Shown one piece after another: positions 1 to 64,000 of a stretch of 64,000 nt of DNA. The position numbers were made by a program, and so were the translations under genes. Numbering within the stretch: position 1 is the stretch's first letter; every line of letters begins with the position of its first letter. The notes beneath the pieces are model-generated. The model had not been told where the DNA came from and did no database searches. It saw nothing but the letters and a program-made list of their open reading frames with translations. Source of the stretch: Candidatus Woesearchaeota archaeon (GTDB lineage: Archaea > Nanobdellota > Nanobdellia > Woesearchaeales > UBA10216); contig JACPBY010000001.1 of assembly GCA_016180065.1 (NCBI GenBank), forward strand, positions 100,851 to 164,850, given 5' to 3'.

Positions 1-1
1 C

Positions 2-877
2 TATAAGGACATCTACAAACTTCTTCTTTTTGCAGACAAACTCCCCCTTTTCATTCGGCTCCGGCTTATACTCCGAGCAGACCTCCTCCAGCCTGCAGCA
101 GGAGCATGTGCCGGTAGGGTAATCGCAGGTGTAGCTCTTCTTTGGAGGAGGGAAATTCTCATCCCAGTCAAGGCCGCTCATGCCGTCAATTGAGGAAACA
201 ACGCTGCGGATATCTTTCTCTGTATTGCCGACAAGAGATTGTGCAACAGCCGCAATGGAATTTCCGTCAGCAACAACATCGCGGCCCAGTTTTTCGGTAA
301 AGCTTGGCTTTACCCCGTATTTGATGTTTGGCATTGAGATTGTCACAGGCTCCTTTGCCCTGCCAATAATTTCAGTGCTGCCCTGCTTAACCTCAAAAGG
401 CTCATAGCTGAAAGGAACCTTAACATCGCTTTTTTCATTGAAGCCGGATATGAAACTGCTGAAGGGAGGAGTAAAGAGACCAATAAGGCTTGCTTTCATA
501 GTTTCTTCATAAGGGTAACAGCCGCTGGGATTTACAGGCAGGGGAACGCAGGAGTTCTCGGGAAGGATGTTGTCCTTTGCCCAGTAGCTATGGCCGTTAA
601 TGCCGCCGCAAGGAGGATTAGATGAGAAAAAGCCATTTTTCCCGTAACTGACTGCTGCCTGCTCCAGTGCAAGCCTTGCAGAGTCGTCAACGAACAGCAG
701 GGCTTTCTCGGCATTTGCGTAAGTTTTCAGTATCCTGAACTGCTCTGAGCCGAGGGCAAGCCCTGACCTGAGATGGTAGTCCTTGGTGAACAGGCTGAAA
801 ACCACAAAGCCAAGGAGGAATATTGCCATGATGGTGATGGTGGCAACATAATAGTCAAGCCCCTTCTTGTTCTGCAT
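2..877 (-). CDS. prepilin-like (class III signal-type N-terminus) surface protein; the C-terminal part runs off the left window edge
   Basis: I translated the minus strand by hand from the ATG at 877. It reads MQNKKGLDYYVATITIMAIFLLGFVVF... and stays open to position 2, so it is missing from the track because it has no stop in the window. KKG is followed by about 20 hydrophobic residues. A Cys-rich stretch (CDYPTGTCSCC) lies near the edge. Confidence 0.6.
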   Translation of the reverse strand, partial: MQNKKGLDYYVATITIMAIFLLGFVVFSLFTKDYHLRSGLALGSEQFRILKTYANAEKALLFVDDSARLALEQAAVSYGKNGFFSSNPPCGGINGHSYWAKDNILPENSCVPLPVNPSGCYPYEETMKASLIGLFTPPFSSFISGFNEKSDVKVPFSYEPFEVKQGSTEIIGRAKEPVTISMPNIKYGVKPSFTEKLGRDVVADGNSIAAVAQSLVGNTEKDIRSVVSSIDGMSGLDWDENFPPPKKSYTCDYPTGTCSCCRLEEVCSEYKPEPNEKGEFVCKKKKFVDVLI

Positions 878-912
878 TAACTTATTTGCGTTTGCCATTT
901 GCTTCATTGCCC

Positions 913-1752
913 TCAAGCCTGCGGCAGCCACGACTTGAATTCATGATAATACCTGAACTCGACCTTCGCCAAGCCTGAATTTGCCACGGGAATAGCCTGG
1001 ACAGCCTGGCTTGAAAACCGCCTTGCCGGCTTTCTGGCTGTCCTGCCAGCCAAAACAGCACCACTGGCTTCTTCATACTCCTTGTTCATCTGAGGCACCA
1101 TTATTTCCGGAAAGTACCTGATGCAAAGCTCAAAACCAGACCTGCCGCACAGGTCTTCATTGCTGCTGGGCTTAAGGTCTTCAGGGTCAAAGTCAACGCC
1201 TACCGGCAAGAGATAAAACATAAATTCACCCCTTTTAGGGTAGTCCTTCACAGACCTGAGGAACATAACCGCGGTCACTGCCCTGAAAGCATCCCATACT
1301 TTTCCCCGGTCCTCGCCGGAATAATAAAGCGCATGCAGGCCGCTTATGAACCCAGAGTAATCCTTGCCTTCATAAACCTCAGGATATGCCTCCAGGATTT
1401 CCCTTGCTTTCTTTAAATCGAGCTGCTTTTTCAGTTCGGTAATGTAAGGATTCTTATTTTTGTTTTCTTCCAGCCATTGAATCTTTTCCAAAAGCTCATC
1501 CTTGCCGGGCAGGTCTGTCCTCAAGTAGCTGTCAAGCTGCGCGTCAGCCTTGGCAAAAGAAGCAAGGTTGACATCAACATCGAGGCTTGCCCTTGCCTCC
1601 TTGTTTTTGAGGAACTGCCCCCCGAGGTTCAATAGCAGGATAAGTATTGCAACGCTGACAAAGAAAAGGAGGTAAGACGCTATATCCAGAAGGCCGAACT
1701 GGCCTTTTTTGAAGCGTTCCGAAATATGCTTTGCACTATGTTCTTTCCCCAT
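913..1752 (-). CDS. prepilin-like membrane/surface protein
   Basis: I moved the start to the internal ATG at 1752, 14 nt after the upstream stop. N-terminus: MGKEHSAKHISERFKKGQFGLLDIASYLLFFVSVAILILLL. Confidence 0.55.
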   Translation of the reverse strand: MGKEHSAKHISERFKKGQFGLLDIASYLLFFVSVAILILLLNLGGQFLKNKEARASLDVDVNLASFAKADAQLDSYLRTDLPGKDELLEKIQWLEENKNKNPYITELKKQLDLKKAREILEAYPEVYEGKDYSGFISGLHALYYSGEDRGKVWDAFRAVTAVMFLRSVKDYPKRGEFMFYLLPVGVDFDPEDLKPSSNEDLCGRSGFELCIRYFPEIMVPQMNKEYEEASGAVLAGRTARKPARRFSSQAVQAIPVANSGLAKVEFRYYHEFKSWLPQA

Positions 1753-1765
1753 TCTTTTTTTCCTC

Positions 1766-2305
1766 TCAGCCGGAAGCAATAAAGACCGTCTCAACGACAT
1801 AGCCGGCAGTCCTTCCGGTTGCAGGGTCAAGCACAGCAGCATACCTTACATCACTGTAAACTGCCTTGCTGCCTTCTCCTTTGCCGCCTGCCTGGGCCAG
1901 GGGCTGCCAGCGCTCATACCTGTCCTTGTCAGTATAAATGGCCTGGCCTGGCTGCTGGCCGAGCTGGTAGTCAACAGCAGCCTGCTTTTTCACAAACCGG
2001 CCAACAATCAATGGCTTGTCATTGACGAGCAAGTCCCCGAGCCGTTTGGTGCTGAAACTTTCAGAGTCTATCACGCCAGTGTAAACCCTGCCTGTATCGG
2101 GGTCGGATTTGGAAAAGCCATTCCCTGAATAATAAGCCGCGCTTGCAAGTATTTTTGATTCTGCATCGTAAACATTCGTCCTTGTCATGATAAATGAGCT
2201 GATGACCCAGAAAATCGTGGCAACAACCACGATGGTGTAAATGAACCTGGGCACCCACATAAACATCTTGTATGAGAGGCTGATTCCTCTCTTGCTTTTT
2301 AGCAA
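1766..2305 (-). CDS. prepilin-like membrane/surface protein
   Basis: Track ORF 1766..2353. The likely start is an in-frame TTG at 2305, just after the upstream stop at 2319. N-terminus: (M)LKSKRGISLSYKMFMWVPRFIYTIVVVATIFWVI. Confidence 0.5.
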   Translation of the reverse strand: MLKSKRGISLSYKMFMWVPRFIYTIVVVATIFWVISSFIMTRTNVYDAESKILASAAYYSGNGFSKSDPDTGRVYTGVIDSESFSTKRLGDLLVNDKPLIVGRFVKKQAAVDYQLGQQPGQAIYTDKDRYERWQPLAQAGGKGEGSKAVYSDVRYAAVLDPATGRTAGYVVETVFIASG

Positions 2306-2318
2306 GCTATGCAAATGT

Positions 2319-2804
2319 TTATGCAAATGCCGCATTCCGTTCCACCGCAGCATTGTCTGCCATCACAAAAAGATTCCCATCCCTGTTGCCAAGATGCACG
2401 AGTGCAGGAGCCTCGCTTCCCGGGCTGGGAATTATCCGGTAAGCCATCTTGCTGCCTTCCCTGTTGCTGCCAAAGTAGTCATAGACCCCGGCAACATTAT
2501 CGGATTCACCCAAATTTTTCCTGACCCGCACCATGTTGTCCCTTATTTCAACAACATACTTGTAATCCCTCATGGAGTATGTGTACTCAATATCACCCGG
2601 GGCAGCGTAAACAGCATCCAACGCAAGCGCTATGTCCCTCGCTATGTAATTCTTTTCAAGAGTTTCGCCCTTAAGGTCATTCACAGCCTTGTCAAGGAAT
2701 GTAAGAGTTATAATCGCGGCAAGCACAAGGCCGGCAACAATCATCCCTGTCTGGGTTGTTATTGCCTCTCCCCTTTTCCGGTTAAGCCTGCAAACGCGCT
2801 TCAA
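2319..2804 (-). CDS. prepilin-like membrane/surface protein
   Basis: Track ORF 2319..2849. The likely start is an in-frame TTG at 2804, 5 nt after the upstream stop at 2809. N-terminus: ..LNRKRGEAITTQTGMIVAGLVLAAIITL. Confidence 0.5.
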   Translation of the reverse strand: MKRVCRLNRKRGEAITTQTGMIVAGLVLAAIITLTFLDKAVNDLKGETLEKNYIARDIALALDAVYAAPGDIEYTYSMRDYKYVVEIRDNMVRVRKNLGESDNVAGVYDYFGSNREGSKMAYRIIPSPGSEAPALVHLGNRDGNLFVMADNAAVERNAAFA

Positions 2805-2808
2805 TTTC

Positions 2809-3396
2809 TTATGCCCCTGTGATGCGAAGCTCTGCCCCTGCTTTTCCAAGCCTGACCGACAATGTCTTTAACCCCCTGACATACAGCTGGTTGTCGTTTG
2901 GGGTGTCATCCATGACATTAACAGCGGTTATGGCAGAATACTCATAAAAAAGCTTGCAGTCCCTTCCGCGATTATGTTCAGCGTCAATCTTCAGGCAGCC
3001 CTCATCTATGCATACGCACAGGCAAGACTGGCCGTTGCACTCCGGAGGGCTTTCAGCACCGTTGTTAATCTTCTGGTTCCTGTTAAAGCTCATGAGGAAG
3101 AGGCCCTTGTCCACCGAGAATGAGTGGGGAAGGTTATTTGCCGTTACCATGTTCCCGTTTTCATCCTCAATCTGCGTGCCAAGCATGTCAATCTTGCTCA
3201 TCATGTCAGCAAAGCCCCTGTCTACAGAATAGGCATTCGCTGTTGTTCCCCCAACTGTCAAGCCAAACATCCTGCCACCTATGGGCAATATAACGAAAGC
3301 AACAATCATGGCCGCTATCACCCAGCCGGCAGCCGAGAAGATGACCGTAGGGGTAATAGCGCCTTTCCTGCCCTTAACATTCAAAGCTTCATTCAT
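2809..3396 (-). CDS. prepilin-like membrane/surface protein
   Basis: I moved the start to the ATG at 3396, which overlaps the upstream gene end by 8 nt. N-terminus: MNEALNVKGRKGAITPTVIFSAAGWVIAAMIVAF. The protein contains a Cys cluster (CNGQSCLCVCIDEGC). Confidence 0.55.
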   Translation of the reverse strand: MNEALNVKGRKGAITPTVIFSAAGWVIAAMIVAFVILPIGGRMFGLTVGGTTANAYSVDRGFADMMSKIDMLGTQIEDENGNMVTANNLPHSFSVDKGLFLMSFNRNQKINNGAESPPECNGQSCLCVCIDEGCLKIDAEHNRGRDCKLFYEYSAITAVNVMDDTPNDNQLYVRGLKTLSVRLGKAGAELRITGA

Positions 3397-3664
3397 TGTT
3401 TTCTTCCCTGATAACGCAGCAGTAGAGTTGGCCAGTGCAACCCAAGCCCTTGATTTCCTGGCCATCAGGGCACTGGCTGGGGTTGGCGCCGCCCTGAACG
3501 CACTTATATTTCGGCTCGCACTGGTTCACCTTGTTCACGCTGCCCATTATGTTTCCAACCCCACCCTTGAAAATGGCAATGACTATCAGAATTACAACAA
3601 GCACAACAGCAGCAACAGCCACAGTTTCAATGGACAGGGCTGCGTTTTTCCTTCTCAAAACCAT
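3389..3664 (-). CDS. small type IV pilin-like protein (91 aa)
   Basis: N-terminus: MVLRRKNAALSIETVAVAAVVLVVILIVIAIF. If cleavage follows Ala, Glu sits at +5 as in bacterial T4 pilins. The C-terminal globular part is short and Cys-rich. Confidence 0.6.
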   Translation of the reverse strand: MVLRRKNAALSIETVAVAAVVLVVILIVIAIFKGGVGNIMGSVNKVNQCEPKYKCVQGGANPSQCPDGQEIKGLGCTGQLYCCVIREENNE

Positions 3665-3670
3665 ATGGCT

Positions 3671-4456
3671 TCACCTCTCCAACGCGTCATCAACGCTTAC
3701 GCCGCTTGGCGACGACTTCCGTGGAACCGGCACAGGCTTCACATCCTTTGTTTCATTCAGTTCAGAGACAAGAATATCGTATCTTGCCTTTAAAAGAACA
3801 TACCAACTCTCATAGGAATCAACAGCCAAGCCAAGGTGGTCCTGGACAAACTGCCTTGTCTCAAAGTCATTTATTGGGCCGATTGGAGGGCCGTAAACCC
3901 TAAGCCGCTTTGCGAGATGCCTGGAGCGCTCAGCATGAATCGCTCCAGAAGGCAGGCCAAGACCATAATAAGCCTCTTCAATGACTGCAAGGTTTTCCAT
4001 AATGCCGGCAAGCCCTTTACCGCTGCCAAGCAGCTGCAGGGTTTTGCCATCAACATACTTCCCGGAGAAGTTAAGAAGCTCGTGCTGCTGGATTGCAGTT
4101 TCAAGCTCCAAAGTCATAAGGTAAGGGACAGCCCTCATGGCATTCCCCTCATCAGGAGGGGCGGCAAGCATGACAGCCCAGTCATAGCCTGCAAGGTTTC
4201 TCACATCAACCTGAGCCTCAACATCCATTGGCGAAGTAAACACAAGCTCTTCAGTGGCAAGTGCCGGGATTTCAGGCCTGGCACTTCGCTTGGAAAATTC
4301 AAAAACCGCGAAAACAAGGATGGCAACAGCCAGGATAACCACAGCAGCAACTGCCAAAGCCCTGATGTTCCTTGGCCTGCCTGCACTATACTGGCTGTAC
4401 GGATAATTTCCCTGCGTTCCCTGGTATGCCCCCTGATTCCCGTAAGGCTGGTACAT
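3671..4456 (-). CDS. single-pass membrane protein with a Q/Y/G-rich N-terminal tail
   Basis: 261-aa ORF: MYQPYGNQGAYQGTQGNYPYSQYS...RNIRALAVAAVVILAVAILVFAVF. It sits inside the co-directional cluster and I recognise no family. Confidence 0.55.
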   Translation of the reverse strand: MYQPYGNQGAYQGTQGNYPYSQYSAGRPRNIRALAVAAVVILAVAILVFAVFEFSKRSARPEIPALATEELVFTSPMDVEAQVDVRNLAGYDWAVMLAAPPDEGNAMRAVPYLMTLELETAIQQHELLNFSGKYVDGKTLQLLGSGKGLAGIMENLAVIEEAYYGLGLPSGAIHAERSRHLAKRLRVYGPPIGPINDFETRQFVQDHLGLAVDSYESWYVLLKARYDILVSELNETKDVKPVPVPRKSSPSGVSVDDALER

Positions 4457-4479
4457 TTGTGTGTTCTCCGCGTTAAAAC

Positions 4480-7400
4480 CTAAGATGCTGCTGCCAGCTT
4501 CTTCACATTCCCAAGCTCCATTTTCCTCAAGCCGTTAAAGCTGCTTATGTCTTTGGCATCCCAAAGCAGCTTCTGAACTTCAAGGTCTGTCAAGCCGTTT
4601 TCCCTGAAAGACCTTGCAGTGTCGTATGCCAACCCTGCATTTTCCAAAAATTCATCAGCCTTTGCGTTAAAGATATCATCCTCATCCTGCTCGCTCAATG
4701 CGCCGCTCACTTCGATGTTTGAAGCCATTGGGGCAACTACGCTGCCAAGCCACTCCTGCCTCTCTGTGCTGAAGCCCTCAATGTTAAGGGCGTTAAGGCT
4801 TCCAAGCGCAAACTTCTCAATGCTGGCAACCGGAAATACGGCAGTGCAACCGCGGGAAACATGGTCATCTATCGTGGCTTCAACAAGGACATCGTAGTAC
4901 GAGCACAAGGCCACCTTGCCGTCAGGAACGCTGAACTGCTCAGGGTCCAGCACAGGATTTCCGAGGTCATGGTCGTAGCCGTTCTGGAACATGACAAAGG
5001 CAAGCTCCTCTGAACCGTCATCATTAACAGCAACCACTGGCACAGCAACCTTAATCTCTTCTGATGCCATGAAGTCCTCTGCAGACTGAATGTATGCCTT
5101 TGAAGTGTCAAAGCTGGCTACTGCTGCCGGTGGCAGGTACATCGCAAGCATAGCCCTGAACTGAGGCTCAAGCGCCTTGTTTTTCACGACCTTTGCAAAA
5201 GGAACGGCGTAGTCAACTGCGAATGTATGTGCAGCGCTGACGGCAGTTCCTGCCCCTTCTGCCAGAGGCCTCAAGGCAGCGTAAGCAGTATCAGCAGCCC
5301 TGGCCTTAAGCACAACAAGCTGGTTAAAGAATGAGGGGAAATGCTCGGGCACAAGGGAAACCGAGCCTGTTTCCCTGCCTAGGACAGCAACAAGCCTGCC
5401 TCCCTTGTCATATATTTTTTCTCCCGGGGTTATCAGATTCTTTATGCCTGCTATCTCTGCAACAAGCTCCTTTAGCTCTTTTTCAACATCAGCCCCGCCA
5501 CTTATTCCCTCCCCAAGGCGCTTCTGAAGCACCCTGCGCTTCTTGAACAGCTCTGCAAGGCCCTGCTTTTTCAGCTCATAAGCCTTCACCATCCTTGCGG
5601 AAGCAGGGTCAATGCCTGAGTTAAGCACCCTCACGGCATCTGCATCCTCTGTTATGCCATAAGCCTTTTTGAGATAAACATCAATGAACTTTTTTCGCAG
5701 GTTAGAGTTTGCTTTTCCTCCCTTGGCCAGCAGCTCGCCAATCTCACCAGCCGTAAACTCTTCCCGCTGCACGAGCTTGAGGACATTCTTTATGCTCACT
5801 TTGTCATTGAGAAGCTCAGGAAAGCTATCCATAACTGCCTGATACCTCTCAGCCAGCCTTGGGCCAACATTATCAATGCTGCCAATGGTTGCCCTGAACT
5901 GGTAAGTAACCATGTTCCCATCCCTGGCAAGGGCTACGAGATAAGGCCTTTCATTCTTTCCAGTTGTAAGGATGAACTCAGCCGCAAGCTTCTTCAGCTT
6001 CATGGCCTCCTCCATTGACTTTGCAGCCTCCTCAAAAGCTTCAGGCGAAGCCTTTGCAATCATAACCTGCTTTGCAAGCCTCGGGTTGGTTATGCCGTGC
6101 TCAGGCCCCAGCCAGCCGTTCACAGCCTTTATGACTGCAGGGTCGTCATCGGCAAGCCTGGCAGGATTTTTCAAAACCTTCAGCACCTCATCCTTATTCA
6201 GGCCGCCCTGCAGGAGCTTCAGTGCCATCTCCTGATTCTTGGGCTTTGCAAATACAAAAGGATGCTGCGCAACGAGAGTAGTGTAGGCTTCCTTCACTTC
6301 CTTCACCAGGTCATCATACCTTGCTGGGTTGTTTGCGAGCGAGTTTTCAAACGTCTTCAGGAACCTGACTCTGAGCGTTTTCCCTGTTGCAAGCTCTGCT
6401 GTTTCAAAGCTTTCAAACCCCGCCTTAACCCTGCGCGCCTTCAGCACCCTGATGGGCTGTGCCGCAATTTCGCGCAGAACATTCACAGCTTCTTTTGTCA
6501 ATCCGGTTGCGGATTTACCAAACTCCCTTGCAAGGATTGCCGCATTTTCCCTTGTTATCACAGCCCTGGACTGCGAGGCAGCCTTAACCACGAGTTCCTG
6601 TGACAACGAGCCGGTTTTCCCGGCAAGTTTGACCATCTGCCTGCTCTTCGCAACAAAGCCTGCAGCAGATGCCTTGCCAACGCTCATGAGCGCTTTTGGG
6701 CCGCCAAACATGTAAAACGTAGGGTCACCGAATATGTCTATGGCCATGCCCTTTGACAGCACCAGAGCCCGGTGGCCAAACGATTTCAGGTTGGCAACCT
6801 TGCTTCGGGCATCAACTGCATAGTCTGACTCGGGGAAATAATCAACAACAACATTGTACATCTCAATCGCCATGCCGTCATCGCCAAGCCCCTTAAAGAA
6901 CCCTGCAACCTCATAGTAAATGTCATCAAGGACATCATACTGCCTATCATCGTCTTTCCCTGAAAAGTCGTCGTACTTTGCAATAGCAAGAACAAGCGGT
7001 GTGTTGCTTTGGGCTATGGCATTCTCATCAGCCCACTTTTGCTCTGATACAAACAGCCCCATGCTGGCAGAATAGCCGCCTACCGCGTCAAAATCCTTCA
7101 CAGCCTGGTCTCTTACAGCCTTGTCCTTGCTGCTCATGGCAACTTCCAGCTTTGCCCGGTAAGCCATAAACTGCTTGCCTATGCTGTCATATTTCTCGTT
7201 AAGGTAATAATCCTTGGCCTTGCTCAACCTTAACTCGTTCATCGTGCCAACAACAGAAACAAGGGGCGTGCCCTGCTCAGCGTCAGCCATCAGCTTTTCT
7301 ATCAGGTTGAGCTTGCTTTCCCGGGTCTGAAGCTTTGAGCCTTCAATAAACATCTTTACCGGGTTAATAAGGTCAAAAACAAAGAAGAAACCCCCCATCG

Positions 7401-10400
7401 TGTTTGCCTCTATGTTCTGGTTCATCACCCCTGTTATTACAGAAAGGACAGCGATTGCCTTCTGGTTAACTTCCTGCACAGAATGCGGCTCGCAGCACAC
7501 CTTGCCAACAGGCATTGTTACCCCATAGCCTGCTTTTTCTGCCGGGCAGGCATAAGGCGCAACAGAGCCGCCAGCAGCCCTGCACTCAACATCATACTCG
7601 CACGAATAAATGCAGGGGCTTTTAGTGAACTCCGGTTTGCCATAGTCAACAATCCCGCCGCAAAGGAACGACGACAGCTTTCTGGCTTCTTCTTTCTCTG
7701 CAACTATTGCTGTTGTAGTTCCATCGCTGTTGCATTCAAACACAACCTCCTCGCTGGCCTTGCCAAGGCATCCTACCCATTGCGCCCCAACCTGCATTCT
7801 TTCCCTGCAGTCAGATGAGGCAGCTGGAGTAAAGGAAGGCAAATCCAAAGGCCTGCCGGTAACGTCCACTGCAGAAATTTTTATCGGCTTCGGGGAAGGC
7901 TCAAAAAACAGGTTGTTCCACTCGCGCCTGCAGGTGTTGCCCAGCCAGTCGCACGGCAGGATGCTCCACTCTGTTGAATCAGCCTGCTGCATCCTCAGCC
8001 ACCTTAACGGCTGGGTTGAAGTGATATCAATCACAAGCTTAAACAGCTCTCCAGGCAAAGGCTTCTCAGGAATTGTTTTTGGCTCATCGCCGGTATAATG
8101 GGTTTCGGGCATAATAGGCTGGATGTTTGCTGCCCTGCCGGTTATTTTAACCCAGCCGCGATTTTTCAGGTTGTTTGCAAGGTTCTTCCTGGCCTTGCAG
8201 GTGTCGCCGGTGTCGGGCTTGCAGCTTTCTATTGAAAGGAAGCCTTTCTGCTGTTCTTCGCCAGGATACTGCTTTTTTATGGCAGCCTCATAAAGGGCAT
8301 GGACTGCCTCGGGCCTGCAGCCTTTGCCATCTTTGTAGAGCCTGTCAAAGTCACAGTCGAACAATGCCTTTATTTCCGGGTTGCTGTTATAGATGCCTTT
8401 CGCAACGTCATTCTTCCTGATGAACTGGCGCTTCTTTCCAACAACGTTGCAGCCGTCCTGCATCTTGAACAGTGAGTTTTTCCCGCAGCTTGTGGCATCA
8501 GAATCGTAAAGCTCTATGTAGCGGTCATCGTAAAGGTTTACCGTTGCCGGGGATGGGCCTGAGGCCAGCTCATACTTTATGCTGTCCAAAGCCTTAAGCG
8601 TGAACCTGTGCGAGCCGTCATACGTGCTGTCAAACGGGCCTATCCTGATTTTCTCGTAAACATTACCGCCGGTTGGCGCAACAGAAACAGGCAGCACGTT
8701 CACGAACTGGTCTTCCCTGTCCTGCGCATACCTCCTGTGCTCGTGCTTTATCTCAAAGCTTTTGATGCTTTCAACAGGGCCGCTCAGCACCCAGCTTGCG
8801 CTTATCGTGCCGTCAGGGTTTGGAACAAGCCTGAAATCCTGCACCCTGACTTCAGAAGGCGCCAGGATTATTGGAGTATTAGCACTAGCTTCCTGCCAGC
8901 CTTTTTTGTTAAGCTCTTCAGTCAGCACACGCCTCGCAGAGCAGACTTTGCGCACATCACCTTCAAATCCCGCCTTTCCCAGCTTTAACGCGCTGTCAAG
9001 GTCGCAGTTAGAGCCAGTAACCTTATCATAACTGGCAGAGAAAAACTTCCCCATCAGCTTCTCATACATCAGATTAACAGCTTCAGGAACCTTGCAGTTG
9101 TCCATGCCACTGCCTTTTTCGTAAACGCAGCCAAGCTCATCAAACTTTGCCTTTATGCCGCCATAAATCTCCTCAGCAGATGGCGAAACTTTTTTGATTA
9201 ATGCCTTCTTATTCCCGATAACATCACAGTTTGCTATGCACCAGTAAGATTCAGTATATTGAGTCTTGGGTGGCTGCTGGTAATATTCAATGAACCTTTG
9301 GTTGTAAAGCCCAACGCCTGCCTTTACCTCGTTTGACTTGAAGTTACTGTCTGCATTGCTTGTTGCGGATATCGTGAACTCATGCCAGCCCAGCTGATTC
9401 TCCCTGGGAACTGCATGGGAGAAGGAGCGGGTTGCAGGGCCCTTTTCCAGGCGCTCAGGGGATGATGTTACAGACTTGATTTCATTGCCTTCCTTGTAAA
9501 TAAGCCTTGTAACAACATGATTTATCTCAAAGCCCTTCACGTTGTTTTTGCCGACAGGAACAGACCAGCTCACGGCCATTACGCCATTCTCGTCGCTCTT
9601 CACGGCTGCGCTGTCAAGGTTTGGCTCCCTGTTGTCGAGGTAGCTTGCTATAACCCTGCCGTATTTCTCATTCCTGTCCCCTGCGGAACCAGAGATGGCC
9701 ATCTGCTTCCATCCCAGCTTATCCCGCAGATGCTTTTCCAGGCTGTTGGAGCACTGCGCAAAATCATTTTTTACGTCTGCCTTCACGCTGTCAACAGTCC
9801 ATTTCTTGTTGTCCCACAGCTTTTCAGCAGCGTTCATGAACTCTGTCAGCGCATCGACCTTGGCTTCCTCACAAACCCTTCGGTAGAAGTCAAATGCTGC
9901 CGCCTTCTGGTAAACATCATTGATCTGGGCTGCTGTGCACCCGTTGAAAGTAATAGGCCCAATGCTTCCGTATGCCTGCATTTGCGAAGGGGCAGGGTAG
10001 TCGCAGCACTGGCCGCCATCGCACGTCCTGCCAACCTTACCGCCGTTTTTATTGACAAGCTCATTGTAAATAATCATCACGCCTTCCCTGCACTTTTCCG
10101 GAATGTTGCTCCCAAGTTTCGCTATCAGCTTTGCCCGCTTGCACTCAATCACGTCACAATCGCTGCAGCCACTAACAGGATTGTCAAAGAGCTCAAGATA
10201 GCTTTCGTCGTAGAAGCCAAGCTCAAACCTCTTCACGTCCTTTGTGCTCCCGTCCTTTTTGAGGACAGCAACGAACGTGTACCAGCCCGGCTTGAACTTC
10301 CCGCTGAGCGTGGAAACGCCGCCCATGGCCTGGCTGACTGTTCCACCGCAATCAGCTTCATCAGCAGGGCACTTTACATTAAACTTCTTTTCCAGCTTCC

Positions 10401-10752
10401 CCCCGTTTTTACCTTCGCTTGTGTAAACAAGGTTTTGTTTTTGTTCAGTATTAGGCGGATCCGGCGCCCTGAAATTACCGCTGCCCTCTGCTTTTTCCGT
10501 GTAGCTACTGTGAATCTCAAGGACTGCATTATCCTTGTTTCCGCCAAGCGTTGCAGCAAAGGCAAGGTTGCCGTCTTCGGCTGGCACTGCAGAGAAAGAG
10601 CCTATTTTTGGCTTTCCCCACCCAAGGTCAAAATTGTCAGTTACGGCTTCCATGGCATGAGCGATGGGCCCGCCAGCTACCTTGAGGGCTATGAAAGCCA
10701 CAATCATCATGATTACAGCGCCCTTAAGGTCCATCCAGGGCATTTCAGCCAA
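4480..10752 (-). CDS. giant (2,090 aa) prepilin-like surface protein with three tandem about 250-300-aa repeats and a long helical C-terminal half
   Basis: Uninterrupted 6.3-kb ORF with N-terminus MAEMPWMDLKGAVIMMIVAFIALKV. The repeat markers are FYDESYLELFD..CSDCDVIECK, LYNQRFIEYY..CIANCDVIGNK and LYDDRYIELYD..DGCNVVGKK. Each repeat ends with L..(K/R).GW. Confidence 0.8.
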   Translation of the reverse strand: MAEMPWMDLKGAVIMMIVAFIALKVAGGPIAHAMEAVTDNFDLGWGKPKIGSFSAVPAEDGNLAFAATLGGNKDNAVLEIHSSYTEKAEGSGNFRAPDPPNTEQKQNLVYTSEGKNGGKLEKKFNVKCPADEADCGGTVSQAMGGVSTLSGKFKPGWYTFVAVLKKDGSTKDVKRFELGFYDESYLELFDNPVSGCSDCDVIECKRAKLIAKLGSNIPEKCREGVMIIYNELVNKNGGKVGRTCDGGQCCDYPAPSQMQAYGSIGPITFNGCTAAQINDVYQKAAAFDFYRRVCEEAKVDALTEFMNAAEKLWDNKKWTVDSVKADVKNDFAQCSNSLEKHLRDKLGWKQMAISGSAGDRNEKYGRVIASYLDNREPNLDSAAVKSDENGVMAVSWSVPVGKNNVKGFEINHVVTRLIYKEGNEIKSVTSSPERLEKGPATRSFSHAVPRENQLGWHEFTISATSNADSNFKSNEVKAGVGLYNQRFIEYYQQPPKTQYTESYWCIANCDVIGNKKALIKKVSPSAEEIYGGIKAKFDELGCVYEKGSGMDNCKVPEAVNLMYEKLMGKFFSASYDKVTGSNCDLDSALKLGKAGFEGDVRKVCSARRVLTEELNKKGWQEASANTPIILAPSEVRVQDFRLVPNPDGTISASWVLSGPVESIKSFEIKHEHRRYAQDREDQFVNVLPVSVAPTGGNVYEKIRIGPFDSTYDGSHRFTLKALDSIKYELASGPSPATVNLYDDRYIELYDSDATSCGKNSLFKMQDGCNVVGKKRQFIRKNDVAKGIYNSNPEIKALFDCDFDRLYKDGKGCRPEAVHALYEAAIKKQYPGEEQQKGFLSIESCKPDTGDTCKARKNLANNLKNRGWVKITGRAANIQPIMPETHYTGDEPKTIPEKPLPGELFKLVIDITSTQPLRWLRMQQADSTEWSILPCDWLGNTCRREWNNLFFEPSPKPIKISAVDVTGRPLDLPSFTPAASSDCRERMQVGAQWVGCLGKASEEVVFECNSDGTTTAIVAEKEEARKLSSFLCGGIVDYGKPEFTKSPCIYSCEYDVECRAAGGSVAPYACPAEKAGYGVTMPVGKVCCEPHSVQEVNQKAIAVLSVITGVMNQNIEANTMGGFFFVFDLINPVKMFIEGSKLQTRESKLNLIEKLMADAEQGTPLVSVVGTMNELRLSKAKDYYLNEKYDSIGKQFMAYRAKLEVAMSSKDKAVRDQAVKDFDAVGGYSASMGLFVSEQKWADENAIAQSNTPLVLAIAKYDDFSGKDDDRQYDVLDDIYYEVAGFFKGLGDDGMAIEMYNVVVDYFPESDYAVDARSKVANLKSFGHRALVLSKGMAIDIFGDPTFYMFGGPKALMSVGKASAAGFVAKSRQMVKLAGKTGSLSQELVVKAASQSRAVITRENAAILAREFGKSATGLTKEAVNVLREIAAQPIRVLKARRVKAGFESFETAELATGKTLRVRFLKTFENSLANNPARYDDLVKEVKEAYTTLVAQHPFVFAKPKNQEMALKLLQGGLNKDEVLKVLKNPARLADDDPAVIKAVNGWLGPEHGITNPRLAKQVMIAKASPEAFEEAAKSMEEAMKLKKLAAEFILTTGKNERPYLVALARDGNMVTYQFRATIGSIDNVGPRLAERYQAVMDSFPELLNDKVSIKNVLKLVQREEFTAGEIGELLAKGGKANSNLRKKFIDVYLKKAYGITEDADAVRVLNSGIDPASARMVKAYELKKQGLAELFKKRRVLQKRLGEGISGGADVEKELKELVAEIAGIKNLITPGEKIYDKGGRLVAVLGRETGSVSLVPEHFPSFFNQLVVLKARAADTAYAALRPLAEGAGTAVSAAHTFAVDYAVPFAKVVKNKALEPQFRAMLAMYLPPAAVASFDTSKAYIQSAEDFMASEEIKVAVPVVAVNDDGSEELAFVMFQNGYDHDLGNPVLDPEQFSVPDGKVALCSYYDVLVEATIDDHVSRGCTAVFPVASIEKFALGSLNALNIEGFSTERQEWLGSVVAPMASNIEVSGALSEQDEDDIFNAKADEFLENAGLAYDTARSFRENGLTDLEVQKLLWDAKDISSFNGLRKMELGNVKKLAAAS

Positions 10753-10909
10753 ACCTCATTTCCCTGATGAAGCCAAGGTCAACCACGCCAAAGGCTGCGG
10801 CTGCGAAAACCAGAAGCATAATCAGGATGCCAAGGGCAATAATCCAGCCACCCAGATGGCCCCAGGTAGTCGCTTCCTGACCCTTTTTACCAATGGCAAA
10901 ACTCCTCAT
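10745..10909 (-). CDS. small prepilin-like protein (54 aa)
   Basis: Track ORF 10745..10948. I prefer the ATG at 10909 because a TATA-like box at 10963-10972 is too close to 10948. N-terminus: MRSFAIGKKGQEATTWGHLGGWIIALGILIMLLVF. Confidence 0.45.
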   Translation of the reverse strand: MRSFAIGKKGQEATTWGHLGGWIIALGILIMLLVFAAAAFGVVDLGFIREMRFG

Positions 10910-10962
10910 GCGCACACCCTTTTTCTTTAATAACACCTGACGGCTCACTAACTTAAAAACAC

Positions 10963-10972
10963 TATATAAATT
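10963..10972 (-). promoter_or_regulatory. TATA-like box internal to the pilin-like cluster
   Basis: The minus strand reads aatttatata in the only gap longer than 50 nt in the cluster (10910-11002). It lies upstream of the small gene and the giant gene. Confidence 0.4.
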
Positions 10973-11002
10973 CTTTGCCGTTCCGCAGCCTGACTTGTGC
11001 CC

Positions 11003-11971
11003 TTACCGCTTCTCCAGCTCTGCAGGATAATAGGTGCAGCCAATCTCGTTCTTGAGCATGCTGCCAGAATTCACACCGTTCCACTCCCTCAGGACTGTGA
11101 ACGCAGCCCATTCAGGAACATTATCACGGCTCGTAAGGAATGAAACAGCTTCTGACATGCCGTAAAAAACACCGAATGCTGCAGCGCCTGCACCAAGCAC
11201 AACCCAGCCGGGAGGGCCTGCAACAACACCTATGCTTGCCACGGCAAGCATAGTCCCGCCTGCTGCCAAAGCCCCGCCGCCAACCCCTATTACCAGCCCT
11301 GCCTTGCCCTCTGCTGTTTGAGCTGTCAAATGCCTCGCCACTTCCGCTATCTGGTCCTCGCCTTTTGCATAAACAAAAATCGAGGCATACGTTCCTTTTT
11401 TCAGCTCGCCTTTCTCCACAGTGCCGAGCAAGGGCGTGTTTTTCAAGGTGCCAAGCACCTGCTCAGCTTTTGATGTTTTAAAGCTTGAAAGATAATCAAT
11501 GTAAAGCCTTCCGCTCCTGTCAGGAATCTCCTCATCCATGAGATATTGACTAAGCCCTGCAACGGGCTCGCCAGCCCTGATATCAATGAATGCGCAGACA
11601 GTGCAATAGGTCGCTTCGTCGATGAACAGGTTGAGCTTGCCCTCGCCAAAATTGTTCCAGCAGTCATACATGGCATTGGCTATCCTCCTCTTCGCCTTTT
11701 CCTGAGCAGATGGAGTGCTGGTTTTCGTTATCTTGATGTCCTGCGCAGGGCACTCTATTGCAGCAGGAAACTCAAACCCCCTGATGTGGAGATTGGCATT
11801 CCTCTGAACGCTCCCCTTGCATGCGGTTGCATCAGCAGAGCTCTCGCTTGCCTCAGCAACGCCCCCCATGAATTTGAATGACAGCAATATCATCGCAACG
11901 ACAACAGCAAGAAGCACGATTGTTTCGTTCTCAAGGCCTTTCTTGTTGAGCCTCTTAAGCACAGGCAGCAT
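11003..11971 (-). CDS. prepilin-like protein, paralog of 11973..13040, with an extra Gly/Ala-rich C-terminal membrane segment
   Basis: The ATG at 11971 directly follows the upstream stop. N-terminus: MLPVLKRLNKKGLENETIVLLAVVVAMILLSF. It shares the motif DCWNNFGEGKLNLF..CTVCAFI with its neighbour. Confidence 0.6.
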   Translation of the reverse strand: MLPVLKRLNKKGLENETIVLLAVVVAMILLSFKFMGGVAEASESSADATACKGSVQRNANLHIRGFEFPAAIECPAQDIKITKTSTPSAQEKAKRRIANAMYDCWNNFGEGKLNLFIDEATYCTVCAFIDIRAGEPVAGLSQYLMDEEIPDRSGRLYIDYLSSFKTSKAEQVLGTLKNTPLLGTVEKGELKKGTYASIFVYAKGEDQIAEVARHLTAQTAEGKAGLVIGVGGGALAAGGTMLAVASIGVVAGPPGWVVLGAGAAAFGVFYGMSEAVSFLTSRDNVPEWAAFTVLREWNGVNSGSMLKNEIGCTYYPAELEKR

Positions 11972-11972
11972 C

Positions 11973-13040
11973 TCAGTAAAGCCTCTTGCAGGTGCTGGCA
12001 AGCTCCGAGGACGGGACAAGGCGGACAGTGGCAGGGAAAACTTTCAAGGTGCCTGTCTTGCCAAGCTCCACCTTCCAGTTTGTAAGGTCAACTTCATTTC
12101 CTCCATCAACAACCTTCCCAAACACAAGCCCGGGATTTTCACCTTCCCTGTAGCCCGGAACCGGCTTGCCATACCCTGTGTTGCAGCCTATGTCGGCAGC
12201 GTCTCCTCCTGTCACAGGGTTTTTGTCATAGCCGCCAAGATAGCAGTCAACGATGCCCGCATTTGGAGGCGCGGTGGAACCGGTTGAGTATTTCCCAAAA
12301 AAATACCTGTTTTGGGACTGGGTTGACAAGGCGAACACAACGCTGTAAGGCTGCGGCACTCTCTTTCCAGTCTTATCAGCATAAAACTTTATGGCCTTGC
12401 CATCAAACGCGCTTATGTATCTAGTAAAGTCCTGGGGCTTGTGGACTGAGTTTTCAAGGAAATATTCCATGTACGTTTTCTCATCCTTCGGAGGAATTGC
12501 TGTTGCGGCAGCATAGGAGTAAAGGTTCGTGAGCTCAACAGCATCGCCTTCATCAACAAAGTCCTGGCTGGGGATTATCTCAGAGCAGACGATGCAGGCT
12601 GTTCCATCCTTGGCATCAACTGACTGCTGCAGCTTTATCTTGCCCTCGCCAAACATGTACCAGCAGTCCTTCATGTTCTTCATGATGAGCTCCTTAAGCT
12701 GGTTCTCCCTCTCCCCAGTATCGGTGCTGAGCCGAATTTTGTCATCATACCTCTTTATGCTCTTCTTTGTTATTTCGCTGAAAATAGTCTTGCAATTAAA
12801 CTGGAAAGGGCTGTCCATGAATGTATAATCCATCACCCAGAAGTCCTTTGTGAACTGAAAGCTTGCGAGGGCAACGCTCAGCTTGCACCCTTCAATAAGG
12901 TCTTTTGTCTGGGCAGCAGCAATGTAAGGCTTGGTCATTGAAAAGACAAGGAAGAACACTGCCACAGCTGCTACTGCACTAACTACCTCTCCTTGGGCAA
13001 GCCCTTTCTTTTCCTTTTTTCCAACAGGGCTTCCTGGCAT
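11973..13040 (-). CDS. prepilin-like protein, paralog of 11003..11971
   Basis: N-terminus: MPGSPVGKKEKKGLAQGEVVSAVAAVAVFFLVF. It carries the motif DCWYMFGEGKIKLQ..CIVCSEI. Confidence 0.65.
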   Translation of the reverse strand: MPGSPVGKKEKKGLAQGEVVSAVAAVAVFFLVFSMTKPYIAAAQTKDLIEGCKLSVALASFQFTKDFWVMDYTFMDSPFQFNCKTIFSEITKKSIKRYDDKIRLSTDTGERENQLKELIMKNMKDCWYMFGEGKIKLQQSVDAKDGTACIVCSEIIPSQDFVDEGDAVELTNLYSYAAATAIPPKDEKTYMEYFLENSVHKPQDFTRYISAFDGKAIKFYADKTGKRVPQPYSVVFALSTQSQNRYFFGKYSTGSTAPPNAGIVDCYLGGYDKNPVTGGDAADIGCNTGYGKPVPGYREGENPGLVFGKVVDGGNEVDLTNWKVELGKTGTLKVFPATVRLVPSSELASTCKRLY

Positions 13041-13041
13041 G

Positions 13042-13188
13042 TCAGCAGATGCCTCCGCTCCACGTGCCGGTTTTGCACATTATGCTCCTCAGAACCATGA
13101 AAATGATGACAATCGCCCCAATGACAACGACGCTTCCAAGCACGGTCTCTGACAGGATAGCTGTGCCTCTTTTCTTACTGCACACCAT
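13042..13188 (-). CDS. mini prepilin-like protein (48 aa), first gene of the cluster
   Basis: Not in the track because it is shorter than 60 aa. My translation is MVCSKKRGTAILSETVLGSVVVIGAIVIIFMVLRSIMCKTGTWSGGIC. Its stop lies 1 nt before the next ATG at 13040. Confidence 0.45.
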   Translation of the reverse strand: MVCSKKRGTAILSETVLGSVVVIGAIVIIFMVLRSIMCKTGTWSGGIC

Positions 13189-13209
13189 ACAATCACCATT
13201 CGAAATTGC

Positions 13210-13217
13210 TTATATAA
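13210..13217 (-). promoter_or_regulatory. TATA-like box for the pilin-like gene cluster
   Basis: ttatataa lies about 25 nt upstream of the ATG at 13188, so the transcript would be leaderless or nearly so. Confidence 0.45.
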
Positions 13218-13238
13218 GGTTTTCGGAAAAGGAGGTAA

Positions 13239-13583
13239 TTACAGCTTTCTTATTCTTATGCGTCCGTCTTTAACCACTACCAGCTTGCCTTCAACATCAA
13301 GCTCCCGCATGGTTTTAGTTAGGATACCAAATCTCTCCTCAGGGTCAGTGCTGGCAGTTCTTAGAAGGATAAACCCCGGGGCTGGCTTCCTTCGCCTGAC
13401 AATCAGTTCGCCGAAGTCTTTATCATCAGAAATCAGGATTCTGCCTTCGCTTTCTGCTCTGGCAAGGACTGCCTCATCACTTGCAGCGGGCATAATATCT
13501 CCTGCAAATATAACATCATGTTTAGCGCCTGCTAGCATGTCAGCCAGCCTTTTACCTGTGCTTTCATCAACCAGAAGCCGCAT
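13239..13583 (-). CDS. PIN-like toxin (DUF5615-type)
   Basis: MRLLVDES...HDVIFAG...SDEAVLARAESEGRILISDDKDFGEL...PGFILLR matches the DUF5615 pattern. It overlaps the upstream DUF433 gene. Confidence 0.7.
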   Translation of the reverse strand: MRLLVDESTGKRLADMLAGAKHDVIFAGDIMPAASDEAVLARAESEGRILISDDKDFGELIVRRRKPAPGFILLRTASTDPEERFGILTKTMRELDVEGKLVVVKDGRIRIRKL

Positions 13584-13827
13584 AAGCTGCCTTTTTCTCC
13601 TCTATTTCAGGTATGATGTCCTCTCCCCTAACGAGGCTTGCAGAATACTCAACTGCTGCTCTCACATCATCCTTAGTCAGGTTTGGGTAGTCCTTGAGTA
13701 TTCCTTCAGTAGTCATACCATCAGCTATTCTTTGGAGGATTGCGTCTACAGGCACTCTAGTGCCTTTGATTACAGGCTTCCCAACCATTATTTTTGGGTC
13801 CACAATTATCCTTTTCATGAAGTCCAT
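13567..13827 (-). CDS. DUF433 family antitoxin-like protein
   Basis: IIVDPKIMVGKPVIKGTRVPVDAILQRIADGMTTEGILKDYPNLTKDDVRAAVEY is a typical DUF433 signature. Confidence 0.75.
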   Translation of the reverse strand: MDFMKRIIVDPKIMVGKPVIKGTRVPVDAILQRIADGMTTEGILKDYPNLTKDDVRAAVEYSASLVRGEDIIPEIEEKKAAYAASG

Positions 13828-13898
13828 ATGAATAATACCCTTATTAATGTGATAGCGGCTACCAAATTATATAATGTTTTTGGAAAAGTTTTTAACTT

Positions 13899-16337
13899 TT
13901 GCAGCTGATAAAGAAATTTTTGATGGCTGCTTCTGATGGCGAAGGCGGCAAAGGCGAGGAAAGCCTTGAGGCGCTTATAGAAAAGAGCTTAAGGATTAAA
14001 CCCCTTTTTGAAAAAACCCATCCTGCCGGGGCAGAGGCTGCCCCCAAAACTCTCATAGAGAGGCTGCTCCCGCTCTCAGCAGCTGCTGCAAATGCAGTGC
14101 TGTCATCCCCAGGCAACCCGGCATATGCGCCTGCTGCGGTCGGAGCACTGACATACATTCTTGCCAGCAAAACCGCCAGGTTAGCAAAGCTAAACAGCAA
14201 AATCAGCACAGCAACTTACGGGCTTGGCCCTTCATTTGCCAGCAATGTCTTATTCCAATTTAAAGGATTGGCTGCCATCGTTTCAGGCATGGTGTCTTTT
14301 GCAATCCCTTATTCCGCCAAAAGCTTCGGGGATGAAACAGGCAGTTCCCTGGACTGGTTTGCTGAGCTGGCAAAGTCCCTGCCAAGCTTTGCTCCTGAAA
14401 TAGCATACGGCACGCTCAGCGGCTTTGGCACATACGTTCTCCTGACAGGGCTCCAGCATGTTGCACATCCGCAGAGCCTACTTACTGCATGGCACATGCT
14501 GCGCAAAAATCCTGAAAAAATGGCTGGAATTCCCCATTCAAAAGAAAAGGAGATTGGGCTGCTGCTGCAGATGGGGGACGCCTTTCTTGACTCAAAAAAT
14601 TTTGCTGGCGCTGCTGGCGCGTATAAAGGACTTCTTCAGTCAGCAATGAGAACTGACGGCAAAACAGGAATCTCTGACTGGCTTGTAGGCAGAGCGAAGA
14701 ATGTGCAGGCTTATGGCACAACCATTCCCAATCCGCTGCAGCAGGCAATGCACGAATTTGCAGCCGGAAACCATGAAAGCGCTCATTCTCTGCTGGCATA
14801 TGCAATAAGAATTGAGCCTAACAACAGGGACCTGCACAGGATAAGAGCTTTGTTTTTTCAGGTGCTTGGAGAGAAGAGCGCAGCAGACCTTGAAATGCGC
14901 ATATTTGTTGAGCTGGCAAGGAGGGACGCTGAATCAATTTTTGAACTGGTCGGGGAATCCCGCAACAGGGTGCTCACTATAAAAGGCGGAAGAACCCGCG
15001 ACATATATGTGAAAGAAGGCCCTGCCAGTTCTTTTGATGATGAAGCGAGGAATATTTCAGAATTCTCCCGAGAGATTCCCGGAAGACTGCCATCAGTTGT
15101 AGGAATGTGTCCGGCTGATGCAAAAGGGAAAGCGGCTATGGCTGTTGAAAGCATGGGGAACGCAACCATGCTGCAAAAGGCAATCACAGGCAACCTGACG
15201 GCACAAGATGTGGAGTCAACAATTGATTTGCTGTTAGAAGTCTTAACAGCCGGGGAAAAACTAAGAAAGCAGGGAAAAATAAAGGTTGCAGAGCCAATCA
15301 GCCTGCCAACATACATTTATTCAAGCCAAACAGCCCTTAAAAGCCTTGGCAGAAATGCTGTGCAGGAAAACGTGCACGAAGAAAACGGCACAAAGCAAAC
15401 CCCGCTGTATTTCGCGCACAGGGTCAATGACCTTTTTGTCCTGGGCGTGCAGGAGCATAACGGGATAGAGTTTACGCAGGAATTCGCAGATAAAGTCATG
15501 AATGGGGCAGCAGTCCTCAATTATCTCCTGCTTGAGCATCCCCTGATTAAGCAGGGAACGCTCAACGGGGTGTACACGGACTTTACGCACCGGAACATAA
15601 TCTTTGACAGCCTGTCGGGAGCCTTGAAAGGGAAGATAGACTGGGAGCAGATAAAGGTGCTGCCTGTAATGTTTGAGCTTGTAAACATACTTGAATTCTA
15701 CCGCGTAAACTTCTCAGCCAGCCAAATAGAGTCCTTTCAAAAATATTTTGTCAACAGGTTTGAACATGCATCTGGAGCAAAAATCAGCATGAGCCAGTTT
15801 AGTTTCTTATACCACACAGCTGCGGCCATAAGGCACCTTGAGCTGATATCTTACAGAAGCAGGGATGCAGCGTTTAACCCGGAGAACGCCTCTGCGCAGG
15901 CTTACCATCACCTTATGGCAAGGATGCACCTCGTTGAGGTAATTGCAAAAGCACCAATAACCCAGAACCATCCTGCAAGGGCGGCGCTTGAGGAAATGCT
16001 TCAGCAATTGGATATGACACCAATTATGAAGGATGCAAGGCAACAAAAGGAACTTGAAAGCGAAGTCCGGCTTCACGCAACGAGAGCTGGCCCATCAATG
16101 AGATACCTTGCTCACGAAGCATCGCAGAAGGCATACTGGAAAGACTTTTTCAGCCCACCCCAAAACTTTCTACGCCGTCCACACTTAACCAACACTCCTT
16201 ACAGGAAAGCCAGTGTTGCCGAAAACCTGGCAAGCAATGCATCAGTTATTATTGGAGTCCCTGCAGCATTGGCGACAGCAGGAACCTTTGACACTGCACT
16301 GTATTTTGCCCTTCAAACAATAATGCCTTCATTGTGA
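13899..16337 (+). CDS. membrane-associated TPR-like / protein-kinase-like (APH/choline-kinase fold) protein, 812 aa
   Basis: The catalytic-loop-like motif YTDFTHRNIIF (DxxxxN) is followed by GKIDWEQ. Hydrophobic segments lie near the N- and C-termini. The track start is a TTG at 13899, and the first ATG is at 13923. Confidence 0.7.
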   Translation: MQLIKKFLMAASDGEGGKGEESLEALIEKSLRIKPLFEKTHPAGAEAAPKTLIERLLPLSAAAANAVLSSPGNPAYAPAAVGALTYILASKTARLAKLNSKISTATYGLGPSFASNVLFQFKGLAAIVSGMVSFAIPYSAKSFGDETGSSLDWFAELAKSLPSFAPEIAYGTLSGFGTYVLLTGLQHVAHPQSLLTAWHMLRKNPEKMAGIPHSKEKEIGLLLQMGDAFLDSKNFAGAAGAYKGLLQSAMRTDGKTGISDWLVGRAKNVQAYGTTIPNPLQQAMHEFAAGNHESAHSLLAYAIRIEPNNRDLHRIRALFFQVLGEKSAADLEMRIFVELARRDAESIFELVGESRNRVLTIKGGRTRDIYVKEGPASSFDDEARNISEFSREIPGRLPSVVGMCPADAKGKAAMAVESMGNATMLQKAITGNLTAQDVESTIDLLLEVLTAGEKLRKQGKIKVAEPISLPTYIYSSQTALKSLGRNAVQENVHEENGTKQTPLYFAHRVNDLFVLGVQEHNGIEFTQEFADKVMNGAAVLNYLLLEHPLIKQGTLNGVYTDFTHRNIIFDSLSGALKGKIDWEQIKVLPVMFELVNILEFYRVNFSASQIESFQKYFVNRFEHASGAKISMSQFSFLYHTAAAIRHLELISYRSRDAAFNPENASAQAYHHLMARMHLVEVIAKAPITQNHPARAALEEMLQQLDMTPIMKDARQQKELESEVRLHATRAGPSMRYLAHEASQKAYWKDFFSPPQNFLRRPHLTNTPYRKASVAENLASNASVIIGVPAALATAGTFDTALYFALQTIMPSL

Positions 16338-16343
16338 CTGCAG

Positions 16344-17249
16344 CTAAAGCTTCTCAGCCATCAGCGCGCCATTCATGTCAAATATGTCGCTCTCTGCCGC
16401 CTTTAAAAGAAAAAGGACTGGAAGCTCTTTTTTGGCTGTCTTCAGCAGCAGGCTTTCAAGTTCAGCCTTAAGCGAGTAATGCCTCTGGGCAAAACAGGCT
16501 ATTGCCCCAATGCCGAATTTTCCATGAACCACCCTGAATTGCCTGAAAAAATCAGAAACATTTGCATAAGCAGAGAAGACATCCTTGCTTAATTGCAGCC
16601 TGTTGCCGGCACAATAGCCGCATATGTCCCTGAAGCTGTCTCCAATCTTCTCAAGCTGCTCAACAAGGTAGTAAGACGGCGCTGCCCTTTTGACAACCCT
16701 GTGGCCTGCCATGTTAATTGCCCTCCTGCAGAAATCAGCGTACTTGTTGACTTCGAAGTCCATGGATGCCGTAAAATCCAGCTTTTCCCAATTTTTTGCC
16801 TTAATGTTGCTCAGGCCCTCCTGTGCCATCGTATCTATGACAAAAATCATTTTCCTGAACAAGCTTTCAAACTCTTCAGGTATTATGTGGGAAACATTCC
16901 TTACAAGAACCCTGTTTTTCCCCTCTTCAACTGATTCGAACCCAACCAATTCGCTTAAAACTTCTTTTATGGATGAAAGCTCATCGGGAGACTGGAATCC
17001 AACCTCAAACTCATCATAACCTGCCTTGTAAAGAGCGCCAAGAACCCTCTTGACCATCAGCCCTGCCCCGGAAACATCCACAACAGCCCTGCCCTGCCTT
17101 GATTCTGAAGCAGGATAAACAACCAGCCTTGGACCAGCCTCCTCAACTTCCAGCCCATCGCCCTTTTTCAGCCTGTGCTGCCTAAGCCATGCAGATGGCA
17201 GCGAAATGACGTATGTCTCAGTCCCCAGCTGTATCAGCTTTCTCAGCAT
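16344..17249 (-). CDS. AbrB/SpoVT-domain plus PhoU-domain regulator (archaeal PhoU-like)
   Basis: The N-terminus KLIQLGTETYVISLPSAWLRQHRLKKGDGLEVEE is a swapped-hairpin AbrB-type motif. The C-terminal helical region is PhoU-like. Confidence 0.75.
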   Translation of the reverse strand: MLRKLIQLGTETYVISLPSAWLRQHRLKKGDGLEVEEAGPRLVVYPASESRQGRAVVDVSGAGLMVKRVLGALYKAGYDEFEVGFQSPDELSSIKEVLSELVGFESVEEGKNRVLVRNVSHIIPEEFESLFRKMIFVIDTMAQEGLSNIKAKNWEKLDFTASMDFEVNKYADFCRRAINMAGHRVVKRAAPSYYLVEQLEKIGDSFRDICGYCAGNRLQLSKDVFSAYANVSDFFRQFRVVHGKFGIGAIACFAQRHYSLKAELESLLLKTAKKELPVLFLLKAAESDIFDMNGALMAEKL

Positions 17250-17271
17250 TTGGCTAACTTCCCTTTCTCCC

Positions 17272-17715
17272 CTAAGGGCTTATCTGCGAATTCTTCATGG
17301 TGTTAAGCACAAGCACTGTATTGGTGCCTTCGACAAACTCATAAGTCTGAATTTTCTTCAAAAAAGCATCAAGGCCCCTCCTGTTCCTGAACTTCGCGAT
17401 GACAACGCTGTCAAAGTCCCCGGTAACGTCAAAGACGGCAGCAACGGAAGGATGGTGGGCAATCTTCTTTTCAACCTCAAACAGCTTCCCCTTGGATATC
17501 TTCATGTTTATAATTGCATCAATATCGTAGCCAAGCTTTTCATAATCGAGCACGGCAGTATATCCCCTGATTACCCCGGCCTTCTCAAGCTTCCTGGAGC
17601 GGTTAATGACTGTTGCCACAGAAACGCCAATCGCAGAGGCAATCCGCCTGTAAGACAAGCGGGAGTCTGCAAGCAGGACATCCAGCAGCTTCCTATCCGT
17701 TTCGTCGATTGCCAT
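17272..17715 (-). CDS. Lrp/AsnC family transcriptional regulator
   Basis: DETDRKLLDVLLADSRLSYRRIASAIGVSVATVINRSRKLEKAGVIRGY forms the HTH, followed by an RAM/ACT-like C-terminal domain. Confidence 0.9.
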   Translation of the reverse strand: MAIDETDRKLLDVLLADSRLSYRRIASAIGVSVATVINRSRKLEKAGVIRGYTAVLDYEKLGYDIDAIINMKISKGKLFEVEKKIAHHPSVAAVFDVTGDFDSVVIAKFRNRRGLDAFLKKIQTYEFVEGTNTVLVLNTMKNSQISP

Positions 17716-17859
17716 CTTTCCAAACGTCAGCCTTTCTGATAATTTAAAGCAATTTTATTGACAAATATATAATTTTTTCCATAAAAAGCAAACATTTTCT
17801 TTAATAAAAGCCGGAAAACTATAAATAACCACAAATCAAACCCTTCCTGGTGAATAAAA

Positions 17860-17997
17860 ATGGAAAACAGCTACGAATACCATGAGGATGGGGGAGGAGA
17901 CTTTTACGAAAGCTTCGAGATGGAGCTGGAAGAAGATGAGATAACCACGGCAGAAGAAGGCTTCATGATTGGATTTGTCGGGCTTGAGGAAGACTGA
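17860..17997 (+). CDS. small highly acidic protein (45 aa), hypothetical
   Basis: My translation is MENSYEYHEDGGGDFYESFEMELEEDEITTAEEGFMIGFVGLEED. A TATA-like aactataaataacc lies about 35 nt upstream. It is not in the track. Confidence 0.3.
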   Translation: MENSYEYHEDGGGDFYESFEMELEEDEITTAEEGFMIGFVGLEED

Positions 17998-18001
17998 TGC
18001 G

Positions 18002-19585
18002 TTAGCTTTTCAGCTCAGGAAACGCCATCATGGAGTGCCTTGCCCTTTCTTTGGCTGCTGAGATGGATAAAGAAGCAAGGTCGTTCAGCAGCGGAATTTT
18101 TATGGGAATCGCGAACCTGGTGAAGGCACTGGTAACTATGGCTTCGCCCTTGTCAAGCGAGGCTATGTTCCGGTCATCTGTTGTGAGGTCCTGGGCCGCA
18201 GACTCTATGAGCGCTGACCTTTCAGGAGCCATCTCCATTCCAAGAATTATCTTCGTGTTGATGTTTGCAAGGACTTCTTTCGGGATAAGAGAAGGCAACT
18301 GGGTAATCGCGATAAGGCCGACCTTGAACTTTCTTCCTTCCCTGGCGATTGTCAGGAAGATATTTCCCCCCCGCTCAACCACTTCCCTGCCAAGCACCCT
18401 CGGCGCTTCTTCAACAACCATTGAGATGACCGGCTTCGAGTCCAGCAGGCCATCGCGCTTGTAGTGCCTGTACCTTCTAAGCGCTTCAGAGGCAAAAAGG
18501 CTTCCTATCAGCAGCTCAACCTGCCCAGAAAAGCTTGAAGTGTCTATTATGACGACCTTGCCGCCTTCAAGGCTGTCAAGAACATCGCTGATTGTGGAAA
18601 TGCCTGCCTCAACATCAAATATGCCGTTGCAGTAAATCTCATTGTCCCTGGCTTCAATGTCAAGCAGCGAGCAAAGCCGCCTTTTCAGGACAGCCAAGGT
18701 GCCTTCATGGAAGTTCGGGGCAGGCTCATCCTTAAGCACAGCCTCAATCCACCTGCTGCCATGCCTTTTGCTGTAGTAGCCAAGAGCCTCACGCTGCGCA
18801 TCAGACCAGCTGACAACACCATTGAAGTGCGACGGCCTCACATGCCTCAGGTTGATTTTCAGCGTTCTGGCGCCCTGCGGGGGGCTGTTTGGAGTATAAT
18901 ATATGACGCTGTCCCTCTCAGGATAGTCCTTTAGCCCGGTGCGGCTGCGGCCGTAATACTCATCATGGGGGTCAAGGACAAGGATTCCCGCATAGCCCCT
19001 GGATGCGAGGTCCCACAACATGCACGATGTCAGGTTTGACTTGCCCTTGCCTGTCTGGGCTGCAATCATTATGTGATGGGAAAGAGCCTTCTCGCCATCA
19101 ATCCTTATGTCAAAGTCAAGCACGCTGGAGCCTGAGCGCACCTTCCCAAGCAGCAGCGGGGCAGCAGGCTTGGAAAGGAAGGAAAGATCATCAGGAGAAA
19201 CCGCCCTGACCTGTGAGAAGAAAGCAGGAAGGGACTTGCAGACCCTTGCTTCCTTCCCGGTAATAGCCAGCAGAGGCTTCAGGAACGCGAGGGTATAGCT
19301 CCTCAGGCCCTTGTCAAGGAACTCAAGCTCCGCATCACCCTCCAGCTTTACGCCAGAGATAAGCTCAAGGCTCTGCTGCGAGAGCTGCGAGCCGTAACTG
19401 AGGTCAAACACCTGAAGCAGAATCCTGCCTTCAGAAGTATCAGATATTAAAAGCTCGCCAATCTCAAGCCTGGCACCGGACTTCTGCCTCACAACAACGC
19501 CAGAGAACCCGCCTGAAATAACCTGGCCAACCACGCCTAAATGACCTGCGCTGCTGCCATCTGTATGCTCCCATTCGTTTGCCAT
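18002..19585 (-). CDS. HerA-like (DUF87) P-loop ATPase with an N-terminal HAS-barrel
   Basis: Walker A is [10 protein letters not shown]. The N-terminal barrel-like region is [29 protein letters not shown]. The length is 527 aa. Confidence 0.8.
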
Positions 19586-19607
19586 AATGCCCGGTTACGT
19601 GAAAACG

Positions 19608-19619
19608 TTTAAAAATATT
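19608..19619. promoter_or_regulatory. shared AT-rich TATA-like box between divergent genes
   Basis: tttaaaaatatt lies about 25-35 nt from both the ATG at 19585 (-) and the ATG at 19653 (+). Confidence 0.35.
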
Positions 19620-19652
19620 CACACATGCCATCAGAAAAGGTAAGAACCTGGC

Positions 19653-20153
19653 ATGAGCACCCCAACCAAGGCAACAACAGATGCGGCAGCATTTAACTAC
19701 CTGAAGGAATGGGCTACAACATACTCCCGGCACAGGGATATCCCCCTTAAAAAAATCAGGGATATAAAAGACACGCAGAATGGCTTCCAAATCATCAATA
19801 AAGACGGCACATCAGCGGACTGTGTAATCCTTCCTTCCCTCAAAAATGCGCTCCACCCGGCTGAAACCCGTGGGCAGCGGGTTATAGTGACGCTGAGCAA
19901 CATCGAGAACATTAAAGAAGTATGCAAGGCATGGGATGCCATGGCAGCAGACAGAACACTGCTCATCATTTTTGCCAACCCCCTGTCAGAAGCAGAGGAT
20001 AGGTGGGTGCTGAAGCCGCACCTCCACAACAAGGTGTGCGACACAGCATCCCTCACGCAGGGGCTTAAGGCCATGTCGGAGTTTGTTGAGCCAATCGATG
20101 AGGAAACGCTTACGCTCAGGATAGGGGCAATCAGGGCTGCTGAAGTGCAATAA
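19653..20153 (+). CDS. hypothetical protein (166 aa)
   Basis: Clean ORF with an upstream TATA-like box. I recognise no motif. Confidence 0.55.
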   Translation: MSTPTKATTDAAAFNYLKEWATTYSRHRDIPLKKIRDIKDTQNGFQIINKDGTSADCVILPSLKNALHPAETRGQRVIVTLSNIENIKEVCKAWDAMAADRTLLIIFANPLSEAEDRWVLKPHLHNKVCDTASLTQGLKAMSEFVEPIDEETLTLRIGAIRAAEVQ

Positions 20154-20198
20154 AAATATATAGCTGGGTTTGATAATTTGCAATTATGCGTGTAAAAT

Positions 20199-20361
20199 CT
20201 GATTTTCCACCAATCTCTGATTGGTGGTATCTGTTTGTGGAAAATCAGGCTCTGAGCAAACCGACCCGAGCGAAGCGAGCATGCAAATCGGCAGCAGCCG
20301 ATTGCACATTCCGCAATGCGGAATTGCGCCACCGGTCTTTGACCGGTGGTGGTCGGTTTGC
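20199..20361 (+). other. cluster of strong hairpins: a 12-bp stem-loop followed by a 106-nt four-helix element
   Basis: ctgattttccac (20199-20210) pairs with gtggaaaatcag (20237-20248). gcaaaccgacc (20256-20266) pairs with ggtcggtttgc (20351-20361) and encloses three hairpins. The strand is not determined. Confidence 0.4.
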
Positions 20362-22057
20362 GATTGACAAAGCGTGTAACAAAAATTTTTCTCCTGTTTC
20401 CCCCGCATCCTTAGCTGCAGCAGTTTTCCTGGCGCTTCTTTTTTTAGCAACCGCTTCACTGCCCGTTCTTGCAGACCAGGCAATATTCGACGGCACTGTG
20501 GTTTCAGGCCGTCAATACAACACCAGCACAGGCCAGGCGTTCACAGCAACATATGTGCAGTCAGAAGCCAAGCTGCTGGTTGAGTTCCCGAGCGAGGCGC
20601 TCGTAATAAAAAACCAGAGCTGCACCATGGGAAAAAGCCTGAAAGGATGCCTGAGCGAGATAAAGTTCAAAGGCTACAATTATTCCCTGCCTGACAAGGA
20701 AGTTTACGACGTCCGCCTGACTCTGAGCTTATTTGTGCCTGAGATTGAAATTGCAAAATACGTGGAGAAGCCAACGATTGATGTTGGCGAGGAAACCACG
20801 GTGTATGTCAACATAACAAACACAGGAAGCGCAGCAGCCACGGTCCATTTCACGGAGAACGTGTCTTCAGGCCTTAAAGCCATTGAGATGCCAGGCCAAC
20901 GCTGCCAGCTTTCCGCGGGCAATACCCTTGTGCTTACCACCGACTTGACTGTAAAAGAGCAGAGGCAGTGTAACTATCTTGTTTCAGCCCTCGAGCCGGG
21001 CACTTACTCCCTGAAATCCACAGCAGCATTCGCTGCGGTTACTCCAAGAGAAACGGCGGCATCTGCGGCAATAAGCGTAAATGCCCTGCCGATGCTCATG
21101 AATGCAACATACCTGCAAAACATTCCCCTTGGTGAAAAAGTAAACCTAACCTTCACGCTAAAATCCGGCGAAAAGATAGACGCACTCTCTTTCGCGGCAT
21201 TTATCCCGAACCCGCTCAAAATTACATCATTCGGTGGGATTGCAGAGCAGGAAAAACAGCCCGGCGGGTCAAAATTAAAATACGGCAACAGGTTCACAAG
21301 CCTGAACGGAAGCATTGACCTGCCATTCACATCAGAAGCAGTAAGCGTTGGAGAATTCTACATAAATGCCGATGCAAGCTGGCTGCTTGGAGAGCTGAAG
21401 CAAAAAGCAAGCCTTGCTTTTCCCGTAAACATAACACTAACAAAGCCTTACCTCAGGGCGGGCAGGTATGATAACCAAACAGGACTGTTAGATGTGGACA
21501 TCGTGAACCCGTCGCACCTTCCGCTCTACAATGTTTCCGTGGCCTTAAACAGCTTTGGAAACGCTACCGGAAAGCCAATCAATGTTGAAGTAATAAGCAG
21601 CCTGAGCCATGCAAGCTTTGAAGCAGCACTGGCAACAGCAGGAAACACATCTTACAATGGCTCAATACGCTACTACACGCCATACAGGCAGGAACTCACC
21701 GCAACCGCAACGCTGCCAATAAACGCCTCGCAGGCAATCCGGAAGGAAGAAGAGCCAGCAAAGCCAGCCCAGCCAACTGCCGAAGCACCTCACATAAACA
21801 CTCAGCCTTTACCGACCTCTTCAGAAAGCGAACCAGCAGCATCTGAACAGCAGAACATCTACGAGCAACCACAAAGAAAAAGCACAGCATCTTCCCAGAT
21901 AAAGCTGGCTGCCGTGATAGCAGGGGCAATAGTGCTCCTGATTATGGCTTTCGCGCTCATAAAGTCAAGGGGCAAAGGCGGCACCGGTCACGAAGGGGCA
22001 CAGGAAGAGCCAACAGGCGCTGAAAGCGAAACAGAAAACACTTATGGCCCAGCATGA
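20339..22057 (+). CDS. surface protein with repeated beta-sandwich (CARDB/DUF11-like) domains, an N-terminal signal peptide and a C-terminal TM anchor
   Basis: The signal-like stretch is SLAAAVFLALLFLATASLPVLADQ. A typical domain motif is VGEETTVYVNITNTGSAAATVHF. The C-terminal anchor is LAAVIAGAIVLLIMAFALIKSRGKGG. The track start at 20186 would translate through the hairpin cluster, so I use the in-frame TTG at 20339. The start remains uncertain. Confidence 0.7.
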   Translation: MTGGGRFAIDKACNKNFSPVSPASLAAAVFLALLFLATASLPVLADQAIFDGTVVSGRQYNTSTGQAFTATYVQSEAKLLVEFPSEALVIKNQSCTMGKSLKGCLSEIKFKGYNYSLPDKEVYDVRLTLSLFVPEIEIAKYVEKPTIDVGEETTVYVNITNTGSAAATVHFTENVSSGLKAIEMPGQRCQLSAGNTLVLTTDLTVKEQRQCNYLVSALEPGTYSLKSTAAFAAVTPRETAASAAISVNALPMLMNATYLQNIPLGEKVNLTFTLKSGEKIDALSFAAFIPNPLKITSFGGIAEQEKQPGGSKLKYGNRFTSLNGSIDLPFTSEAVSVGEFYINADASWLLGELKQKASLAFPVNITLTKPYLRAGRYDNQTGLLDVDIVNPSHLPLYNVSVALNSFGNATGKPINVEVISSLSHASFEAALATAGNTSYNGSIRYYTPYRQELTATATLPINASQAIRKEEEPAKPAQPTAEAPHINTQPLPTSSESEPAASEQQNIYEQPQRKSTASSQIKLAAVIAGAIVLLIMAFALIKSRGKGGTGHEGAQEEPTGAESETENTYGPA

Positions 22058-22146
22058 CCTTTTGTTTCGCTGCGGCTCAACAAAAGCTCAACCAAAATCA
22101 ACAAGAGCTTGACAAAAGAAGCCAGGGCATAGCAGACGAAACTCAC

Positions 22147-22878
22147 CTATTCCTTGCCTTTGGCTGTCACTTTGGACTTTGCCTTTGCAACAAGCTTGTG
22201 AAACAAGCCCTTTCTCTTCTCTTTTGTGAGCTTGTCAATATCCTCTGCAGCCTGCCTGACATAATTAATGCCGCGCTCGGCAAACCTCCAGTTAGTAACA
22301 GAATCATCAAAATCAGCAATCCTGCCAGGGGCATAGCCCTGCACATAAGCCAACCCTGCATCAACCTCAAGATATGCCACGTTCTCAATCCTGTACCTCA
22401 AAGGCATACTTGGATGCTCAGCAGCATAGCCAAGCGTAAGAATGCCCATGGGCCGCTCGCCTCCCCGCATCAGCACTATCTGCCCAACTCTCTCCTCATT
22501 TATGGCACTGACAAAGCAGCTTCCCAACCCAAGGGCATGGGCTGCAAGCATCATCTGCATGGCAGCCATGGCGCAGTCCTGGACAGCGTAAAGGTCCTTC
22601 CCTCTCTGGCCGAAAAAACGCTCATGCTTGTTCAAAACACCCAGAATCACTATATGGACCGGAGCCTGCTCCATCCAGTACTGCTGCGCAGATGCCTCAG
22701 CAAGAGCCTTCCTTTTCTCAGCGCTCCTGACGACGATAAACTTCCAGGTCTGAAGGTTGCCAGAAGACGGGGCAATCCTCCCTGCATCTACAACGCTGCC
22801 AACCTTATCCCACTCAACAGGCAGGTCAAGATACTTCCTGATGCTCCTCCTGTCCCGCATAGCCTCAAAAACATCCAA
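22147..22878 (-). CDS. nitroreductase family protein with a Lys-rich C-terminal tail
   Basis: (L)DVFEAMRDRRSIRKYL...SSGNLQTWKFIVV is a typical nitroreductase N-terminus. The track ORF extends to 22995. The likely start is the TTG at 22878 or the ATG at 22860, downstream of tttattaa. Confidence 0.75.
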   Translation of the reverse strand: MDVFEAMRDRRSIRKYLDLPVEWDKVGSVVDAGRIAPSSGNLQTWKFIVVRSAEKRKALAEASAQQYWMEQAPVHIVILGVLNKHERFFGQRGKDLYAVQDCAMAAMQMMLAAHALGLGSCFVSAINEERVGQIVLMRGGERPMGILTLGYAAEHPSMPLRYRIENVAYLEVDAGLAYVQGYAPGRIADFDDSVTNWRFAERGINYVRQAAEDIDKLTKEKRKGLFHKLVAKAKSKVTAKGKE

Positions 22879-23049
22879 CTTAGCAGCCTCTTTTACACCT
22901 GATTCTGGCAGTGAGGTTAATAAACTTAACGCACAGTCAACCCTCCCTGCATATCCTTCCCAAATACGCCCTATGACTCTTCTCAATCTCCGCAAACGCG
23001 CTCAGGCGAGAATGGGAGTAGACGGACATGGCTTATTTCACCAACTGCT

Positions 23050-23475
23050 TTAGCCTGGGGTAAACTCATTAATGAACTGCAAAACTTTTTCTGCGTATTC
23101 CGCGTCGAGAGAAGTTCCATAATGAAGTATTCCGTTTCTGAAATACCTGAGTTGGTCTGCAAACTGAACCTCTTTTTCAACGAAGCCCAGTATCCGAAGA
23201 TGAGATACCTCAGCTTCATGCGCTCCCTGCCCGCTTGCGCAATAGCCTTCCAGATATAATTCTGCCCGCACCAAGTTCATCATAAGGTCATAGCAGTATT
23301 CAACATAGTCGTTGGCATTTTCATTCTTAATGCCTATTTTTTCCAATCTCTCTTTTAAAGAGGCCATTTTTCTTTCTGATTCAATGAGCAAGCTTTTTGC
23401 CCGTTCCTTATTTGCCTTGATTCGCTTAACAACACCTTCCCGGACGTATTCCTTGAACAGCTTCAAATTTCTCAT
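23050..23475 (-). CDS. HEPN domain toxin-like protein
   Basis: It contains the R-x4-H motif (RNGILH). It overlaps the upstream nucleotidyltransferase gene by 4 nt. Confidence 0.75.
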   Translation of the reverse strand: MRNLKLFKEYVREGVVKRIKANKERAKSLLIESERKMASLKERLEKIGIKNENANDYVEYCYDLMMNLVRAELYLEGYCASGQGAHEAEVSHLRILGFVEKEVQFADQLRYFRNGILHYGTSLDAEYAEKVLQFINEFTPG

Positions 23476-24011
23476 AATTCAACGCTCCCGTGCAACAAGA
23501 TGCCGTTCAAAATGTTGTTCTTTAAATGTTGATTGATGTCTTTCCATGAACTGTAGAAATTTACGCTGATTTTTCTGTTTAAAATTTTCTCATATTCTTC
23601 GAGATGCAGCATTTTATCTTTTCTCTCTATGACGGCAACGTCTATATCCGAAGCGTTTGTATCCTCCCCAAGCGAATAGCTCCCGAACAGTATTATTGTG
23701 CCGCCTGCCAACTCAGTTTCCAAGTAGTCTGATAATCCTGAGACATAAATGCTTTTCAAATTTTCCGCCCTTTTAAGCTCTACGGCTTTGGGATTATCCC
23801 TGTTAAAAGAAACAAAGTTGATTGTCTTTGTTTTTTCAACTTTCGCAAGATTGCTGTCTTTTAGCTTCTTCAGGGAATTGGCAACAGCAGTGGGAGACAC
23901 CTTCAGTATCTTCGCTATCTCCCTCTGGCTAAGCTTCTCCCCCGCCCTACTGCACAACAGCGAGAATACCCTTGCCTGAAGCGTCGTCCATTTTACTTTA
24001 TATAAGTCCAT
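23472..24011 (-). CDS. winged-HTH fused to a minimal nucleotidyltransferase (MNT) antitoxin-like protein
   Basis: The NTase motif is LFGSYSLGEDTNASDIDVAV. The N-terminal region LSQREIAKILKVSPTAVANSLKKL is HTH-like. Confidence 0.75.
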   Translation of the reverse strand: MDLYKVKWTTLQARVFSLLCSRAGEKLSQREIAKILKVSPTAVANSLKKLKDSNLAKVEKTKTINFVSFNRDNPKAVELKRAENLKSIYVSGLSDYLETELAGGTIILFGSYSLGEDTNASDIDVAVIERKDKMLHLEEYEKILNRKISVNFYSSWKDINQHLKNNILNGILLHGSVEL

Positions 24012-24469
24012 TTTACTTTATTCATATAAAATCAAGTTTATATACCTTTCGGTTTTTCCCGGCTGCCGGGGCAGTGCATCATACCTTTTTAATTTTGGCA
24101 AAGAATAGCACGGAAGAATACGCTTCATAGATGTTAAACTTATTTTTAAAAGGTTTTCGCATATCTTTACTTAACTCCCAATGACAATACCGGTTGGGTT
24201 CAGGCTCAAATTTGTTCTTTATTTCATCCGGTGGATAATGTCAATTTAAGTGGGAATGCCGGTCGTGGTCTTGCAGACTTTGCTAGCCTCCCCTATGGTA
24301 AGCGAGGGGAGGAGAAGAGAAATTGGCTGGAAGCCAACTGCAACTGGCACCGAACCGGTACGGCAGCCACTCACGAAATGACGTTTTATAGGATGAAGCC
24401 GCCATTCAACAACCTATTTATATAGTTGCTGCGAATAAAATCACAACACCAAAAAGAGGCTTTGCTGAA

Positions 24470-25012
24470 ATGACTGTCTTAGACGGCAGCTTTAAAGAGA
24501 TTCTATCCTCAGAAATGGTTGCCAGGCTCGGAGGAATCCTTGCGGGAGCCCTGCTGGTGATTTACACGGACAAGCTTCTGCTGATACCAGGCATGTTCGT
24601 GCTGCTGCCAGGCTTCCTGGAGATGAGGGGGAACATAAGCGGCTCCTTTGCATCAAGGCTCAGCTCCGGGCTGTTCCTTGGCGTCATAAAACCGAACAAG
24701 GCAAACACGAAAACAGTCAGGGGAAACGTGCTGGCCTCATTTTTTCTTGCGATAACTGTGTCGCTTGCACTCGGCCTCACAGTTTTCTTTTTCAATTACC
24801 TGCTGCTGAAGGAATTCAGGCCGGAAATAATCCTGCTCCCGCTGATTGCAGGAACAATAGCAAACGCCGTCGAAATCATCCTTACGCTGTTTGCGACTTT
24901 CTACATCTTCAGGAAAGGGCATGACCCGAACAACATAATGGGGCCGTTCATAACAACAACGGGAGATATCACAAGCATACTGGCATTGCTTATAGCACTG
25001 GCGATACTGTAA
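24470..25012 (+). CDS. MgtE-type divalent cation transporter membrane domain protein (180 aa)
   Basis: The pattern PGFLEMRGNISGSFASRLSS...DPNNIMGPFITTTGDITSIL matches the MgtE transmembrane domain. Confidence 0.7.
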   Translation: MTVLDGSFKEILSSEMVARLGGILAGALLVIYTDKLLLIPGMFVLLPGFLEMRGNISGSFASRLSSGLFLGVIKPNKANTKTVRGNVLASFFLAITVSLALGLTVFFFNYLLLKEFRPEIILLPLIAGTIANAVEIILTLFATFYIFRKGHDPNNIMGPFITTTGDITSILALLIALAIL

Positions 25013-25024
25013 CAGAGGCAAAAA

Positions 25025-25741
25025 ATGAAGCATATGTTGCATATAAGGAAGCAGCTGGAAAGGCTCAGTGCAGTAAAGAGGAAAAGCTACCACCCGCTGG
25101 TCCACCAGCTGCACAAGAAGCACAGGATATCGAAAAAAACCCTGTTCTACGTCAAGGAATATGGGCAGCACTCCAACGTGCCAAGGACAATCATCAAAGA
25201 GAGCATAAAAGTCATGCTTTTCGCATCAGTTTTAAGCTCACTTGGAGGGCTGGCAATAGAAAACATGAAAACAGCATTCATCTCAATCACTCCCCTGATT
25301 ATCCTGCTGCCGTCATTAAACGATATGATAGGCGATTTCGGGGCAATAATATCCTCAAGGTTCTCAACAATGCTGTATGAGCGCAAAATAAGGACCGCAG
25401 AGAGGTGGTGGAAAAACGCCGAGCTGAAAAAGCTGTTTGCGCAGGTGATTATAGTGGCGCTGGCAGCTGTTACCCTGACATCTGCCGCAGCCCTGATTTT
25501 TTCCAGCATACGGGCAGGCAGCTACAGGACAACCCCTGTTGTTGTTACAAAGATTTTCACAATAGCCCTGCTTGACGTTGTGCTGCTGGTGAGCCTGCTA
25601 TTCGTTGTGTCAGTGCTTGCAGGCATTTATCTCTACAGGAAAAAAGAAGACCCAAATAACTTCCTGATACCAATAACAACCTCTGTTGCAGACTTCGGGA
25701 ATATGATAATACTGGCAGGGCTTGTCGCGCTGCTGTTCTAA
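25025..25741 (+). CDS. MgtE-type divalent cation transporter membrane domain protein (238 aa), paralog of the preceding gene
   Basis: LNDMIGDFGAIISSRFSTML...DPNNFLIPITTSVADFGNMI shows the same architecture as 24470..25012. Confidence 0.7.
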   Translation: MKHMLHIRKQLERLSAVKRKSYHPLVHQLHKKHRISKKTLFYVKEYGQHSNVPRTIIKESIKVMLFASVLSSLGGLAIENMKTAFISITPLIILLPSLNDMIGDFGAIISSRFSTMLYERKIRTAERWWKNAELKKLFAQVIIVALAAVTLTSAAALIFSSIRAGSYRTTPVVVTKIFTIALLDVVLLVSLLFVVSVLAGIYLYRKKEDPNNFLIPITTSVADFGNMIILAGLVALLF

Positions 25742-27420
25742 GACCTGTCCTCAAGCATGTCGCTTCTGATGCTCCCAACGTGGCTGGAACTCAGCTTCTT
25801 CAGCGCCTCGCGCCTTTTGCCTATTATGTTCGTGATTATGTGCTCGCCGCCAAGCTGCTCGGGCAGGACAACGTAATCCGCTCCTTTTTTGTAAAGCTCA
25901 AGCGCATCCTCCTCAGACAATGCTGAAGCGACAACAACAGCCTTTGAGCCGGAAGCCCTCACCCTCCCAATCAGGCCAAGGCTGTTGTCCTTATCACGGA
26001 CTGTTGAAACAACAGCCTTTGCCCCCCTGAAGTTCAGCAGCTCATCAATCTCCCAGTTGCCCATGTCAGCGCAGACCCCGCTTATGCCCTGCCCCAGAAG
26101 CTTTCTTATTTTCTCGGGGTTGTAGTCAACAACCACAATTTTCTCCTTTTTCCGCTGCAAGAGCCTTATGACCTTGTTTCCCATCCTGTAAATGCCAAAA
26201 ACAACAACATGGCCCGACAGCTTTCCAGGCACGCTCTTCAGGCCTTCCTCCTTCGCAGAAAGCCGCTCAAACACCTTCATCAGCGGCCTAAGCCGCAGGT
26301 AGATTGAGTTGTCAAAATTTATGGCATAAGCTGTCACCGAGAAAGTCAGCATAGTCAAAATGGCGGTCAGCGAAAAAAACTCCTTGCCAATATGGTTAAG
26401 GGCAACACCAGACGCAACCAGAATGATGGAAAACTCGCTCGACTGCGCAAGCTGGATGGAAGAGAGAAGCGCAGTCCGGTTACCAAACCTGAAAAGCTTG
26501 GTAACCAAGAAAGTTATGGCTGGCTTAAGCACAATCACCAGCAGCACTGCCACAACGACTTTCCAGATAAGGCCGTTATAGTTGCTAAATGTAAGCTGCA
26601 TTCCCAAGCTCACGAAGAACAGCGTAAGGAAAAAATCCCTCAGAGGCTTGACCTTGCCGGCGATCTCAAAATTGTACTGCGTGTTGCCGAGAATAATGCC
26701 TGCAATGAAGGCGCCAATGGCAAGCGAGTAGCCAAGGAACGAGGCAAGCCCTGCAAAAGCCATGCACAGCGCTATGGAAAAAATGAAAAGCAGCTCCTTG
26801 GAGCTGACCAAATAGCGCAACGCCCTGTTAAGGAGAAAGCCTGACACGACCGCGGCAAGCACAAGGGCTGCCCCCTTGCCAACCACTGCGGCAACAGCCA
26901 CAGGCGTGAAGTTGCTTACCGTGCCAAGAAGCGTAATGGCCAGCACAGCGACAAGGTCCTGAGCAAGCAGTATGCCAAGGACAAGCCCGCCATGCAGCGA
27001 GTCAAGCTCATTCTTGTCAGAAAGAAGCTTGACAACGACCATTGTGCTGGAAAAGGAAGCCACAAGGCTGATGTAGACCGCTTCAATAGCAGAGAAGCCT
27101 GTGCTGACAGCAACAAAGTAGCTTATTACACCTGTAATGCCAACCTGCAGCAGCCCGATAACCATTGACGACAGCCCAAGCTGCCTTACCCTCTTAAGGT
27201 CAAGCTCCACTCCAATAATAAAAAGCAGCAAAGCAATGCCCAGCTCAGAGAAACTGCCAAGAACCGCTGCATCTTTCACAATGCCAAACACAGGCCCGAT
27301 AAGAAGCCCTGCAGCGATGTAGCCAAGAATCGGCGGCTGCTTCAGAAGGCTGAAAACAACGGCCAGCACAGTTGCTGCGGCAACCGCAACCCCCACGTCG
27401 TAAAAGAATGAATAGACCAT
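25738..27420 (-). CDS. Kef-type cation:proton antiporter (CPA2) with a C-terminal RCK/TrkA-N domain
   Basis: It has a multi-TM Na/H-exchanger-like N-terminal region (QPPILGYIAAGLLIGP). The Rossmann-like motif is HVVVFGIYRMGNKV...VVVDYNPE. Confidence 0.85.
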   Translation of the reverse strand: MVYSFFYDVGVAVAAATVLAVVFSLLKQPPILGYIAAGLLIGPVFGIVKDAAVLGSFSELGIALLLFIIGVELDLKRVRQLGLSSMVIGLLQVGITGVISYFVAVSTGFSAIEAVYISLVASFSSTMVVVKLLSDKNELDSLHGGLVLGILLAQDLVAVLAITLLGTVSNFTPVAVAAVVGKGAALVLAAVVSGFLLNRALRYLVSSKELLFIFSIALCMAFAGLASFLGYSLAIGAFIAGIILGNTQYNFEIAGKVKPLRDFFLTLFFVSLGMQLTFSNYNGLIWKVVVAVLLVIVLKPAITFLVTKLFRFGNRTALLSSIQLAQSSEFSIILVASGVALNHIGKEFFSLTAILTMLTFSVTAYAINFDNSIYLRLRPLMKVFERLSAKEEGLKSVPGKLSGHVVVFGIYRMGNKVIRLLQRKKEKIVVVDYNPEKIRKLLGQGISGVCADMGNWEIDELLNFRGAKAVVSTVRDKDNSLGLIGRVRASGSKAVVVASALSEEDALELYKKGADYVVLPEQLGGEHIITNIIGKRREALKKLSSSHVGSIRSDMLEDRS

Positions 27421-27597
27421 TGCAGCTGCTTTTTAACAAAAGCAAAGTTAAAAAACGTTGCGGTTTGCATGACCGGAACATATGGCTTTGAAGACTGATG
27501 ACTATGTGGCATTAGCTAAGCCAAGACTTGAGCATATAGCAAAAGATTCCGAGCCGACCCCTTCAAGTATTTCTGCCGGCAATTAGGTATGACAAAA

Positions 27598-27607
27598 CTA
27601 TATAAAT
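27598..27607 (+). promoter_or_regulatory. TATA-like box upstream of the DNA ligase gene
   Basis: ctatataaat is centred about 27 nt upstream of the ATG at 27629. Confidence 0.45.
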
Positions 27608-27628
27608 GCCTTTGCAGCAAGCCGGACT

Positions 27629-29485
27629 ATGAAATACTCCGAGCTTGCCGAGCTTTACGAGAGGCTTGACAGCACAACCAAGCGGCTTGAAAAGACTTAT
27701 CACCTGTCAGAATTCCTCAGGAAGGCTTCGGCAGACGAAATAGGAGCGGTAATCCTGATGGTCCAAGGCAGGGTCTTCCCATCATTTGACGAACGCGAGC
27801 TTGGAGTTGCGAACCAGCACCTGATTAAAGCCATAAGCTCTGCTTCAGGCACACCAACAGCAACAGTGGAGAAAGAATGGGCAAAAACTGGAGACCTTGG
27901 GAAAGTGGCTGAATTGCTGGTTAAGTGGAAAAAGCAGTCAACACTGGCTGCTGCAGAGCTGACTGTTAAAAAGGTGTTTGATAACCTTCGCAAGCTCACA
28001 GAATTGTCCGGGCAGGGAAGCGTTGACAGGAAATTGCAACTTATAGCAGAGCTTTTGAGCTCAGCAAAAGGGCAAGAAGCAAGGTATGTGGTCAGGACAA
28101 TCCTTGGCCAGCTCAGGGTTGGGACAGGGGCAGGCATACTCCGGGATGCAATAGCCTGGGCATATTTCCCAAAGGCAGTTGAAAAGGTGTTTGTAAACTG
28201 CAGCAGCTGCCACAAGATAATCCCCCCAGCCGATAACTGCGTTGAATGCGGAAAAGAGCTAAGCAAGGAAGCAAAAAAAGCAGCCGTAACTTCAGCAGCA
28301 GAAGGAGAGGAAAGCGCACGGGAAGAATACAACATTATCCTTGGCAAGATACAGCAGGCTTATGACCTCACCAATGATTTTGGGGTTGTTGCAAAGAAAG
28401 CAAAGACAGAAGGCATAAAAGGGCTCGAGAACGTTGAGATAAAGGCCGGGACACCAATAAAAGTAATGCTCGCCCTGAAAGCCGAGACGGTTGAGGAAGC
28501 CCTTGAGACTGCCGGAAGGCCTGCGCAGTGCGAGTACAAGTATGACGGCTTCAGGCTGGAATGCCACAGGGACAAGGACAAAATCTGGCTTTACACAAGA
28601 CGGCTGGAAAACGTAACCAACCAGTTCCCTGATGTTGTTGAATGCCTGAAGAAGCATGTGAAAGGCGATAACTACATCATGGATGCGGAAGCTGTGGGGT
28701 TTGACCCGAAAACGCAGAAGTATGTGCCGTTCCAAAACATCTCGCAGCGCATCAAACGAAAATATGACATAGAAAAAACAGCTGAAGAACTGCCAGTTGA
28801 AGTAAACGTGTTTGACGTTCTAAGCTACGAAGGCAAAAGCTTCATTAAAGAGCCATTCAAAAAAAGAAGGGAGCTTATTGAACGGATTGTAAGCAGCACC
28901 AAAAGGAAAATTGTCGTGTCCAAAGCGATAACAGCAGACAAAGAGCCTGAAATTGAGAGATTCTTCAAACAGGCAAAGGCAGACGGCACAGAAGGCCTGA
29001 TGATAAAAAAGCTTGACGCACCATACCAGCCAGGAGCCAGGGTAGGCTACATGCTGAAATTCAAGAAAGTCATGGAAAACCTTGACCTGGCCGTTGTCGC
29101 AGCAGAATGGGGCGAAGGCAAAAGGGCAAAGTGGCTAAGCAGCTACTACCTTGCATGCAACAGCGAAGGAAAGCTCCTTGAAATCGGCAAAGTATCAACA
29201 GGCCTTAAAGAGAAAAGAGAAGAAGGCCTGAGCTTTGACGAAGTAACCGAGCTGCTAAGGCCACTTATTGCTGAGCAGCAGGGAAGATACGTGAAAGTAA
29301 AGCCAAAGATAGTGCTTGAGGTTGCTTACGAGGAAATCCAGAAAAGCCCCACATACGAGTCAGGGTATGCCTTGCGCTTTCCAAGGATAATCCGCAACAG
29401 AAGCGAGGAGAAAGGCGTTGACGACATAAACACCCTTGAGGACGTTGAGAGGCTGTACAAGACACAGAAGAAGATGAAGGCGTAG
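27629..29485 (+). CDS. lig: ATP-dependent DNA ligase with an inserted CxxC..CxxC segment
   Basis: The adenylation motif I is EYKYDGFR, and the protein has DBD, AdD and OB regions. An extra segment NCSSCHKIIPPADNCVECGKEL lies inside the DNA-binding domain. Confidence 0.9.
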   Translation: MKYSELAELYERLDSTTKRLEKTYHLSEFLRKASADEIGAVILMVQGRVFPSFDERELGVANQHLIKAISSASGTPTATVEKEWAKTGDLGKVAELLVKWKKQSTLAAAELTVKKVFDNLRKLTELSGQGSVDRKLQLIAELLSSAKGQEARYVVRTILGQLRVGTGAGILRDAIAWAYFPKAVEKVFVNCSSCHKIIPPADNCVECGKELSKEAKKAAVTSAAEGEESAREEYNIILGKIQQAYDLTNDFGVVAKKAKTEGIKGLENVEIKAGTPIKVMLALKAETVEEALETAGRPAQCEYKYDGFRLECHRDKDKIWLYTRRLENVTNQFPDVVECLKKHVKGDNYIMDAEAVGFDPKTQKYVPFQNISQRIKRKYDIEKTAEELPVEVNVFDVLSYEGKSFIKEPFKKRRELIERIVSSTKRKIVVSKAITADKEPEIERFFKQAKADGTEGLMIKKLDAPYQPGARVGYMLKFKKVMENLDLAVVAAEWGEGKRAKWLSSYYLACNSEGKLLEIGKVSTGLKEKREEGLSFDEVTELLRPLIAEQQGRYVKVKPKIVLEVAYEEIQKSPTYESGYALRFPRIIRNRSEEKGVDDINTLEDVERLYKTQKKMKA

Positions 29486-29496
29486 CAATCCGGTGA

Positions 29497-29853
29497 ATGG
29501 CAGGGATGAAAAAGAAAAAGGCGCTGATTGAAAAAGAACTCCTTTTTGACGCGCTCCTGTCAGCATTCGGGGTAGCAATGGTGGCATTGCTCTACAAAAA
29601 CAACCTGCTATTAACGCTAATAATCCTGGCAGGCTGGATTACCGCCATAAAGCTTTGGCATGTGAAGCACGACATCTGCCTGTTCGTTACAGCAGCTTTT
29701 TTGGGCACAGCAGCAGAAATTGTTGCCATAAGATTCGGCGCATGGCAATACTCAAACCCGACACTTCTGGGCATACCTGCATGGCTGCCCCTGCTCTGGG
29801 GAATAGCTGTTGTTTTCATCAACAGAGTTGTAAATGCCATCGTGAAGTTCTGA
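29497..29853 (+). CDS. small multi-pass membrane protein, hypothetical
   Basis: 118 aa with 3-4 hydrophobic helices. It lies directly downstream of lig. Confidence 0.55.
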   Translation: MAGMKKKKALIEKELLFDALLSAFGVAMVALLYKNNLLLTLIILAGWITAIKLWHVKHDICLFVTAAFLGTAAEIVAIRFGAWQYSNPTLLGIPAWLPLLWGIAVVFINRVVNAIVKF

Positions 29854-29923
29854 GATGAGAATTATAAAACGCAACAGCTGCACTGCATTAACACTATAGC
29901 GCTGGAGTTTGAGAAAAGGAAAA

Positions 29924-30733
29924 TTACCATGATTTGATTATTAACTGTTCAACACGCTTTAGCGCATCGTTTGAAACAAGCTCAAGGCTTAACGGCGCTA
30001 CAGATATTTTCCCTTCTGCAACCGCTTTGGCATCCGTGCCTTCCTGCAAATGCCCGCTTTGCATGTGCCTGAATGCGATGTAAGGATTTACATGAATGAA
30101 GCTATCGCCCCTTTTCTGGAATAGTTTGCCGTAGGAACCCCTGAACGGCACTGTAACCGCAAAAGGCGTGTCAACCGTAGCGCCAAAAGGGATGTTCAGG
30201 GATATCAAATCAACACCTGCGCCGAAGTCTTTTTTGACAAGAATCGCAGCCAGTTTTGTTGTTATTTTTGCAGCATTTTCAAAGATGATGCTGTTTTTAG
30301 CATCAAAGAAATCTGTGCTGGCCCTGATTTCAGGCGGTATGCACAGCGCCGCCGCTATTGATTTCACTCCATCCAGTGATGCTTCCATTGCTGCTCCCAC
30401 AGTCCCTGAGCTGAGCGTTTGCGCATGGCCTAAATTGTCGCTGAGGTTTATCCCTGAAACAACAAGCTTCGGCTTTTTATCCAGAGCACCATACAACCCA
30501 ACCTGAACGCAGTCGGCAGGCGTTCCGCTTAAAGAAAAGACATCAAAGCCCCCTGCCTTTACCTTTTTCAGCTCCAGTGCCTGCCTTGCAGTTATGGACT
30601 TCCCTATCCAGCTTCTCTCGCCAGGAGGGGCTACAGCAGCCACTGAAAACTGCCTTGACATCTCCTTAAGCAGCGAAAGGAAGCCTACTGACTTGTAGCC
30701 GTCGTCGTTTGTCAATAAAACGTCTGCCATCAA
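29924..30733 (-). CDS. surE: 5'/3'-nucleotidase SurE
   Basis: The N-terminal signature is VLLTNDDGYKS, and the length is about 269 aa. Confidence 0.85.
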   Translation of the reverse strand: MMADVLLTNDDGYKSVGFLSLLKEMSRQFSVAAVAPPGERSWIGKSITARQALELKKVKAGGFDVFSLSGTPADCVQVGLYGALDKKPKLVVSGINLSDNLGHAQTLSSGTVGAAMEASLDGVKSIAAALCIPPEIRASTDFFDAKNSIIFENAAKITTKLAAILVKKDFGAGVDLISLNIPFGATVDTPFAVTVPFRGSYGKLFQKRGDSFIHVNPYIAFRHMQSGHLQEGTDAKAVAEGKISVAPLSLELVSNDALKRVEQLIIKSW

Positions 30734-31791
30734 AACTCTCCCTTAAATTTTTCAATGAACTTTTCAAAGTCCTTCTTCCTGACAGAGCCCCCACAGGCTT
30801 TCTCGTGGCCCCCGCCGTAGCCGTCAATCCCGACAAGGGCTTTCTGGAGCGCAGGAAGCACAGGAACAAGGCGAGCCCTGAAGCTCAGCATAAAAGAATC
30901 AGCCTTCTCCCTCCCAACAACAATTACCCTGTTCGGATAAAGAAAAAGAAGCTCGTTAGCCAGGTCTCCGGAAAGGCTTTGCCTGTCCTTGTATGTGAAG
31001 ATGAGGAACTTTTCGCCTTTGCTGCCCTCTGCAACTGTTTTTGCCTCTGCAAGCAGCCGGTCATATTGCGAGCTTATTTTCCTAAAATGGCGGTAGATGT
31101 GCCTGCCCTCTGTTGTCGTGCGGTTAAGTATCTCGTAAGGGCTGCTGACGCGCTCAAGAGCATTTATGCATGAAACAGCATCAGATGTAGGGCCCTTGAG
31201 CATAAATGAGAATATCCTCCCAAGCTTTCCAAGCAAGGTTGTGAACAGGGCTTCCTCAGCTGTCATGGGCTTTGGCAGCAGGTCAGGAAACTTCCGGGTG
31301 AACTCATCAGCAAACTCAGGCATGTGCCAGTCGCTGACTATGCCCGCCATGGCAAGCCACAAATCCTGTTTCCCTGCCTGCCCGGCTGCCTTGTAGCACA
31401 GGTAGCTGGCCGGCGGGTTGTTCTGGGGAGCATGAAGCCGGGGATTGAAGTACCTGACTCCGTTTAGCTTGACAGGCTGGTGGTGGTCTATCCATACAAT
31501 GCTTTTCAAGCCAGGCAATGAACGCCTGACTTCATCAACAAAGGACTGCTGCATAAGAGCAACGTCAAGAACGAACAAGGCATCAGGATTTGCCCTTACC
31601 ACAGGGCCAACAAACCGGCCATTAACATTCGGCTCAGCCTTAACCATCATGCCCTTTCCCCTGCCTATGTAACGCTTGAGCAAAAGGAAAGAAACCAAGC
31701 CGTCAGGGTCATCATGGAACAAAAAGAAAGGCTTTTGGGAAGCGGCAAGCTCAGTTCTTATGCCTTCGTATTCGCTCTCTGTCAAGTCCAT
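30730..31791 (-). CDS. DHH/DHHA1 phosphoesterase (archaeal RecJ-like)
   Basis: It contains the motifs FHDDPDG, IDHHQP and GGGHEKACGG. The track ORF extends to 32226, across the divergent promoter and a hairpin element. I start at the ATG at 31791 (MDLTESEY). Its stop overlaps the surE start (ATGA). Confidence 0.75.
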   Translation of the reverse strand: MDLTESEYEGIRTELAASQKPFFLFHDDPDGLVSFLLLKRYIGRGKGMMVKAEPNVNGRFVGPVVRANPDALFVLDVALMQQSFVDEVRRSLPGLKSIVWIDHHQPVKLNGVRYFNPRLHAPQNNPPASYLCYKAAGQAGKQDLWLAMAGIVSDWHMPEFADEFTRKFPDLLPKPMTAEEALFTTLLGKLGRIFSFMLKGPTSDAVSCINALERVSSPYEILNRTTTEGRHIYRHFRKISSQYDRLLAEAKTVAEGSKGEKFLIFTYKDRQSLSGDLANELLFLYPNRVIVVGREKADSFMLSFRARLVPVLPALQKALVGIDGYGGGHEKACGGSVRKKDFEKFIEKFKGEF

Positions 31792-31819
31792 CAGGAACGC
31801 TGCAAAGCCAGCCAGTATT

Positions 31820-31965
31820 AAACCTTTTTGCTCGCTAAACCTTTTTTGCTGCGGCAAAAAAGCTTTACCAAAAGCTATACATCCTGTCATGGACAAGATT
31901 AGGCTTTCCGTCAACGCACAAGTCGGCAGTTGCCGGCTGTGCACAATCGGCGCAATGCCGATTCG
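31820..31965. repeat. copy of the hairpin-module family (A/T hairpin plus AATCGGC..GCCGATT hairpin)
   Basis: cttttttgc (31841-49) pairs with gcaaaaaag (31854-62). aatcggc (31945-51) pairs with gccgatt (31957-63). The 12-mer gcaaaaaagctt is identical, as its reverse complement, to 52594-52605. Confidence 0.5.
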
Positions 31966-32095
31966 GGCTTTTGCGAACATCAGTGAACAAAAGGGTTGTG
32001 CTATATTAGTATATAAAAGCATAATCTTTATATAGTGGTATTTGAGTTTTAGCACAGTTATTGGGGTTGGTTGGTGAGAGAAGGGGGTTGCATAG

Positions 32096-32518
32096 ATGGT
32101 AATACTTTTTGACCAGTTCCACATGCCGGATGACATCTTTGAGGTAGTCTTTGCCACAACCCAGCAGAAGATAGTTGCCAAGGTTCTCATAAGAACCATG
32201 AAGGAAAAGAACGGTGAGATGAACAAGACAGAGATGTCTTTCTTTGCAACAAAGCTTCACGAAGGCAATTTCGTGACCGAGATAGAAGAGCCGGGCTACG
32301 AGGGCAAAAAAGTAAAGCTTTCATACAACAAAAGGCAGTTTTATGACCGCATTCTGACTCCCATGAAAAGCATGGGCATGATTGACTACGACCTTTACAA
32401 GAAAACCTACCGGCTTTCTGATGCTTTCAACAAGGAGATGATCAAGGTAGGCATCATGTGGCTGCATGAGCTGAAAAGGCCTGTTTCCGGGTTCAAGATA
32501 AAGGAAGCAAAGGCGTAG
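32096..32518 (+). CDS. hypothetical protein (140 aa)
   Basis: Clean ORF with a purine-rich stretch (gagagaaggggg) upstream. I recognise no family. Confidence 0.5.
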   Translation: MVILFDQFHMPDDIFEVVFATTQQKIVAKVLIRTMKEKNGEMNKTEMSFFATKLHEGNFVTEIEEPGYEGKKVKLSYNKRQFYDRILTPMKSMGMIDYDLYKKTYRLSDAFNKEMIKVGIMWLHELKRPVSGFKIKEAKA

Positions 32519-32527
32519 CCTTCTGAA

Positions 32528-33529
32528 TCATAAGCCAATATACCTTGCATAATCGGCTTTTGCCTTCTCTATTGAACCTGACTTCACAATCGCCCTTCCA
32601 TCCCTGAACAGCGTTATGTTCCTGAAGCTAATGCATCCCTCAAAGCCAGCAACCTTTTCCCCCATCTTTTGCAGCTGCAATTTCAGTGCGGGCAAGTTAA
32701 CAGCCTTTCCTTTTACCTGAAACGAGTTCCGGCCGCACAGGCTGACTGTTTTTGAACCTTTCTTGCCGCTTAAATAATCGTAGCTGCTGTTGCCGTTACA
32801 GCTGCCGCAACAGGGATTCCTCTTTACCGCTATTCGCGTAAGGTTGTTCTGCCAAACATTCAGCCTCAAAAGCCCCTTTGCCAGCTCATTGTACCTTCCC
32901 AGAAGCATTTTCAGGGCTTCTGTCACCTGCATTGCTGCAATTGCTGTTGTTGCCGAAGCCAAAACACCAGCAGTATCGCAGGTTTCTCCAGCAGAGGATT
33001 TTCCGAATACGCACGCAAAGCAAGGCGAATTCTTGCTGTTGCTGCCGCGAAAATCAAACGCCATGAGCTGCGCAGCATCGCGGATTGCTGCAGAATGAAC
33101 CCAGGCAAGCCTGTTCTTCAGGCAATACTCATTAATCAGGAATCTTGTTTCAAGGTTGTCTGTGCAGTCAAGGACAACATCAGGCATCCCGACGAGCTTC
33201 GTGATGCTTTTGCAATCAATATCTGCTGCAGCCGCGACTATTTTTATTCCGGAATTTACATGCCTCAACTTCCCTGCTGTTGCTTCCGTTTTCGGCTTCC
33301 CAACATCACGCTCATCGTAAAGAAGCTGCCGCTGCAAATCTGTCAACTCAACAACATCCCTGTCAATAATAACGAGTTTCCCAATACCTGCCCTTGTGAG
33401 AAGCTCCGCAGCTACTGTGCCGAGAGCGCCAAGGCCGACTACCACCGCCCCGCTTCTCAACAGCAGCTTTTGCGCAGCCTTGCCTATCAGCATCTTCTGG
33501 CGACTGTAGCGCGAAATTGCAAACGCCAT
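32528..33529 (-). CDS. ThiF/MoeB/UbaA-type E1-like adenylyltransferase
   Basis: The nucleotide-binding motif is VVVGLGALGTVAAELLTRAGIGKLVIIDRDVVELTDLQRQ. It also has a CDTAGVL region and a C-terminal CCGSC motif. Confidence 0.8.
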   Translation of the reverse strand: MAFAISRYSRQKMLIGKAAQKLLLRSGAVVVGLGALGTVAAELLTRAGIGKLVIIDRDVVELTDLQRQLLYDERDVGKPKTEATAGKLRHVNSGIKIVAAAADIDCKSITKLVGMPDVVLDCTDNLETRFLINEYCLKNRLAWVHSAAIRDAAQLMAFDFRGSNSKNSPCFACVFGKSSAGETCDTAGVLASATTAIAAMQVTEALKMLLGRYNELAKGLLRLNVWQNNLTRIAVKRNPCCGSCNGNSSYDYLSGKKGSKTVSLCGRNSFQVKGKAVNLPALKLQLQKMGEKVAGFEGCISFRNITLFRDGRAIVKSGSIEKAKADYARYIGL

Positions 33530-33583
33530 AGCCCAAACGTAATTTGCAAATCTTTATTAACCTTTGCCGCTGACCATGCTGTT

Positions 33584-34666
33584 ATGGAAAACTCCCGTGA
33601 AACGTCTGCCACAAGGCCCAAGGAAGCAGCATTTCTTTACTCAATCCCAACCGCTGTTTTTGTTTTTGACAGCAACATAAAGCTTGTCCAGAAAATCAAA
33701 GTGGCTGATCCAGAGCTGGCAATGGCAATGCTGTCAAAAAATGAGTGGCTTCCCGAGGAAAAAGAAGCTGTGAGGAAGACGAAATCAGATGGAAAGGCGA
33801 TTGTTGTCCTGGGAGCTAAAAAAGACAAGCCAGATGATGTGGCTTTTTCACAGGATATCAGGAAGCTTGAAGCTGCAACATCAGCAGCCACAGATGAACC
33901 AGCCAGGCTGCGCGAAATAGTAATAAGTTTTACAAAGAAGGCCGTGGCAGAGTCAGTGAATGACGACAATCTGATAATCCAGTCATCATCTGCAATCGCT
34001 GAGCTTAACAAAGCAGCAAACCTTCTCATCAAGCGCGCCAGGGAGTGGTATGAGCTTTACTGCCCTGAAGCATCAAGGCAAATAAGCAGCCACGAGGAAT
34101 TTGCCAATGCTATCCTTAACAAAAGCAAGGATGAGCTTCTCAAGGAATTCAGAGTTAAAGAAACCATGGGCGTGAATCTTGAAAAAGCAGACATCAGGAT
34201 GATTCTCGCGTTTGCTGAGAATATCAAGAGCCTTTATGAAAGGAGAAGCAGCATTGCAGAATACGTTGAGGAACTGATGAAACGGCACTGCCCGAATATT
34301 GCAGCGGTTGCAGGCCCGTCAACAGGCGCAGAGCTCATAGTGCAGGCAGGCTCGCTGCAAAGGCTTGCTATGCTGCCCTCCTCCACAATACAGCTTCTGG
34401 GAGCTGAAAGAGAGCTGTTCAGGCATTTGAAGGACAAGAAGCAAAAGCCGCCAAAGGCAGGCGTTCTGCACAACCATCCGTTTGTGACTTCTGCCCCAAG
34501 ACAGCAGCAGGGAAGGATTGCAAAACTGCTGGCAGACAAAATCTCAATCGCTTCCAGGGTTGACTACTTCAAAGGCAGCTTTGCCGGAGACAGGCTTTTG
34601 GAAGAACTCAAGAAAAAGCTGGAAACCAGAATAACAACAGAAGCTTCAAAGGTGAGCAAAAAATGA
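33584..34666 (+). CDS. nop5: Nop5 (Nop56/58) C/D box sRNP core protein
   Basis: The Nop domain reads LLGAERELFRHLKDKKQKPPKAGVLHNHPFV...RIAKLLADKISIASRVDYF. The track ORF start at 33095 is a 5' extension overlapping the divergent gene, so I use the ATG at 33584. Confidence 0.85.
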   Translation: MENSRETSATRPKEAAFLYSIPTAVFVFDSNIKLVQKIKVADPELAMAMLSKNEWLPEEKEAVRKTKSDGKAIVVLGAKKDKPDDVAFSQDIRKLEAATSAATDEPARLREIVISFTKKAVAESVNDDNLIIQSSSAIAELNKAANLLIKRAREWYELYCPEASRQISSHEEFANAILNKSKDELLKEFRVKETMGVNLEKADIRMILAFAENIKSLYERRSSIAEYVEELMKRHCPNIAAVAGPSTGAELIVQAGSLQRLAMLPSSTIQLLGAERELFRHLKDKKQKPPKAGVLHNHPFVTSAPRQQQGRIAKLLADKISIASRVDYFKGSFAGDRLLEELKKKLETRITTEASKVSKK

Positions 34667-35316
34667 GGCAGGTGTTTCAGGGAGTATTTGAGGAGGACAG
34701 GAAGCTCTACACGCTGAACAGCATGCCTGGGCAGCAACTGTTTGAAGAGGAACTGGTTATAGCCAACGGGAAAGAACACAGAAGCTGGAGCCCCCTTAGA
34801 AGCAAGCTCGCAGCAGCAATAGTCAAAGGCCTGCCCCAGCTTCCCATAACAGCCAAGTCAAAGGTGCTATACCTTGGAGCGGCGCATGGCTACACGCCCT
34901 CTTTTATTTCAGATATTGCATCAGATGGAGCTGTCTTTGCAATAGACTTTGCGCCAAGGGTTGTAAGAGACCTGGTTTTTGCTGCAGAAAAGAGAAAAAA
35001 CATCCTTCCCCTGCTGGCTGACGCAAACCACCCTGAAAGCTACTACAACATTGCCGGAGCTGTTGACATCGTTTACCAGGATGTTGCACAGAAGAACCAA
35101 GTGGGGATATTCCTGAAGAACTGTGACCTCCTACTCAAGCCAGGAGGCTTCGGAATGCTTGCCCTGAAAGCAAGGAGCGTTGACGTTACAATGCAGCCGC
35201 AGATGATATTTGCAGCAGCAAGGAAAGAACTTGAAAAGAAATTCACAATAGACGATTTCAGAATCCTCAGCCCGTTGCAGAAAGACCACGCATTCTTTGT
35301 GTGCCAAAAAAAATGA
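34663..35316 (+). CDS. flpA: fibrillarin-like rRNA/tRNA 2'-O-methyltransferase
   Basis: It contains RSWSPLRSKLAAAI...VLYLGAAHGYTPSFISDI. Its start overlaps the nop5 stop (ATGA). Confidence 0.9.
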   Translation: MRQVFQGVFEEDRKLYTLNSMPGQQLFEEELVIANGKEHRSWSPLRSKLAAAIVKGLPQLPITAKSKVLYLGAAHGYTPSFISDIASDGAVFAIDFAPRVVRDLVFAAEKRKNILPLLADANHPESYYNIAGAVDIVYQDVAQKNQVGIFLKNCDLLLKPGGFGMLALKARSVDVTMQPQMIFAAARKELEKKFTIDDFRILSPLQKDHAFFVCQKK

Positions 35317-35325
35317 ATGCTGCTG

Positions 35326-36153
35326 TCACAAATTACGCAGCATATCCGCATATTTTTCCCTGAAAAGACGCCCGTTCTTATGGCAAAACGAGGTTCCATT
35401 AACCTGGTCAGCCACCATTTCAGGAGGGCCATGAATCAGAAGAATGGCTGGCTTGAATGCAACAACAGGATGCCATGCGTCCTTAGTCACTATAAATGCT
35501 TTCTTCTCAGGAAATCCTGTCCCGCCCATGGTGTAGCCAGTCCCTATTTGAGTCCGCACTGGCATTTTCCCGTTTTCGCTAAGCCACAACTCTGCTGAGT
35601 CGTGAACAGCGTAAAATGCCTCATCGTGACCGTTATGAGCCGAGCTGTGGCCAACTACATCCTTGGTGCGCCACGGATTAGGATTTGCAAACTGAACAAG
35701 CAAGCCGAGCTCGATGCTGTGAGCTAAGTAAAAATGGTCGGAGTCATTTGAGCTGGAAGGCTTAGGCAAACCATAAACCGTCAGACAATGCTCCAAAAAC
35801 TTTAGCTCATGGCCTCCAGGAAGGCGAAAGTCAGGCGTCCACAACCCGCAAAGGTCTGCCAGCCATTGCCGGGGCAGTTCTTCATTATGCTGCTTGATAA
35901 TTGCCATCAAAATACGCCCCTTATCCAGAAACGGCACAAAGGAATCGGGCGCGCCGTGCAGAACTTCGTAGGACAACCCTCCTGCCGGAGCCTCCGTTTT
36001 AACAACCTGCACAAGGTCAACCATTCTCAGCACATCATCCGCCCTTGTTTTTATTTGTTGCTGTTTTGAGGGCAAAAATTGACCAGTTCTCTTTTTGTTC
36101 AGATATGATATATGCCATAGCTTTATAAGAAAAGCCAAAAAAGCAACAGTCAT
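35326..36153 (-). CDS. hypothetical protein (275 aa), possibly N-terminally anchored
   Basis: Clean ORF. The hydrophobic N-terminus is MTVAFLAFLIKLW. I recognise no family. Confidence 0.55.
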   Translation of the reverse strand: MTVAFLAFLIKLWHISYLNKKRTGQFLPSKQQQIKTRADDVLRMVDLVQVVKTEAPAGGLSYEVLHGAPDSFVPFLDKGRILMAIIKQHNEELPRQWLADLCGLWTPDFRLPGGHELKFLEHCLTVYGLPKPSSSNDSDHFYLAHSIELGLLVQFANPNPWRTKDVVGHSSAHNGHDEAFYAVHDSAELWLSENGKMPVRTQIGTGYTMGGTGFPEKKAFIVTKDAWHPVVAFKPAILLIHGPPEMVADQVNGTSFCHKNGRLFREKYADMLRNL

Positions 36154-36318
36154 GCCAAACTCAACTGTGTGTTGCTGTTAGTTCTGAATTCATTGGCTTG
36201 TTTGGGTTGTCGATTTTTACAGTTTTTTGCATTTTTTGCAAGAGATTAAATGACCGCGGAGGTGGAGAAAGAATGGAATACAAGCAAGGTGATTGCAGGT
36301 GTAGGAAAATAGAGTGAC

Positions 36319-36540
36319 TTGGTAATTAAGACAGAAACATCAGAAACAAAGCTAGCGCTTGGCGAAAGCACCTTAGAAGACTTGGTTAAGGCAGTGCCTC
36401 AGAACGACACCATAATTAGCTTGGAATATGCGGCACAACAGCCTCAAGTTTCAGAAACATGCGGCACTATTGGGCCATGCGGAAAGGACTGCTTGCAGTG
36501 CGATTGCAAAAAAACAAATCCGGGCGGCTACGAAAAATAA
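36319..36540 (+). CDS. small Cys-rich peptide ORF with no ATG; in frame with an upstream ATG ORF across a TAG codon
   Basis: The ORF ends ...SETCGTIGPCGKDCLQCDCKKTNPGGYEK. The only start options are TTG or GTG. ATG at 36250 followed by 19 further sense codons and a TAG (36310-12) sits in the same frame. Confidence 0.3.
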   Translation: MVIKTETSETKLALGESTLEDLVKAVPQNDTIISLEYAAQQPQVSETCGTIGPCGKDCLQCDCKKTNPGGYEK

Positions 36541-36544
36541 AAAG

Positions 36545-36552
36545 CTATAAAA
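36545..36552 (+). promoter_or_regulatory. TATA-like box upstream of cysS
   Basis: ctataaaa lies about 30 nt upstream of the ATG at 36582. Confidence 0.4.
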
Positions 36553-36581
36553 GCAGAGCCAGTTAGGGAAGCAGATAGGCT

Positions 36582-37991
36582 ATGGTGCTTAAACTACATA
36601 ACACATTAACGCGGAAAATGGAAGCGTTTAAGCCCCTGAAGAAAGGTGCAGTTGGGATTTACAGTTGCGGACCTACTGTCTACAATTATCCCCACATCGG
36701 CAACTACCGGGCTTACGTCTTTGTTGACCTGCTGAAGCGCTACCTTCTCTACAAAGGCTACAAGGCAAAGCACATAATGAACATCACAGACGTTGACGAC
36801 AAGACAATCCGGGACAGCCAGAAAGAAGGGATAAGCCTGAAAGCGTTTACAACAAGGTATGAAAAGGCGTTCTTTGAGGACATGGAAGCCCTCAACATTT
36901 TGCCTGCTGATGCGTACCCAAGAGCTACCGAGCACATCAAGGAAATGGTTGAGCTTACAAAGTGCCTGCTGAAGAAAGGAATGGCTTACAAGGGCGAGGG
37001 CGGTTCGGTATACTATGCCATTTCGAAGTTCAAGGACTACGGCAAGCTTGCAAACATTGACGTTAAAAAGCTGAAAACAGGCGCTTCCGGAAGAGTGACA
37101 GCAGACGAGTACAGCAAAGAGGCTGCGCAGGACTTTGCGCTGTGGAAGGCTTACGGCAAGGAAGACGGCAATGTCTTTTGGGAAACAGAAATCAGCAGGG
37201 GAAGGCCGGGATGGCATGTGGAATGCTCGGCCATGTCCATGAAATACCTTGGCAAAACCTTTGACATCCACTGCGGAGGAATTGACCTTGTATTCCCGCA
37301 CCACCAGAACGAGATAGCACAGTCAGAAGGCTGCACTGGAAAGCAATTTGCAAAATACTGGCTTCACAACGAATGGCTGCTCGTTAACGGCCAGAAGATG
37401 TCAAAAAGCCTTGGCAACTTCTACACTTTGCGGGATGTTTTGGCAAAAGGCCATTCTCCGGCCTCTGTAAGATACCTGCTGCTGTCAACGCACTACCGCC
37501 AACAGCTTAACTTCACGTTTGAGGGCATTGAAGCTGCAAAGGCATCTGTGGAAAGGCTTAACGAACTGATAAGGAAGCTGCAGGGCATCAAAAGCGGCAG
37601 CGGAAAAACAGCAGTAGTGGAGAAGGAAATAACCGCAGCAGCCAAAAAATTCGAATCAGCAATGGACGATGACCTGAACATAAGCGAAGCCCTTGCAGTC
37701 GTTTTTGACTTTGCAAAAGCAATGAACAGCCGCATTGACGACTGTATGATGAGCAAAGAATCCGCAGCAGCAGTGCTTAAGCTGCTGCAAAAAACAGACA
37801 GCGTGCTGGGCGTAATGAGCTTTGAGCAGGAAAAGCTGCCTCAGGAGACAATGAAGCTGGTTGAGGAAAGGGAGCGGCTGCGGAGAGAGAAGAAGTTTGC
37901 CGAGGCTGATAAAATCCGCTCACAGCTGCGCGAAAAGGGCATCCAGCTTGACGACACACCTGAGGGAATCAGGTGGAAGAAAATTAGCTGA
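36582..37991 (+). CDS. cysS: cysteine--tRNA ligase
   Basis: It contains CGPTVYNYPHIGNYR (HIGH) and QKMSKSLGN (KMSKS). The length is 469 aa. Confidence 0.95.
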   Translation: MVLKLHNTLTRKMEAFKPLKKGAVGIYSCGPTVYNYPHIGNYRAYVFVDLLKRYLLYKGYKAKHIMNITDVDDKTIRDSQKEGISLKAFTTRYEKAFFEDMEALNILPADAYPRATEHIKEMVELTKCLLKKGMAYKGEGGSVYYAISKFKDYGKLANIDVKKLKTGASGRVTADEYSKEAAQDFALWKAYGKEDGNVFWETEISRGRPGWHVECSAMSMKYLGKTFDIHCGGIDLVFPHHQNEIAQSEGCTGKQFAKYWLHNEWLLVNGQKMSKSLGNFYTLRDVLAKGHSPASVRYLLLSTHYRQQLNFTFEGIEAAKASVERLNELIRKLQGIKSGSGKTAVVEKEITAAAKKFESAMDDDLNISEALAVVFDFAKAMNSRIDDCMMSKESAAAVLKLLQKTDSVLGVMSFEQEKLPQETMKLVEERERLRREKKFAEADKIRSQLREKGIQLDDTPEGIRWKKIS

Positions 37992-38056
37992 AAACAAAAA
38001 CATTAATAAACACGGCTTGCTAGGCAAACGAAAGAGGCAGGAAAGGAGGAAAAGAG

Positions 38057-38578
38057 GTGTGCAGTAGTTTGAAAAAAGCTTTGGCAGCACTTGCGGCTGT
38101 GCTCGTTCTCGGAACAATCGGATACGTGCTGATAGAGAAGATGCCTTTCCAGGATGCGCTGCTCTCAGCAGCGTCTGTAATGGCAACAGAAGGCACGCCG
38201 CAAGGCCTAAGCACGCCAGGCAAGCTTTTTACAACAGCCTTGATAATCGCTTCCGTGGCTGCGATTGTAGCAGCAGTTGTAAAGTTCCTCAACCCGCCGG
38301 TGGAAGGCGAAGAGGAAGCGCTCACAGGCTTCTTCAGCTCAGCCCCGCAAAAGGAAAACCTGATAATAAAGGAATTCAAGGCCAACAAAGGAAGCCCGCT
38401 GGCTGGCTTGCAGAAAAGGCAGATACTTGAAAAATTCGGGGCAGTGGTTGTGGGCGTAAAAAGCAAAGGCGGCTTTGACATAGACACGCCGCTAACTGCA
38501 AAAATAAAAAGCGGCTCAAACGTGCTCCTTCTCGGAAGCCCCGCAGTGATAATGGGCGTTGAAAGAAAAAGAAAGTAG
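38057..38578 (+). CDS. 2-TM ion-channel-like protein with a C-terminal TrkA-C (RCK_C) domain and an atypical pore sequence
   Basis: It has two TM helices flanking SVMATEGTPQG, which sits where a K+ channel has TVGYG. The C-terminal LAGLQKRQILEKFGAVVVGVKSKGG..IKSGSNVLLLGS is RCK_C-like. The start is GTG. Confidence 0.6.
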   Translation: MCSSLKKALAALAAVLVLGTIGYVLIEKMPFQDALLSAASVMATEGTPQGLSTPGKLFTTALIIASVAAIVAAVVKFLNPPVEGEEEALTGFFSSAPQKENLIIKEFKANKGSPLAGLQKRQILEKFGAVVVGVKSKGGFDIDTPLTAKIKSGSNVLLLGSPAVIMGVERKRK

Positions 38579-38588
38579 GTTTCCTGTT

Positions 38589-38927
38589 ATGCACTTTAGA
38601 AAGCGCTACGGAGAGTCGCGAATGGACAGCTGCCCTTTCTGCGGCAAACCTGCCACGTCAAAGAACCCGCAGGGCGTGCCAGCATGCATTGCCCACCGGA
38701 AGCTCATGCTTGACGGGCTTCGCTGCGCATGCGGTAGCTTCCTTGAAGTCATGGCAGGCAAGTGGGGCGCATACTGCCGCTGCCCGAAATGCGGCAACGT
38801 GAATTTCAAAAGGGCAGTGGAGATGAACCCGCAGCTGCTGAAGCAACCCGCTACTGAACAGCCCAAAGTGCCCGAAAAAAAGAAGGAAATCGTGATTCGC
38901 TCTGACGAGCTGCATTTGTACTATTAA
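38589..38927 (+). CDS. zinc-ribbon protein (two Cys4-type clusters)
   Basis: The Cys clusters are CPFCGK...ACIAH and CACGS...CRCPKCGN. I start at the ATG at 38589, after the upstream stop. Confidence 0.55.
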   Translation: MHFRKRYGESRMDSCPFCGKPATSKNPQGVPACIAHRKLMLDGLRCACGSFLEVMAGKWGAYCRCPKCGNVNFKRAVEMNPQLLKQPATEQPKVPEKKKEIVIRSDELHLYY

Positions 38928-41350
38928 AACGCCAGCCGCAACTCACTGCCATATGTTACCTTCGCGATATTGTGCGCAGCCTTCATGTCCTTCTCAACAG
39001 GCCTGAACTTCTCCGGAATTACAGCTTCCTTAATCTCAGCCTTGAGAGAAAGCCCCTTTTCCGTATGCTGTTTCCAGATTTGCCTGTTCAGGTCCTCAAG
39101 CTCAGCCCCGGTAAAGCCGGGAAGCTCATAATCCTCTGCAGAAGGAAACCTCTCAAAATGGATGTCCCTGCCATAAAGCCTGCTGTACAGGTTGTAGGTA
39201 ATCATCGGAACTATGGGCGCCAGGACCAGCAGCAGCCGCTCAAGGCAGTAATGCAGGGTTGAAACCGCAGCGCCCTGCTCTTCCATGCTGAATCGTCCGT
39301 CAGTGTTGTAAGCCCTGTTCTTTACCATCTCAATGTAATGCGAAGCAAACGTTTCCCAAAGGAAGTGCTTTGCATTTGCAGCAGGGCTGTGGAAGTCATA
39401 CTTCTCATAGCACTCGGCAGCTTCCCTTACGACGTCGTTTATTTCATGCCTTATCCACTCATCCAATGCAGTGAGCTTTGCTTTCCCGCTGCTGTTTTTG
39501 AACATCGAAACAAACCTTGCAGCATTCCACAGCTTCACAAGGGTCTTGCCTGCGCCGTCAATCCTCTCAAAGGAGCAGCGGAAGTCCTGGCTTGTGATGT
39601 TGCCTTCAATAGCAGCCCACAGCCTGAACGGCTCAGCGCCATATTTCTCAAGAATGTCATGAGGGTCAACAACATTGCCCTTGCGCTTGCTCATCTTCTT
39701 GCCGTGCTCATCAACGACATAATAATTAATCCAGACATCAGCAAAAACCGGCTTTTCTGTGAGAAGATAGCCTTTCAGCAAGGTGTAGTAAAGCCACGTC
39801 CTGATTATGTCCTTGCCCTGCGGCCGCACAGTGCACGGGAAATGGCTCCCGAAGAAAGCGTCATCGCGGTTGTACTTCAGGATGTAAAGGGGCGTGTTGC
39901 TGCTGTCAAACCATGTATCCAAAACCCTTGTTTCGCCTTCGAATTCCTTGTTGCCGCACTTGCCGCACTTTTCAAATGGCGCTTTCTCCTTCCACGGCTG
40001 GTAGTATTTGCCTTTTGGAGGAACAATCGCCTGGCGGCACTTCCTGCAGTACCACAGCGGTATTTCTGTTGCGTAGTATCTCCTTCTTGAGATTGGCCAG
40101 TCTATTGAAACTGAACTTATCCAGTCAATGAGCATCTGCCTGCTGGAATCAGCATAAAAGTTAAGTTTTGCTGCAATTTTCAGCAGCTCCTGCTTGAACT
40201 CAACCTGCTTAAGGTAAAACTCCTTCATGGCAAGGAATTCAATCTCATCACCGCTCCTGTCACAAACCGGAACGTTATGCACAAAAGGGATTTGCTTCTC
40301 AAGGAAGCCCTGCTCCTTAAGCATTCCAATTATCTTTTCCCTTGCCTTCTTTGTCCAGAGCCCTTTCAGGGGCCCTGCAATGTCCAGCATCAGGCCATCT
40401 GAACCAATGGCCTGCACAGGCTTGATATTGCGTTTCCGCAAAAACCTGATTGCATCCTGGTCGCCGGCCGAAGCGCTCATGAAAACCAGGCCTGTGCCGA
40501 ATTCAGGGTCAGCCTCATCATCCTCAGCCACCTGGATCTCCTTGTTGAAAATCGGCACTACAAGCGTTTTGCCATTCAGATGCCTGTATCGCTCATCAGA
40601 AGGGTTGTAGATTACAAGCGCGGCAGTACACAGCAGCTCAGGCCTTGTCGTTGCGATAATTGCGTCCTTGCCCGTTTCCTTGGCTTTAAACTTCACGAAA
40701 TTAAGGGAGCTTGAAGTTTCTTTTCTTTCAACTTCAGAATCAGCAAGGGTTGTCTTGCAGCCAGGGCAATAGTTGTTCAGCCTTTCATCCTCATAAATCA
40801 GCCCCTTGCTGTAAAGGTCAATAAAAGTTTCCTGAGTGAGCTTGCGGTAGTCCTCGCTGTCAGTCTCGTAAACCTCACCAATGCCTGTTCCCCGCTTCCA
40901 GCTGTTAAAGCCTATGCCAAGACGCATGAAGCTGTCAACAGAGGCAGTGCCTGACTCCTCCAGAACCTGCCTGCACTTCTTCAGGAACTCCTCCCTTGAA
41001 AGCTGGTGAAACTTAATGCCAAACTTCTTCTCAGCAGCCATCTCAATCGGAAGGCCGTTGTTGTCCAAGCCCAACGGAAACAGCACGTTAAAGCCTTTCA
41101 TTCTTTTGTACCTGGCGAACATGTCCATCAAAGAATAAGTGGTAGCATGGCCAATATGGATTGGGGTGTTCAGGTAAGGCGGAGGGGTGTCTATGGAATA
41201 AACATTCCCCTTGCCAGCGGCATTGAACCTATACGGCTCTTCAGCCTTCCATTTTTCGTAAACAGCCAACTCCAGTTCCCTGGACCACTTCTTCTCAGAA
41301 ATGCTCGGCTGCGGGAAGGACTTCTCGTCCTTAACGTCATCTGCAGTCAT
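38924..41350 (-). CDS. valS: valine--tRNA ligase (compact, 808 aa)
   Basis: It contains PPPYLNTPIHIGHA (HIGH-type) and KMSKRKGN (KMSKS). The editing-domain signature is ATTRPELLCTAALVIYNPSDERY, and DWPISRRRYY is also present. IleRS and LeuRS patterns fit less well. Confidence 0.8.
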   Translation of the reverse strand: MTADDVKDEKSFPQPSISEKKWSRELELAVYEKWKAEEPYRFNAAGKGNVYSIDTPPPYLNTPIHIGHATTYSLMDMFARYKRMKGFNVLFPLGLDNNGLPIEMAAEKKFGIKFHQLSREEFLKKCRQVLEESGTASVDSFMRLGIGFNSWKRGTGIGEVYETDSEDYRKLTQETFIDLYSKGLIYEDERLNNYCPGCKTTLADSEVERKETSSSLNFVKFKAKETGKDAIIATTRPELLCTAALVIYNPSDERYRHLNGKTLVVPIFNKEIQVAEDDEADPEFGTGLVFMSASAGDQDAIRFLRKRNIKPVQAIGSDGLMLDIAGPLKGLWTKKAREKIIGMLKEQGFLEKQIPFVHNVPVCDRSGDEIEFLAMKEFYLKQVEFKQELLKIAAKLNFYADSSRQMLIDWISSVSIDWPISRRRYYATEIPLWYCRKCRQAIVPPKGKYYQPWKEKAPFEKCGKCGNKEFEGETRVLDTWFDSSNTPLYILKYNRDDAFFGSHFPCTVRPQGKDIIRTWLYYTLLKGYLLTEKPVFADVWINYYVVDEHGKKMSKRKGNVVDPHDILEKYGAEPFRLWAAIEGNITSQDFRCSFERIDGAGKTLVKLWNAARFVSMFKNSSGKAKLTALDEWIRHEINDVVREAAECYEKYDFHSPAANAKHFLWETFASHYIEMVKNRAYNTDGRFSMEEQGAAVSTLHYCLERLLLVLAPIVPMITYNLYSRLYGRDIHFERFPSAEDYELPGFTGAELEDLNRQIWKQHTEKGLSLKAEIKEAVIPEKFRPVEKDMKAAHNIAKVTYGSELRLAF

Positions 41351-41419
41351 TATTAACGGCTAAGAAAAGGGCGGGGTTTTTAAAGGTTGTTGCAGGGCAC
41401 GGCTAAACCAGCAACCACC

Positions 41420-41516
41420 GGCTTTGCCCAATAAGTGACCAAAAACTCGGACTTTTTGGGCAGCCGAGCGACTTATTAGGCAGAAGGCACTAAATAGCGA
41501 CTTTTAGGGCAAAGCC
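41420..41516. other. 97-nt structured intergenic element
   Basis: ggctttgccc (41420-29) pairs with gggcaaagcc (41507-16). Inside it, aataagt pairs with acttatt and ccaaaaa pairs with tttttgg. It also holds the direct repeat agcgactt(a)ttagg. Confidence 0.35.
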
Positions 41517-41521
41517 GCAAC

Positions 41522-42094
41522 TCACCACTTCTCAATCCCAAGTATGTTTAGGTCCCTGGCGCGCTTGAATATCTCGTCTGTTATGAGGAGGTCGTTCTTG
41601 AGGTATTTTACCAGGCTGTCGGTGTTTCCTGTCCGGCAGAGCTCTGCCACCTGTCCTCCGTCTCCCATTGTTTCCATGCCCATCAGGGCTGCGAATTCCT
41701 TTAGTGTTCCCCTGGTGTTCCCGTACCGGTATGCTGAAATCCTGTCCCGCAGGTCTATGACACTTTTAAGGCTGAAGGGCGCTACCGGCACCTTGTGGAT
41801 GAAACTCCTTGTCACAAGGAATGGAATGTCAAATGAAAGAAGGTTAAAACCCACTATGAACGCCCCTGTTTCCCTTGCCTTCCTCCACTCTGCCCAGAAG
41901 TCCTCAAGCAGCTTTTTCTCACCATGCCCCGAGAAGATGATATCCGAGCCGTTTCGCCTGATCCCGATCGCAACCGCCTTGGAATCAATAGGATTAATCA
42001 GCTGCTTCCTTTCCTCCTCAGGCAGGGAGTCGTGCTTCTGCATGTCCACCGGGCAGGTTTCAACGTCAATCACGAAATAGTTGTCAAATGGCAT
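41522..42094 (-). CDS. DEDDy 3'-5' exonuclease (PolB-exonuclease-like, RNase H fold)
   Basis: The motifs are ExoI VIDVET, ExoII GFNLLSFDIPFL and ExoIII YLKND. Confidence 0.75.
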   Translation of the reverse strand: MPFDNYFVIDVETCPVDMQKHDSLPEEERKQLINPIDSKAVAIGIRRNGSDIIFSGHGEKKLLEDFWAEWRKARETGAFIVGFNLLSFDIPFLVTRSFIHKVPVAPFSLKSVIDLRDRISAYRYGNTRGTLKEFAALMGMETMGDGGQVAELCRTGNTDSLVKYLKNDLLITDEIFKRARDLNILGIEKW

Positions 42095-42410
42095 TTTGGA
42101 TTACAACCTTAAACGAGTCAGGCCCTAGAGCCTCTATCCTGATTCTCTTGCCAACCTTTATTCCGAACTCCTTTAGCCCATCAGGAAGCGTGAAACCCAT
42201 TGAATTGCCTATCCTGATTATTCTTCTTTCCGCATCAACTATCCGATGCATTTGCTTAAGCTTCACATACTGATGTGCCTGCTCTTTCGTAAGTGTGGTG
42301 AAGCTGCATTTTGGGCATACCATTGCTTTTGTTTCAAAGCCTTCAAAACGCGCATGCTTCGCTTCCATAAGGCCTCCACAGTCACACCTTATCTTCCTTT
42401 CATTAGCCAT
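42084..42410 (-). CDS. Zn-ribbon plus AbrB/SpoVT-domain protein (antitoxin-like)
   Basis: The Zn ribbon is CDCGG...CPKC, followed by RIIRIGNSMGFTLPDGLKEFGIKVGKRIRIE. It overlaps the exonuclease gene start by 11 nt. Confidence 0.65.
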   Translation of the reverse strand: MANERKIRCDCGGLMEAKHARFEGFETKAMVCPKCSFTTLTKEQAHQYVKLKQMHRIVDAERRIIRIGNSMGFTLPDGLKEFGIKVGKRIRIEALGPDSFKVVIQNAI

Positions 42411-42462
42411 ATAGTCTTTACCTCAATAAGTTCTTGATGGAAAATTGTTATGACACAATAAG

Positions 42463-42696
42463 TCATGTTTTCCTTTCCGAAATACGCTCAAAGCATACTT
42501 TTTCCGGCGCTTTGCACTTCTCCGTTTTTATTTTCCCTGTCCTAAATGCTTCTTCAACTTTGTCAAAGTCAAGATTGTAATACTCTTTCCTGTCAAAAGC
42601 ATGCGGGTCAAACGTAATCTCTGCTGTTTTTCTGTTCAGCTTTGCAAGCAGTTCCTCTATCCAACTGCAATTGTTATAATCATTGTTATAATTCAT
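42463..42696 (-). CDS. DUF4258/BrnT-like toxin candidate
   Basis: MNYNNDYNNCSWIEELLAKLNRKTAEITFDPHAFDRKEYYNLDFDKVEEAFRTGKI. The resemblance is weak. The track start at 42765 adds a Lys-rich extension. Confidence 0.4.
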   Translation of the reverse strand: MNYNNDYNNCSWIEELLAKLNRKTAEITFDPHAFDRKEYYNLDFDKVEEAFRTGKIKTEKCKAPEKVCFERISERKT

Positions 42697-42975
42697 ATTA
42701 AAACCTTTGTTTTTGCGTTTCTTTTTTGTCTTAATATGCCTTACGGCAGCTTTTCCGGAAAACATTTGGCATTGCCGGAATCTATCCGGAAATTATAGGA
42801 GATTTTACACCAAAAGTGCTTTTTCACGGAAATCTTACGGAATTTTCGGAAGACAGCCGATGAAATGACCCTGCCATAGCCAACCACCACAACTTCGTAT
42901 GATTACATAGTGCATTAAGAACTACGCCAGCACCGGCAGCAGGAATAAAACAAGAAGCAGATTGGGCAAATTTAA

Positions 42976-43170
42976 TTAAGAAGAGTCTGATTTTCCCTCT
43001 TCAAAAAGAAAGTTTTTGACCGCCCATTTAAGAATAATAAAAAGAACTACGGCAATTATTCCAAACCTAAATGCGATTTGTTGGAATGGTTGCGGCTGTA
43101 TGATATTTAATTTAAGATATGTGCCATAAACTGTCGCAATACCCGCACCGTTTTGGCTAAAAGAAGTCAT
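42976..43170 (-). CDS. small hydrophobic protein, hypothetical
   Basis: 64-aa ORF with one clear TM segment (FGIIAVVLFIILKWAV). There is no other support. Confidence 0.25.
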   Translation of the reverse strand: MTSFSQNGAGIATVYGTYLKLNIIQPQPFQQIAFRFGIIAVVLFIILKWAVKNFLFEEGKSDSS

Positions 43171-43237
43171 TTAACCCGACCTCGCACCAGAACTGCATAT
43201 CCAAACGCTTTTAAACAACTTGTTCCGGTGATTTCTC

Positions 43238-45094
43238 ATGGCTGCTACTTCGCTTTTTCCCTACGACAAGATAAGGCCTGAGCAGGATGAATTGGTGAAT
43301 GACGTCTACGCTGCTGTTTCTTCTGGAAAGTGCCTTATTGCACATGCTCCGACAGGGCTGGGGAAGACTGCTGCTGCGCTGGCTCCTGCTTTAGAGTACG
43401 CGTTAAAAAGCAAAAAGGCTGTTTTCTTCCTGACCTCAAGGCATACCCAGCATCTCATGGCTGTTGAAACCGCGAAGCTGATTAAGCAGAGATATAAGAC
43501 AGGCTTTTCTGTAACCGACATTGTTGGCAAGAAGCACATGTGCGCCAGGGATGATGTTTCAGGCTTGTTCAGCAGGCAGTTTTATGATTACTGCCATGCC
43601 CTGACAGAGACTGACGGCTGCGAGTTTTTCCTGAACTTCAAGAAGGGCAGCATGCTCACTTCAGAGTCAAAGGTTGTGATTGCGAGGATGGCTGCCGAGC
43701 CGATGCATTCTGACGAGGTTGTTGCAGCTTCGAAGAGATGCAAGGTCTGCCCTTACGAGGCTGCTGTCGCTGCTTCCAGGGACGCTGCCCTGGTCATTGC
43801 GGACTATAATTATTTTTTCAGCCCAAAGGTGAGGGATGGCTTTCTGAGAAAGACAGGGAAGAGCCTTGAGGATGCGATAATCATAGTTGATGAGGCTCAT
43901 AACCTTCCGGACAGGCTTAGGGAGATGCTTACAGACAAGGTATCAACAACAATCATAGAACGGGCAATCAAGGAAGCTGAAAAGGCCTCTGATTTAGAGC
44001 TTACCGGGTTTCTGCTTGATTTAAGTGCTGCATTGAATAACCTTGGCAGAGAGTCTGGCGAGCAGGCAATAACCAAAGGCCAGCTTCTGGAACCGCTAAG
44101 AGACTATGATTTGGCAGCCATGATTGAGAGGATGTCTGTGGTTTCTGAAACAGACAGGGAGAGCGGGCAGCAGAGCTTTTTGGGAAGCGTTGCAAAATTT
44201 CTGGAAAGCTGGCAAGACAGCGATGAGGGCTATGCCCGAATCCTTTACAGCGGTCAGGGACAGAAGGGCAAGGCCGTTTCGGTTTCGTACAGGTGCCTTG
44301 ACCCCTCGCTGGCTTCTTCAGGCGTCATAAGGCAGGCACACTCTGTTATCCTGATGTCAGGAACATTAACGCCAACAGCGATGTACCGGGATATTCTCGG
44401 CTTTCCGGAAAGCACAATGCTCAGGGAGTACAGGAACCCGATGCCGAAAGAAAACAGGCTGGCACTGATTGTAACTGCAGCAACAACGAAGTTCAGCAAA
44501 AGAAACTCCAGCCAGTACGAAAAGCTGGCAGATGTCTGCATAAAAGCCTCTTCCGCAATCCAAGGCAATGTTATCCTGTTCTTTCCCAGCTACACAGTGA
44601 TGGGAGAGGTTCACAAGCACATTCACGGCAAAATCCGGAAGCAGGTGCTTAAGGAGCATGCTGACCTGTCAAAGGATGAAAAGCAAAAGCTGTTCCAGCA
44701 GTTCAAAGACGCCCACATCACCGGCGGGGTTCTCCTTGCCGTCATCGGAGGAAGCTTCAGCGAGGGCATTGACCTGCCCGGAAAGCTGCTTAACGGAGTC
44801 GTCATTGTGGGGCTGCCGCTGGGCCAGCCTGACCTTGAAACAAAGGAGCTCATACGATATTATGATGCTAGGTTCAAAAAAGGCTGGGACTATGGCTATG
44901 TCTTCCCGGCTTTCACAAAGGCTTTGCAGTCAGCAGGAAGGTGCATCAGGACAGAGACAGACAGGGGAGTGGTTGTCTTTGTGGATGAGAGGTATGCGTG
45001 GGAGAGCTACTACCGCTGCTTTCCAAAGGATATGGCGCCAAAGACGACTGAGCATTATGCAGAAGCAATTGCCGACTTTTTCAGAAAAGGCTGA
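43238..45094 (+). CDS. xpd: XPD/Rad3-type (DinG family) Fe-S DNA helicase
   Basis: Walker A is AHAPTGLGKT and the DEAH box is VDEAHNL. Four Cys residues lie between them (HMCARDD, YDYCHA, DGCEFF, CKVCPYE). Confidence 0.9.
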   Translation: MAATSLFPYDKIRPEQDELVNDVYAAVSSGKCLIAHAPTGLGKTAAALAPALEYALKSKKAVFFLTSRHTQHLMAVETAKLIKQRYKTGFSVTDIVGKKHMCARDDVSGLFSRQFYDYCHALTETDGCEFFLNFKKGSMLTSESKVVIARMAAEPMHSDEVVAASKRCKVCPYEAAVAASRDAALVIADYNYFFSPKVRDGFLRKTGKSLEDAIIIVDEAHNLPDRLREMLTDKVSTTIIERAIKEAEKASDLELTGFLLDLSAALNNLGRESGEQAITKGQLLEPLRDYDLAAMIERMSVVSETDRESGQQSFLGSVAKFLESWQDSDEGYARILYSGQGQKGKAVSVSYRCLDPSLASSGVIRQAHSVILMSGTLTPTAMYRDILGFPESTMLREYRNPMPKENRLALIVTAATTKFSKRNSSQYEKLADVCIKASSAIQGNVILFFPSYTVMGEVHKHIHGKIRKQVLKEHADLSKDEKQKLFQQFKDAHITGGVLLAVIGGSFSEGIDLPGKLLNGVVIVGLPLGQPDLETKELIRYYDARFKKGWDYGYVFPAFTKALQSAGRCIRTETDRGVVVFVDERYAWESYYRCFPKDMAPKTTEHYAEAIADFFRKG

Positions 45095-45156
45095 GTTGAG
45101 CTAATTTGGCCTGAGAATAAAAAGGTTAATAAAACATCCTTTGGTATGCCAACGCC

Positions 45157-46374
45157 ATGAGGAATGCGCATCTGCTGCTGTTGCTAATTATTAGCATTGC
45201 TCTCATCACCGGTTGCGTTTCCAAAAGCCCTTCCGGCGCTGAAAACGAGATGGTTGGAAGAACAGAAGAAAAGCCCGCACCCCCTCCTTTGCCGCAGGAA
45301 ACTCCAAGCCCCGAAGCTGATGCCAAGGACAGGCCGCAGCTTCGCGAGCTCAACATTTATGAGGACTTGGTTGTTGGCAGCGGCAGGCTTGTAATCAACA
45401 GGACAAAGCTGAGGCTTTACGGCAACCTGGTGGTAAACGGCAGCGGCAAATTAACGGTGGTTGATTCTGAAATTGTTTTTGTGCAGGACTACAACCAGCA
45501 GTACAGGGCTTATTTCAGGGATGATGCTTCCCTTGACATGAGCAATGTCCGGCTTTACACAGGTGATAAGTGGTTTAATTTTGACTACAGGGGCAACGTG
45601 GCAGTAAGGATGAGCGGTGTTAAAGGCAACGACTGCTGCACTCCGTGGCATGGGGCGTCTGAAAATGCCAGGTTTGACATCACCAACAGCACAATTGGGC
45701 TGACCATAAGCAACAACGTGGCAGTAACCGTCAGGGGTAAAAGCAGCATGTTCTTTGAGCTGGTACTTGCTGATGTGAACGGCGAGTTCATGCTGCCAAA
45801 GGGCGATGTTGATGAGTTCAGGCTGGAAATTGACAACAACAGGCAGAACGCCATGAGAATTGATGTAAGAGACTCCAGCTTCTACCACTGGGGCGCCACA
45901 CTTGACAAACACACAAACGTAACATTTGAAGATACCAGCATCACGATTGGCATGAATGCGGGCTCTGACTGGCAGCTGCCTCCGCCAACAGTTAAGGCTT
46001 CAGGACTGAAGGCAAAGAAGTACGATGATTATTCGCTGCTGTTTGACACAAATAAGCTGAGGCTGCTTAACAGTGAAGTCACTTCGTGGTACCCCCAGGC
46101 GTGGAACGGCGCAACCATTGAGCTTGAAGACTCAGACCTTGCAGACCTGCAGAACAATGGCAGGGACTCAAAGCTGGTTGTGAGGAACAGCAAGGTTGAC
46201 ATTGCGATAGCCGGGGAGAATGTTGTCCAGAAATATTTTGATTCTGAGATAAGGCAGGACGTGATTGTCCATGATGAAGCTGAAATTCACCTTTACAACA
46301 CCAAGGTTGGCGGGAAGATTCTGGAGAACGGCAACGGTAAGGTTTTTATAAACGGAAAGAGGCTTGGAAACTGA
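45157..46374 (+). CDS. secreted lipoprotein-like protein, probably beta-helix/repeat rich
   Basis: The signal plus lipobox-like sequence is LLLLLIISIALITGC. Repetitive N/V/D-rich beta-type segments follow. Confidence 0.6.
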   Translation: MRNAHLLLLLIISIALITGCVSKSPSGAENEMVGRTEEKPAPPPLPQETPSPEADAKDRPQLRELNIYEDLVVGSGRLVINRTKLRLYGNLVVNGSGKLTVVDSEIVFVQDYNQQYRAYFRDDASLDMSNVRLYTGDKWFNFDYRGNVAVRMSGVKGNDCCTPWHGASENARFDITNSTIGLTISNNVAVTVRGKSSMFFELVLADVNGEFMLPKGDVDEFRLEIDNNRQNAMRIDVRDSSFYHWGATLDKHTNVTFEDTSITIGMNAGSDWQLPPPTVKASGLKAKKYDDYSLLFDTNKLRLLNSEVTSWYPQAWNGATIELEDSDLADLQNNGRDSKLVVRNSKVDIAIAGENVVQKYFDSEIRQDVIVHDEAEIHLYNTKVGGKILENGNGKVFINGKRLGN

Positions 46375-46375
46375 T

Positions 46376-47620
46376 ATGTCGCAAAACGATTCTATCCCCT
46401 GGGCAAGGAAGCACCAGCCAAGGTCTTTTGGCGAGGTTGTCGGGCAGCCTGAAGCAGCTGAGGCTCTGGTCAAGTTTGTCAGGGACTTTGATGCAAGGCG
46501 TTCCAAGAAAAAGGCTGCACTGCTCTACGGCCCTGTCGGCTGCGGAAAGACAAGCTCAGTGTATGCTGTTGCAGCGGAGCTGGGGCTTGAGGTTCTGGAG
46601 ACAAACGCGTCTGACTTCAGGAATGCTGAAGGAATAAAATCAGTGGCTGGAGCAGCGAGCAGGCAGCTGAGCCTGTTCAGCAAAGGCAAAATCATCCTGG
46701 TTGACGAGATTGATGGCCTTGCAGGAAGGGAAGACAGGGGAGGGGTTGGGGCTGTGCAGGAAGTCATTGAACAGTCAGCCTTTCCGGTAGTGATGACTGC
46801 AAACGACCCATCTGACAAGAAATTCGCTCCTTTAAGGAAAGCTTCTGTGATGGTTGAGTTCAGGCAGCTCAGCAACAAGGACGTCAAAGAAGCACTGGCA
46901 ACAGTGGCTGCAGCGGAGAAGATAACCGCTGACGAAGATGCGCTTGCCATGCTGGCAAACAGGTCTGCCGGAGACTTAAGGGGCGCAATCACTGATTTGC
47001 AGCTTCTGTGCTCAGGAACAAGCAGGCTTACAAAAGATGTTGTCAGCGAGCTTTCAGAAAGGAACAGGGCTGAGGAGATTGAATCTGCACTGCTGAGGGT
47101 ATTCAAGACAACAGATGTCGCGATTGCGGCTGAAGCGTTTGAAAAAGTGGAAGCACAGCCAGAAGAGTGCTTCGCATGGATAGATGAGAACTTACCACAG
47201 GAATACAAGAAACCCGAGGAGCTGGCTGCAGCCTATGAAGCGCTGTCAAAGGCTGACGTGTTCAGGGGCAGGATAATGAGCAGGCAGCACTGGCGGCTGC
47301 TGAGCTACTACACCCAGCTGGTGGCAATTGGAACCGCGATAGCGAAAGAGAAAAAGTATGAAGGCACTGTGCAGTTCAAGCAGCCAACAAGAGGGCTGAA
47401 GATCTTCATAGCAAAGGCAAAGCACCAGAAAAAGCTGGACATAGCAGCAAAGATAGCTGAGAAACTGCACTCGCCAAGGCCGGCAGTCCTTTCCGACACG
47501 CTGCCTTACCTGAGGCTGATTTTCTCAAACGAAAAAGACAAGGAAAAGCTTGACCGGATGGCAGCCGAGCTCGGGCTTGATGCTGACGAGGCTGAGTGGC
47601 TCACCAGACAACAACCTTAA
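46376..47620 (+). CDS. rfcL: replication factor C large subunit
   Basis: It contains IPWARKHQPRSFGEVVGQ and the Walker A LLYGPVGCGKTS. I use the ATG at 46376, just after the upstream stop; the track start was a TTG at 46364. Confidence 0.9.
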   Translation: MSQNDSIPWARKHQPRSFGEVVGQPEAAEALVKFVRDFDARRSKKKAALLYGPVGCGKTSSVYAVAAELGLEVLETNASDFRNAEGIKSVAGAASRQLSLFSKGKIILVDEIDGLAGREDRGGVGAVQEVIEQSAFPVVMTANDPSDKKFAPLRKASVMVEFRQLSNKDVKEALATVAAAEKITADEDALAMLANRSAGDLRGAITDLQLLCSGTSRLTKDVVSELSERNRAEEIESALLRVFKTTDVAIAAEAFEKVEAQPEECFAWIDENLPQEYKKPEELAAAYEALSKADVFRGRIMSRQHWRLLSYYTQLVAIGTAIAKEKKYEGTVQFKQPTRGLKIFIAKAKHQKKLDIAAKIAEKLHSPRPAVLSDTLPYLRLIFSNEKDKEKLDRMAAELGLDADEAEWLTRQQP

Positions 47621-47811
47621 ACCTTCTCAACGCCTTCTGCTTTCTTTCCCCTGTCTCCATCAACAACGTTGAACTTTACCTTGTCGCCCTGGACTACCGT
47701 GACACCCGGGGCAATCCCGCTCTGGTGCACGAAATACTCGTTGCCGTCATCCGCTGTTATGAAGCCAAAGTGCTTCGCAGCATTAAAGAACTTAACAGTG
47801 CCTTCAACCAT
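47617..47811 (-). CDS. csp: cold-shock domain protein
   Basis: MVEGTVKFFNAAKHFGFITADDGNEYFVHQS carries the RNP1/RNP2-like motifs. Confidence 0.9.
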   Translation of the reverse strand: MVEGTVKFFNAAKHFGFITADDGNEYFVHQSGIAPGVTVVQGDKVKFNVVDGDRGKKAEGVEKV

Positions 47812-47813
47812 TT

Positions 47814-47975
47814 TCAATCACCCTTCGAGTTAAACTTCTTAACGCATTCGGTGCAGTAGTTGCTGGAATAGTGGCCTTTTGCCCTGTCAACCACAAACCT
47901 CACCTTGCACAGCCTGCAGTTGCCAATAACCTTGTACAGGATTTTTCTTGGCTTTGCAGGCTTCTTAGCTTCCAT
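47814..47975 (-). CDS. small zinc-ribbon protein (53 aa)
   Basis: Not in the track. My translation is MEAKKPAKPRKILYKVIGNCRLCKVRFVVDRAKGHYSSNYCTECVKKFNSKGD. Its stop lies 2 nt before the csp ATG. Confidence 0.5.
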   Translation of the reverse strand: MEAKKPAKPRKILYKVIGNCRLCKVRFVVDRAKGHYSSNYCTECVKKFNSKGD

Positions 47976-48068
47976 GCTTATTGGAATCCGGCTGCCTTAC
48001 TTAAAGCTATTGTTTTTTTGCCTGAAAAACACAAATATTTTATACCTTCGTTTAATCGGAAAACAGGC

Positions 48069-49589
48069 ATGCTGACAATAGACGAACTGGCAACATTCTG
48101 CAAGAGGAGAGGCTTTGTTTACCCCAGCTGCGAGATATACGGGGGAATGTCAGGCTTCTTTGACTACGGGCCATTGGGCGTTGAGCTGAAGAACAGCATA
48201 AAGCAGCAGTGGTGGAAAAGCCACGTGCAACAGCGCTCAGACATAGTTGGAATTGACGGCAGCATAATCACCCACCCGAAGGTCTGGGAGGCGTCAGGGC
48301 ACGTTGCCAACTTCACAGACATAATGGCAAAGTGCGGCAAGTGCGGCAACAGTTCCAGGGCAGACCACCTTGTTGAGGACAAAGCTAAAATCCCAACCGC
48401 AGGGATGAACACCTCACAGCTGCAGGAACTTATGGCCAAGCATAAAATAAAATGCCCCCGCTGCGGCTCTGACGTGCTAAAGATTGCCCAGCCATTCAAC
48501 CTCATGTTTAAGACAACAGTCGGCCCAAGCTCGGGGAAGGAAGCAGAAGCTTACCTGAGGCCTGAAACAGCACAGCTCATCTTTACAGACTTCAAGCTCG
48601 CGCAGGAAAACGCAAGGCTGAAGCTGCCATTTGGCATAGCGCAGATTGGGAAGGCATTCAGGAACGAGATTGCTCCGAGGGACTTTCTTTTTCGCTGCCG
48701 GGAATTTGAGCAGATGGAGATAGAATACTTTGTCCACCCGAACAAGATAGGGAAATGCCCATACGTTGAGGAGTTCAGCAGCTACGAAATGAATGTTTTA
48801 ACGAGCGAAATGCAGAAAAAAGGCGGTGATGAGCATAAAAAGACGAAAGTAAAAGAGATGCTTGACAAAAAGCTAATCCTGCCATGGCATGCCTACTGGC
48901 TGGCATTTGAGCACAATTGGCTTGCCAGCCTGGGAGCAAAGACGGAAAACTTAAGGATAAGGCAGCATGTGCAGGAGGAAAAATCACATTATGCAACAGA
49001 CACATGGGACCTTGAATACAATTTTCCCTTTGGCTGGAAAGAGCTGGAAGGAATAGCAAACAGGTCTGATTACGACCTGCAGCAGCACATGAAAGCTTCA
49101 GGAAAAGATTTAAGCTGTTTTGACCCTGAGACAAACACGAAAGTTGTTCCCCACGTCGTTGCAGAGCCAAGCCTCGGAGTGGACAGGACTTTTCTGGTCT
49201 TTTTATTTGACGCTTACGAATACGACAGCAAAAGGGAGAACATTGTTTTGCACCTGAATCCCAAGCTTGCCCCCATTAAGGCTGCGGTGTTCCCGCTGCT
49301 GTCAAACAAGGAAGAGCTGGTTGCCGATGCCAAGAAAGTCTACGATGAGCTGAGGAAGGAATTCAGCTGTTTCTACGATGAAAACGGAAGCATTGGAAGA
49401 AGGTATTCAAGGATGGACGAGGCAGGCACTCCTTACTGCATAACTGTTGACTTTGACTCGCTATCCAAGCATGATGCTACAATCCGGGACAGGGACAGCA
49501 CGAAGCAGGCCAGGGTTAAGATTAAAGAGCTGGCTGAAATCCTGCATAAACTGCTTTCTGGAAAGATGGAGTTTGGCAGCCTTGCTTAG
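48069..49589 (+). CDS. glyS: glycine--tRNA ligase (archaeal/eukaryotic alpha2 type)
   Basis: It begins MLTIDELATFCKRRGFVYPSCEIYGGMSGFFDYGPLGVELKNSIKQQWW. The track start at 47871 is a 5' extension over the opposite-strand Zn-ribbon gene. Confidence 0.9.
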   Translation: MLTIDELATFCKRRGFVYPSCEIYGGMSGFFDYGPLGVELKNSIKQQWWKSHVQQRSDIVGIDGSIITHPKVWEASGHVANFTDIMAKCGKCGNSSRADHLVEDKAKIPTAGMNTSQLQELMAKHKIKCPRCGSDVLKIAQPFNLMFKTTVGPSSGKEAEAYLRPETAQLIFTDFKLAQENARLKLPFGIAQIGKAFRNEIAPRDFLFRCREFEQMEIEYFVHPNKIGKCPYVEEFSSYEMNVLTSEMQKKGGDEHKKTKVKEMLDKKLILPWHAYWLAFEHNWLASLGAKTENLRIRQHVQEEKSHYATDTWDLEYNFPFGWKELEGIANRSDYDLQQHMKASGKDLSCFDPETNTKVVPHVVAEPSLGVDRTFLVFLFDAYEYDSKRENIVLHLNPKLAPIKAAVFPLLSNKEELVADAKKVYDELRKEFSCFYDENGSIGRRYSRMDEAGTPYCITVDFDSLSKHDATIRDRDSTKQARVKIKELAEILHKLLSGKMEFGSLA

Positions 49590-50218
49590 CCTTCCGCATT
49601 ATTGCCGAACTTCTCAAGGTGCACTATCTTCTCGTATCCAAACCGCACCGGCCTTTCAGGAGCGGGCTTGGACTCATAGCCAAGCGTTATCAGGAGCACG
49701 ACCGCATAATCCTGCGGTATGCCAAACTCTTTTTTTACCTTTCGCTCGTCAAAGTTTCCAACCGGGCAGCTTGAGATGCCCATGTTCTCTGCCGCAAGCA
49801 TCAGGGTCATGGCGGCAAGTGATGTGCTTCCGACTGCCCAGAGCCTGGCGTCTGCCTCGTTTAGCGTCAGGCTTTTCACCCGTGCAAAGAAAGCTTCCTT
49901 CTTCGCGGCATCCATGGCACCTTTTCCCGTCCTGTCTGCTGCGATTGCCTCTGCCTTTCCTGAAGGGTTCATGCTGCCAAGCGCTATGACTGTTGCCGAT
50001 GCCTGTTCAATGTGCTTCTGGCCGTTTGTGCAGCCAAGCAGCCTTTTTTTGTTTTCCTCATCCCTGACAACAATGAACTCCCAAGGCTGGAGGTTGTAGC
50101 TTGATGGTGAAAGCTTCACCAGCTCGAACAGGCGCTGCAGTTCTGCGTCGCTTATTGCCCGGTTGCCGTCGTAGTCCCTAACGCTCCTTCTTTCCTTCAC
50201 AACTTTTTCAAAATCCAT
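49586..50218 (-). CDS. nitroreductase family protein
   Basis: It begins MDFEKVVKERRSVRDY...SPSSYNLQPWEFIVV. I start at the ATG at 50218. Confidence 0.8.
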   Translation of the reverse strand: MDFEKVVKERRSVRDYDGNRAISDAELQRLFELVKLSPSSYNLQPWEFIVVRDEENKKRLLGCTNGQKHIEQASATVIALGSMNPSGKAEAIAADRTGKGAMDAAKKEAFFARVKSLTLNEADARLWAVGSTSLAAMTLMLAAENMGISSCPVGNFDERKVKKEFGIPQDYAVVLLITLGYESKPAPERPVRFGYEKIVHLEKFGNNAEG

Positions 50219-50274
50219 GGGAAATGCAGCTAAAGCAGCAACTATTAAAACCTTGCGCGAATTTCTTTGCCAAA

Positions 50275-51162
50275 ATGGCAATCAAAAGCGTCGGCTTTGC
50301 CGGCATTGGCACAATGGGCTCTGGCATGAGCCGCAACCTCGTTAAGGCGGGCTTCAGTGTCTTTGTCTACAACAGGACAAGGTCCAAGGCTGAAGCTGTT
50401 GTGAGCGCAACAGTTGTTGACACCCCGGCAGAACTGTGCAGGAGGGCTGAAGTTGTGCTGATGTGCGTTTCAAACGACAGCTCTTTGAGGGACATACTCT
50501 ACGGCAGCAGCGGCATGATGCCTGCCCTGACAGGAAAAAATATTCTCATAGACAGCAGCACAACATCTGTTGAATTAACTGCAGAAATTGCAAAGAAGTG
50601 CGCTGAGAAAGGCGCTGAGTTTCTGGACGCCCCTGTGACAGGGGGAATGAAAGGCGCGGCTGAAGGCACATTGCTATACATGATAGGCGGGAAGAAGAAA
50701 ACGTTTGAAAGCTGCCGCAATGTGCTTGAAGCAATGGGAAAACTGCTGGTTTACTGCGGCCCCAGCACTTACGGCCAGCGCATGAAGATAGCCCTCAACC
50801 TCACCCAGTCAATGATTCTTGAAAGCTGCCTTGAAGGCGTTGTGCTGGGATTGAAGGAAGGCCTGCCTCTTGGCGTGATAATGGAAACATTTGACAATTC
50901 CGGAGCCAAAAGCGGCGTTGCAACTGCCAAGCTGCCGGGCATAGTGCAGAGGGACTTTACGCCGACTTTCCTGCTTGAGCTGATGGACAAGGACCTTAAA
51001 CTTGCGGCATCTGAGATAAGCAAATTCAACCTAAAGCTGCCTGTTGCAGCGGAAACAATCAGGATACTCCAGGAATGCATGGACAAAGGCCTTGCCAAGG
51101 AAGACTGGACTGCCATAGCAAAGCTTCTTGAGCAAGAAAACAAGGCAGAGATCTCTAAATAA
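50275..51162 (+). CDS. NAD(P)-dependent beta-hydroxyacid dehydrogenase (3-hydroxyisobutyrate/6-phosphogluconate dehydrogenase-like)
   Basis: It begins MAIKSVGFAGIGTMGSGMSRNLVKAGFSVFVYNRT. I start at the ATG at 50275. Confidence 0.8.
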   Translation: MAIKSVGFAGIGTMGSGMSRNLVKAGFSVFVYNRTRSKAEAVVSATVVDTPAELCRRAEVVLMCVSNDSSLRDILYGSSGMMPALTGKNILIDSSTTSVELTAEIAKKCAEKGAEFLDAPVTGGMKGAAEGTLLYMIGGKKKTFESCRNVLEAMGKLLVYCGPSTYGQRMKIALNLTQSMILESCLEGVVLGLKEGLPLGVIMETFDNSGAKSGVATAKLPGIVQRDFTPTFLLELMDKDLKLAASEISKFNLKLPVAAETIRILQECMDKGLAKEDWTAIAKLLEQENKAEISK

Positions 51163-51173
51163 CTTTAAATATT
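51163..51173 (+). promoter_or_regulatory. TATA-like box upstream of tRNA-Pro
   Basis: ctttaaatatt is centred about 28 nt upstream of tRNA position 1 (51196). Confidence 0.45.
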
Positions 51174-51195
51174 CTCCACTGCTGCCGCTCCAGTG

Positions 51196-51381
51196 AGGGG
51201 CTGTAGTGCAACTTGGCCAACACACAGCGTTCGGGTGCAACCTTTTTGTTCGTTGCGACTCACAAAAACAAGCTCGAGCCAAGCTCGAGATGCACCCCGC
51301 CCAAAAGGCGGGTGTGGCTTGACCAAAAAGCGAAAAGGGCAGAAAAACGCTGTAGTCTGGGTTCGAATCCCAGCAGCCCCG
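51196..51381 (+). tRNA. tRNA-Pro(CGG) with a 112-nt intron after position 37 (51235-51346)
   Basis: Folded by hand. The acceptor GGGGCTG pairs with CAGCCCC. The D-arm is GTGC-AACTTGGCCA-ACAC. The anticodon stem CAGCG pairs with CGCTG, and the loop is TTCGGG..A. The T-arm is CTGGG-TTCGAAT-CCCAG and the discriminator is G. No CCA is encoded. Confidence 0.85.
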
Positions 51382-51388
51382 TTCTCAA

Positions 51389-52411
51389 TCACGGCACCAG
51401 CACAATCTTCCCAAAGGACTGCCTTGACAGCAGGCGTTCCTGGGCTTTTCTCGCGTCCTTAAGCCTGAAGGCAGAGTCCAGCACAGGCCTGAGCTTGTTG
51501 TCAGCAGCCAGCTTCGTCACTGTCATGAAATCCTTCATGGTCCCGGAAACAGAGCCAAGGATTGAGCGCTGCGCCATGAAAAGCTCCCTGATGTTAATTG
51601 TGGCTTCATTGCCAGAAGTAACGCCGCAGGTAACAAGCCTGCCGTTCCTGGCAAGGCACTTGACGCTTTTTGCAAAAGTGGCAGCCCCAACAGGATCAAT
51701 AACCACGTCAACGCCCTTATTCTTCGTTGCTGCCAATACCTCATCAATCCAATCCTCTTCCGAGTAATTTATGACAACATCAGCACCTATTCTCTGAGCC
51801 TTCCGGAGCTTCTCCTCGCTCGAGGAAGTGGCAATGACCTTTGCTCCAAGAAGCTCTGCAATCTGGATTGAAGCTACACCGACGCCAGAGCCAGCACCTA
51901 AAACAAGGACCGTCTCGTTCGGCTGGGCCTTTGCACGGTCAACAAGCATGTGGTAAGCTGTTGTAAACGTCAAAGGGAGTGCCGCAGCCTCTTCAAACTT
52001 AAGGTTTTCCGGCATCCTCATGAGGTTCTTTATCGGAACAGTGACATATTCTGCGTAGGTGCCGTCAACCTGGGCTCCTAAAGTCCTGTAAGTGGCGCAG
52101 AGATTGTGGCTGCCCTCAATGCAGAACCTGCAGTGAAAGCAGGCAACCGTAGGGTATATGATTACCTTTCTTCCCACAAAGGAAGCATCACCAGCATTAA
52201 CATCCTCAACAACACCAGCAGCATCAGCCCCCGGAATGTGGGGCAGGCTTGGCTTGTAATAATTTCCCTTCTCAACCCAGATGTCAATGCGGTTGACAGA
52301 AGCAGCCTTTACCCTCACAAGAGCCTCCCCGAAAGCGGGAACGGGCTTGGAAACATCCTCATAGCAGAGCACTTCAGGGCCGCCGAACTCATGAAACCTT
52401 ACAGCCTTCAT
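51389..52411 (-). CDS. zinc-type alcohol dehydrogenase / quinone oxidoreductase (MDR superfamily)
   Basis: It contains MKAVRFHEFGGPEVLCYEDV and GAGSGVGVASIQIAELLGAKVIATS. The track ORF extends to 52522 over a hairpin module, so I use the ATG at 52411. Confidence 0.85.
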   Translation of the reverse strand: MKAVRFHEFGGPEVLCYEDVSKPVPAFGEALVRVKAASVNRIDIWVEKGNYYKPSLPHIPGADAAGVVEDVNAGDASFVGRKVIIYPTVACFHCRFCIEGSHNLCATYRTLGAQVDGTYAEYVTVPIKNLMRMPENLKFEEAAALPLTFTTAYHMLVDRAKAQPNETVLVLGAGSGVGVASIQIAELLGAKVIATSSSEEKLRKAQRIGADVVINYSEEDWIDEVLAATKNKGVDVVIDPVGAATFAKSVKCLARNGRLVTCGVTSGNEATINIRELFMAQRSILGSVSGTMKDFMTVTKLAADNKLRPVLDSAFRLKDARKAQERLLSRQSFGKIVLVP

Positions 52412-52431
52412 GGTTTCCCTGGCGGCAGCTT

Positions 52432-52481
52432 CAAATCGGGATGCGCCCGATTGCACATTCGGCCCCTCGCCGAATTGTGCC
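52432..52481. repeat. two-hairpin module, homolog of 20284-20330
   Basis: The sequence is caaatcggg-atgcg-cccgattg followed by cacattcggc-ccctc-gccgaattgtgc. The long identical blocks shared with 20284-20330 are interrupted only by compensatory stem swaps and differing loops. Confidence 0.55.
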
Positions 52482-52582
52482 TGCTGTTCCGGCCTGCCCT
52501 GCCCAAGAAGTTTCTCTTCCATGGCAAAAGGTAATGCAGGTTTGTTTTTATATTTTAGCTAACGGAGAAGTTTGATATTTTC

Positions 52583-52626
52583 GGCTTTTGACCAAGCTTT
52601 TTTGCGCGCTCACCAAAAAGGTTGAA
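52583..52626. repeat. A/T-rich hairpin module abutting the tRNA-Leu 3' end; may also serve as its oligo-T terminator
   Basis: ggcttttgaccaagcttttttgcgcgctcaccaaaaaggttgaa is near-identical, as its reverse complement, to 31838-31875. Confidence 0.5.
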
Positions 52627-52808
52627 TGCGGGAGACGTGATTCGAACACGTGAACCCACTAAGGGACAAGCTTTTTCTCAGCCGTTTTCGCGTTTTTGGA
52701 TTGTGTTTCCGGAGAGGAAACACTCATCGGCCGCTGCCGATGTTGAACCTTTTTCGCAAAAAGGGTCACCTGAAGCTTGCGCGTTTGACCAGGCTTCGCT
52801 ACCCCCGC
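52627..52808 (-). tRNA. tRNA-Leu(CAG) with a 96-nt intron after position 37 (52673-52768)
   Basis: Folded by hand on the minus strand. The acceptor GCGGGGG pairs with CTCCCGC (one G-U pair). The D-loop has A14, G18G19 and A21. The anticodon stem CAAGC pairs with GCTTG, and the loop is TTCAGG..A. The long variable arm is TCCCTTAGTGGGTTC. The T-arm is ACGTG-TTCGAAT-CACGT and the discriminator is A. Confidence 0.85.
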
Positions 52809-52827
52809 AATAAGGGAGCTTTACGCT

Positions 52828-52920
52828 CCCTTATCAACCCTTATTACGGATTGACAAAGCAAGCAGAAGAGCCCTTATCAACCCTACGGAACGATACGAG
52901 CTCGCTGCCCTTATCAAGCC
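52828..52920. repeat. three 13-bp direct repeats CCCTTATCAA(C/G)CC upstream of tRNA-Leu
   Basis: The copies are at 52828-40, 52872-84 and 52908-20. The first overlaps the hairpin aataagggag/ctcccttat (52809-34). Confidence 0.6.
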
Positions 52921-53028
52921 TGCGAGATGAGGTTTATACTTAAATTTAACTATCAATTGGTGCGGTGCGGCAAACAAGGCCTTTTTTTTTGGCAAAAAAT
53001 ATAAGCTCAGGCAAGAAGGATTAGGCTA

Positions 53029-53574
53029 ATGGGCATACAGCACTTCTTCATGTCTGATCCGGGAACAGGGCAAACTATGCCTGTTACAGCCTGGCCTGCG
53101 GAAAATGAGCTGTTTTGCATTCTGAACTACCTGCTTGCATGCTCAGACTGGGTCAACCAAGTTTACAGGCTTGGCCTGAGAGAAACAGGGAAGATTCACC
53201 TCTACAGGGCAAGCATCCCGTGGGCAAGGCAGCACGGATTTTTGACCGGCCTATGGATTGGTGGGGCGGCACATTCAGGTTATCTGCAAGGGCCACACAA
53301 AGATGAAGATATTATTTTCTTTCATGATAAGGTGCAGCACAAGGCAGCTGAAATAGCTTTAATGATGCACGAGCTGACGCATTTCTTTCAGGGAAAGGGA
53401 GAGCAGGCAGACCACGCCAGAGCCGTGCAGATAATTGCCCTTATGATTAAAAATTACTTAATGATTAACGACCACAGAAACAGGCAAAACTTTGCAAATT
53501 ACGGGGTCAACCTTAAAGAACTCTCCGCGCAGGAGCTAATGGCAGCCCTCAACTATCTGAAGCACATGCTTTAG
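53029..53574 (+). CDS. hypothetical HExxH-motif protein (putative zinc metallopeptidase-like)
   Basis: It has the motif MMHELTHFF. A TATA-like aaaatataagc lies about 30 nt upstream. Confidence 0.5.
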   Translation: MGIQHFFMSDPGTGQTMPVTAWPAENELFCILNYLLACSDWVNQVYRLGLRETGKIHLYRASIPWARQHGFLTGLWIGGAAHSGYLQGPHKDEDIIFFHDKVQHKAAEIALMMHELTHFFQGKGEQADHARAVQIIALMIKNYLMINDHRNRQNFANYGVNLKELSAQELMAALNYLKHML

Positions 53575-53649
53575 GAGCTGTTTTTGACAGAGAGTTTTTT
53601 GACAGAAAAGTATTAAAAGCAGCAACTGATTGGCTTTTTGAGAGTAAAA

Positions 53650-54993
53650 ATGACTGTTGAGATATGCGCTGTTTCTGGGTTTGATGAAGTTGGCAGGAAT
53701 ATGGTCGCTGTCAAGGTAGATGATGAAGCCGTAATCTGCGACATGGGGCTGCACCTTGAGAACTACATAAAGATAACAGATGATGAGGAAGAGGATGTTG
53801 TGAAGCTTAGCAGGGAGTCGCTGATAAAGGCAAGGGCAGTGCCAAATGACGACCTCATAAGGGACTGGAAAGGCAAGGTCAAGGCAATAGTGCCGAGCCA
53901 TGCCCACCTTGACCACCTTGGGGCAGTGCCTTTTTTAGCCCACCATTACGATGCCCCAATCATAGGGACGCCCTACACCATACAGGTCCTGAAGCACATA
54001 CTAAAGGACAGCGGCCTCCGCATACAGAACAAGCTGAAAGCCATTGATGAGAACGGCACGGTGAACATCTCAAAAAAGCTCCAGGTCGAGCTTGTGCACA
54101 CAACGCATTCAACACCCCACACAGCAACTGTAGCTATCCACACGCCTGCTGGAGCAGTTGTTTATGCCAACGACTTCAAGTTTGACGACACCCCCACGCT
54201 TGGGAAGCCTCCAAACTACGAACGGCTGAGAGAGCTTGGAGAACAGGGAGTCCTGGCTGCTGTTGTTGACAGCACCTATGCGGCAGTTGACGCAAAAACA
54301 CCCTCTGAGAGAGTGGCCAAGGAAATGCTTGCTGATGTGCTGCTGAACCAGAACCATGAAGGAAAGGGGCTTATCGTAACTACTTTTTCATCCCATATCG
54401 CAAGGCTCAAAAGCATAGTGGAGCTAAGCCAGAAGATGGGCAGGAAAGCAGTAATTCTGGGAAGGAGCATGACAAAGTACATAGCTGCTGCAGAAGAGAT
54501 AAGCCTCGCAGAGTTCTCGGGCAAGGCGGAAATCCTTGGCGGATTCAGCGGCAAGGTAAAAGACCGGCTCAGGAAGATTGAACACGACGGCAAGGAAAAG
54601 TACCTTATCATATGCACCGGGCACCAGGGCGAGCCGAAATCCGTGCTCTCCAAGATTGCTTCAGGGCTTCTTAACTTCAACCTTGGCCCCAAAGACACCA
54701 TAGTGTTCTCGTGCAGGGTAATACCAACGCCAACCAACAGGAAAAACAGGGAAAGGCTTGAAAGCATGCTAAGAAAGTCAAATGTCAGGATATTCAAGGA
54801 TGTCCACCAGTCAGGCCACGCGGCAGGGCAGGACATAAGGCGCTTCCTTGAGCTTGTCAGGCCAAAGCAAATAATCCCGAGCCACGGCGAGAAAAGAATG
54901 AAAGACGGGCTTAGGCACATAGCAGCCAGCCTGGGCTATGATGAAAAGCAGGTTCACATGATGCATGATGGCCAGCGAATGATGCTTGGCTGA
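53650..54993 (+). CDS. rnj: ribonuclease J-like beta-CASP metallo-beta-lactamase RNase
   Basis: It contains [21 protein letters not shown] and [12 protein letters not shown]. The length is about 447 aa with no KH domains. I start at the ATG at 53650. Confidence 0.8.
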
Positions 54994-55000
54994 GCCCGGC

Positions 55001-55504
55001 ATGAGAAAGAGCGCAACAGCAGCAATAATGAATCGCAGGGGCGAGATACTTCTTCAATTGAGAAGTGATGTTCCAATCTGGGTCATGCCGGGAGGAGGAA
55101 TTGAAAGCGGCGAAACACCTGTCAAAGCTGTTATGCGGGAGGTGCTTGAGGAAACAGGGCTAAAGGCAAAAGCCAGCTATTGCGTTGGAAGCTATGACAG
55201 CAGCTGCCTGTTTTATTCTGACAGAACAGATGTGTTCATGTGCAAGGCAATTGGCAGGCTGCGGAAAAACGCCGAGTCGCTGCAACTGCAATTCTTCAAA
55301 CAGGAAAAGCTGCCGAAGCCAATGCTTTCGTTCCATAGGGAACGCATAGCTGATGCTTTTTCAGGGAAAAAGAATGTAAAGAAAGCCCAGGCTATACGGC
55401 TGCGGCAGCTATTGAGGGACACCGGCTTCAGCCCTTTGCTTGCCATTCGCTTTCTGGCGTTTGCCTGCCGCGAAATTGTGCCTCTGCAAAAAATATTTAA
55501 ATAG
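55001..55504 (+). CDS. NUDIX hydrolase
   Basis: The Nudix box is [25 protein letters not shown] start at the ATG at 55001, after the rnj stop. Confidence 0.85.
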
Positions 55505-55551
55505 GGGCAGCAGCGGCAAGACCAGTCTGGTTGTTGTTTGGGGGTAGAAAC

Positions 55552-56289
55552 ATGAGGCTTACACTTGCAGAGCCGAAGTACTTAAAGGAAAGCATAGCCA
55601 TAATTTCCGAGCTTGTCAACGAGGCAAAACTCAGGATATCAAGGGAAGGCATTGAGCTGGTAGCCATGGACCCTGCCAATGTCGCCATGGTGATTTTCAA
55701 GCTCCTGCCGACAGCATTCACAGAGTACGACATTGAAAAGCCGGCAGACATAGCAATAAACCTCACTAACCTTAGGCAGATTCTTAGAAGGGCAAGCCCG
55801 GCAGACATGCTTTCGCTTGAGCTTGAAGGCAACAAGCTGAAAGTGCAGCTCAGGTCAGCTTCAACAAGGACATTCAGCCTGCCGCTCATAGAAACAGAAG
55901 ACAAGGAGCAGAAAGTGCCGGAACTGGCGTTCCCTGTCAACATAGAAACAGACTCTGCCCTGCTCAACGAAGCAATAAGCGATGCTGACATTGTATCAGA
56001 ATCAGTCAGCATGACAGCAGAGCCGGGAAAGCTGACGCTTCAGGCAGAAGGCGACCTCAACACAGCAGCCATCGAGATAAAGGAGTCAAACAGCTCAAAG
56101 ATTATTGCGAGGGAGAAAGTAAAGGCAAAATATTCAATAGAATACCTCAAGAAGATGATGGAGGGAAGCAAGCTGTCAGACAAGGCAGTAATGCAGTTCA
56201 ACAAGGACTACCCTCTCAAGCTCACCTACAGCACGGTTGACAAGGTCATGCTGGCATTCATACTGGCGCCGAGAGTTGATACGGACTGA
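55552..56289 (+). CDS. pcn: DNA polymerase sliding clamp PCNA
   Basis: It begins MRLTLAEPKYLKESIAIISELVNEAKLRISREGIELVAMDPANVAMV. The length is 245 aa. Confidence 0.9.
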   Translation: MRLTLAEPKYLKESIAIISELVNEAKLRISREGIELVAMDPANVAMVIFKLLPTAFTEYDIEKPADIAINLTNLRQILRRASPADMLSLELEGNKLKVQLRSASTRTFSLPLIETEDKEQKVPELAFPVNIETDSALLNEAISDADIVSESVSMTAEPGKLTLQAEGDLNTAAIEIKESNSSKIIAREKVKAKYSIEYLKKMMEGSKLSDKAVMQFNKDYPLKLTYSTVDKVMLAFILAPRVDTD

Positions 56290-56368
56290 TTAGGCAAAAC
56301 AGTTAAATTGGCGTGGTATCTTTTCTCAAGCAAACAATTTTAAATAACCGCCTTTGCATCTGCACTGC

Positions 56369-57289
56369 ATGGAAAAGCTTGTCATCATCGGCTCAGGAAT
56401 GGCAGGGCTGACAGCAGCCATCTATGCTGCGAGGGCAAATCTCCATCCGCTTGTTGTTTCCGGCAAAGCGGAAGGCGGGCAGCTGATGCTTACAACTGTT
56501 GTGGAGAACTACCCTGGCTTTCCTGAAGGCATAACAGGGCCTGAGCTGGCTGAGAAGTGCAGGCAGCAGGCAAAGAGGTTCGGGGCAAGGTTCAAGGATG
56601 GAAATGTTGAGGCGTTTACCGCCAAAGGCAGCAGTTATGAGCTGGTTGTTGAAGGAGAGAAAATCGAAGCGAAATGCGCCATAATTGCAACAGGAGCGTC
56701 AGCAAGGATGCTTGGCATTGAGTCCGAAAAGAAATACTTTAACCTGGGAGTGCACACCTGCGCTACCTGTGATGCTGCTTTTTACACAGGCAAAGACGTC
56801 ATTGTGGTTGGGGGGGGAGACAGCGCATGCGAGGAATCCCTGTTCATGACAAAACTTGTCAGTTCTGTGACCATAATCCACCGCAGAAGCGGGTTCAGGG
56901 CCAGCAAGGTAATGCAGGAAAGGGTGTTTGCGAACAGCAAGATAAAAACAGTGTGGAATTCTGCAGTTGAGGAAGTTCTGGGAGACGGCAAAAAAGTGAC
57001 CGGCGTGAAAATAAAGGACACGAACAGCGGCAAAACAAGCGAACTGAAGACAGATGCAGTGTTCCTGGCAATAGGCCATGTGCCCAACACTGCAGCATTC
57101 AAAGGCGCACTTAGCATGGAAGAGAACGGCTACATCAAGGCTGACAGCAGGCTAAGGACAAACCTTCCCGGCGTTTTTGCTGCAGGAGACTGCTGTGATA
57201 AGATTTACCGGCAGGCAATAACCGCAGCAGGGATGGGCTGCATGGCAGCTTTAGAGGCAGAACGGTATCTTGAAGGGGTACAGCGCTAA
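56369..57289 (+). CDS. trxB: thioredoxin-disulfide reductase
   Basis: It contains LVIIGSGMAGLTAAIYAARA, the redox motif CATCDA, and GGGDSACEE. The TATA-like attttaaataa lies about 25 nt upstream of the ATG at 56369. Confidence 0.9.
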   Translation: MEKLVIIGSGMAGLTAAIYAARANLHPLVVSGKAEGGQLMLTTVVENYPGFPEGITGPELAEKCRQQAKRFGARFKDGNVEAFTAKGSSYELVVEGEKIEAKCAIIATGASARMLGIESEKKYFNLGVHTCATCDAAFYTGKDVIVVGGGDSACEESLFMTKLVSSVTIIHRRSGFRASKVMQERVFANSKIKTVWNSAVEEVLGDGKKVTGVKIKDTNSGKTSELKTDAVFLAIGHVPNTAAFKGALSMEENGYIKADSRLRTNLPGVFAAGDCCDKIYRQAITAAGMGCMAALEAERYLEGVQR

Positions 57290-57330
57290 AAAAAAAGGGG
57301 CACAACCCTTTTATCCGCAGCAGCGGATTT

Positions 57331-60300
57331 TTAATGCGGAATCTTTGGCAACTTGAGCGGAGGCAGCTTCCTGTGCGTGAAATGCATGATTTCAACAGCT
57401 GCCAGAACCAGCGCAGTAAGCACAACCACAGTCCACACCACCTTTGCCGCAAACCCAAGCCCGCCTTTTTCAGCTTCAGATGGCCTTGCTTCTTCAGGCT
57501 GGGGCTGTTGCAGCTGCTGCACAACCTCAACCTGCTGTTCCTGCCCTTTGGCCGCTTCCTCACCGGATGGCAGCGCCTTCACGGCAAGCTTGGCTTTTGC
57601 CTTCTCAGCAACTACTGAAAAGACTGAAAAGCCCGGGGTTGTTGCCTCATAGCTTATGAAATCCGCGTCTTCTGAAATTTGTTTAGTCGGAAGCCTTACC
57701 CACTCATTGGAAACAAGCCTGTTCAGCGAGGTTGTGGCAGGGTCAAGGCTGTTGTTGCCAAACCAGCCTGTTGGAACTCTAAACTTAATCGTAGCGGTTG
57801 TTACAGCTTCCAGCTTGGCCTTTGTTATTGACAGGTACTTGTAAACGTTGCCAGCGCCTTTTGATACAGGAGGGGAAATGCTTGAAGCGAGTGTTGTTTC
57901 CCTCACGCTGACCGCGGGGCTGGATGAGGCTGTTCCAGCGACTGCGACTATCTCATAAACGGCAAGGTCGGCGAACTTCTTGTATGAGAAGGTTCCCGCA
58001 TCGCCTGCGTTCAGGTCTTTCTGGAGCAGGAAGTTCTCTGAAGCAAGCGCAGCCCCGCCTCCGCCTCCCCCTCCTCCGCCACCTCCGCCTCCACTGCTGC
58101 TGCTTGAAGCGCTGCTGCCTGAGCTGCTCCCGTAAGTCTTCGTGCCCTGCACGCCATAGTAGGAGAAGCCAAGGCCTGCGCCTATAGCCATGGTGCAGTT
58201 GGTGACAGACGCGCCGAAGGTGCAGCTTGCGTTGCTGGTGACATCAAAGCAGTTTGACAGGTTATCATCGCTGCACTTCCAAAGCTTGGTGCCGTTGTCA
58301 GGTATTGTTATGGTTATGTACTTAACTCCGAGCTTTTGAATGATTGTGTTCCAGCTTGTTGTGTTTATGCCGACAAACTTGTTTGTTGAGTTTGAAGAGT
58401 AAAGCGTGGTTATGTTTATGGTTGCGGCAGCGAAGACTGACACGTTTTTCAGGGTGATGTTGTAACCGTTGTTCGGGTCCTTGATGGTTATGTCAATATT
58501 CTGGGCGTTGGAGGCGTTGACCTGCTTGCCGTAAGTCATGTTATCGCCAGAAACTCCCAGCTGCGGAATGTCAATCTGCAGCCCGGAAGAAGGGACCGGC
58601 TTGAAGACATAAGACTTGTAGCTAGTATCTGTCGTGAAGTTCGTGCACCCGCTCAACAAGCAGTTCCCACACAAGTCGCACAGCTTGTACTTGTAATAAT
58701 ATGTGCGGTTGCTGCCAAGGGTGGCATTAACGCTGTACTTGTCAATCAATGCTTCATGCCACGACTTAAACTCGTTCCCGGTAATTGAGTCAGTCAACCC
58801 AAAGTCCTTGATAGTTGAGTTAAGCGTTGAGCACTTGGTGTCATTGCCATAGAAAACCACTGTGCCGTTGCTTGGCTCGTCAGAGTCAAAAGAGATTGAC
58901 GCCCCTTCAGGGAACGTTGCAGCCTCAAGCCACTTCAGGCCCGGCGGGCTTTTGTCATTGGGGTCGCAGGTCATTCCAAAGCCGCAGCCAGCGAACGGGT
59001 CATACTTACAGCTGTTGTCATTACAGTCAACCATGCCATTGTTGTCATTATCCTTGCCGTCGGTGCACAGCGGGCCACCTTCAAAAGGCACAAAGCCAAA
59101 CTTCTTGAACAGGGTGCAGTCCGGGTCGTTGTCAGCCGTCAAGCCGTCGCCATCAGCATCCTGCCCGGTTGCCATGCAGTTTTCAAACTTCTTGTCAATG
59201 CTTCCGGGCGCATAATAGTAAGGCCCGCCTATGTCAACAGGGTTGGTTTCATTTGCACCAGCGCCAGCGTCATTCAAAATTGTCAGGTTATTGCTGCTGT
59301 TGGCAGTCATCATGAAAATCCTGATAACACCTTTCGGGCTGCCAAAATCAGCCTTCTTGATGACCATTATCTGCACCCCTCCCGGCAGGCCCCCGCCGCT
59401 TCCTCCTTCACCAGGGCCGCCGGGCCCTCCCTGCCCTTCCTGGCCTCCTGGACCGCCTATGGTCATCTTGCACATGTCTTTCATCACAGCCAATTGGGCT
59501 GAGAACGGCACCCAGCTGCCCGAAACGCACCTGAAGCCAACCTTGAATTCGCCGCTTGTAGTGTTCTCGGTGTAGAAAAACTTGTAGTCAAAGCCGTACT
59601 CCCTGAACTGGGCGCCCAGAGGCAGAGTGCCATTAACAGCACAGCCTGTGCTTGCATTGTTGTCAGAATCAATGAAGCGGTAAAACTTTGCAGTAAGGTT
59701 CCTTGTTATTGCCTTGTAAGCTGAGACCTTGTTGCAGCCTGCGAAATTTGAAAGGTTCTTGACTGCCATGCCAATGTCAATCTTGTCCTGCGCTCCAGGG
59801 CTTTCATGGACACCCACATCAGTGATGTCAGTCCAGTTCTGGCCCGATGTGTTGTCATCCTGCGGGTCAAACCCTATCAGCTCAGGAGGGGAGTCAACCA
59901 GCATCCCGCCTGCAAGGTTCTTCTCAAATACGGGGTTGCACCAGCCGGTTGCTGCATTGTAATAGCAGACAGCGGTTGCTCCCAACGGGCCTATTCCTGT
60001 CTGGGCTGCGCAGCCGGCAGGATTGTTATCGTTTTGCATGCATGTTGAAGGGCCAATTGCGCCAAGCCCTGCACCGCTGCCTCCTGCGCCTGAACCCATG
60101 CCGTAGCCGCAGAACGGGTCTGACTGGCAGTCGTTAACATCAGCGCAGTCCGAGAGGCTGTCGCCATCCTCATCTCCAGGCAGGAAACAAATCTCCTGGA
60201 CAGTGTTGTTCAAATGGCAGAATGAGGCAAATGAGCTTGTAGTATCCCAGCTGCAGTTTGCAGCGCTCGCAGCGCAGATGTTCTGGCTCTGGCAGGCAGA

Positions 60301-61869
60301 GCACGTCTTTGTGCAGTCCTTCTTATTGGCGAGAAGAAGCTTCTCGCAGGAGCCATCCTCAGAGGCGTTGAAAGTCCCATCGCCGTTTGAGTCAGAGCTG
60401 AAGGAATCGGAAATCCAGGAACAGTTTGCATTGCTAGTCCGGCAGGTGTCGTTTTTGAAGCACCCAATGCAATTTGCGCTGCAGTCAGTAAACCCAAACT
60501 TTATGTAGCTTTCCGGCTCGCACCAGCCCTGCCCGTTCATTGCGTTTGTGTCAGGAATCCACTTACAGAAGCCCAAAGCCGAGTTCTTGCACTGCTGCGC
60601 AGCTGTTTCGTTTGTAGCCCAGGGGCTGCCGTCTGACTGCTTTTCACACGCCCAGCAGGCATCATTGCAGCTTTCCTTGCTGAAATCGCCAAAAGACGGC
60701 TCGCACCACGAATCAGATGCTGTTTGGGTGTTGCTGTACTGGTCAGTGTAGGTGTACTTTTCTGTTTTCCAGGTGCCTCCTGTGGCTGTGCAGGAAGATT
60801 CTGTCTTGATGTCAAAGAAATCCCCACCGCCTCCGGAGCTGCCGAATATGCTGTTAAGGCTGAACTCGCACTTGCTCTTGGCTGCGTTCCAGCTGCACGG
60901 CATGAAATAAGTCCCGCTTGCCACTGTGCAGTTCTGCTGGTTTGCAGCAGCATCGCAGAATGTAAAAGGGGAAACAGGCAGGTTTGCAGAGGTTTTTGTA
61001 ACATTCCCTACGCAAGTGATGTTTGAGGACACCCAAGTGCACAACGGCGAGGTATGGGGCTGGTTGTTGCAAATGGTCTGGTTGACAAAGTTCGGGCACA
61101 CTATGCCTGCAGCATAATCAAAGCCTTCCCTGGAATCGCAGAGGCTCCCAACATCGCTCCACTGGCAAACAGTCACGTTGCCACAGGCGGCCCTGTTGCC
61201 GTCAAAAATCGGGCAGTCCGCTGTTTTGTTCATTGCACCTGTGCCTCCACCGCCGCCAGCCTTTCCTTCCTGGCAACTCTTCGTAAGCTCATCCCAGTGG
61301 CAGGCAGCGCCTGAGTCCACAGCACCCCAGCAGGCAACAGAGTTCTGGTATTGGAAACAGCCCGTGTTTGGAGGCTCGCCCAAAGCCGGACTGCCATTGC
61401 TCTGGAACTTCCAGATGGCTGTTGCGCTGCTGCCTGGCACAACATTGACGAGAACTATCAGCGCATATGTGTTGTTGCCCGTCTTCACGGCAAAGGCATC
61501 ACCAGCACCAAAAACAGAGGCTCCAACATGCTCATAAATAAGCCCCACTCCACCGTAGAACGTGTCAGAGCCATTCGGCACCTTATAAGTGGTAAGGTTG
61601 TTCATGGGCCCCATATTCCTGATTTTGCCAGGGCTCGCATTAAGGAAGCCAAGGCTGGTGCTTGTCATAAACGCGTTAACAGCCACTCCAGACCTCTTGT
61701 CCCACTTGACATGGCCTGAAGAGTTGCTTACCTCGCCGCTTGTAAGGTTGATGTAAGTAGTGTCATTAAGGACAGCTGTGCCGCTCGTAACCACAGCTGC
61801 AACAGGGAAAGAAGATGCCAAAACGCCAAAAAGGACAACGACAGAAATGAACGCAAAAGACTGACGCAT
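57331..61869 (-). CDS. very large Cys-rich, sequon-dense surface (S-layer-like) protein with a PGF-pre-PGF-like domain and a C-terminal TM anchor
   Basis: The signal peptide is MRQSFAFISVVVLFGVLASSFPVAA (ATG at 61869). It has many N-x-S/T sequons, repeated C-x(n)-C-x-W-x(n)-C units, Asp-rich Ca-binding-like motifs, a poly-Gly tract and YEATTPGFSVFSVV. The C-terminus is GLGFAAKVVWTVVVLTALVLAAV. Confidence 0.8.
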   Translation of the reverse strand: MRQSFAFISVVVLFGVLASSFPVAAVVTSGTAVLNDTTYINLTSGEVSNSSGHVKWDKRSGVAVNAFMTSTSLGFLNASPGKIRNMGPMNNLTTYKVPNGSDTFYGGVGLIYEHVGASVFGAGDAFAVKTGNNTYALIVLVNVVPGSSATAIWKFQSNGSPALGEPPNTGCFQYQNSVACWGAVDSGAACHWDELTKSCQEGKAGGGGGTGAMNKTADCPIFDGNRAACGNVTVCQWSDVGSLCDSREGFDYAAGIVCPNFVNQTICNNQPHTSPLCTWVSSNITCVGNVTKTSANLPVSPFTFCDAAANQQNCTVASGTYFMPCSWNAAKSKCEFSLNSIFGSSGGGGDFFDIKTESSCTATGGTWKTEKYTYTDQYSNTQTASDSWCEPSFGDFSKESCNDACWACEKQSDGSPWATNETAAQQCKNSALGFCKWIPDTNAMNGQGWCEPESYIKFGFTDCSANCIGCFKNDTCRTSNANCSWISDSFSSDSNGDGTFNASEDGSCEKLLLANKKDCTKTCSACQSQNICAASAANCSWDTTSSFASFCHLNNTVQEICFLPGDEDGDSLSDCADVNDCQSDPFCGYGMGSGAGGSGAGLGAIGPSTCMQNDNNPAGCAAQTGIGPLGATAVCYYNAATGWCNPVFEKNLAGGMLVDSPPELIGFDPQDDNTSGQNWTDITDVGVHESPGAQDKIDIGMAVKNLSNFAGCNKVSAYKAITRNLTAKFYRFIDSDNNASTGCAVNGTLPLGAQFREYGFDYKFFYTENTTSGEFKVGFRCVSGSWVPFSAQLAVMKDMCKMTIGGPGGQEGQGGPGGPGEGGSGGGLPGGVQIMVIKKADFGSPKGVIRIFMMTANSSNNLTILNDAGAGANETNPVDIGGPYYYAPGSIDKKFENCMATGQDADGDGLTADNDPDCTLFKKFGFVPFEGGPLCTDGKDNDNNGMVDCNDNSCKYDPFAGCGFGMTCDPNDKSPPGLKWLEAATFPEGASISFDSDEPSNGTVVFYGNDTKCSTLNSTIKDFGLTDSITGNEFKSWHEALIDKYSVNATLGSNRTYYYKYKLCDLCGNCLLSGCTNFTTDTSYKSYVFKPVPSSGLQIDIPQLGVSGDNMTYGKQVNASNAQNIDITIKDPNNGYNITLKNVSVFAAATINITTLYSSNSTNKFVGINTTSWNTIIQKLGVKYITITIPDNGTKLWKCSDDNLSNCFDVTSNASCTFGASVTNCTMAIGAGLGFSYYGVQGTKTYGSSSGSSASSSSSGGGGGGGGGGGGGAALASENFLLQKDLNAGDAGTFSYKKFADLAVYEIVAVAGTASSSPAVSVRETTLASSISPPVSKGAGNVYKYLSITKAKLEAVTTATIKFRVPTGWFGNNSLDPATTSLNRLVSNEWVRLPTKQISEDADFISYEATTPGFSVFSVVAEKAKAKLAVKALPSGEEAAKGQEQQVEVVQQLQQPQPEEARPSEAEKGGLGFAAKVVWTVVVLTALVLAAVEIMHFTHRKLPPLKLPKIPH

Positions 61870-62055
61870 GTCCAACCTATACGCACCTCTTCTTTTCTTT
61901 CTGTTGCTTTCTGAAAGCACTGGTATAAATACATTTCTGTATTTATGCACACGTTTGGCGGGATTGGTTTGTTGCAATTCATCACAACAATCTTTAAATA
62001 TGACCTCATATTGTGTCTTATGACATCATACTTTGAAGGTTTTGGAGGTGTTGGG

Positions 62056-63231
62056 ATGAGAACTACAATCAGCGTTATCAAGGCAGACATAGGCTCTATC
62101 GGCGGCCACGTCAGGCCAAGCAAGGAGGTCATGGCCACGGTCACGGAATATGTCAGCAAAAGCAGGTGGATAAAGGATTACAGGGTGTTCTCAATAGGCG
62201 ACGACATCGCCATAATGATGAGTCATGCAGAAGGCAAGGACAGCCCTGAAGTGCACAGGCTGGCATGGGATGCATTTACAGCAGGCACCAAGGTAGCCAA
62301 GGAACAGGGGCTTTACGGCGCAGGGCAGGACCTCCTGAAGGACGCCTTCTCAGGCAACATCAAAGGAATGGGGCCAGCAGTTGCAGAGCTTGAGTTTGAG
62401 GAAAGGCCAAATGAGCCGTTCATTGTTTTTGCGGCAGACAAGACTGATGCAGGCGCTTTCAGCCTCCCGCTTTACAGCTCATTCGCAGACCCGATGCACT
62501 GTTCTGGATTAATACTGAGCCCGAAAATGGCAAAAGGCTTCAAGTTCAGGATTATGGACGTCACATACACGGAAAGCGACAGGGACATAGAGCTTAACGC
62601 CCCGGAGGAACTTTATGAAATAGCAGCCCTGCTGAGGGATAACGAGCGGTTTGTTGTTGAATCGATTTTCTCAAGGGTTTCCGGCGAACAGGCTGCTTCG
62701 ATAAGCACGACCAGGCTGCATAACATCGCAGGAAAATACACAGGGAAAGACGACCCAGTGATGCTCGTGAGGGTCCAGGGCGAATTCCCTGCAACAGGCG
62801 AGATACTATCACCGTTCAAAATATGCCACTATGTCAGCGGCTTCATGAGAGGCTCGCACACAGGCCCATTGACGCCGGTCAAGGCATGCCAGGGAGTAAG
62901 CTTCTTTGACGGGCCGCCAATAGTCTCTGCACAGGGCTTCTGCATACATAATGGCAGGTTTACAGATGGCGTTGACCTGTTTGCGGATGACTCCATATGG
63001 GACGAAGTGAGGAGGAAAGCAGCCCAGAAGGCGCTTGCAATCAGGGAACAGGGCTTCTCAGGGAATGCAATGCTCGGCATGAACGAGCTTGAATACACCG
63101 GCATTGTGGAGACGCTCAAGAACATAGAGCCCAAGTTCAGGATAAGGGAAGACTTCAGGAAGGAAGAGAAGGAGATGGAGAAAATCCTGAAAAAAGAGCA
63201 AGAAATGGAAAAGCTGCTCCATGCGAAATAA
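62056..63231 (+). CDS. fbp: fructose-1,6-bisphosphate aldolase/phosphatase (class V FBPase)
   Basis: It begins MRTTISVIKADIGSIGGHVRPS. A GGAGGTG Shine-Dalgarno-like sequence lies 5 nt upstream of the ATG at 62056. Confidence 0.9.
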   Translation: MRTTISVIKADIGSIGGHVRPSKEVMATVTEYVSKSRWIKDYRVFSIGDDIAIMMSHAEGKDSPEVHRLAWDAFTAGTKVAKEQGLYGAGQDLLKDAFSGNIKGMGPAVAELEFEERPNEPFIVFAADKTDAGAFSLPLYSSFADPMHCSGLILSPKMAKGFKFRIMDVTYTESDRDIELNAPEELYEIAALLRDNERFVVESIFSRVSGEQAASISTTRLHNIAGKYTGKDDPVMLVRVQGEFPATGEILSPFKICHYVSGFMRGSHTGPLTPVKACQGVSFFDGPPIVSAQGFCIHNGRFTDGVDLFADDSIWDEVRRKAAQKALAIREQGFSGNAMLGMNELEYTGIVETLKNIEPKFRIREDFRKEEKEMEKILKKEQEMEKLLHAK

Positions 63232-63259
63232 GAGGGCGGGAAAAATTGCAAAGGTCAAG

Positions 63260-64000
63260 GTGGGCATCAACGGCTACGGCACAATAGGCCGAAGGGTTGC
63301 CGATGCTGTGCTGAAGCAGCCTGACATGGAGCTTATCGGGGTTACAAAGGTAACGCCGGATTACAGGATTGAAGAAGCGCAGGAAAAGGGAATAAATGTA
63401 TTCTCAGTAAGCAGCAGCAGGGATTTTGAGGCGCAAGGCTACTTAGTGAAGGGGCGCCTGCAAGATATGCTGGCTGAATGCGATGTTGTCGTTGACTGCT
63501 CGCCAAAAGGCAAAGGCAGCGAAAACATGGCAATTTACAGCAACTACCCGAACCTGAAAGCAATACTTCAGGGAGGGGAGAAGCATGACATTACAGGCTT
63601 TTCGTTCAACAGCGACTGCAACTACGGGCAGGCAGCAGGCAGAAGGCTTGCAAGGGTGGTCTCATGCAACACCACAGCCCTCTGCAGGATAATCAGCACG
63701 CTCAATGCCAGCTTCCGGATAAGGAAAGTAAGGGCAACCATCGTCAGGAGAAGCGCTGACCAGTCGGAGAGCGAGAAAAGCGTCCTCAATGCATGGGTTC
63801 CGGAAGCCAAAAAGGGATTTCCCAGCCACCACGCCCTGGACGTCAAGACAATCCTCCCAGACATAAACATAACCACTCTTGCAGGAGAAGCCCCAATGAC
63901 GCTCATGCACGGGCACATGCTGTTTATAGAGCTTGAAAAAGGAGGCAGGCAGGCAGATGCCCATGGCGTTGCTGATGCCCTTCAGAAAAACCCGAGAATA
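63260..64000 (+). CDS. gap: archaeal type II glyceraldehyde-3-phosphate dehydrogenase, 3' end beyond the window
   Basis: My translation gives (V)GINGYGTIGRRVADAVLKQPDMELIGVTK...VVSCNTTALCR. There is no in-frame ATG, so the probable start is the GTG at 63260. The ORF is open to position 64000. Confidence 0.8.
   Translation, partial: MGINGYGTIGRRVADAVLKQPDMELIGVTKVTPDYRIEEAQEKGINVFSVSSSRDFEAQGYLVKGRLQDMLAECDVVVDCSPKGKGSENMAIYSNYPNLKAILQGGEKHDITGFSFNSDCNYGQAAGRRLARVVSCNTTALCRIISTLNASFRIRKVRATIVRRSADQSESEKSVLNAWVPEAKKGFPSHHALDVKTILPDINITTLAGEAPMTLMHGHMLFIELEKGGRQADAHGVADALQKNPRI

Follow-up and report, generated by a model that had tools for sequence, protein, structure and literature searches.

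Rickettsia palindromic elements (RPE) are palindromic repeats of a reduced genome; they lie in frame in protein-coding genes that are unrelated to one another, and also in non-coding DNA (PMC10969869). The GC clusters of yeast mitochondria are dispersed, hairpin-forming repeats of 26-79 bp, of which GC42 measures 42 nt; they are flanked by AG or ACT repeats, take up substitutions mainly in their loops, merge and nest, and the question of what moves them is unsolved (PMC4478555). Repetitive hairpin elements of sponges are physically similar to the element described below (PMC2800124), and PARCELs of Mollicutes and inverted repeats of Nematomorpha mitochondria are reported as palindromic DNA inside protein-coding sequence (PMC2996958, PMC6649704).

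The element described here, from Woesearchaeota, resides in frame in host open reading frames (ORFs) and would be borne as an extra peptide, as RPE are, and like them it also occurs in non-coding DNA. Unlike RPE, which are bacterial, about 100-150 bp long and conserve one peptide in one frame per family, the Woesearchaeota element is archaeal, measures 43-46 bp, occurs in five frames and both orientations as unrelated peptides, and is flanked by a 2-nt repeat; the two share no sequence similarity. With GC clusters it has in common the form of tiny dispersed hairpin repeats, short flanking repeats and nesting. Double-hairpin elements of Allomyces mitochondria reportedly also fold into two hairpins. 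Both of these groups are organellar, occupy mostly intergenic DNA or variable regions of rRNA and show no sequence similarity to our element, whereas the latter sits in a cellular archaeal chromosome, often in frame in essential genes. PARCELs and the Nematomorpha repeats reportedly likewise place a palindrome, readable on both strands, in coding sequence; those repeats are longer and are maintained as coding repeats, whereas here 43-46 nt of DNA are conserved and the peptide varies with the frame.

The element shares several features with the MITEs of DDE transposons: it is a short, non-autonomous unit whose terminal inverted repeats are imperfect, a duplication flanks it, and its multiple copies show presence/absence polymorphism. 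Typical prokaryotic MITEs are several-fold larger than 43-46 bp. Unlike for MITEs, about 0.5 Mb of fetched loci contained no parent IS whose ends match those of the element. Its duplicated dinucleotide is limited to YG and varies in concert with an internal base, a pattern that a staggered cut of the ordinary kind leaves unexplained. Imperfect subterminal hairpins with an extrahelical base at both ends are shared with the PATEs of the IS200/IS605 group and with REP/RAYT systems, although REPs, which are known from bacteria, have a conserved GTAG. Parallels may also exist with IS608: in our element, the left-flank and right-end dinucleotides are the same and complementary to an internal C-R, which may correspond to a 'guide', and insertion favours hairpin loops. 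We regard the element as a palindromic mini-element tolerated in coding sequence, set apart by an archaeal host, a very small size, residence in five of the six frames and a flank restricted to YG.

The initial annotation of the window, that is, the whole 64,000-nt stretch analysed here, reported a two-hairpin module present at 20284-20330 and 52432-52481. Re-reading of the sequence returned both modules as quoted, including the identical blocks of 8, 14 and 6 nt, and each hairpin contains one differing pair that is altered on both sides (AATCGGC/GCCGATT versus AATCGGG/CCCGATT in hairpin 1; ATTCCGC/GCGGAAT versus ATTCGGC/GCCGAAT in hairpin 2). The element proper, CAAATCGG...GAATTG, is shorter than the limits first given and covers 43 and 46 nt, respectively. 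Additionally, a census of perfect hairpins revealed a third locus, where a copy of hairpin 1 (31945-31963) adjoins a second hairpin with a GCAC-type linker. The three copies are as follows.

20284..20326, + strand: locus 1, 43-nt double hairpin, subfamily A, loop class (6,3); 64.1 bits, E 5.6e-15; hairpin 1 at 20286-20303, hairpin 2 at 20308-20324; flanks TG (20282-20283) and CG (20327-20328)
52432..52477, + strand: locus 2, 46 nt, loop class (7,5), hairpin 2 variant ATTCGGC/GCCGAAT; 58.9 bits, E 1.3e-13; hairpin 1 at 52434-52452, hairpin 2 at 52457-52475; flanks TT (52430-52431) and TG (52478-52479)
31919..31965, - strand: locus 3, diverged third copy, subfamily-B-like; 43.8 bits, E 1.3e-9 (model match at 31917-31967)

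The shared 14-mer by itself is not above chance, with 57 repeated 14-mers in the window, and a search of the window allowing three mismatches gave no more matches than were found in shuffles. The whole module is highly significant in the window under a covariance model built from related copies, which produced the E-values listed above; beyond the three loci, the scan of the 64-kb window returned nothing below E 0.5. A larger segmental duplication was rejected, as the local alignment of the regions around loci 1 and 2 (score 39) ends at the module borders. Our main reading, to which we assign a probability of roughly 85%, is that the modules at loci 1 and 2 are copies of a family of mobile DNA elements, neither a private duplication nor a gene-specific RNA motif, and that this family is a non-autonomous, MITE-like double-hairpin element of 43 or 46 bp belonging to a clade of groundwater Woesearchaeota.

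Further copies were sought in public genomes and metagenomes. A scan of one genome per species with the pattern AATCGG-N4-10-CCGATTGCACATTC gave 34 loci, comprising 21 in seven Woesearchaeota metagenome-assembled genomes (MAGs), one in a 2.5-kb contig binned as Methanosarcinales and 12 bacterial matches. All 22 archaeal loci run on into hairpin 2; the bacterial matches lack it, and their number is about that estimated for chance. A metagenome scan with a pattern centred on hairpin 2 added 38 loci, from groundwater projects. Together, the two scans yielded 53 unique copies, to which the covariance model, with E-values down to 1e-13 to 1e-16, adds diverged ones; a scan of viral contigs gave no match. 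Sequence not chosen for the module contains roughly one copy in every 20 kb: the 64-kb window has three, and so have the roughly 55 kb of loci L075-L078. The family is multi-copy, with more than 50 distinct copies in at least seven MAGs and in metagenome contigs, and restricted to a clade of groundwater Woesearchaeota, which are DPANN archaea. The window itself fits this setting: its housekeeping genes are archaeal (ATP-dependent DNA ligase, Nop56/58, fibrillarin, PCNA, RFC, XPD, a beta-CASP RNase and aminoacyl-tRNA synthetases), and its proteins are nearest to those of groundwater MAGs labelled 'Candidatus Woesearchaeota archaeon'.

Several searches bore on the nature of the family. At the gathering scores of its families, Rfam matched neither the window nor the sites of the module in 18 related loci, and ARAGORN at default settings reported nothing at the modules of 18-20 related loci and no tRNA in the window. 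To look for an autonomous parent, about 0.5 Mb of fetched sequence was searched for a left and a right end separated by 60-4000 bp; this gave only composite or nested elements, and the same sequence contained no head-to-tail copies or circle-junction-like sequences. Pfam domains of transposases, integrases or TnpB were absent from the 49 of 51 predicted window ORFs that were scanned. Judged by title and abstract, full-text literature searches gave nothing relevant on such elements in DPANN archaea or Woesearchaeota, two MITE surveys from 2024 being left aside.

The consensus of the family is YG / CAAATCGG-loop-CCGATTGC(A/G)CATTCCGC-loop-GCGGAATTG / YG, with spaced slashes at the element borders, or, with flank letters, x1x2 / CA-AATCGG n..n CCGATT-G C y C-ATTCCGC loop GCGGAAT-TG / z2z1. 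It comprises two adjacent hairpins of 7-8 bp each, linked by G-C-R-C, either of which, if one bulged base is allowed, can be extended to about 10 bp. Its two ends are imperfect terminal inverted repeats, with 7/9 matches between CAAATCGGC and the reverse complement of the 3' end, CAATTCCGC. Because of these inverted repeats, both strands fold and both match the model: under the same covariance model, every copy read on its reverse strand still reaches about 38 bits, and the two DNA strands fold alike (-17.5 kcal/mol each at locus 1; z -2.4 to -6.1 against shuffles). The core measures 39 or 42 nt in 46/53 copies, and the loop-length pairs (6,3), (5,4), (7,5) and (8,4) sum to 9 or 12.

In hairpin 1, the distal pair was compared across 44 distinct copies and is GC in 19, CG in 14, AU in 7 and UG in 2; 93.6% of cells are paired overall, versus 88% in shuffles and 19-40% with the partner column slid. 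This covariation bears out the proposal, made from two copies, that compensatory change maintains the hairpins, that is, that pairing is under selection; in our view, the mobile element's own need for pairing explains it better than an RNA function does. On either side, the first flanking base covaries with linker base y (x1-y: UA 28, CG 15, UG 1; y-z2: AU 26, GC 14), which defines subfamily A (TG..A..TG) and subfamily C (CG..G..CG). Subfamily B, with hairpin 2 AGTCGGC/GCCGACT, takes in window locus 3, and subfamily D has the form CCCA...TGGG. Locus 3 itself carries AGCCGGC/GCCGACT as hairpin 2 and the linker GTGCAC; its core of 43 nt is not a multiple of three (3n), and its 5' end is degenerate.

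Filled and empty versions of the same site were compared at two loci. The SufS-like cysteine desulfurases of MAGs JACPBX and JACPTF (P0001 and P0002) carry a 16-aa insert, HNSATSGMCNRTSSDL, between ELKLQ and QLRQ. The insert is absent from 12 homologues of 63-84% identity, including those of JACPIJ and JACPIH, which have the element elsewhere, and from the solved Bacillus subtilis SufS (5xt5). At the DNA level, the empty site reads AAAGCTGCA / GCAGCTG and the filled site is exactly 48 nt longer; the latter has a GCA repeat at its borders (TGC when read in the orientation of the element), and the empty site keeps one TG. In an AlphaFold model of the insert-bearing SufS, the insert is a low-confidence coil, the alignment being too shallow and the mean pLDDT 55.

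The second comparison concerns locus 1, which lies between two copies of a second small palindromic family.

20207..20227, strand not assigned: mini-element, 21-nt single hairpin CCACCAATC tct GATTGGTGG
20329..20349, strand not assigned: mini-element, 21-nt single hairpin CCACCGGTC ttt GACCGGTGG, directly adjoining locus 1

The exact product of the upstream gene was used to collect four Logan contigs of the same species, three of which terminate inside the palindrome at 20207-20227. In the fourth, L082, locus 1 is empty: gcgagcaTG is followed directly by ccgctggtctctgaccagcgg (gcgagcaTG / ccgctggtc), and 45 nt are absent. MAFFT put the gap at the contig end, and the register was chosen by hand, giving 17/21 identities for the next hairpin. 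At the position of that hairpin (20329-20349), L082 has CCGCTGGTC tct GACCAGCGG, which differs by two compensatory pairs. The check for insertion polymorphism between strains that the initial annotation had suggested was thus positive, at the SufS site and at locus 1. Empty and filled sites differ at the exact borders of the element, and the element is an insertion.

Copies also occur within other palindromes. In L026, the element occupies the loop of a hairpin upstream of tRNA-Leu, and the same loop is intact in the window at 52810-52834. Nested copies were found in L062, where GGGAAA-CG...CG-CCCG around the element matches GGGAAACGCCCG in L025, and likewise in L059, which corresponds to L024. 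The flanking dinucleotide is the same on both sides at 46/50 sites (TG 30, CG 15 and TA 1), and the net insertion, therefore, is 43+2 or 46+2 nt (45 or 48). The TG/TG flanks fit a direct repeat better than terminal pairing, and the CG and TA flanks, being self-complementary, are uninformative; in the diverged subfamily D, the flanks look paired rather than duplicated. The flanking YG could be part of the element, as a crossover core, instead of a true target-site duplication.

There are also signs of recent or continuing activity. Identical elements were found at more than one site and in more than one MAG. Between JACPBX and JACPTF, the orthologous SufS copies agree at 50/50 positions, with 78-81% identity in the 300 nt on either side, and the chance of 50/50 matches at 80% identity is about 1e-5. 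This points to something beyond simple vertical descent: a hot spot may have received parallel insertions, gene conversion may have homogenised the copies, or constraint may be very strong.

The element is unusually compatible with translation. On average, 5.48 of the six frames per copy are free of stops, versus 3.2 in shuffles and 3.6 in random window segments, and all six are open in 24/44 copies, versus about 2.5% of random segments (binomial p ~4e-27). In-gene copies, defined by a minimum of 60 open codons to the left and to the right, are without exception 3n in length, lie on both strands and use five frames. Their host genes include the following, identified by Pfam.

Same strand, read as QIG...: RNase_H_2 exonuclease and RtcA
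Same strand, read as RKSG...: Lhr helicase and a GDP-mannose-dehydratase-type epimerase
Opposite strand, read as HNSA...: SufS and OGG
Opposite strand, read as TIP...: Trm1
Opposite strand, read as QFR...: GatA

Rrp4 also carries an in-frame copy. None of the seven copies that are not 3n is spanned by a convincing gene. The association of 3n length with coding context is not significant by itself, with 87% of all copies being 3n, and since the 3n rule comes mostly from a few abundant subfamilies, its statistical weight is modest. A conserved peptide motif was rejected, the same DNA being read in five different frames; the conserved unit is the nucleic acid, and the view that the module is not protein-coding sequence held in this sense. 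An insertion of 45 or 48 bp, being 3n and mostly stop-free, would be predicted to give a loop of 15-16 residues in the host protein. Because of their 3n length and mostly stop-free frames, copies survive in essential genes, leaders, the flanks of tRNAs and the loops of other elements.

The window copies show two such placements near gene starts.

20186..22057, + strand: DUF11 surface-protein ORF from a candidate start codon, containing locus 1 in frame (CKSAAADCTFRNAELR)
51389..52522, - strand: Zn-dependent dehydrogenase gene, conserved core from ATG 52411, TATA box at about 52545-52556

The modules had been placed upstream of these genes. They are indeed near the 5' parts; both loci, however, lie inside ORFs whose ATGs are about 28 nt downstream of TATA boxes, in what may be poorly conserved N-terminal extensions. 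The ATG of the DUF11 ORF follows the TATA box at 20153-20164 by this distance, and its frame stays open through the 21-nt palindrome, locus 1 and the second 21-nt palindrome into the surface protein. Relative to L082, both indels in this ORF are 3n (45 and 6 nt), which hints that locus 1 may be translated as part of it. In the dehydrogenase, a 37-aa N-terminal extension from ATG 52522 holds locus 2, antisense and in frame. The promoter, GCTAAAATATAAAAA...CATTACCTTT...ATGGAA, is kept between the window and the orthologous JACPIJ locus, and most orthologues have a variable N-terminal extension of 13-31 residues, usually ME or MD plus acidic or Lys residues, before MKA(V/M)RF. Judged from these sequences, locus 2 would most likely lengthen a disordered N-terminal tail of the dehydrogenase by 16 residues, or be part of a long leader if translation starts at 52411.

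Locus 3 lies in a divergent intergenic region between a DHH-family gene (minus) and an ORF at 32096 (plus), upstream of both TATA boxes. Two intron-containing tRNAs were also identified in the window: a tRNA-Leu(CAG) at 52626-52809 (minus), whose intron measures 85 nt, and another at 51197-51381 (plus). The three window copies are probably passengers, two of them adding 15-16 residues to N-terminal extensions and one being intergenic.

Four other explanations were weighed against a mobile element. The suggestion of a functional RNA or cruciform tied to neighbouring genes would correspond to a structured cis-regulatory RNA or a small RNA gene acting on those genes, and the covarying stems, a fold steadier than that of shuffles, the few G-T pairs, found on the top strand only, and the position of loci 1 and 2 in the 5' parts of transcription units all agree with it. 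The same copies, however, lie in both orientations relative to their hosts, in the middle of genes for unrelated housekeeping enzymes, beside tRNAs and inside one another; they are presence/absence polymorphisms, the two strands fold equally well, locus 3 is upstream of both divergent promoters, and Rfam gave no match. We consider a regulatory RNA extremely improbable, and the implied functional motif was not supported. A mobile mini-intron, cut from mRNA or tRNA precursors by the archaeal splicing endonuclease and leaving host proteins unaffected, would suit genomes in which long tRNA introns abound and in which copies lie beside or inside tRNA-associated sequence; moreover, splicing endonucleases of DPANN archaea have broad specificity. 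Yet a strict bulge-helix-bulge (two 3-nt bulges with a 4-bp helix between them) at the junctions occurred at 0/102 strand-sites, and relaxed matches were scattered, 12 in one register reflecting the palindromic GCGC of C-type copies without a second outer helix. The exon flanks are unrelated, an intron has no need for 3n length or six-frame openness, and residence in both orientations would not be tolerable for an RNA-level signal, so that we judge a mini-intron very unlikely.

Protein-binding DNA sites kept by the host, either palindromic operators or REP-like sites for a nucleoid protein, gyrase or segregation protein, would account for the palindromic half-sites (AATCGG/CCGATT and ATTCCGC/GCGGAAT), the proximity of the window copies to promoters and the conservation of the orthologous SufS copy above its flanks. 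Against such sites, many copies are deep in coding sequence and some are nested, insertion is polymorphic between strains, and stem positions adjoining the loops vary freely as long as they are paired, which fits folding rather than the reading of duplex half-sites; this explanation is also highly improbable. Chance resemblance, or an artefact of assembly or sequencing, could be argued from the unremarkable frequency of the shared 14-mer and from short-read contigs breaking at these palindromes, but we give it a negligible likelihood in view of more than 50 copies from independent assemblies, different studies and different sources, in frame in conserved genes, and the covariance model E-values given above.

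Taking the mobile element as the preferred reading, we propose that it would be placed at a Y-G dinucleotide, which would afterwards be present on both sides. Because the element is without coding capacity, an enzyme encoded elsewhere would move it in trans, presumably with the hairpins as the recognised feature. The reconstructed empty sites have the loose consensus GCAG-N-YG-CC, and 31% of them fall in the loop of a stem of at least 5 bp, versus 6.5% of control YGC sites in Woesearchaeota sequence (p 1.3e-7), although many of these loops are those of related elements. Three models may be considered. A DDE transposase might make a 2-bp staggered cut. Alternatively, a recombinase with a 2-bp crossover core (IS607-like) could act on a circle junction, GGAATTG-YG-CAAATCGG, which would form an imperfect dyad around the core. 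In the third model, an HUH enzyme of the IS200/IS605 type would act on single-stranded DNA: it would cleave at the YG of the left flank and at that of the right end, both paired with the internal C-R, it would recognise the hairpins with their one extrahelical base, and its targets would be single-stranded hairpin loops.

The covariation of y with the flank and the preference for loops favour the HUH model, although descent of two large subfamilies can also explain the covariation. The left-flank YG equals the right-end YG and y pairs with both, which is equally readable as a 2-bp duplication combined with subfamily descent. A bolder version would make the element a new minimal mobile unit that chooses its target by base pairing. 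Its linker C-R would alternate between the left-flank and right-end Y-G, single-stranded hairpin loops would receive the insertions, movement would depend on an enzyme so far linked to no IS family or on a host enzyme of replication or repair, and the unit would still be active in DPANN archaea, remodelling loops of essential proteins. We think this version rather unlikely.

As an archaeal counterpart of RPE and of mitochondrial GC clusters, the element offers clean empty and filled sites that could make the question of movement testable. Such palindromic repeats break short-read assemblies, and loops of 15-16 residues in conserved enzymes can mislead start-codon calls and alignments; the insertions can also serve as strain-level markers. 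Nested insertions, for example, the approximately 45 extra residues predicted in the Lhr helicase, may be a source of new protein loops. If our main reading is true, an active selfish element lives even in genomes as small and gene-dense as those of episymbiotic DPANN archaea, and it would meet the scarcity of free space by compatibility with translation, through its 3n length and mostly stop-free frames.

A second palindrome family, distinct from the double-hairpin element, consists of 21-nt copies with one hairpin, CCACCNNNC-NNN-GNNNGGTGG. Four copies were observed, where chance alone would give about 0.02 in the searched sequence:

window 20207-20227, 21-nt palindrome
window 20329-20349, 21-nt palindrome
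related locus L037, position 2404, 21-nt palindrome
related locus L071, position 30, 21-nt palindrome

Every copy has a length divisible by three, and the copy at 20329 shows two compensatory pair differences between strains. In the short-read Logan contigs of the window's species (L079-L082), contig ends fall within palindromes just 3' of the 166-aa gene; assemblies are broken up by palindromic mini-elements. In the strain variant L082, a stem that reads GC gaa GC in the window is 3+3 nt longer (GCCCC gaa GGGGC).

The gene encoding the Zn-dependent dehydrogenase is flanked by two intron-bearing tRNA genes, one on each side:

window 51197-51381, plus strand, tRNA interrupted by a ~111-nt intron, called Phe(AAA) by ARAGORN
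window 52626-52809, minus strand, tRNA-Leu(CAG) with an 85-nt intron, found by ARAGORN with introns allowed

Because its anticodon loop reads TTCGGGT, the former is more likely tRNA-Pro(CGG) than the Phe(AAA) of the ARAGORN label. The tRNA-Leu(CAG) gene, whose intron contains three hairpins (52703-52764), was undetected by Rfam and by ARAGORN on default settings. A direct repeat, CCCTTATCAA(C/G)CC, occurs three times 5' of it (52828, 52872 and 52909), the first copy overlapping a hairpin, ATAAGGGAGC tttac GCTCCCTTAT, at 52810-52834. Next to the orthologous dehydrogenase gene of the MAG JACPBX, the tRNA-Leu (L078 3770-3960) carries an additional insertion in the D-loop region, and its 3' part seems to run on into the N-terminal extension of the dehydrogenase; either the DNA is rearranged locally or the assembly is faulty here.

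Two very large ORFs were also found, the first of which had no Pfam match at E 1e-5:

window 4483-10743, minus strand, ORF of 2087 codons
window 57334-61869, minus strand, ORF of 1512 codons

A bacterial tandem repeat in which AATCGGCTTTAGCCGATTGCA adjoins GAGAATCGAAGATTCTC hairpins was seen in a Solirubrobacterales MAG (L015 900-1010). Its likeness to the element is limited to hairpin 1, and it is probably an unrelated repeat.

Two to three intragenic elements of different subfamilies, nested one within another, were found in L059 (Lhr-type helicase), L060 and L073 (epimerase). The resulting in-frame gain is roughly 30-45 residues, as with KNPSRQRSQVGSSRLRSPAGAGLATGPSRKSGEARLRIPPTAELRSSDLG in the L059 helicase. 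The element insertions in the orthologous cysteine desulfurase (SufS) genes of JACPBX and JACPTF (L022 2611-2660 and L033 7078-7127) are 100% identical (50/50), whereas their 300-nt flanks share only 78-81% identity, which suggests parallel insertion at a hot spot, gene conversion or else strong constraint.

Follow-up and report, generated by a model that had tools for sequence, protein, structure and literature searches.

Palindromic hairpin modules shared between a tRNA-Leu intron and intergenic loci of a Woesearchaeota archaeon, a candidate archaeal counterpart of REPINs

The intron of a tRNA-Leu(CAG) gene and several intergenic loci of a groundwater Candidatus Woesearchaeota archaeon (DPANN) were found to share hairpin modules, which probably (at roughly 0.55) belong to a family of small palindromic repeats specific to this lineage; these would be selfish DNA, mobile or recombining, and the archaeal counterpart of REP/REPIN/BIME and MITE elements. 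The reading builds on what was observed: the copies form a family, keep their structure, are present or absent at orthologous sites and are nested, and those in introns, in trailers and standing free match each other. The window, i.e. the whole stretch of DNA that was analysed, comprises 64,000 nt (GCA_016180065.1, contig JACPBY010000001.1, positions 100,851–164,850, forward strand). For all comparisons taken together, the related DNA covered about 250 kb from about 10 related genomes, the loci of which are numbered with the prefix L. A loose genome scan was run with a pattern of 17 specified bases, the matches of which were mostly due to chance and in bacteria; L072, L076 and L109 were genuine Woesearchaeota matches, and the other loci were used as negative control. 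At least three module classes are present: a T-run scaffold, an AATCGG-type doublet and a TCTCC-loop hairpin. The initial annotation of the window, made from the sequence, had proposed that pieces of one modular hairpin family occur at several loci, including a tRNA intron. The family was upheld, as further related Woesearchaeota copies align and have compensatory stems, whereas the single class had to be replaced by at least three. Every string quoted there was present at its position, and AAGCTTTTTTGC, given as common to two loci, occurs exactly twice, at these two places.

The doublet (~46 nt) has the form CAAATCGGN..NCCGATTG|CACATTCCGC..GCGGAATTGTG and consists of two adjacent hairpins, H1 and H2, with H2 resembling the reverse complement of H1 in REPIN fashion. 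Each hairpin (~22–25 nt) is composed of 4–5 bp, one bulged base, another 5–6 bp and a loop of 3–5 nt. Using covariance model R1, three canonical doublets were detected in the window, each at E ≤ 6e-11: locus 1 at 20283–20330 (plus strand; 59.5 bits, E 9.8e-15), locus 2 at 31915–31966 (minus strand, within the free-standing composite described below; 45.8 bits, E 6.1e-11) and locus 3 at 52431–52481 (plus strand, 20 nt upstream of the true zinc-dehydrogenase start; 59.6 bits, E 9.1e-15). A shared unit had been noted at 20283, 31966 (minus strand) and 52431; it is real, but larger than noted, comprising two adjacent hairpins of ~46 nt in total. With the doublet model the three sites match on both strands, the opposite one at 36, 33 and 13 bits, which reflects the inverted-doublet symmetry, and so does each unit in the related DNA (26–41 bits on the opposite strand). 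In the alignment of copies, 90.7% of the cells were paired, compared to 18–39% with slid partners; 9 of the 17 stem pairs change on both sides, i.e. in a compensatory manner, and the bulged base is conserved, so that the relatedness of the short motifs was confirmed with more copies. The pattern ATCGGN-N3-6-NCCGAT was observed four times in the window at an expectation of 0.10, and none of 100 shuffles reached four.

Altogether, 26 distinct doublet units were counted in 203 kb (window plus related loci), mostly intergenic; two of these, of 45 and 48 nt, are in-frame copies inside ORFs (L109 and L132). Within 851 kb of loose-scan loci the sole strong doublet match was L109, from a third Woesearchaeota genome, and the syntenic Woesearchaeota loci L138–L140 yielded no unit with the doublet model. 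Genes beside the units are unrelated housekeeping genes, including those for SecY, AglB, VIT1 and S17e. Two scans of viral contigs returned nothing apart from one chance match in a coding region, and no sign of a viral origin was seen. Units are also nested: in L129 one unit lies in the loop of another, and in L119, L120, L125 and L128 units lie within a TCTCC-loop hairpin. A preference for tRNA genes, which had been considered, was not apparent, with ~4 of 18 loci at ≤300 nt from a tRNA, a proportion not clearly above expectation within intergenic DNA.

Units are usually flanked by TG followed by CAAATCGG and end with AATTGTG; the unit ends CAAATCGG and CCGAATTGTG form terminal inverted repeats. 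No GTAG/CGTC tag was present at the hairpin foot of the units. Target-site duplications, named in the initial annotation as a sign to look for, were not consistent among the 20 units searched. A 7-nt direct repeat, TCCAGTG, was found beside units and is limited to one repeated progenitor context. The TGTCCAGTG flanks were considered as independent duplications and rejected, since the whole block, TATA-like box included, is repeated context. Among ~50 window ORFs scanned against Pfam there was no transposase of any kind, and a Y1 (HUH) transposase was likewise not found in these or in 10 neighbour ORFs of related loci. An IS630-like HTH fragment occurs in L127, with no demonstrated link to the hairpins.

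Presence and absence were assessed at orthologous sites. At locus 1, the doublet is part of a hairpin array (20257–20360, plus strand; MFE fold), in which the closing stem CAAACCGACC/GGTCGGTTTG surrounds H1, H2 and a third hairpin CACCGGTCtttGACCGGTG. The array lies in the 5' leader of a gene for a DUF11-domain secreted protein with a probable TTG start at 20339, and the distance of this gene from its upstream neighbour is 185 nt in the window versus 31–47 nt in L138 and L140. At locus 2, an inserted or replaced block (31822–31999) was recognised by spacer comparison between the divergent promoters of a DHH (RecJ-like) gene and a gene for a 140-aa protein: the spacer has 304 nt in the window compared to 169–175 nt in four orthologous loci, the flanks are conserved, and the block ends, likewise inverted repeats, are ACAACCCTTTTGTTC and GAGCAAAAAGGTTTA. 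At locus 3, the spacer between the tRNA and the dehydrogenase (ADH) has 215 nt versus 100 nt in the syntenic L125, where no doublet is visible and which is otherwise not alignable. All three doublets of the window thus appear to lie in sequence that is extra relative to the orthologous spacers of relatives, with the locus 3 comparison not alignable. The small mobile or intron-related element that had been suspected accords with the three intergenic copies and the Leu cassette (below), which vary in presence between orthologous loci. A coding reading of the three hairpin regions as 5' ORF extensions was ruled out; domain offsets and orthologue N-termini put the true starts downstream, that of the zinc-dehydrogenase, by domain offset, at the ATG at 52411 on the minus strand.

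The scaffold (~45 nt) consists of (TG)ACC, a T-run/A-run hairpin (H0) and the tail TCAAYCCAAAAAC, carries oligo-T tracts on both strands and underlies the introns of tRNA-Leu and tRNA-Pro as their core. It occurs directly after genes, where its TGA can be the stop codon, as well as after and before tRNAs, and in the regex family scan it favoured sites just past stop codons and tRNA 3' ends in sense orientation. The regex scan gave three copies in the window, eight in 83 kb of related DNA and none in 843 kb of unrelated DNA, while T-run hairpins as a class are at chance in the window (31 versus 19–35 in Markov shuffles). The refutation foreseen in the initial annotation, that the motifs are generic terminators, was not borne out: the specific module and the palindromes are far above chance.

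The minimal free-standing copy (22054–22108, plus strand) comprises TGACC, the T/A-run hairpin and GCTCAACCAAAATCAACAAGAGC, its TGA being the stop codon of the DUF11-domain gene; it is colinear, from the first to the last base, with a minimal Leu intron (L125) and an Ala intron (L076). The copy at 31834–31876 (plus strand; CTAAACC, T/A-run hairpin, TTTACCAAAAGC) lies on the strand opposite to the doublet and is identical at 39 of 39 positions to the tRNA-Leu 3' trailer of L146. The third copy (52583–52626, minus strand; TTCAACC, T/A-run hairpin, TTGGTCAAAAGCC) is the terminator-like 3' trailer of the tRNA-Leu of the window, and the same module is the trailer of tRNA-Leu in L125 and L146 too, and in L076 that of tRNA-Ala. 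The T/A-run hairpins at 52583–52623 and 31838–31876, initially taken as a matching part of one element, are instead a separate terminator-like module, the locus 2 copy of which is on the strand opposite to the doublet. The scaffold T-runs may act as terminators; a T5 tract within a tRNA intron is odd for a supposed terminator module.

The tRNA-Leu(CAG) gene (52627–52808, minus strand) consists of a 5' exon (52769–52808), a 96-nt intron at position 37/38 (52673–52768) and a 3' exon (52627–52672). Rfam at gathering threshold and ARAGORN at default settings returned no tRNA and no RNA family in the window, and an Rfam E-value search of 51100–53000 gave a sub-threshold tRNA as its sole match; the tRNAs, this gene included, were detected by ARAGORN solely in intron mode. 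Spliced in silico, it gives a clean 86-nt cloverleaf, and its exons align with those of L125 and L146 and, exon to exon, with L145, an orthologue that has no intron. In tRNA sense, the intron begins with the 5' scaffold (52743–52768: TGACC, the T/A-run hairpin CCCTTTTTgcgAAAAAGG as H0, TTCAAC), a start shared by the Leu introns of L125 and L146 and by the L076 Ala intron. This is followed by a hairpin cassette of ~42 nt (52701–52742) with the hairpins H1' (ATCGGCagcgGCCGAT, 52726–52741), which is the fourth match of the ATCGGN pattern, and H4 (GTGTTTCCtctccGGAAACAC, 52703–52723), and by the 3' scaffold (AAT)CCAAAAACGCGAAAACGGCTGAGAAAA (52673–52702), all on the minus strand. H4 recurs in relatives: the hairpin of this type in L125 is ATGTCACCtctccGGTGACAT, and in L119, L120, L125 and L128 a host hairpin is the reverse complement of the type. 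The intron is absent from one relative, measures 49 and 64 nt in two others, where it is scaffold only, and has 96 nt in the window; the extra ~42 nt relative to the orthologue introns are the two family hairpins. The tRNA-Leu of L144 is truncated.

Of the two doublet hairpins the intron has the first alone; it scored 10.2 bits (E 0.39) with the doublet model, so that its family membership rests on the exact-palindrome statistics and on the comparison of related genomes. The hairpins had been described as following the same relative order in the intron and at the intergenic loci, for which the wrong strands had been paired; read in tRNA sense (minus strand), the intron has the order T-run hairpin, ATCGGC hairpin, second hairpin, tail, and locus 2, read from 31999 on the minus strand, has this same order. 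In the MFE fold of the pre-tRNA, the junctions are placed at a 4-bp helix UCAG/CUGA by the extended anticodon stem, with CUGA of the 3' scaffold predicted to pair with the anticodon-loop UCAG. There is a bulge of 5 nt on the 3' side and either a 1x1 loop or an alternative 3-nt bulge on the 5' side. Judged by folding, the junctions would form a relaxed bulge-helix-bulge (BHB) motif at best, the canonical one having a 3-nt bulge on either side of a 4-bp helix.

The tRNA-Pro(CGG) gene (51197–51381, plus strand) has a 111-nt intron (51236–51346) that resembles the tRNA-Leu intron in build and consists of TGCAACC, H0, two hairpins and TTGACCAAAAAGCGAAAAGGGCAGAAAA; the spliced tRNA folds at 74 nt. 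Across orthologues the length of the Pro intron is 0, 51, 59, 107 or 111 nt. An intron-like composite of CAACCC, H0, H1, H2 and GTTGACGGAAAGCC stands free at 31890–31999 (minus strand) without tRNA exons, and neither there nor at 22054–22108 was a tRNA or tRNA half detected; the first is flanked by promoter DNA that relatives conserve, the second by a protein stop codon. This composite agrees with the tRNA-Pro intron of L125 at 81 of 105 positions and with the 3' trailer of tRNA-Pro in L144 at 74 of 97 (z ~24 each), and the tRNA-Pro intron of the window matches the L144 trailer at 77 of 93 positions. One composite is found in three contexts, as intron (L125, window), as 3' trailer (L144) and free (31890–31999, L072), with 76–83% identity and z of 11–28. 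The relation to introns that had been surmised is borne out here by end-to-end homology of 31890–31999 with the tRNA-Pro intron and trailer of relatives.

This degree of conservation between genomes equals that of coding DNA, while neighbouring spacers are unalignable, and could mean RNA function rather than mobility. The modules would then be functional RNA: the composite (H0-H1-H2-tail) would be a small structured RNA that the splicing endonuclease (from introns) or RNase Z (from trailers) frees from tRNA transcripts, or that has a promoter of its own, and lone doublets would be cis-acting UTR hairpins that bind protein or stabilise the transcript. Such a role, which appears rather improbable, would account for the compensatory stem changes and the conserved bulged base, and for a composite that in three genomes stays with tRNA-Pro, be it intron or trailer. 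It would also fit the two-hairpin architecture of the Pro intron, which is kept between window and L125 despite different stem sequences, and the pre-tRNA folds, the stability of which exceeds that of shuffles (z −3.0 and −3.9). TATA-like boxes lie ~20–35 nt upstream of the free copies (32008–32018, and in L072, L122, L124 and L127), and ~11 of 14 units run in the sense direction of the local transcript, by gene context and in a small sample. Against it, units take both orientations relative to the neighbour gene (e.g. locus 3 of the window, L123, L128), stand in frame in ORFs, are nested in each other, lie between divergent promoters where no transcript is known and are missing at orthologous sites of close relatives; moreover, every unit scores as its own reverse complement, as is typical of DNA palindromes. 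No Rfam family was matched. A box C/D reading of the Leu intron was ruled out, the boxes not being in the required arrangement: inspection of the intron and the free copies gave CGAUGA within the H1' stem, one CUGA and no C'/D' arrangement. Genes for Nop56/58 and fibrillarin are located within the window.

In Thermoproteales, different tRNAs carry similar introns (intron transposition; Fujishima et al. 2010, reviewed in PMC4090602); according to this review, such similarity implies transposition, the mechanism of which is unknown. The family might accordingly be primarily a mobile tRNA intron of this type, with the free, trailer and gene-end copies being mis-inserted or decayed introns, spread via excised, possibly circularised intron RNA or via recombination guided by BHB ends. 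The scaffold (TGACC, H0, TCAACCAAAAAC ... GAGAAAA) is indeed common to Leu, Ala and Pro introns of different genomes, orthologous tRNAs occur with and without an intron, similar T/A-run hairpins make up additional introns in the D-loop and T-loop, and the copy at 22054–22108 is colinear with a whole minimal intron. This origin is nevertheless considered unlikely, as neither exon-like flanks nor an evident BHB accompany the free copies, doublets are also found inside ORFs and remote from any tRNA, the scaffold past stop codons and tRNA 3' ends in sense orientation looks terminator-like and not like decay, and no reverse transcriptase was seen. That the similarities are ordinary, i.e. generic oligo-T terminator hairpins plus chance GC-rich palindromes, would suit the chance frequency of T-run hairpins and the E of 0.39 for the intron ATCGGC hairpin alone, but is refuted by four pattern matches versus 0.10 expected, model E-values down to 1e-14, the 39/39 identity of 31834–31876 with the trailer of another genome, the full-length homology at z ~24 and zero module matches in 843 kb of control DNA.

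For the preferred reading, a family of mobile or recombining palindromic DNA, a two-tier build is proposed. The scaffold would be the first tier, which on its own also forms the minimal anticodon-loop introns of the clade. Cargo hairpins would be the second, the main one being the 46-nt inverted doublet, and would land in single-stranded or loop-like spots, i.e. between scaffold hairpin and tail, in hairpin loops, in spacers and occasionally in frame in ORFs. The Leu intron would then be a scaffold intron that acquired a two-hairpin cassette, tolerated because the intron is spliced out. Spread would take place at the DNA level, either through an HUH/Y1-like enzyme that acts in trans and recognises hairpins in single-strand DNA or by gene conversion between dispersed scaffold copies. 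As a more tentative extension, the canonical tRNA introns of the clade may have arisen through insertion of a mobile, palindromic and terminator-like module (TGACC, T/A-run hairpin, TCAACCAAAAAC) into the anticodon loop, and may then have grown by REPIN-like cassette capture, the same elements also standing free between genes and occurring at gene ends and as tRNA trailers.

REPINs and BIMEs are REP doublets and mosaic REP clusters of bacteria, respectively, and are mobilised by RAYT transposases. In a REPIN, two REPs stand in inverted orientation and fold into hairpins, in which compensatory changes occur (PMC3116915). Shared with REPINs and BIMEs are short imperfect palindromes with a bulged base, the inverted doublet as the replicated unit that forms two small hairpins or one long one, compensatory stem changes, mosaic clusters mixing hairpin types, and a lineage-specific, mostly extragenic distribution without target-site duplication (PMC3116915, PMC2817692). 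The present family differs in its archaeal host, in having no RAYT or Y1 transposase among the ~50 window ORFs, in lacking the GTAG/CGTC tag, in doublet hairpins that abut in the window whereas REPIN spacing is 71–110 bp, and in occurring also in tRNA introns and ORFs. The classes of REP-associated Y1 transposases were reported solely from bacteria (PMC6006769).

MITEs, including the haloarchaeal IS200/IS605-derived palindrome-associated elements and terminator-like ones such as SPRITE, are likewise small, non-coding, multicopy and insertion-polymorphic, have inverted ends and can bear terminator-like hairpins (PMC11602168, PMC10969869). Unlike in MITEs, target-site duplications were not consistent here and a parent IS with matching ends was not seen in the DNA covered, and the cargo-in-scaffold modularity and the role in tRNA introns set the window family apart from described MITEs. 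Rickettsia palindromic elements (RPEs) also occur in frame in protein genes as well as in intergenic DNA and RNA genes (PMC10969869), but they are bacterial and ~100–150 bp long, whereas 2 of 26 units, of 45–48 nt, are in ORFs here. Compared to intron transposition in Thermoproteales, the intron family of the window, in a DPANN host, is also found outside tRNA genes (free, at gene ends, in tRNA trailers), and intron-less, minimal and enlarged orthologous states stand side by side. The box C/D sRNA in the tRNA-Trp intron of Euryarchaeota is similarly a structured RNA family both free-standing and intronic, but no C, D, C' and D' boxes in the right arrangement occur here and the hairpin architecture is unrelated. 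The view that such an element is not described for archaea needs to be softened, given intron transposition in Thermoproteales (PMC4090602) and MITE-dense Woesearchaea: in a MITE census a Woesearchaea genome had 105 MITEs per Mb and was among the most MITE-dense archaea (PMC11602168).

Intron gain in archaeal tRNAs is an open question, and the intron family described here is not confined to tRNA genes. If the proposal holds, it would give the first direct view of a source element together with successive steps of intron gain (intron-less, minimal, enlarged) and would identify the vehicle of intron transposition. The question becomes testable with existing groundwater metagenomes and recombinant splicing endonuclease. 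As far as the searched literature shows, REPIN/BIME-like inverted doublets are tied solely to bacterial RAYT transposases; DPANN repeats with no visible transposase raise two options, a mobilising enzyme that has escaped recognition or spread by gene conversion.

The palindromes contain no stop codons, so that gene callers run ORFs through them: the dehydrogenase was called at 377 aa instead of 340 aa, and many homologues have 355–371 aa. The palindromes also break metagenome assemblies, and 7 of 16 metagenome matches were located ≤300 nt from a contig end, as expected of repeats.

At three intergenic loci of the window, 20283-20330 (+), 31966-31915 (-) and 52431-52481 (+), the ATCGG hairpin described in the initial annotation as the shared unit was present and proved to be the first half of a larger one, a ~46-nt doublet in which CAAATCGGN-loop-NCCGATTG and CACATTCCGC-loop-GCGGAATTGTG abut in this order. 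Both hairpins are built from a stem segment of 4-5 bp, a single bulged base (an A on the 5' arm in the first hairpin, a T on the 3' arm in the second), a further 5-6 bp and a loop of 3-5 nt, and the two are approximately reverse complements of each other. All strings quoted in the annotation were found where it had placed them, and the hairpin family that it proposed is real: the palindrome ATCGGN-N3-6-NCCGAT was counted four times in the window (0.10 expected), and a covariance model built from 24 copies, the type of check suggested there, matched exactly the three sites (E = 9e-15, 1e-14 and 6e-11), which also scored on the opposite strand (36, 33 and 13 bits). Across the window and related loci (203 kb), the model detected 26 distinct units. 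It detected no unit in the syntenic Woesearchaeota loci L138-L140 (56 kb) and nothing comparable in 851 kb of unrelated loci, bar the Woesearchaeota locus L109. The stems are conserved, with 90.7% of alignment cells paired versus 18-39% with slid partners; 9 of the 17 stem pairs change on both sides, a count inflated because both strand readings are in the alignment, and the variants AATCGGC/GCCGATT, AATCGGG/CCCGATT, AATCGGA/TCCGATT, AATCGT/ACGATT and AAGTCGTG/CACGACT can be read from it directly. A specific pattern scan of metagenomes retrieved 16 contigs, every one from groundwater sets, with 7 matches at most 300 nt from a contig end; a loose genome scan gave mainly chance matches, yet genuine units in three Woesearchaeota genomes.

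The T/A-run hairpins matched in the annotation do recur as a specific module, but belong to a different class from the ATCGG hairpin. This scaffold consists of (TG)ACC, a T-run/A-run hairpin and TCAAYCCAAAAAC. While T-run hairpins in general were no more frequent than by chance, the specific arrangement occurred three times in the window, at 22054-22108 (+), 31834-31876 (+) and 52583-52626 (-), and eight times in 83 kb of related DNA, with none in 843 kb of unrelated DNA or in L138-L140; chance or generic terminators are excluded as an explanation. The scaffold stands directly 3' of the DUF11-domain gene, its TGA being that gene's stop codon, follows the AglB gene of locus L128 in the same manner, and is also found 3' of tRNA-Leu and tRNA-Ala, the copy at 31834-31876 being identical (39/39) to the tRNA-Leu trailer of L146. 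Alone, it forms the entire anticodon-loop intron in tRNA-Leu of L125 and L146 and in tRNA-Ala of L076. A third hairpin type carries a TCTCC loop (GTGTTTCC-TCTCC-GGAAACAC in the window Leu intron, ATGTCACC-TCTCC-GGTGACAT in L125) and, reverse-complemented, hosts the doublets in L119, L120, L125 and L128.

The tRNA-Leu(CAG) gene (52627-52808, -) was identified using ARAGORN in intron mode, having been missed by default ARAGORN and by Rfam. Its 96-nt intron (52673-52768) lies between positions 37 and 38; in silico splicing gave a perfect 86-nt cloverleaf, aligning exon to exon with the intron-less orthologue of L145. Folding of the junction region gave a UCAG/CUGA helix of 4 bp and, on the 3' side, a bulge of 5 nt; it did not confirm a canonical BHB motif in this tRNA. 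Intron length rises from none in L145 to 49 nt in L125, 64 nt in L146 and 96 nt in the window, where the extra ~42 nt (52701-52742), placed between TTCAAC and CCAAAAAC of the scaffold, are the ATCGGC hairpin and the TCTCC-loop hairpin. The former matched the first half of the doublet model alone (10.2 bits, E 0.39). The Leu intron would be of the scaffold type and have acquired a cassette, whose presence is tolerated since splicing removes it.

A second intron-bearing tRNA, tRNA-Pro(CGG) (51197-51381, +), was found in the same mode, where it was wrongly labelled tRNA-Phe(aaa); the two tRNA genes stand on either side of the zinc-dehydrogenase gene. Its 111-nt intron (51236-51346, at 37/38) consists of scaffold plus doublet, as in L125 (107 nt), compared with scaffold alone in L146 and L144 and no intron in L145; its two hairpins matched the doublet model at full length but weakly (7.9 bits). 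The same composite occurs without tRNA exons at 31890-31999 (-), as CAACCC, three hairpins and GTTGACGGAAAGCC. This free copy is 81/105 identical to the L125 tRNA-Pro intron and 74/97 to the composite in the L144 tRNA-Pro 3' trailer (z about 24 each), the latter being 77/93 identical to the window tRNA-Pro intron; another free copy was found in L072, flanked by two divergent genes. By sequence comparison, intron, trailer and free copy are one and the same element. As rivals to the reading favoured below, the composite may be a functional small RNA set free by tRNA processing, or a mobile intron may be the source of the free copies.

Presence/absence variation among relatives, also suggested as a check in the annotation, was found in both introns and at all three loci. 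At the first, the gap before the DUF11-domain gene measures 185 nt, compared with 31-47 nt in L138 and L140; judged from the N-termini of orthologues, the hairpins lie upstream of the true start. At the second, the DHH gene and the divergent 140-aa gene are separated by 304 nt versus 169-175 nt in four orthologous loci, ~42 nt being replaced by ~178 nt of module DNA between conserved flanks. At the third, the tRNA-ADH spacer has 215 nt versus 100 nt, with no doublet, in syntenic L125 (73-77% nucleotide identity in genes), where, unlike in the window, a doublet array lies upstream of tRNA-Leu. Target-site duplications, which the annotation had proposed to look for, were not consistent across the units examined, and no REP-type tag was found at them.

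The reading with the best support is a family of selfish palindromic DNA modules specific to this lineage and composed of a terminator-like scaffold and cargo hairpins. There are further signs of behaviour at the DNA level: in L129, a complete doublet is nested within the first-hairpin loop of another; in L109 and L132, units of 45 or 48 nt lie in-frame within ORFs (one charged low-complexity protein, one PPECxGL-repeat protein), and genes adjoining units are unrelated housekeeping genes, e.g. the L30-SecY segment of the ribosomal protein operon. The selfish modules would spread at the DNA level, by a hairpin-recognising single-strand DNA enzyme or by gene conversion between dispersed scaffold copies, and the scaffold may act as a terminator. 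Bacterial REPINs and BIMEs are the nearest known systems (PMC3116915, PMC2817692), with traits also of MITEs and Rickettsia palindromic elements (PMC10969869). REP-associated Y1 transposases have been reported from bacteria only (PMC6006769), and none was seen in Pfam scans of the window ORFs. A MITE census recorded a high density in a Woesearchaea genome (PMC11602168), and in Thermoproteales intron transposition is known, its mechanism not (PMC4090602). No description was found in the literature searched of an inverted-doublet palindrome family in archaea, of a scaffold-plus-cargo organisation, or of one element that can be an intron, a trailer, a gene-end module or a free copy, together with intron-less, minimal and enlarged orthologues. 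Through these modules, tRNA intron gain becomes testable.

Additional, non-canonical introns were observed in the D-loop of tRNA-Pro of L125 (2046-2077) and L146 and in the T-loop of tRNA-Pro of L144 (11150-11210) and tRNA-Lys(TTT) of L126 (2609-2700), several being made of similar T/A-run hairpins. Upstream of the L125 gene (1981-2037), the opening 12 nt of tRNA-Pro (GGGGCTGTAGTG) are present twice, 44 nt apart, which may reflect either a duplication caused by an insertion or another intron-like insert. In L144 (GCA_016180085.1, 9780-10000), two introns, one of 45 nt in the D-loop and a scaffold one in the anticodon loop, interrupt the tRNA-Leu(CAG) beside the dehydrogenase gene. This tRNA breaks off past the variable arm, T-arm and 3' acceptor being absent ahead of the ADH start codon, and may be a pseudogene or else the 5' portion of a split tRNA.

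In the window tRNA-Leu leader (52815-52935, -), TTGATAAGGG occurs three times in direct orientation, the final copy folding as hairpin AAGGGAGCgtaaaGCTCCCTT abutting the 5' end of the tRNA, and a TATA-like TTAAATTTAAGTATAAA ~125 nt upstream implies a long leader. The counterpart position in L145 and L146 is taken by an inverted scaffold module. Relative to the dehydrogenase gene, tRNA-Leu(CAG) is inverted in L145 (intron-less, 9796-9882) and L146 (intron-bearing) and oriented as in the window in L125 and L144; the tRNA gene has apparently flipped between its flanking palindromic modules.

In L127, a repeated block (TATA-like box, TAGCCGGGCA, TGTCCAGTG, doublet, TGTCCAGTG; region 1600-1800) recurs in L072, L122 and L124 and lies upstream of an IS630-like helix-turn-helix transposase fragment (757-1275, -). 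The reverse complement of the 9-mer, CACTGGACA, ~110 nt downstream of the block suggests another MITE-like element. A further long hairpin, TGATTTTCCACCAATCtctGATTGGTGG...GGAAAATCA (20203-20247, +), inside the inserted 5' leader of the first window locus, was assigned to no family.

By gene content, the window is an ordinary archaeal chromosome: Pfam scans of its ORFs identified Nop56/58, fibrillarin, CysRS, one class-I and one class-II aminoacyl-tRNA synthetase, an XPD-type helicase, RFC, PCNA, ATP-dependent DNA ligase, SurE, HerA, RNase J and class V FBPase, and no transposase. Two very large ORFs, 4480-10752 (-) and 57331-61977 (-), of 2090 and 1548 aa, had no Pfam match, likewise those at 913-3465 and 11003-13908. 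The closest named relatives of the DHH (RecJ-like) protein and the zinc dehydrogenase are from groundwater 'Candidatus Woesearchaeota archaeon' (70-84% identity). Gene starts are over-extended at 52412-52522, 31792-32226 and 20186-20338, since the palindromes are stop-free and ORFs run on through them; the zinc dehydrogenase is on record at both 377 aa and 340 aa, with many close homologues of 355-371 aa.
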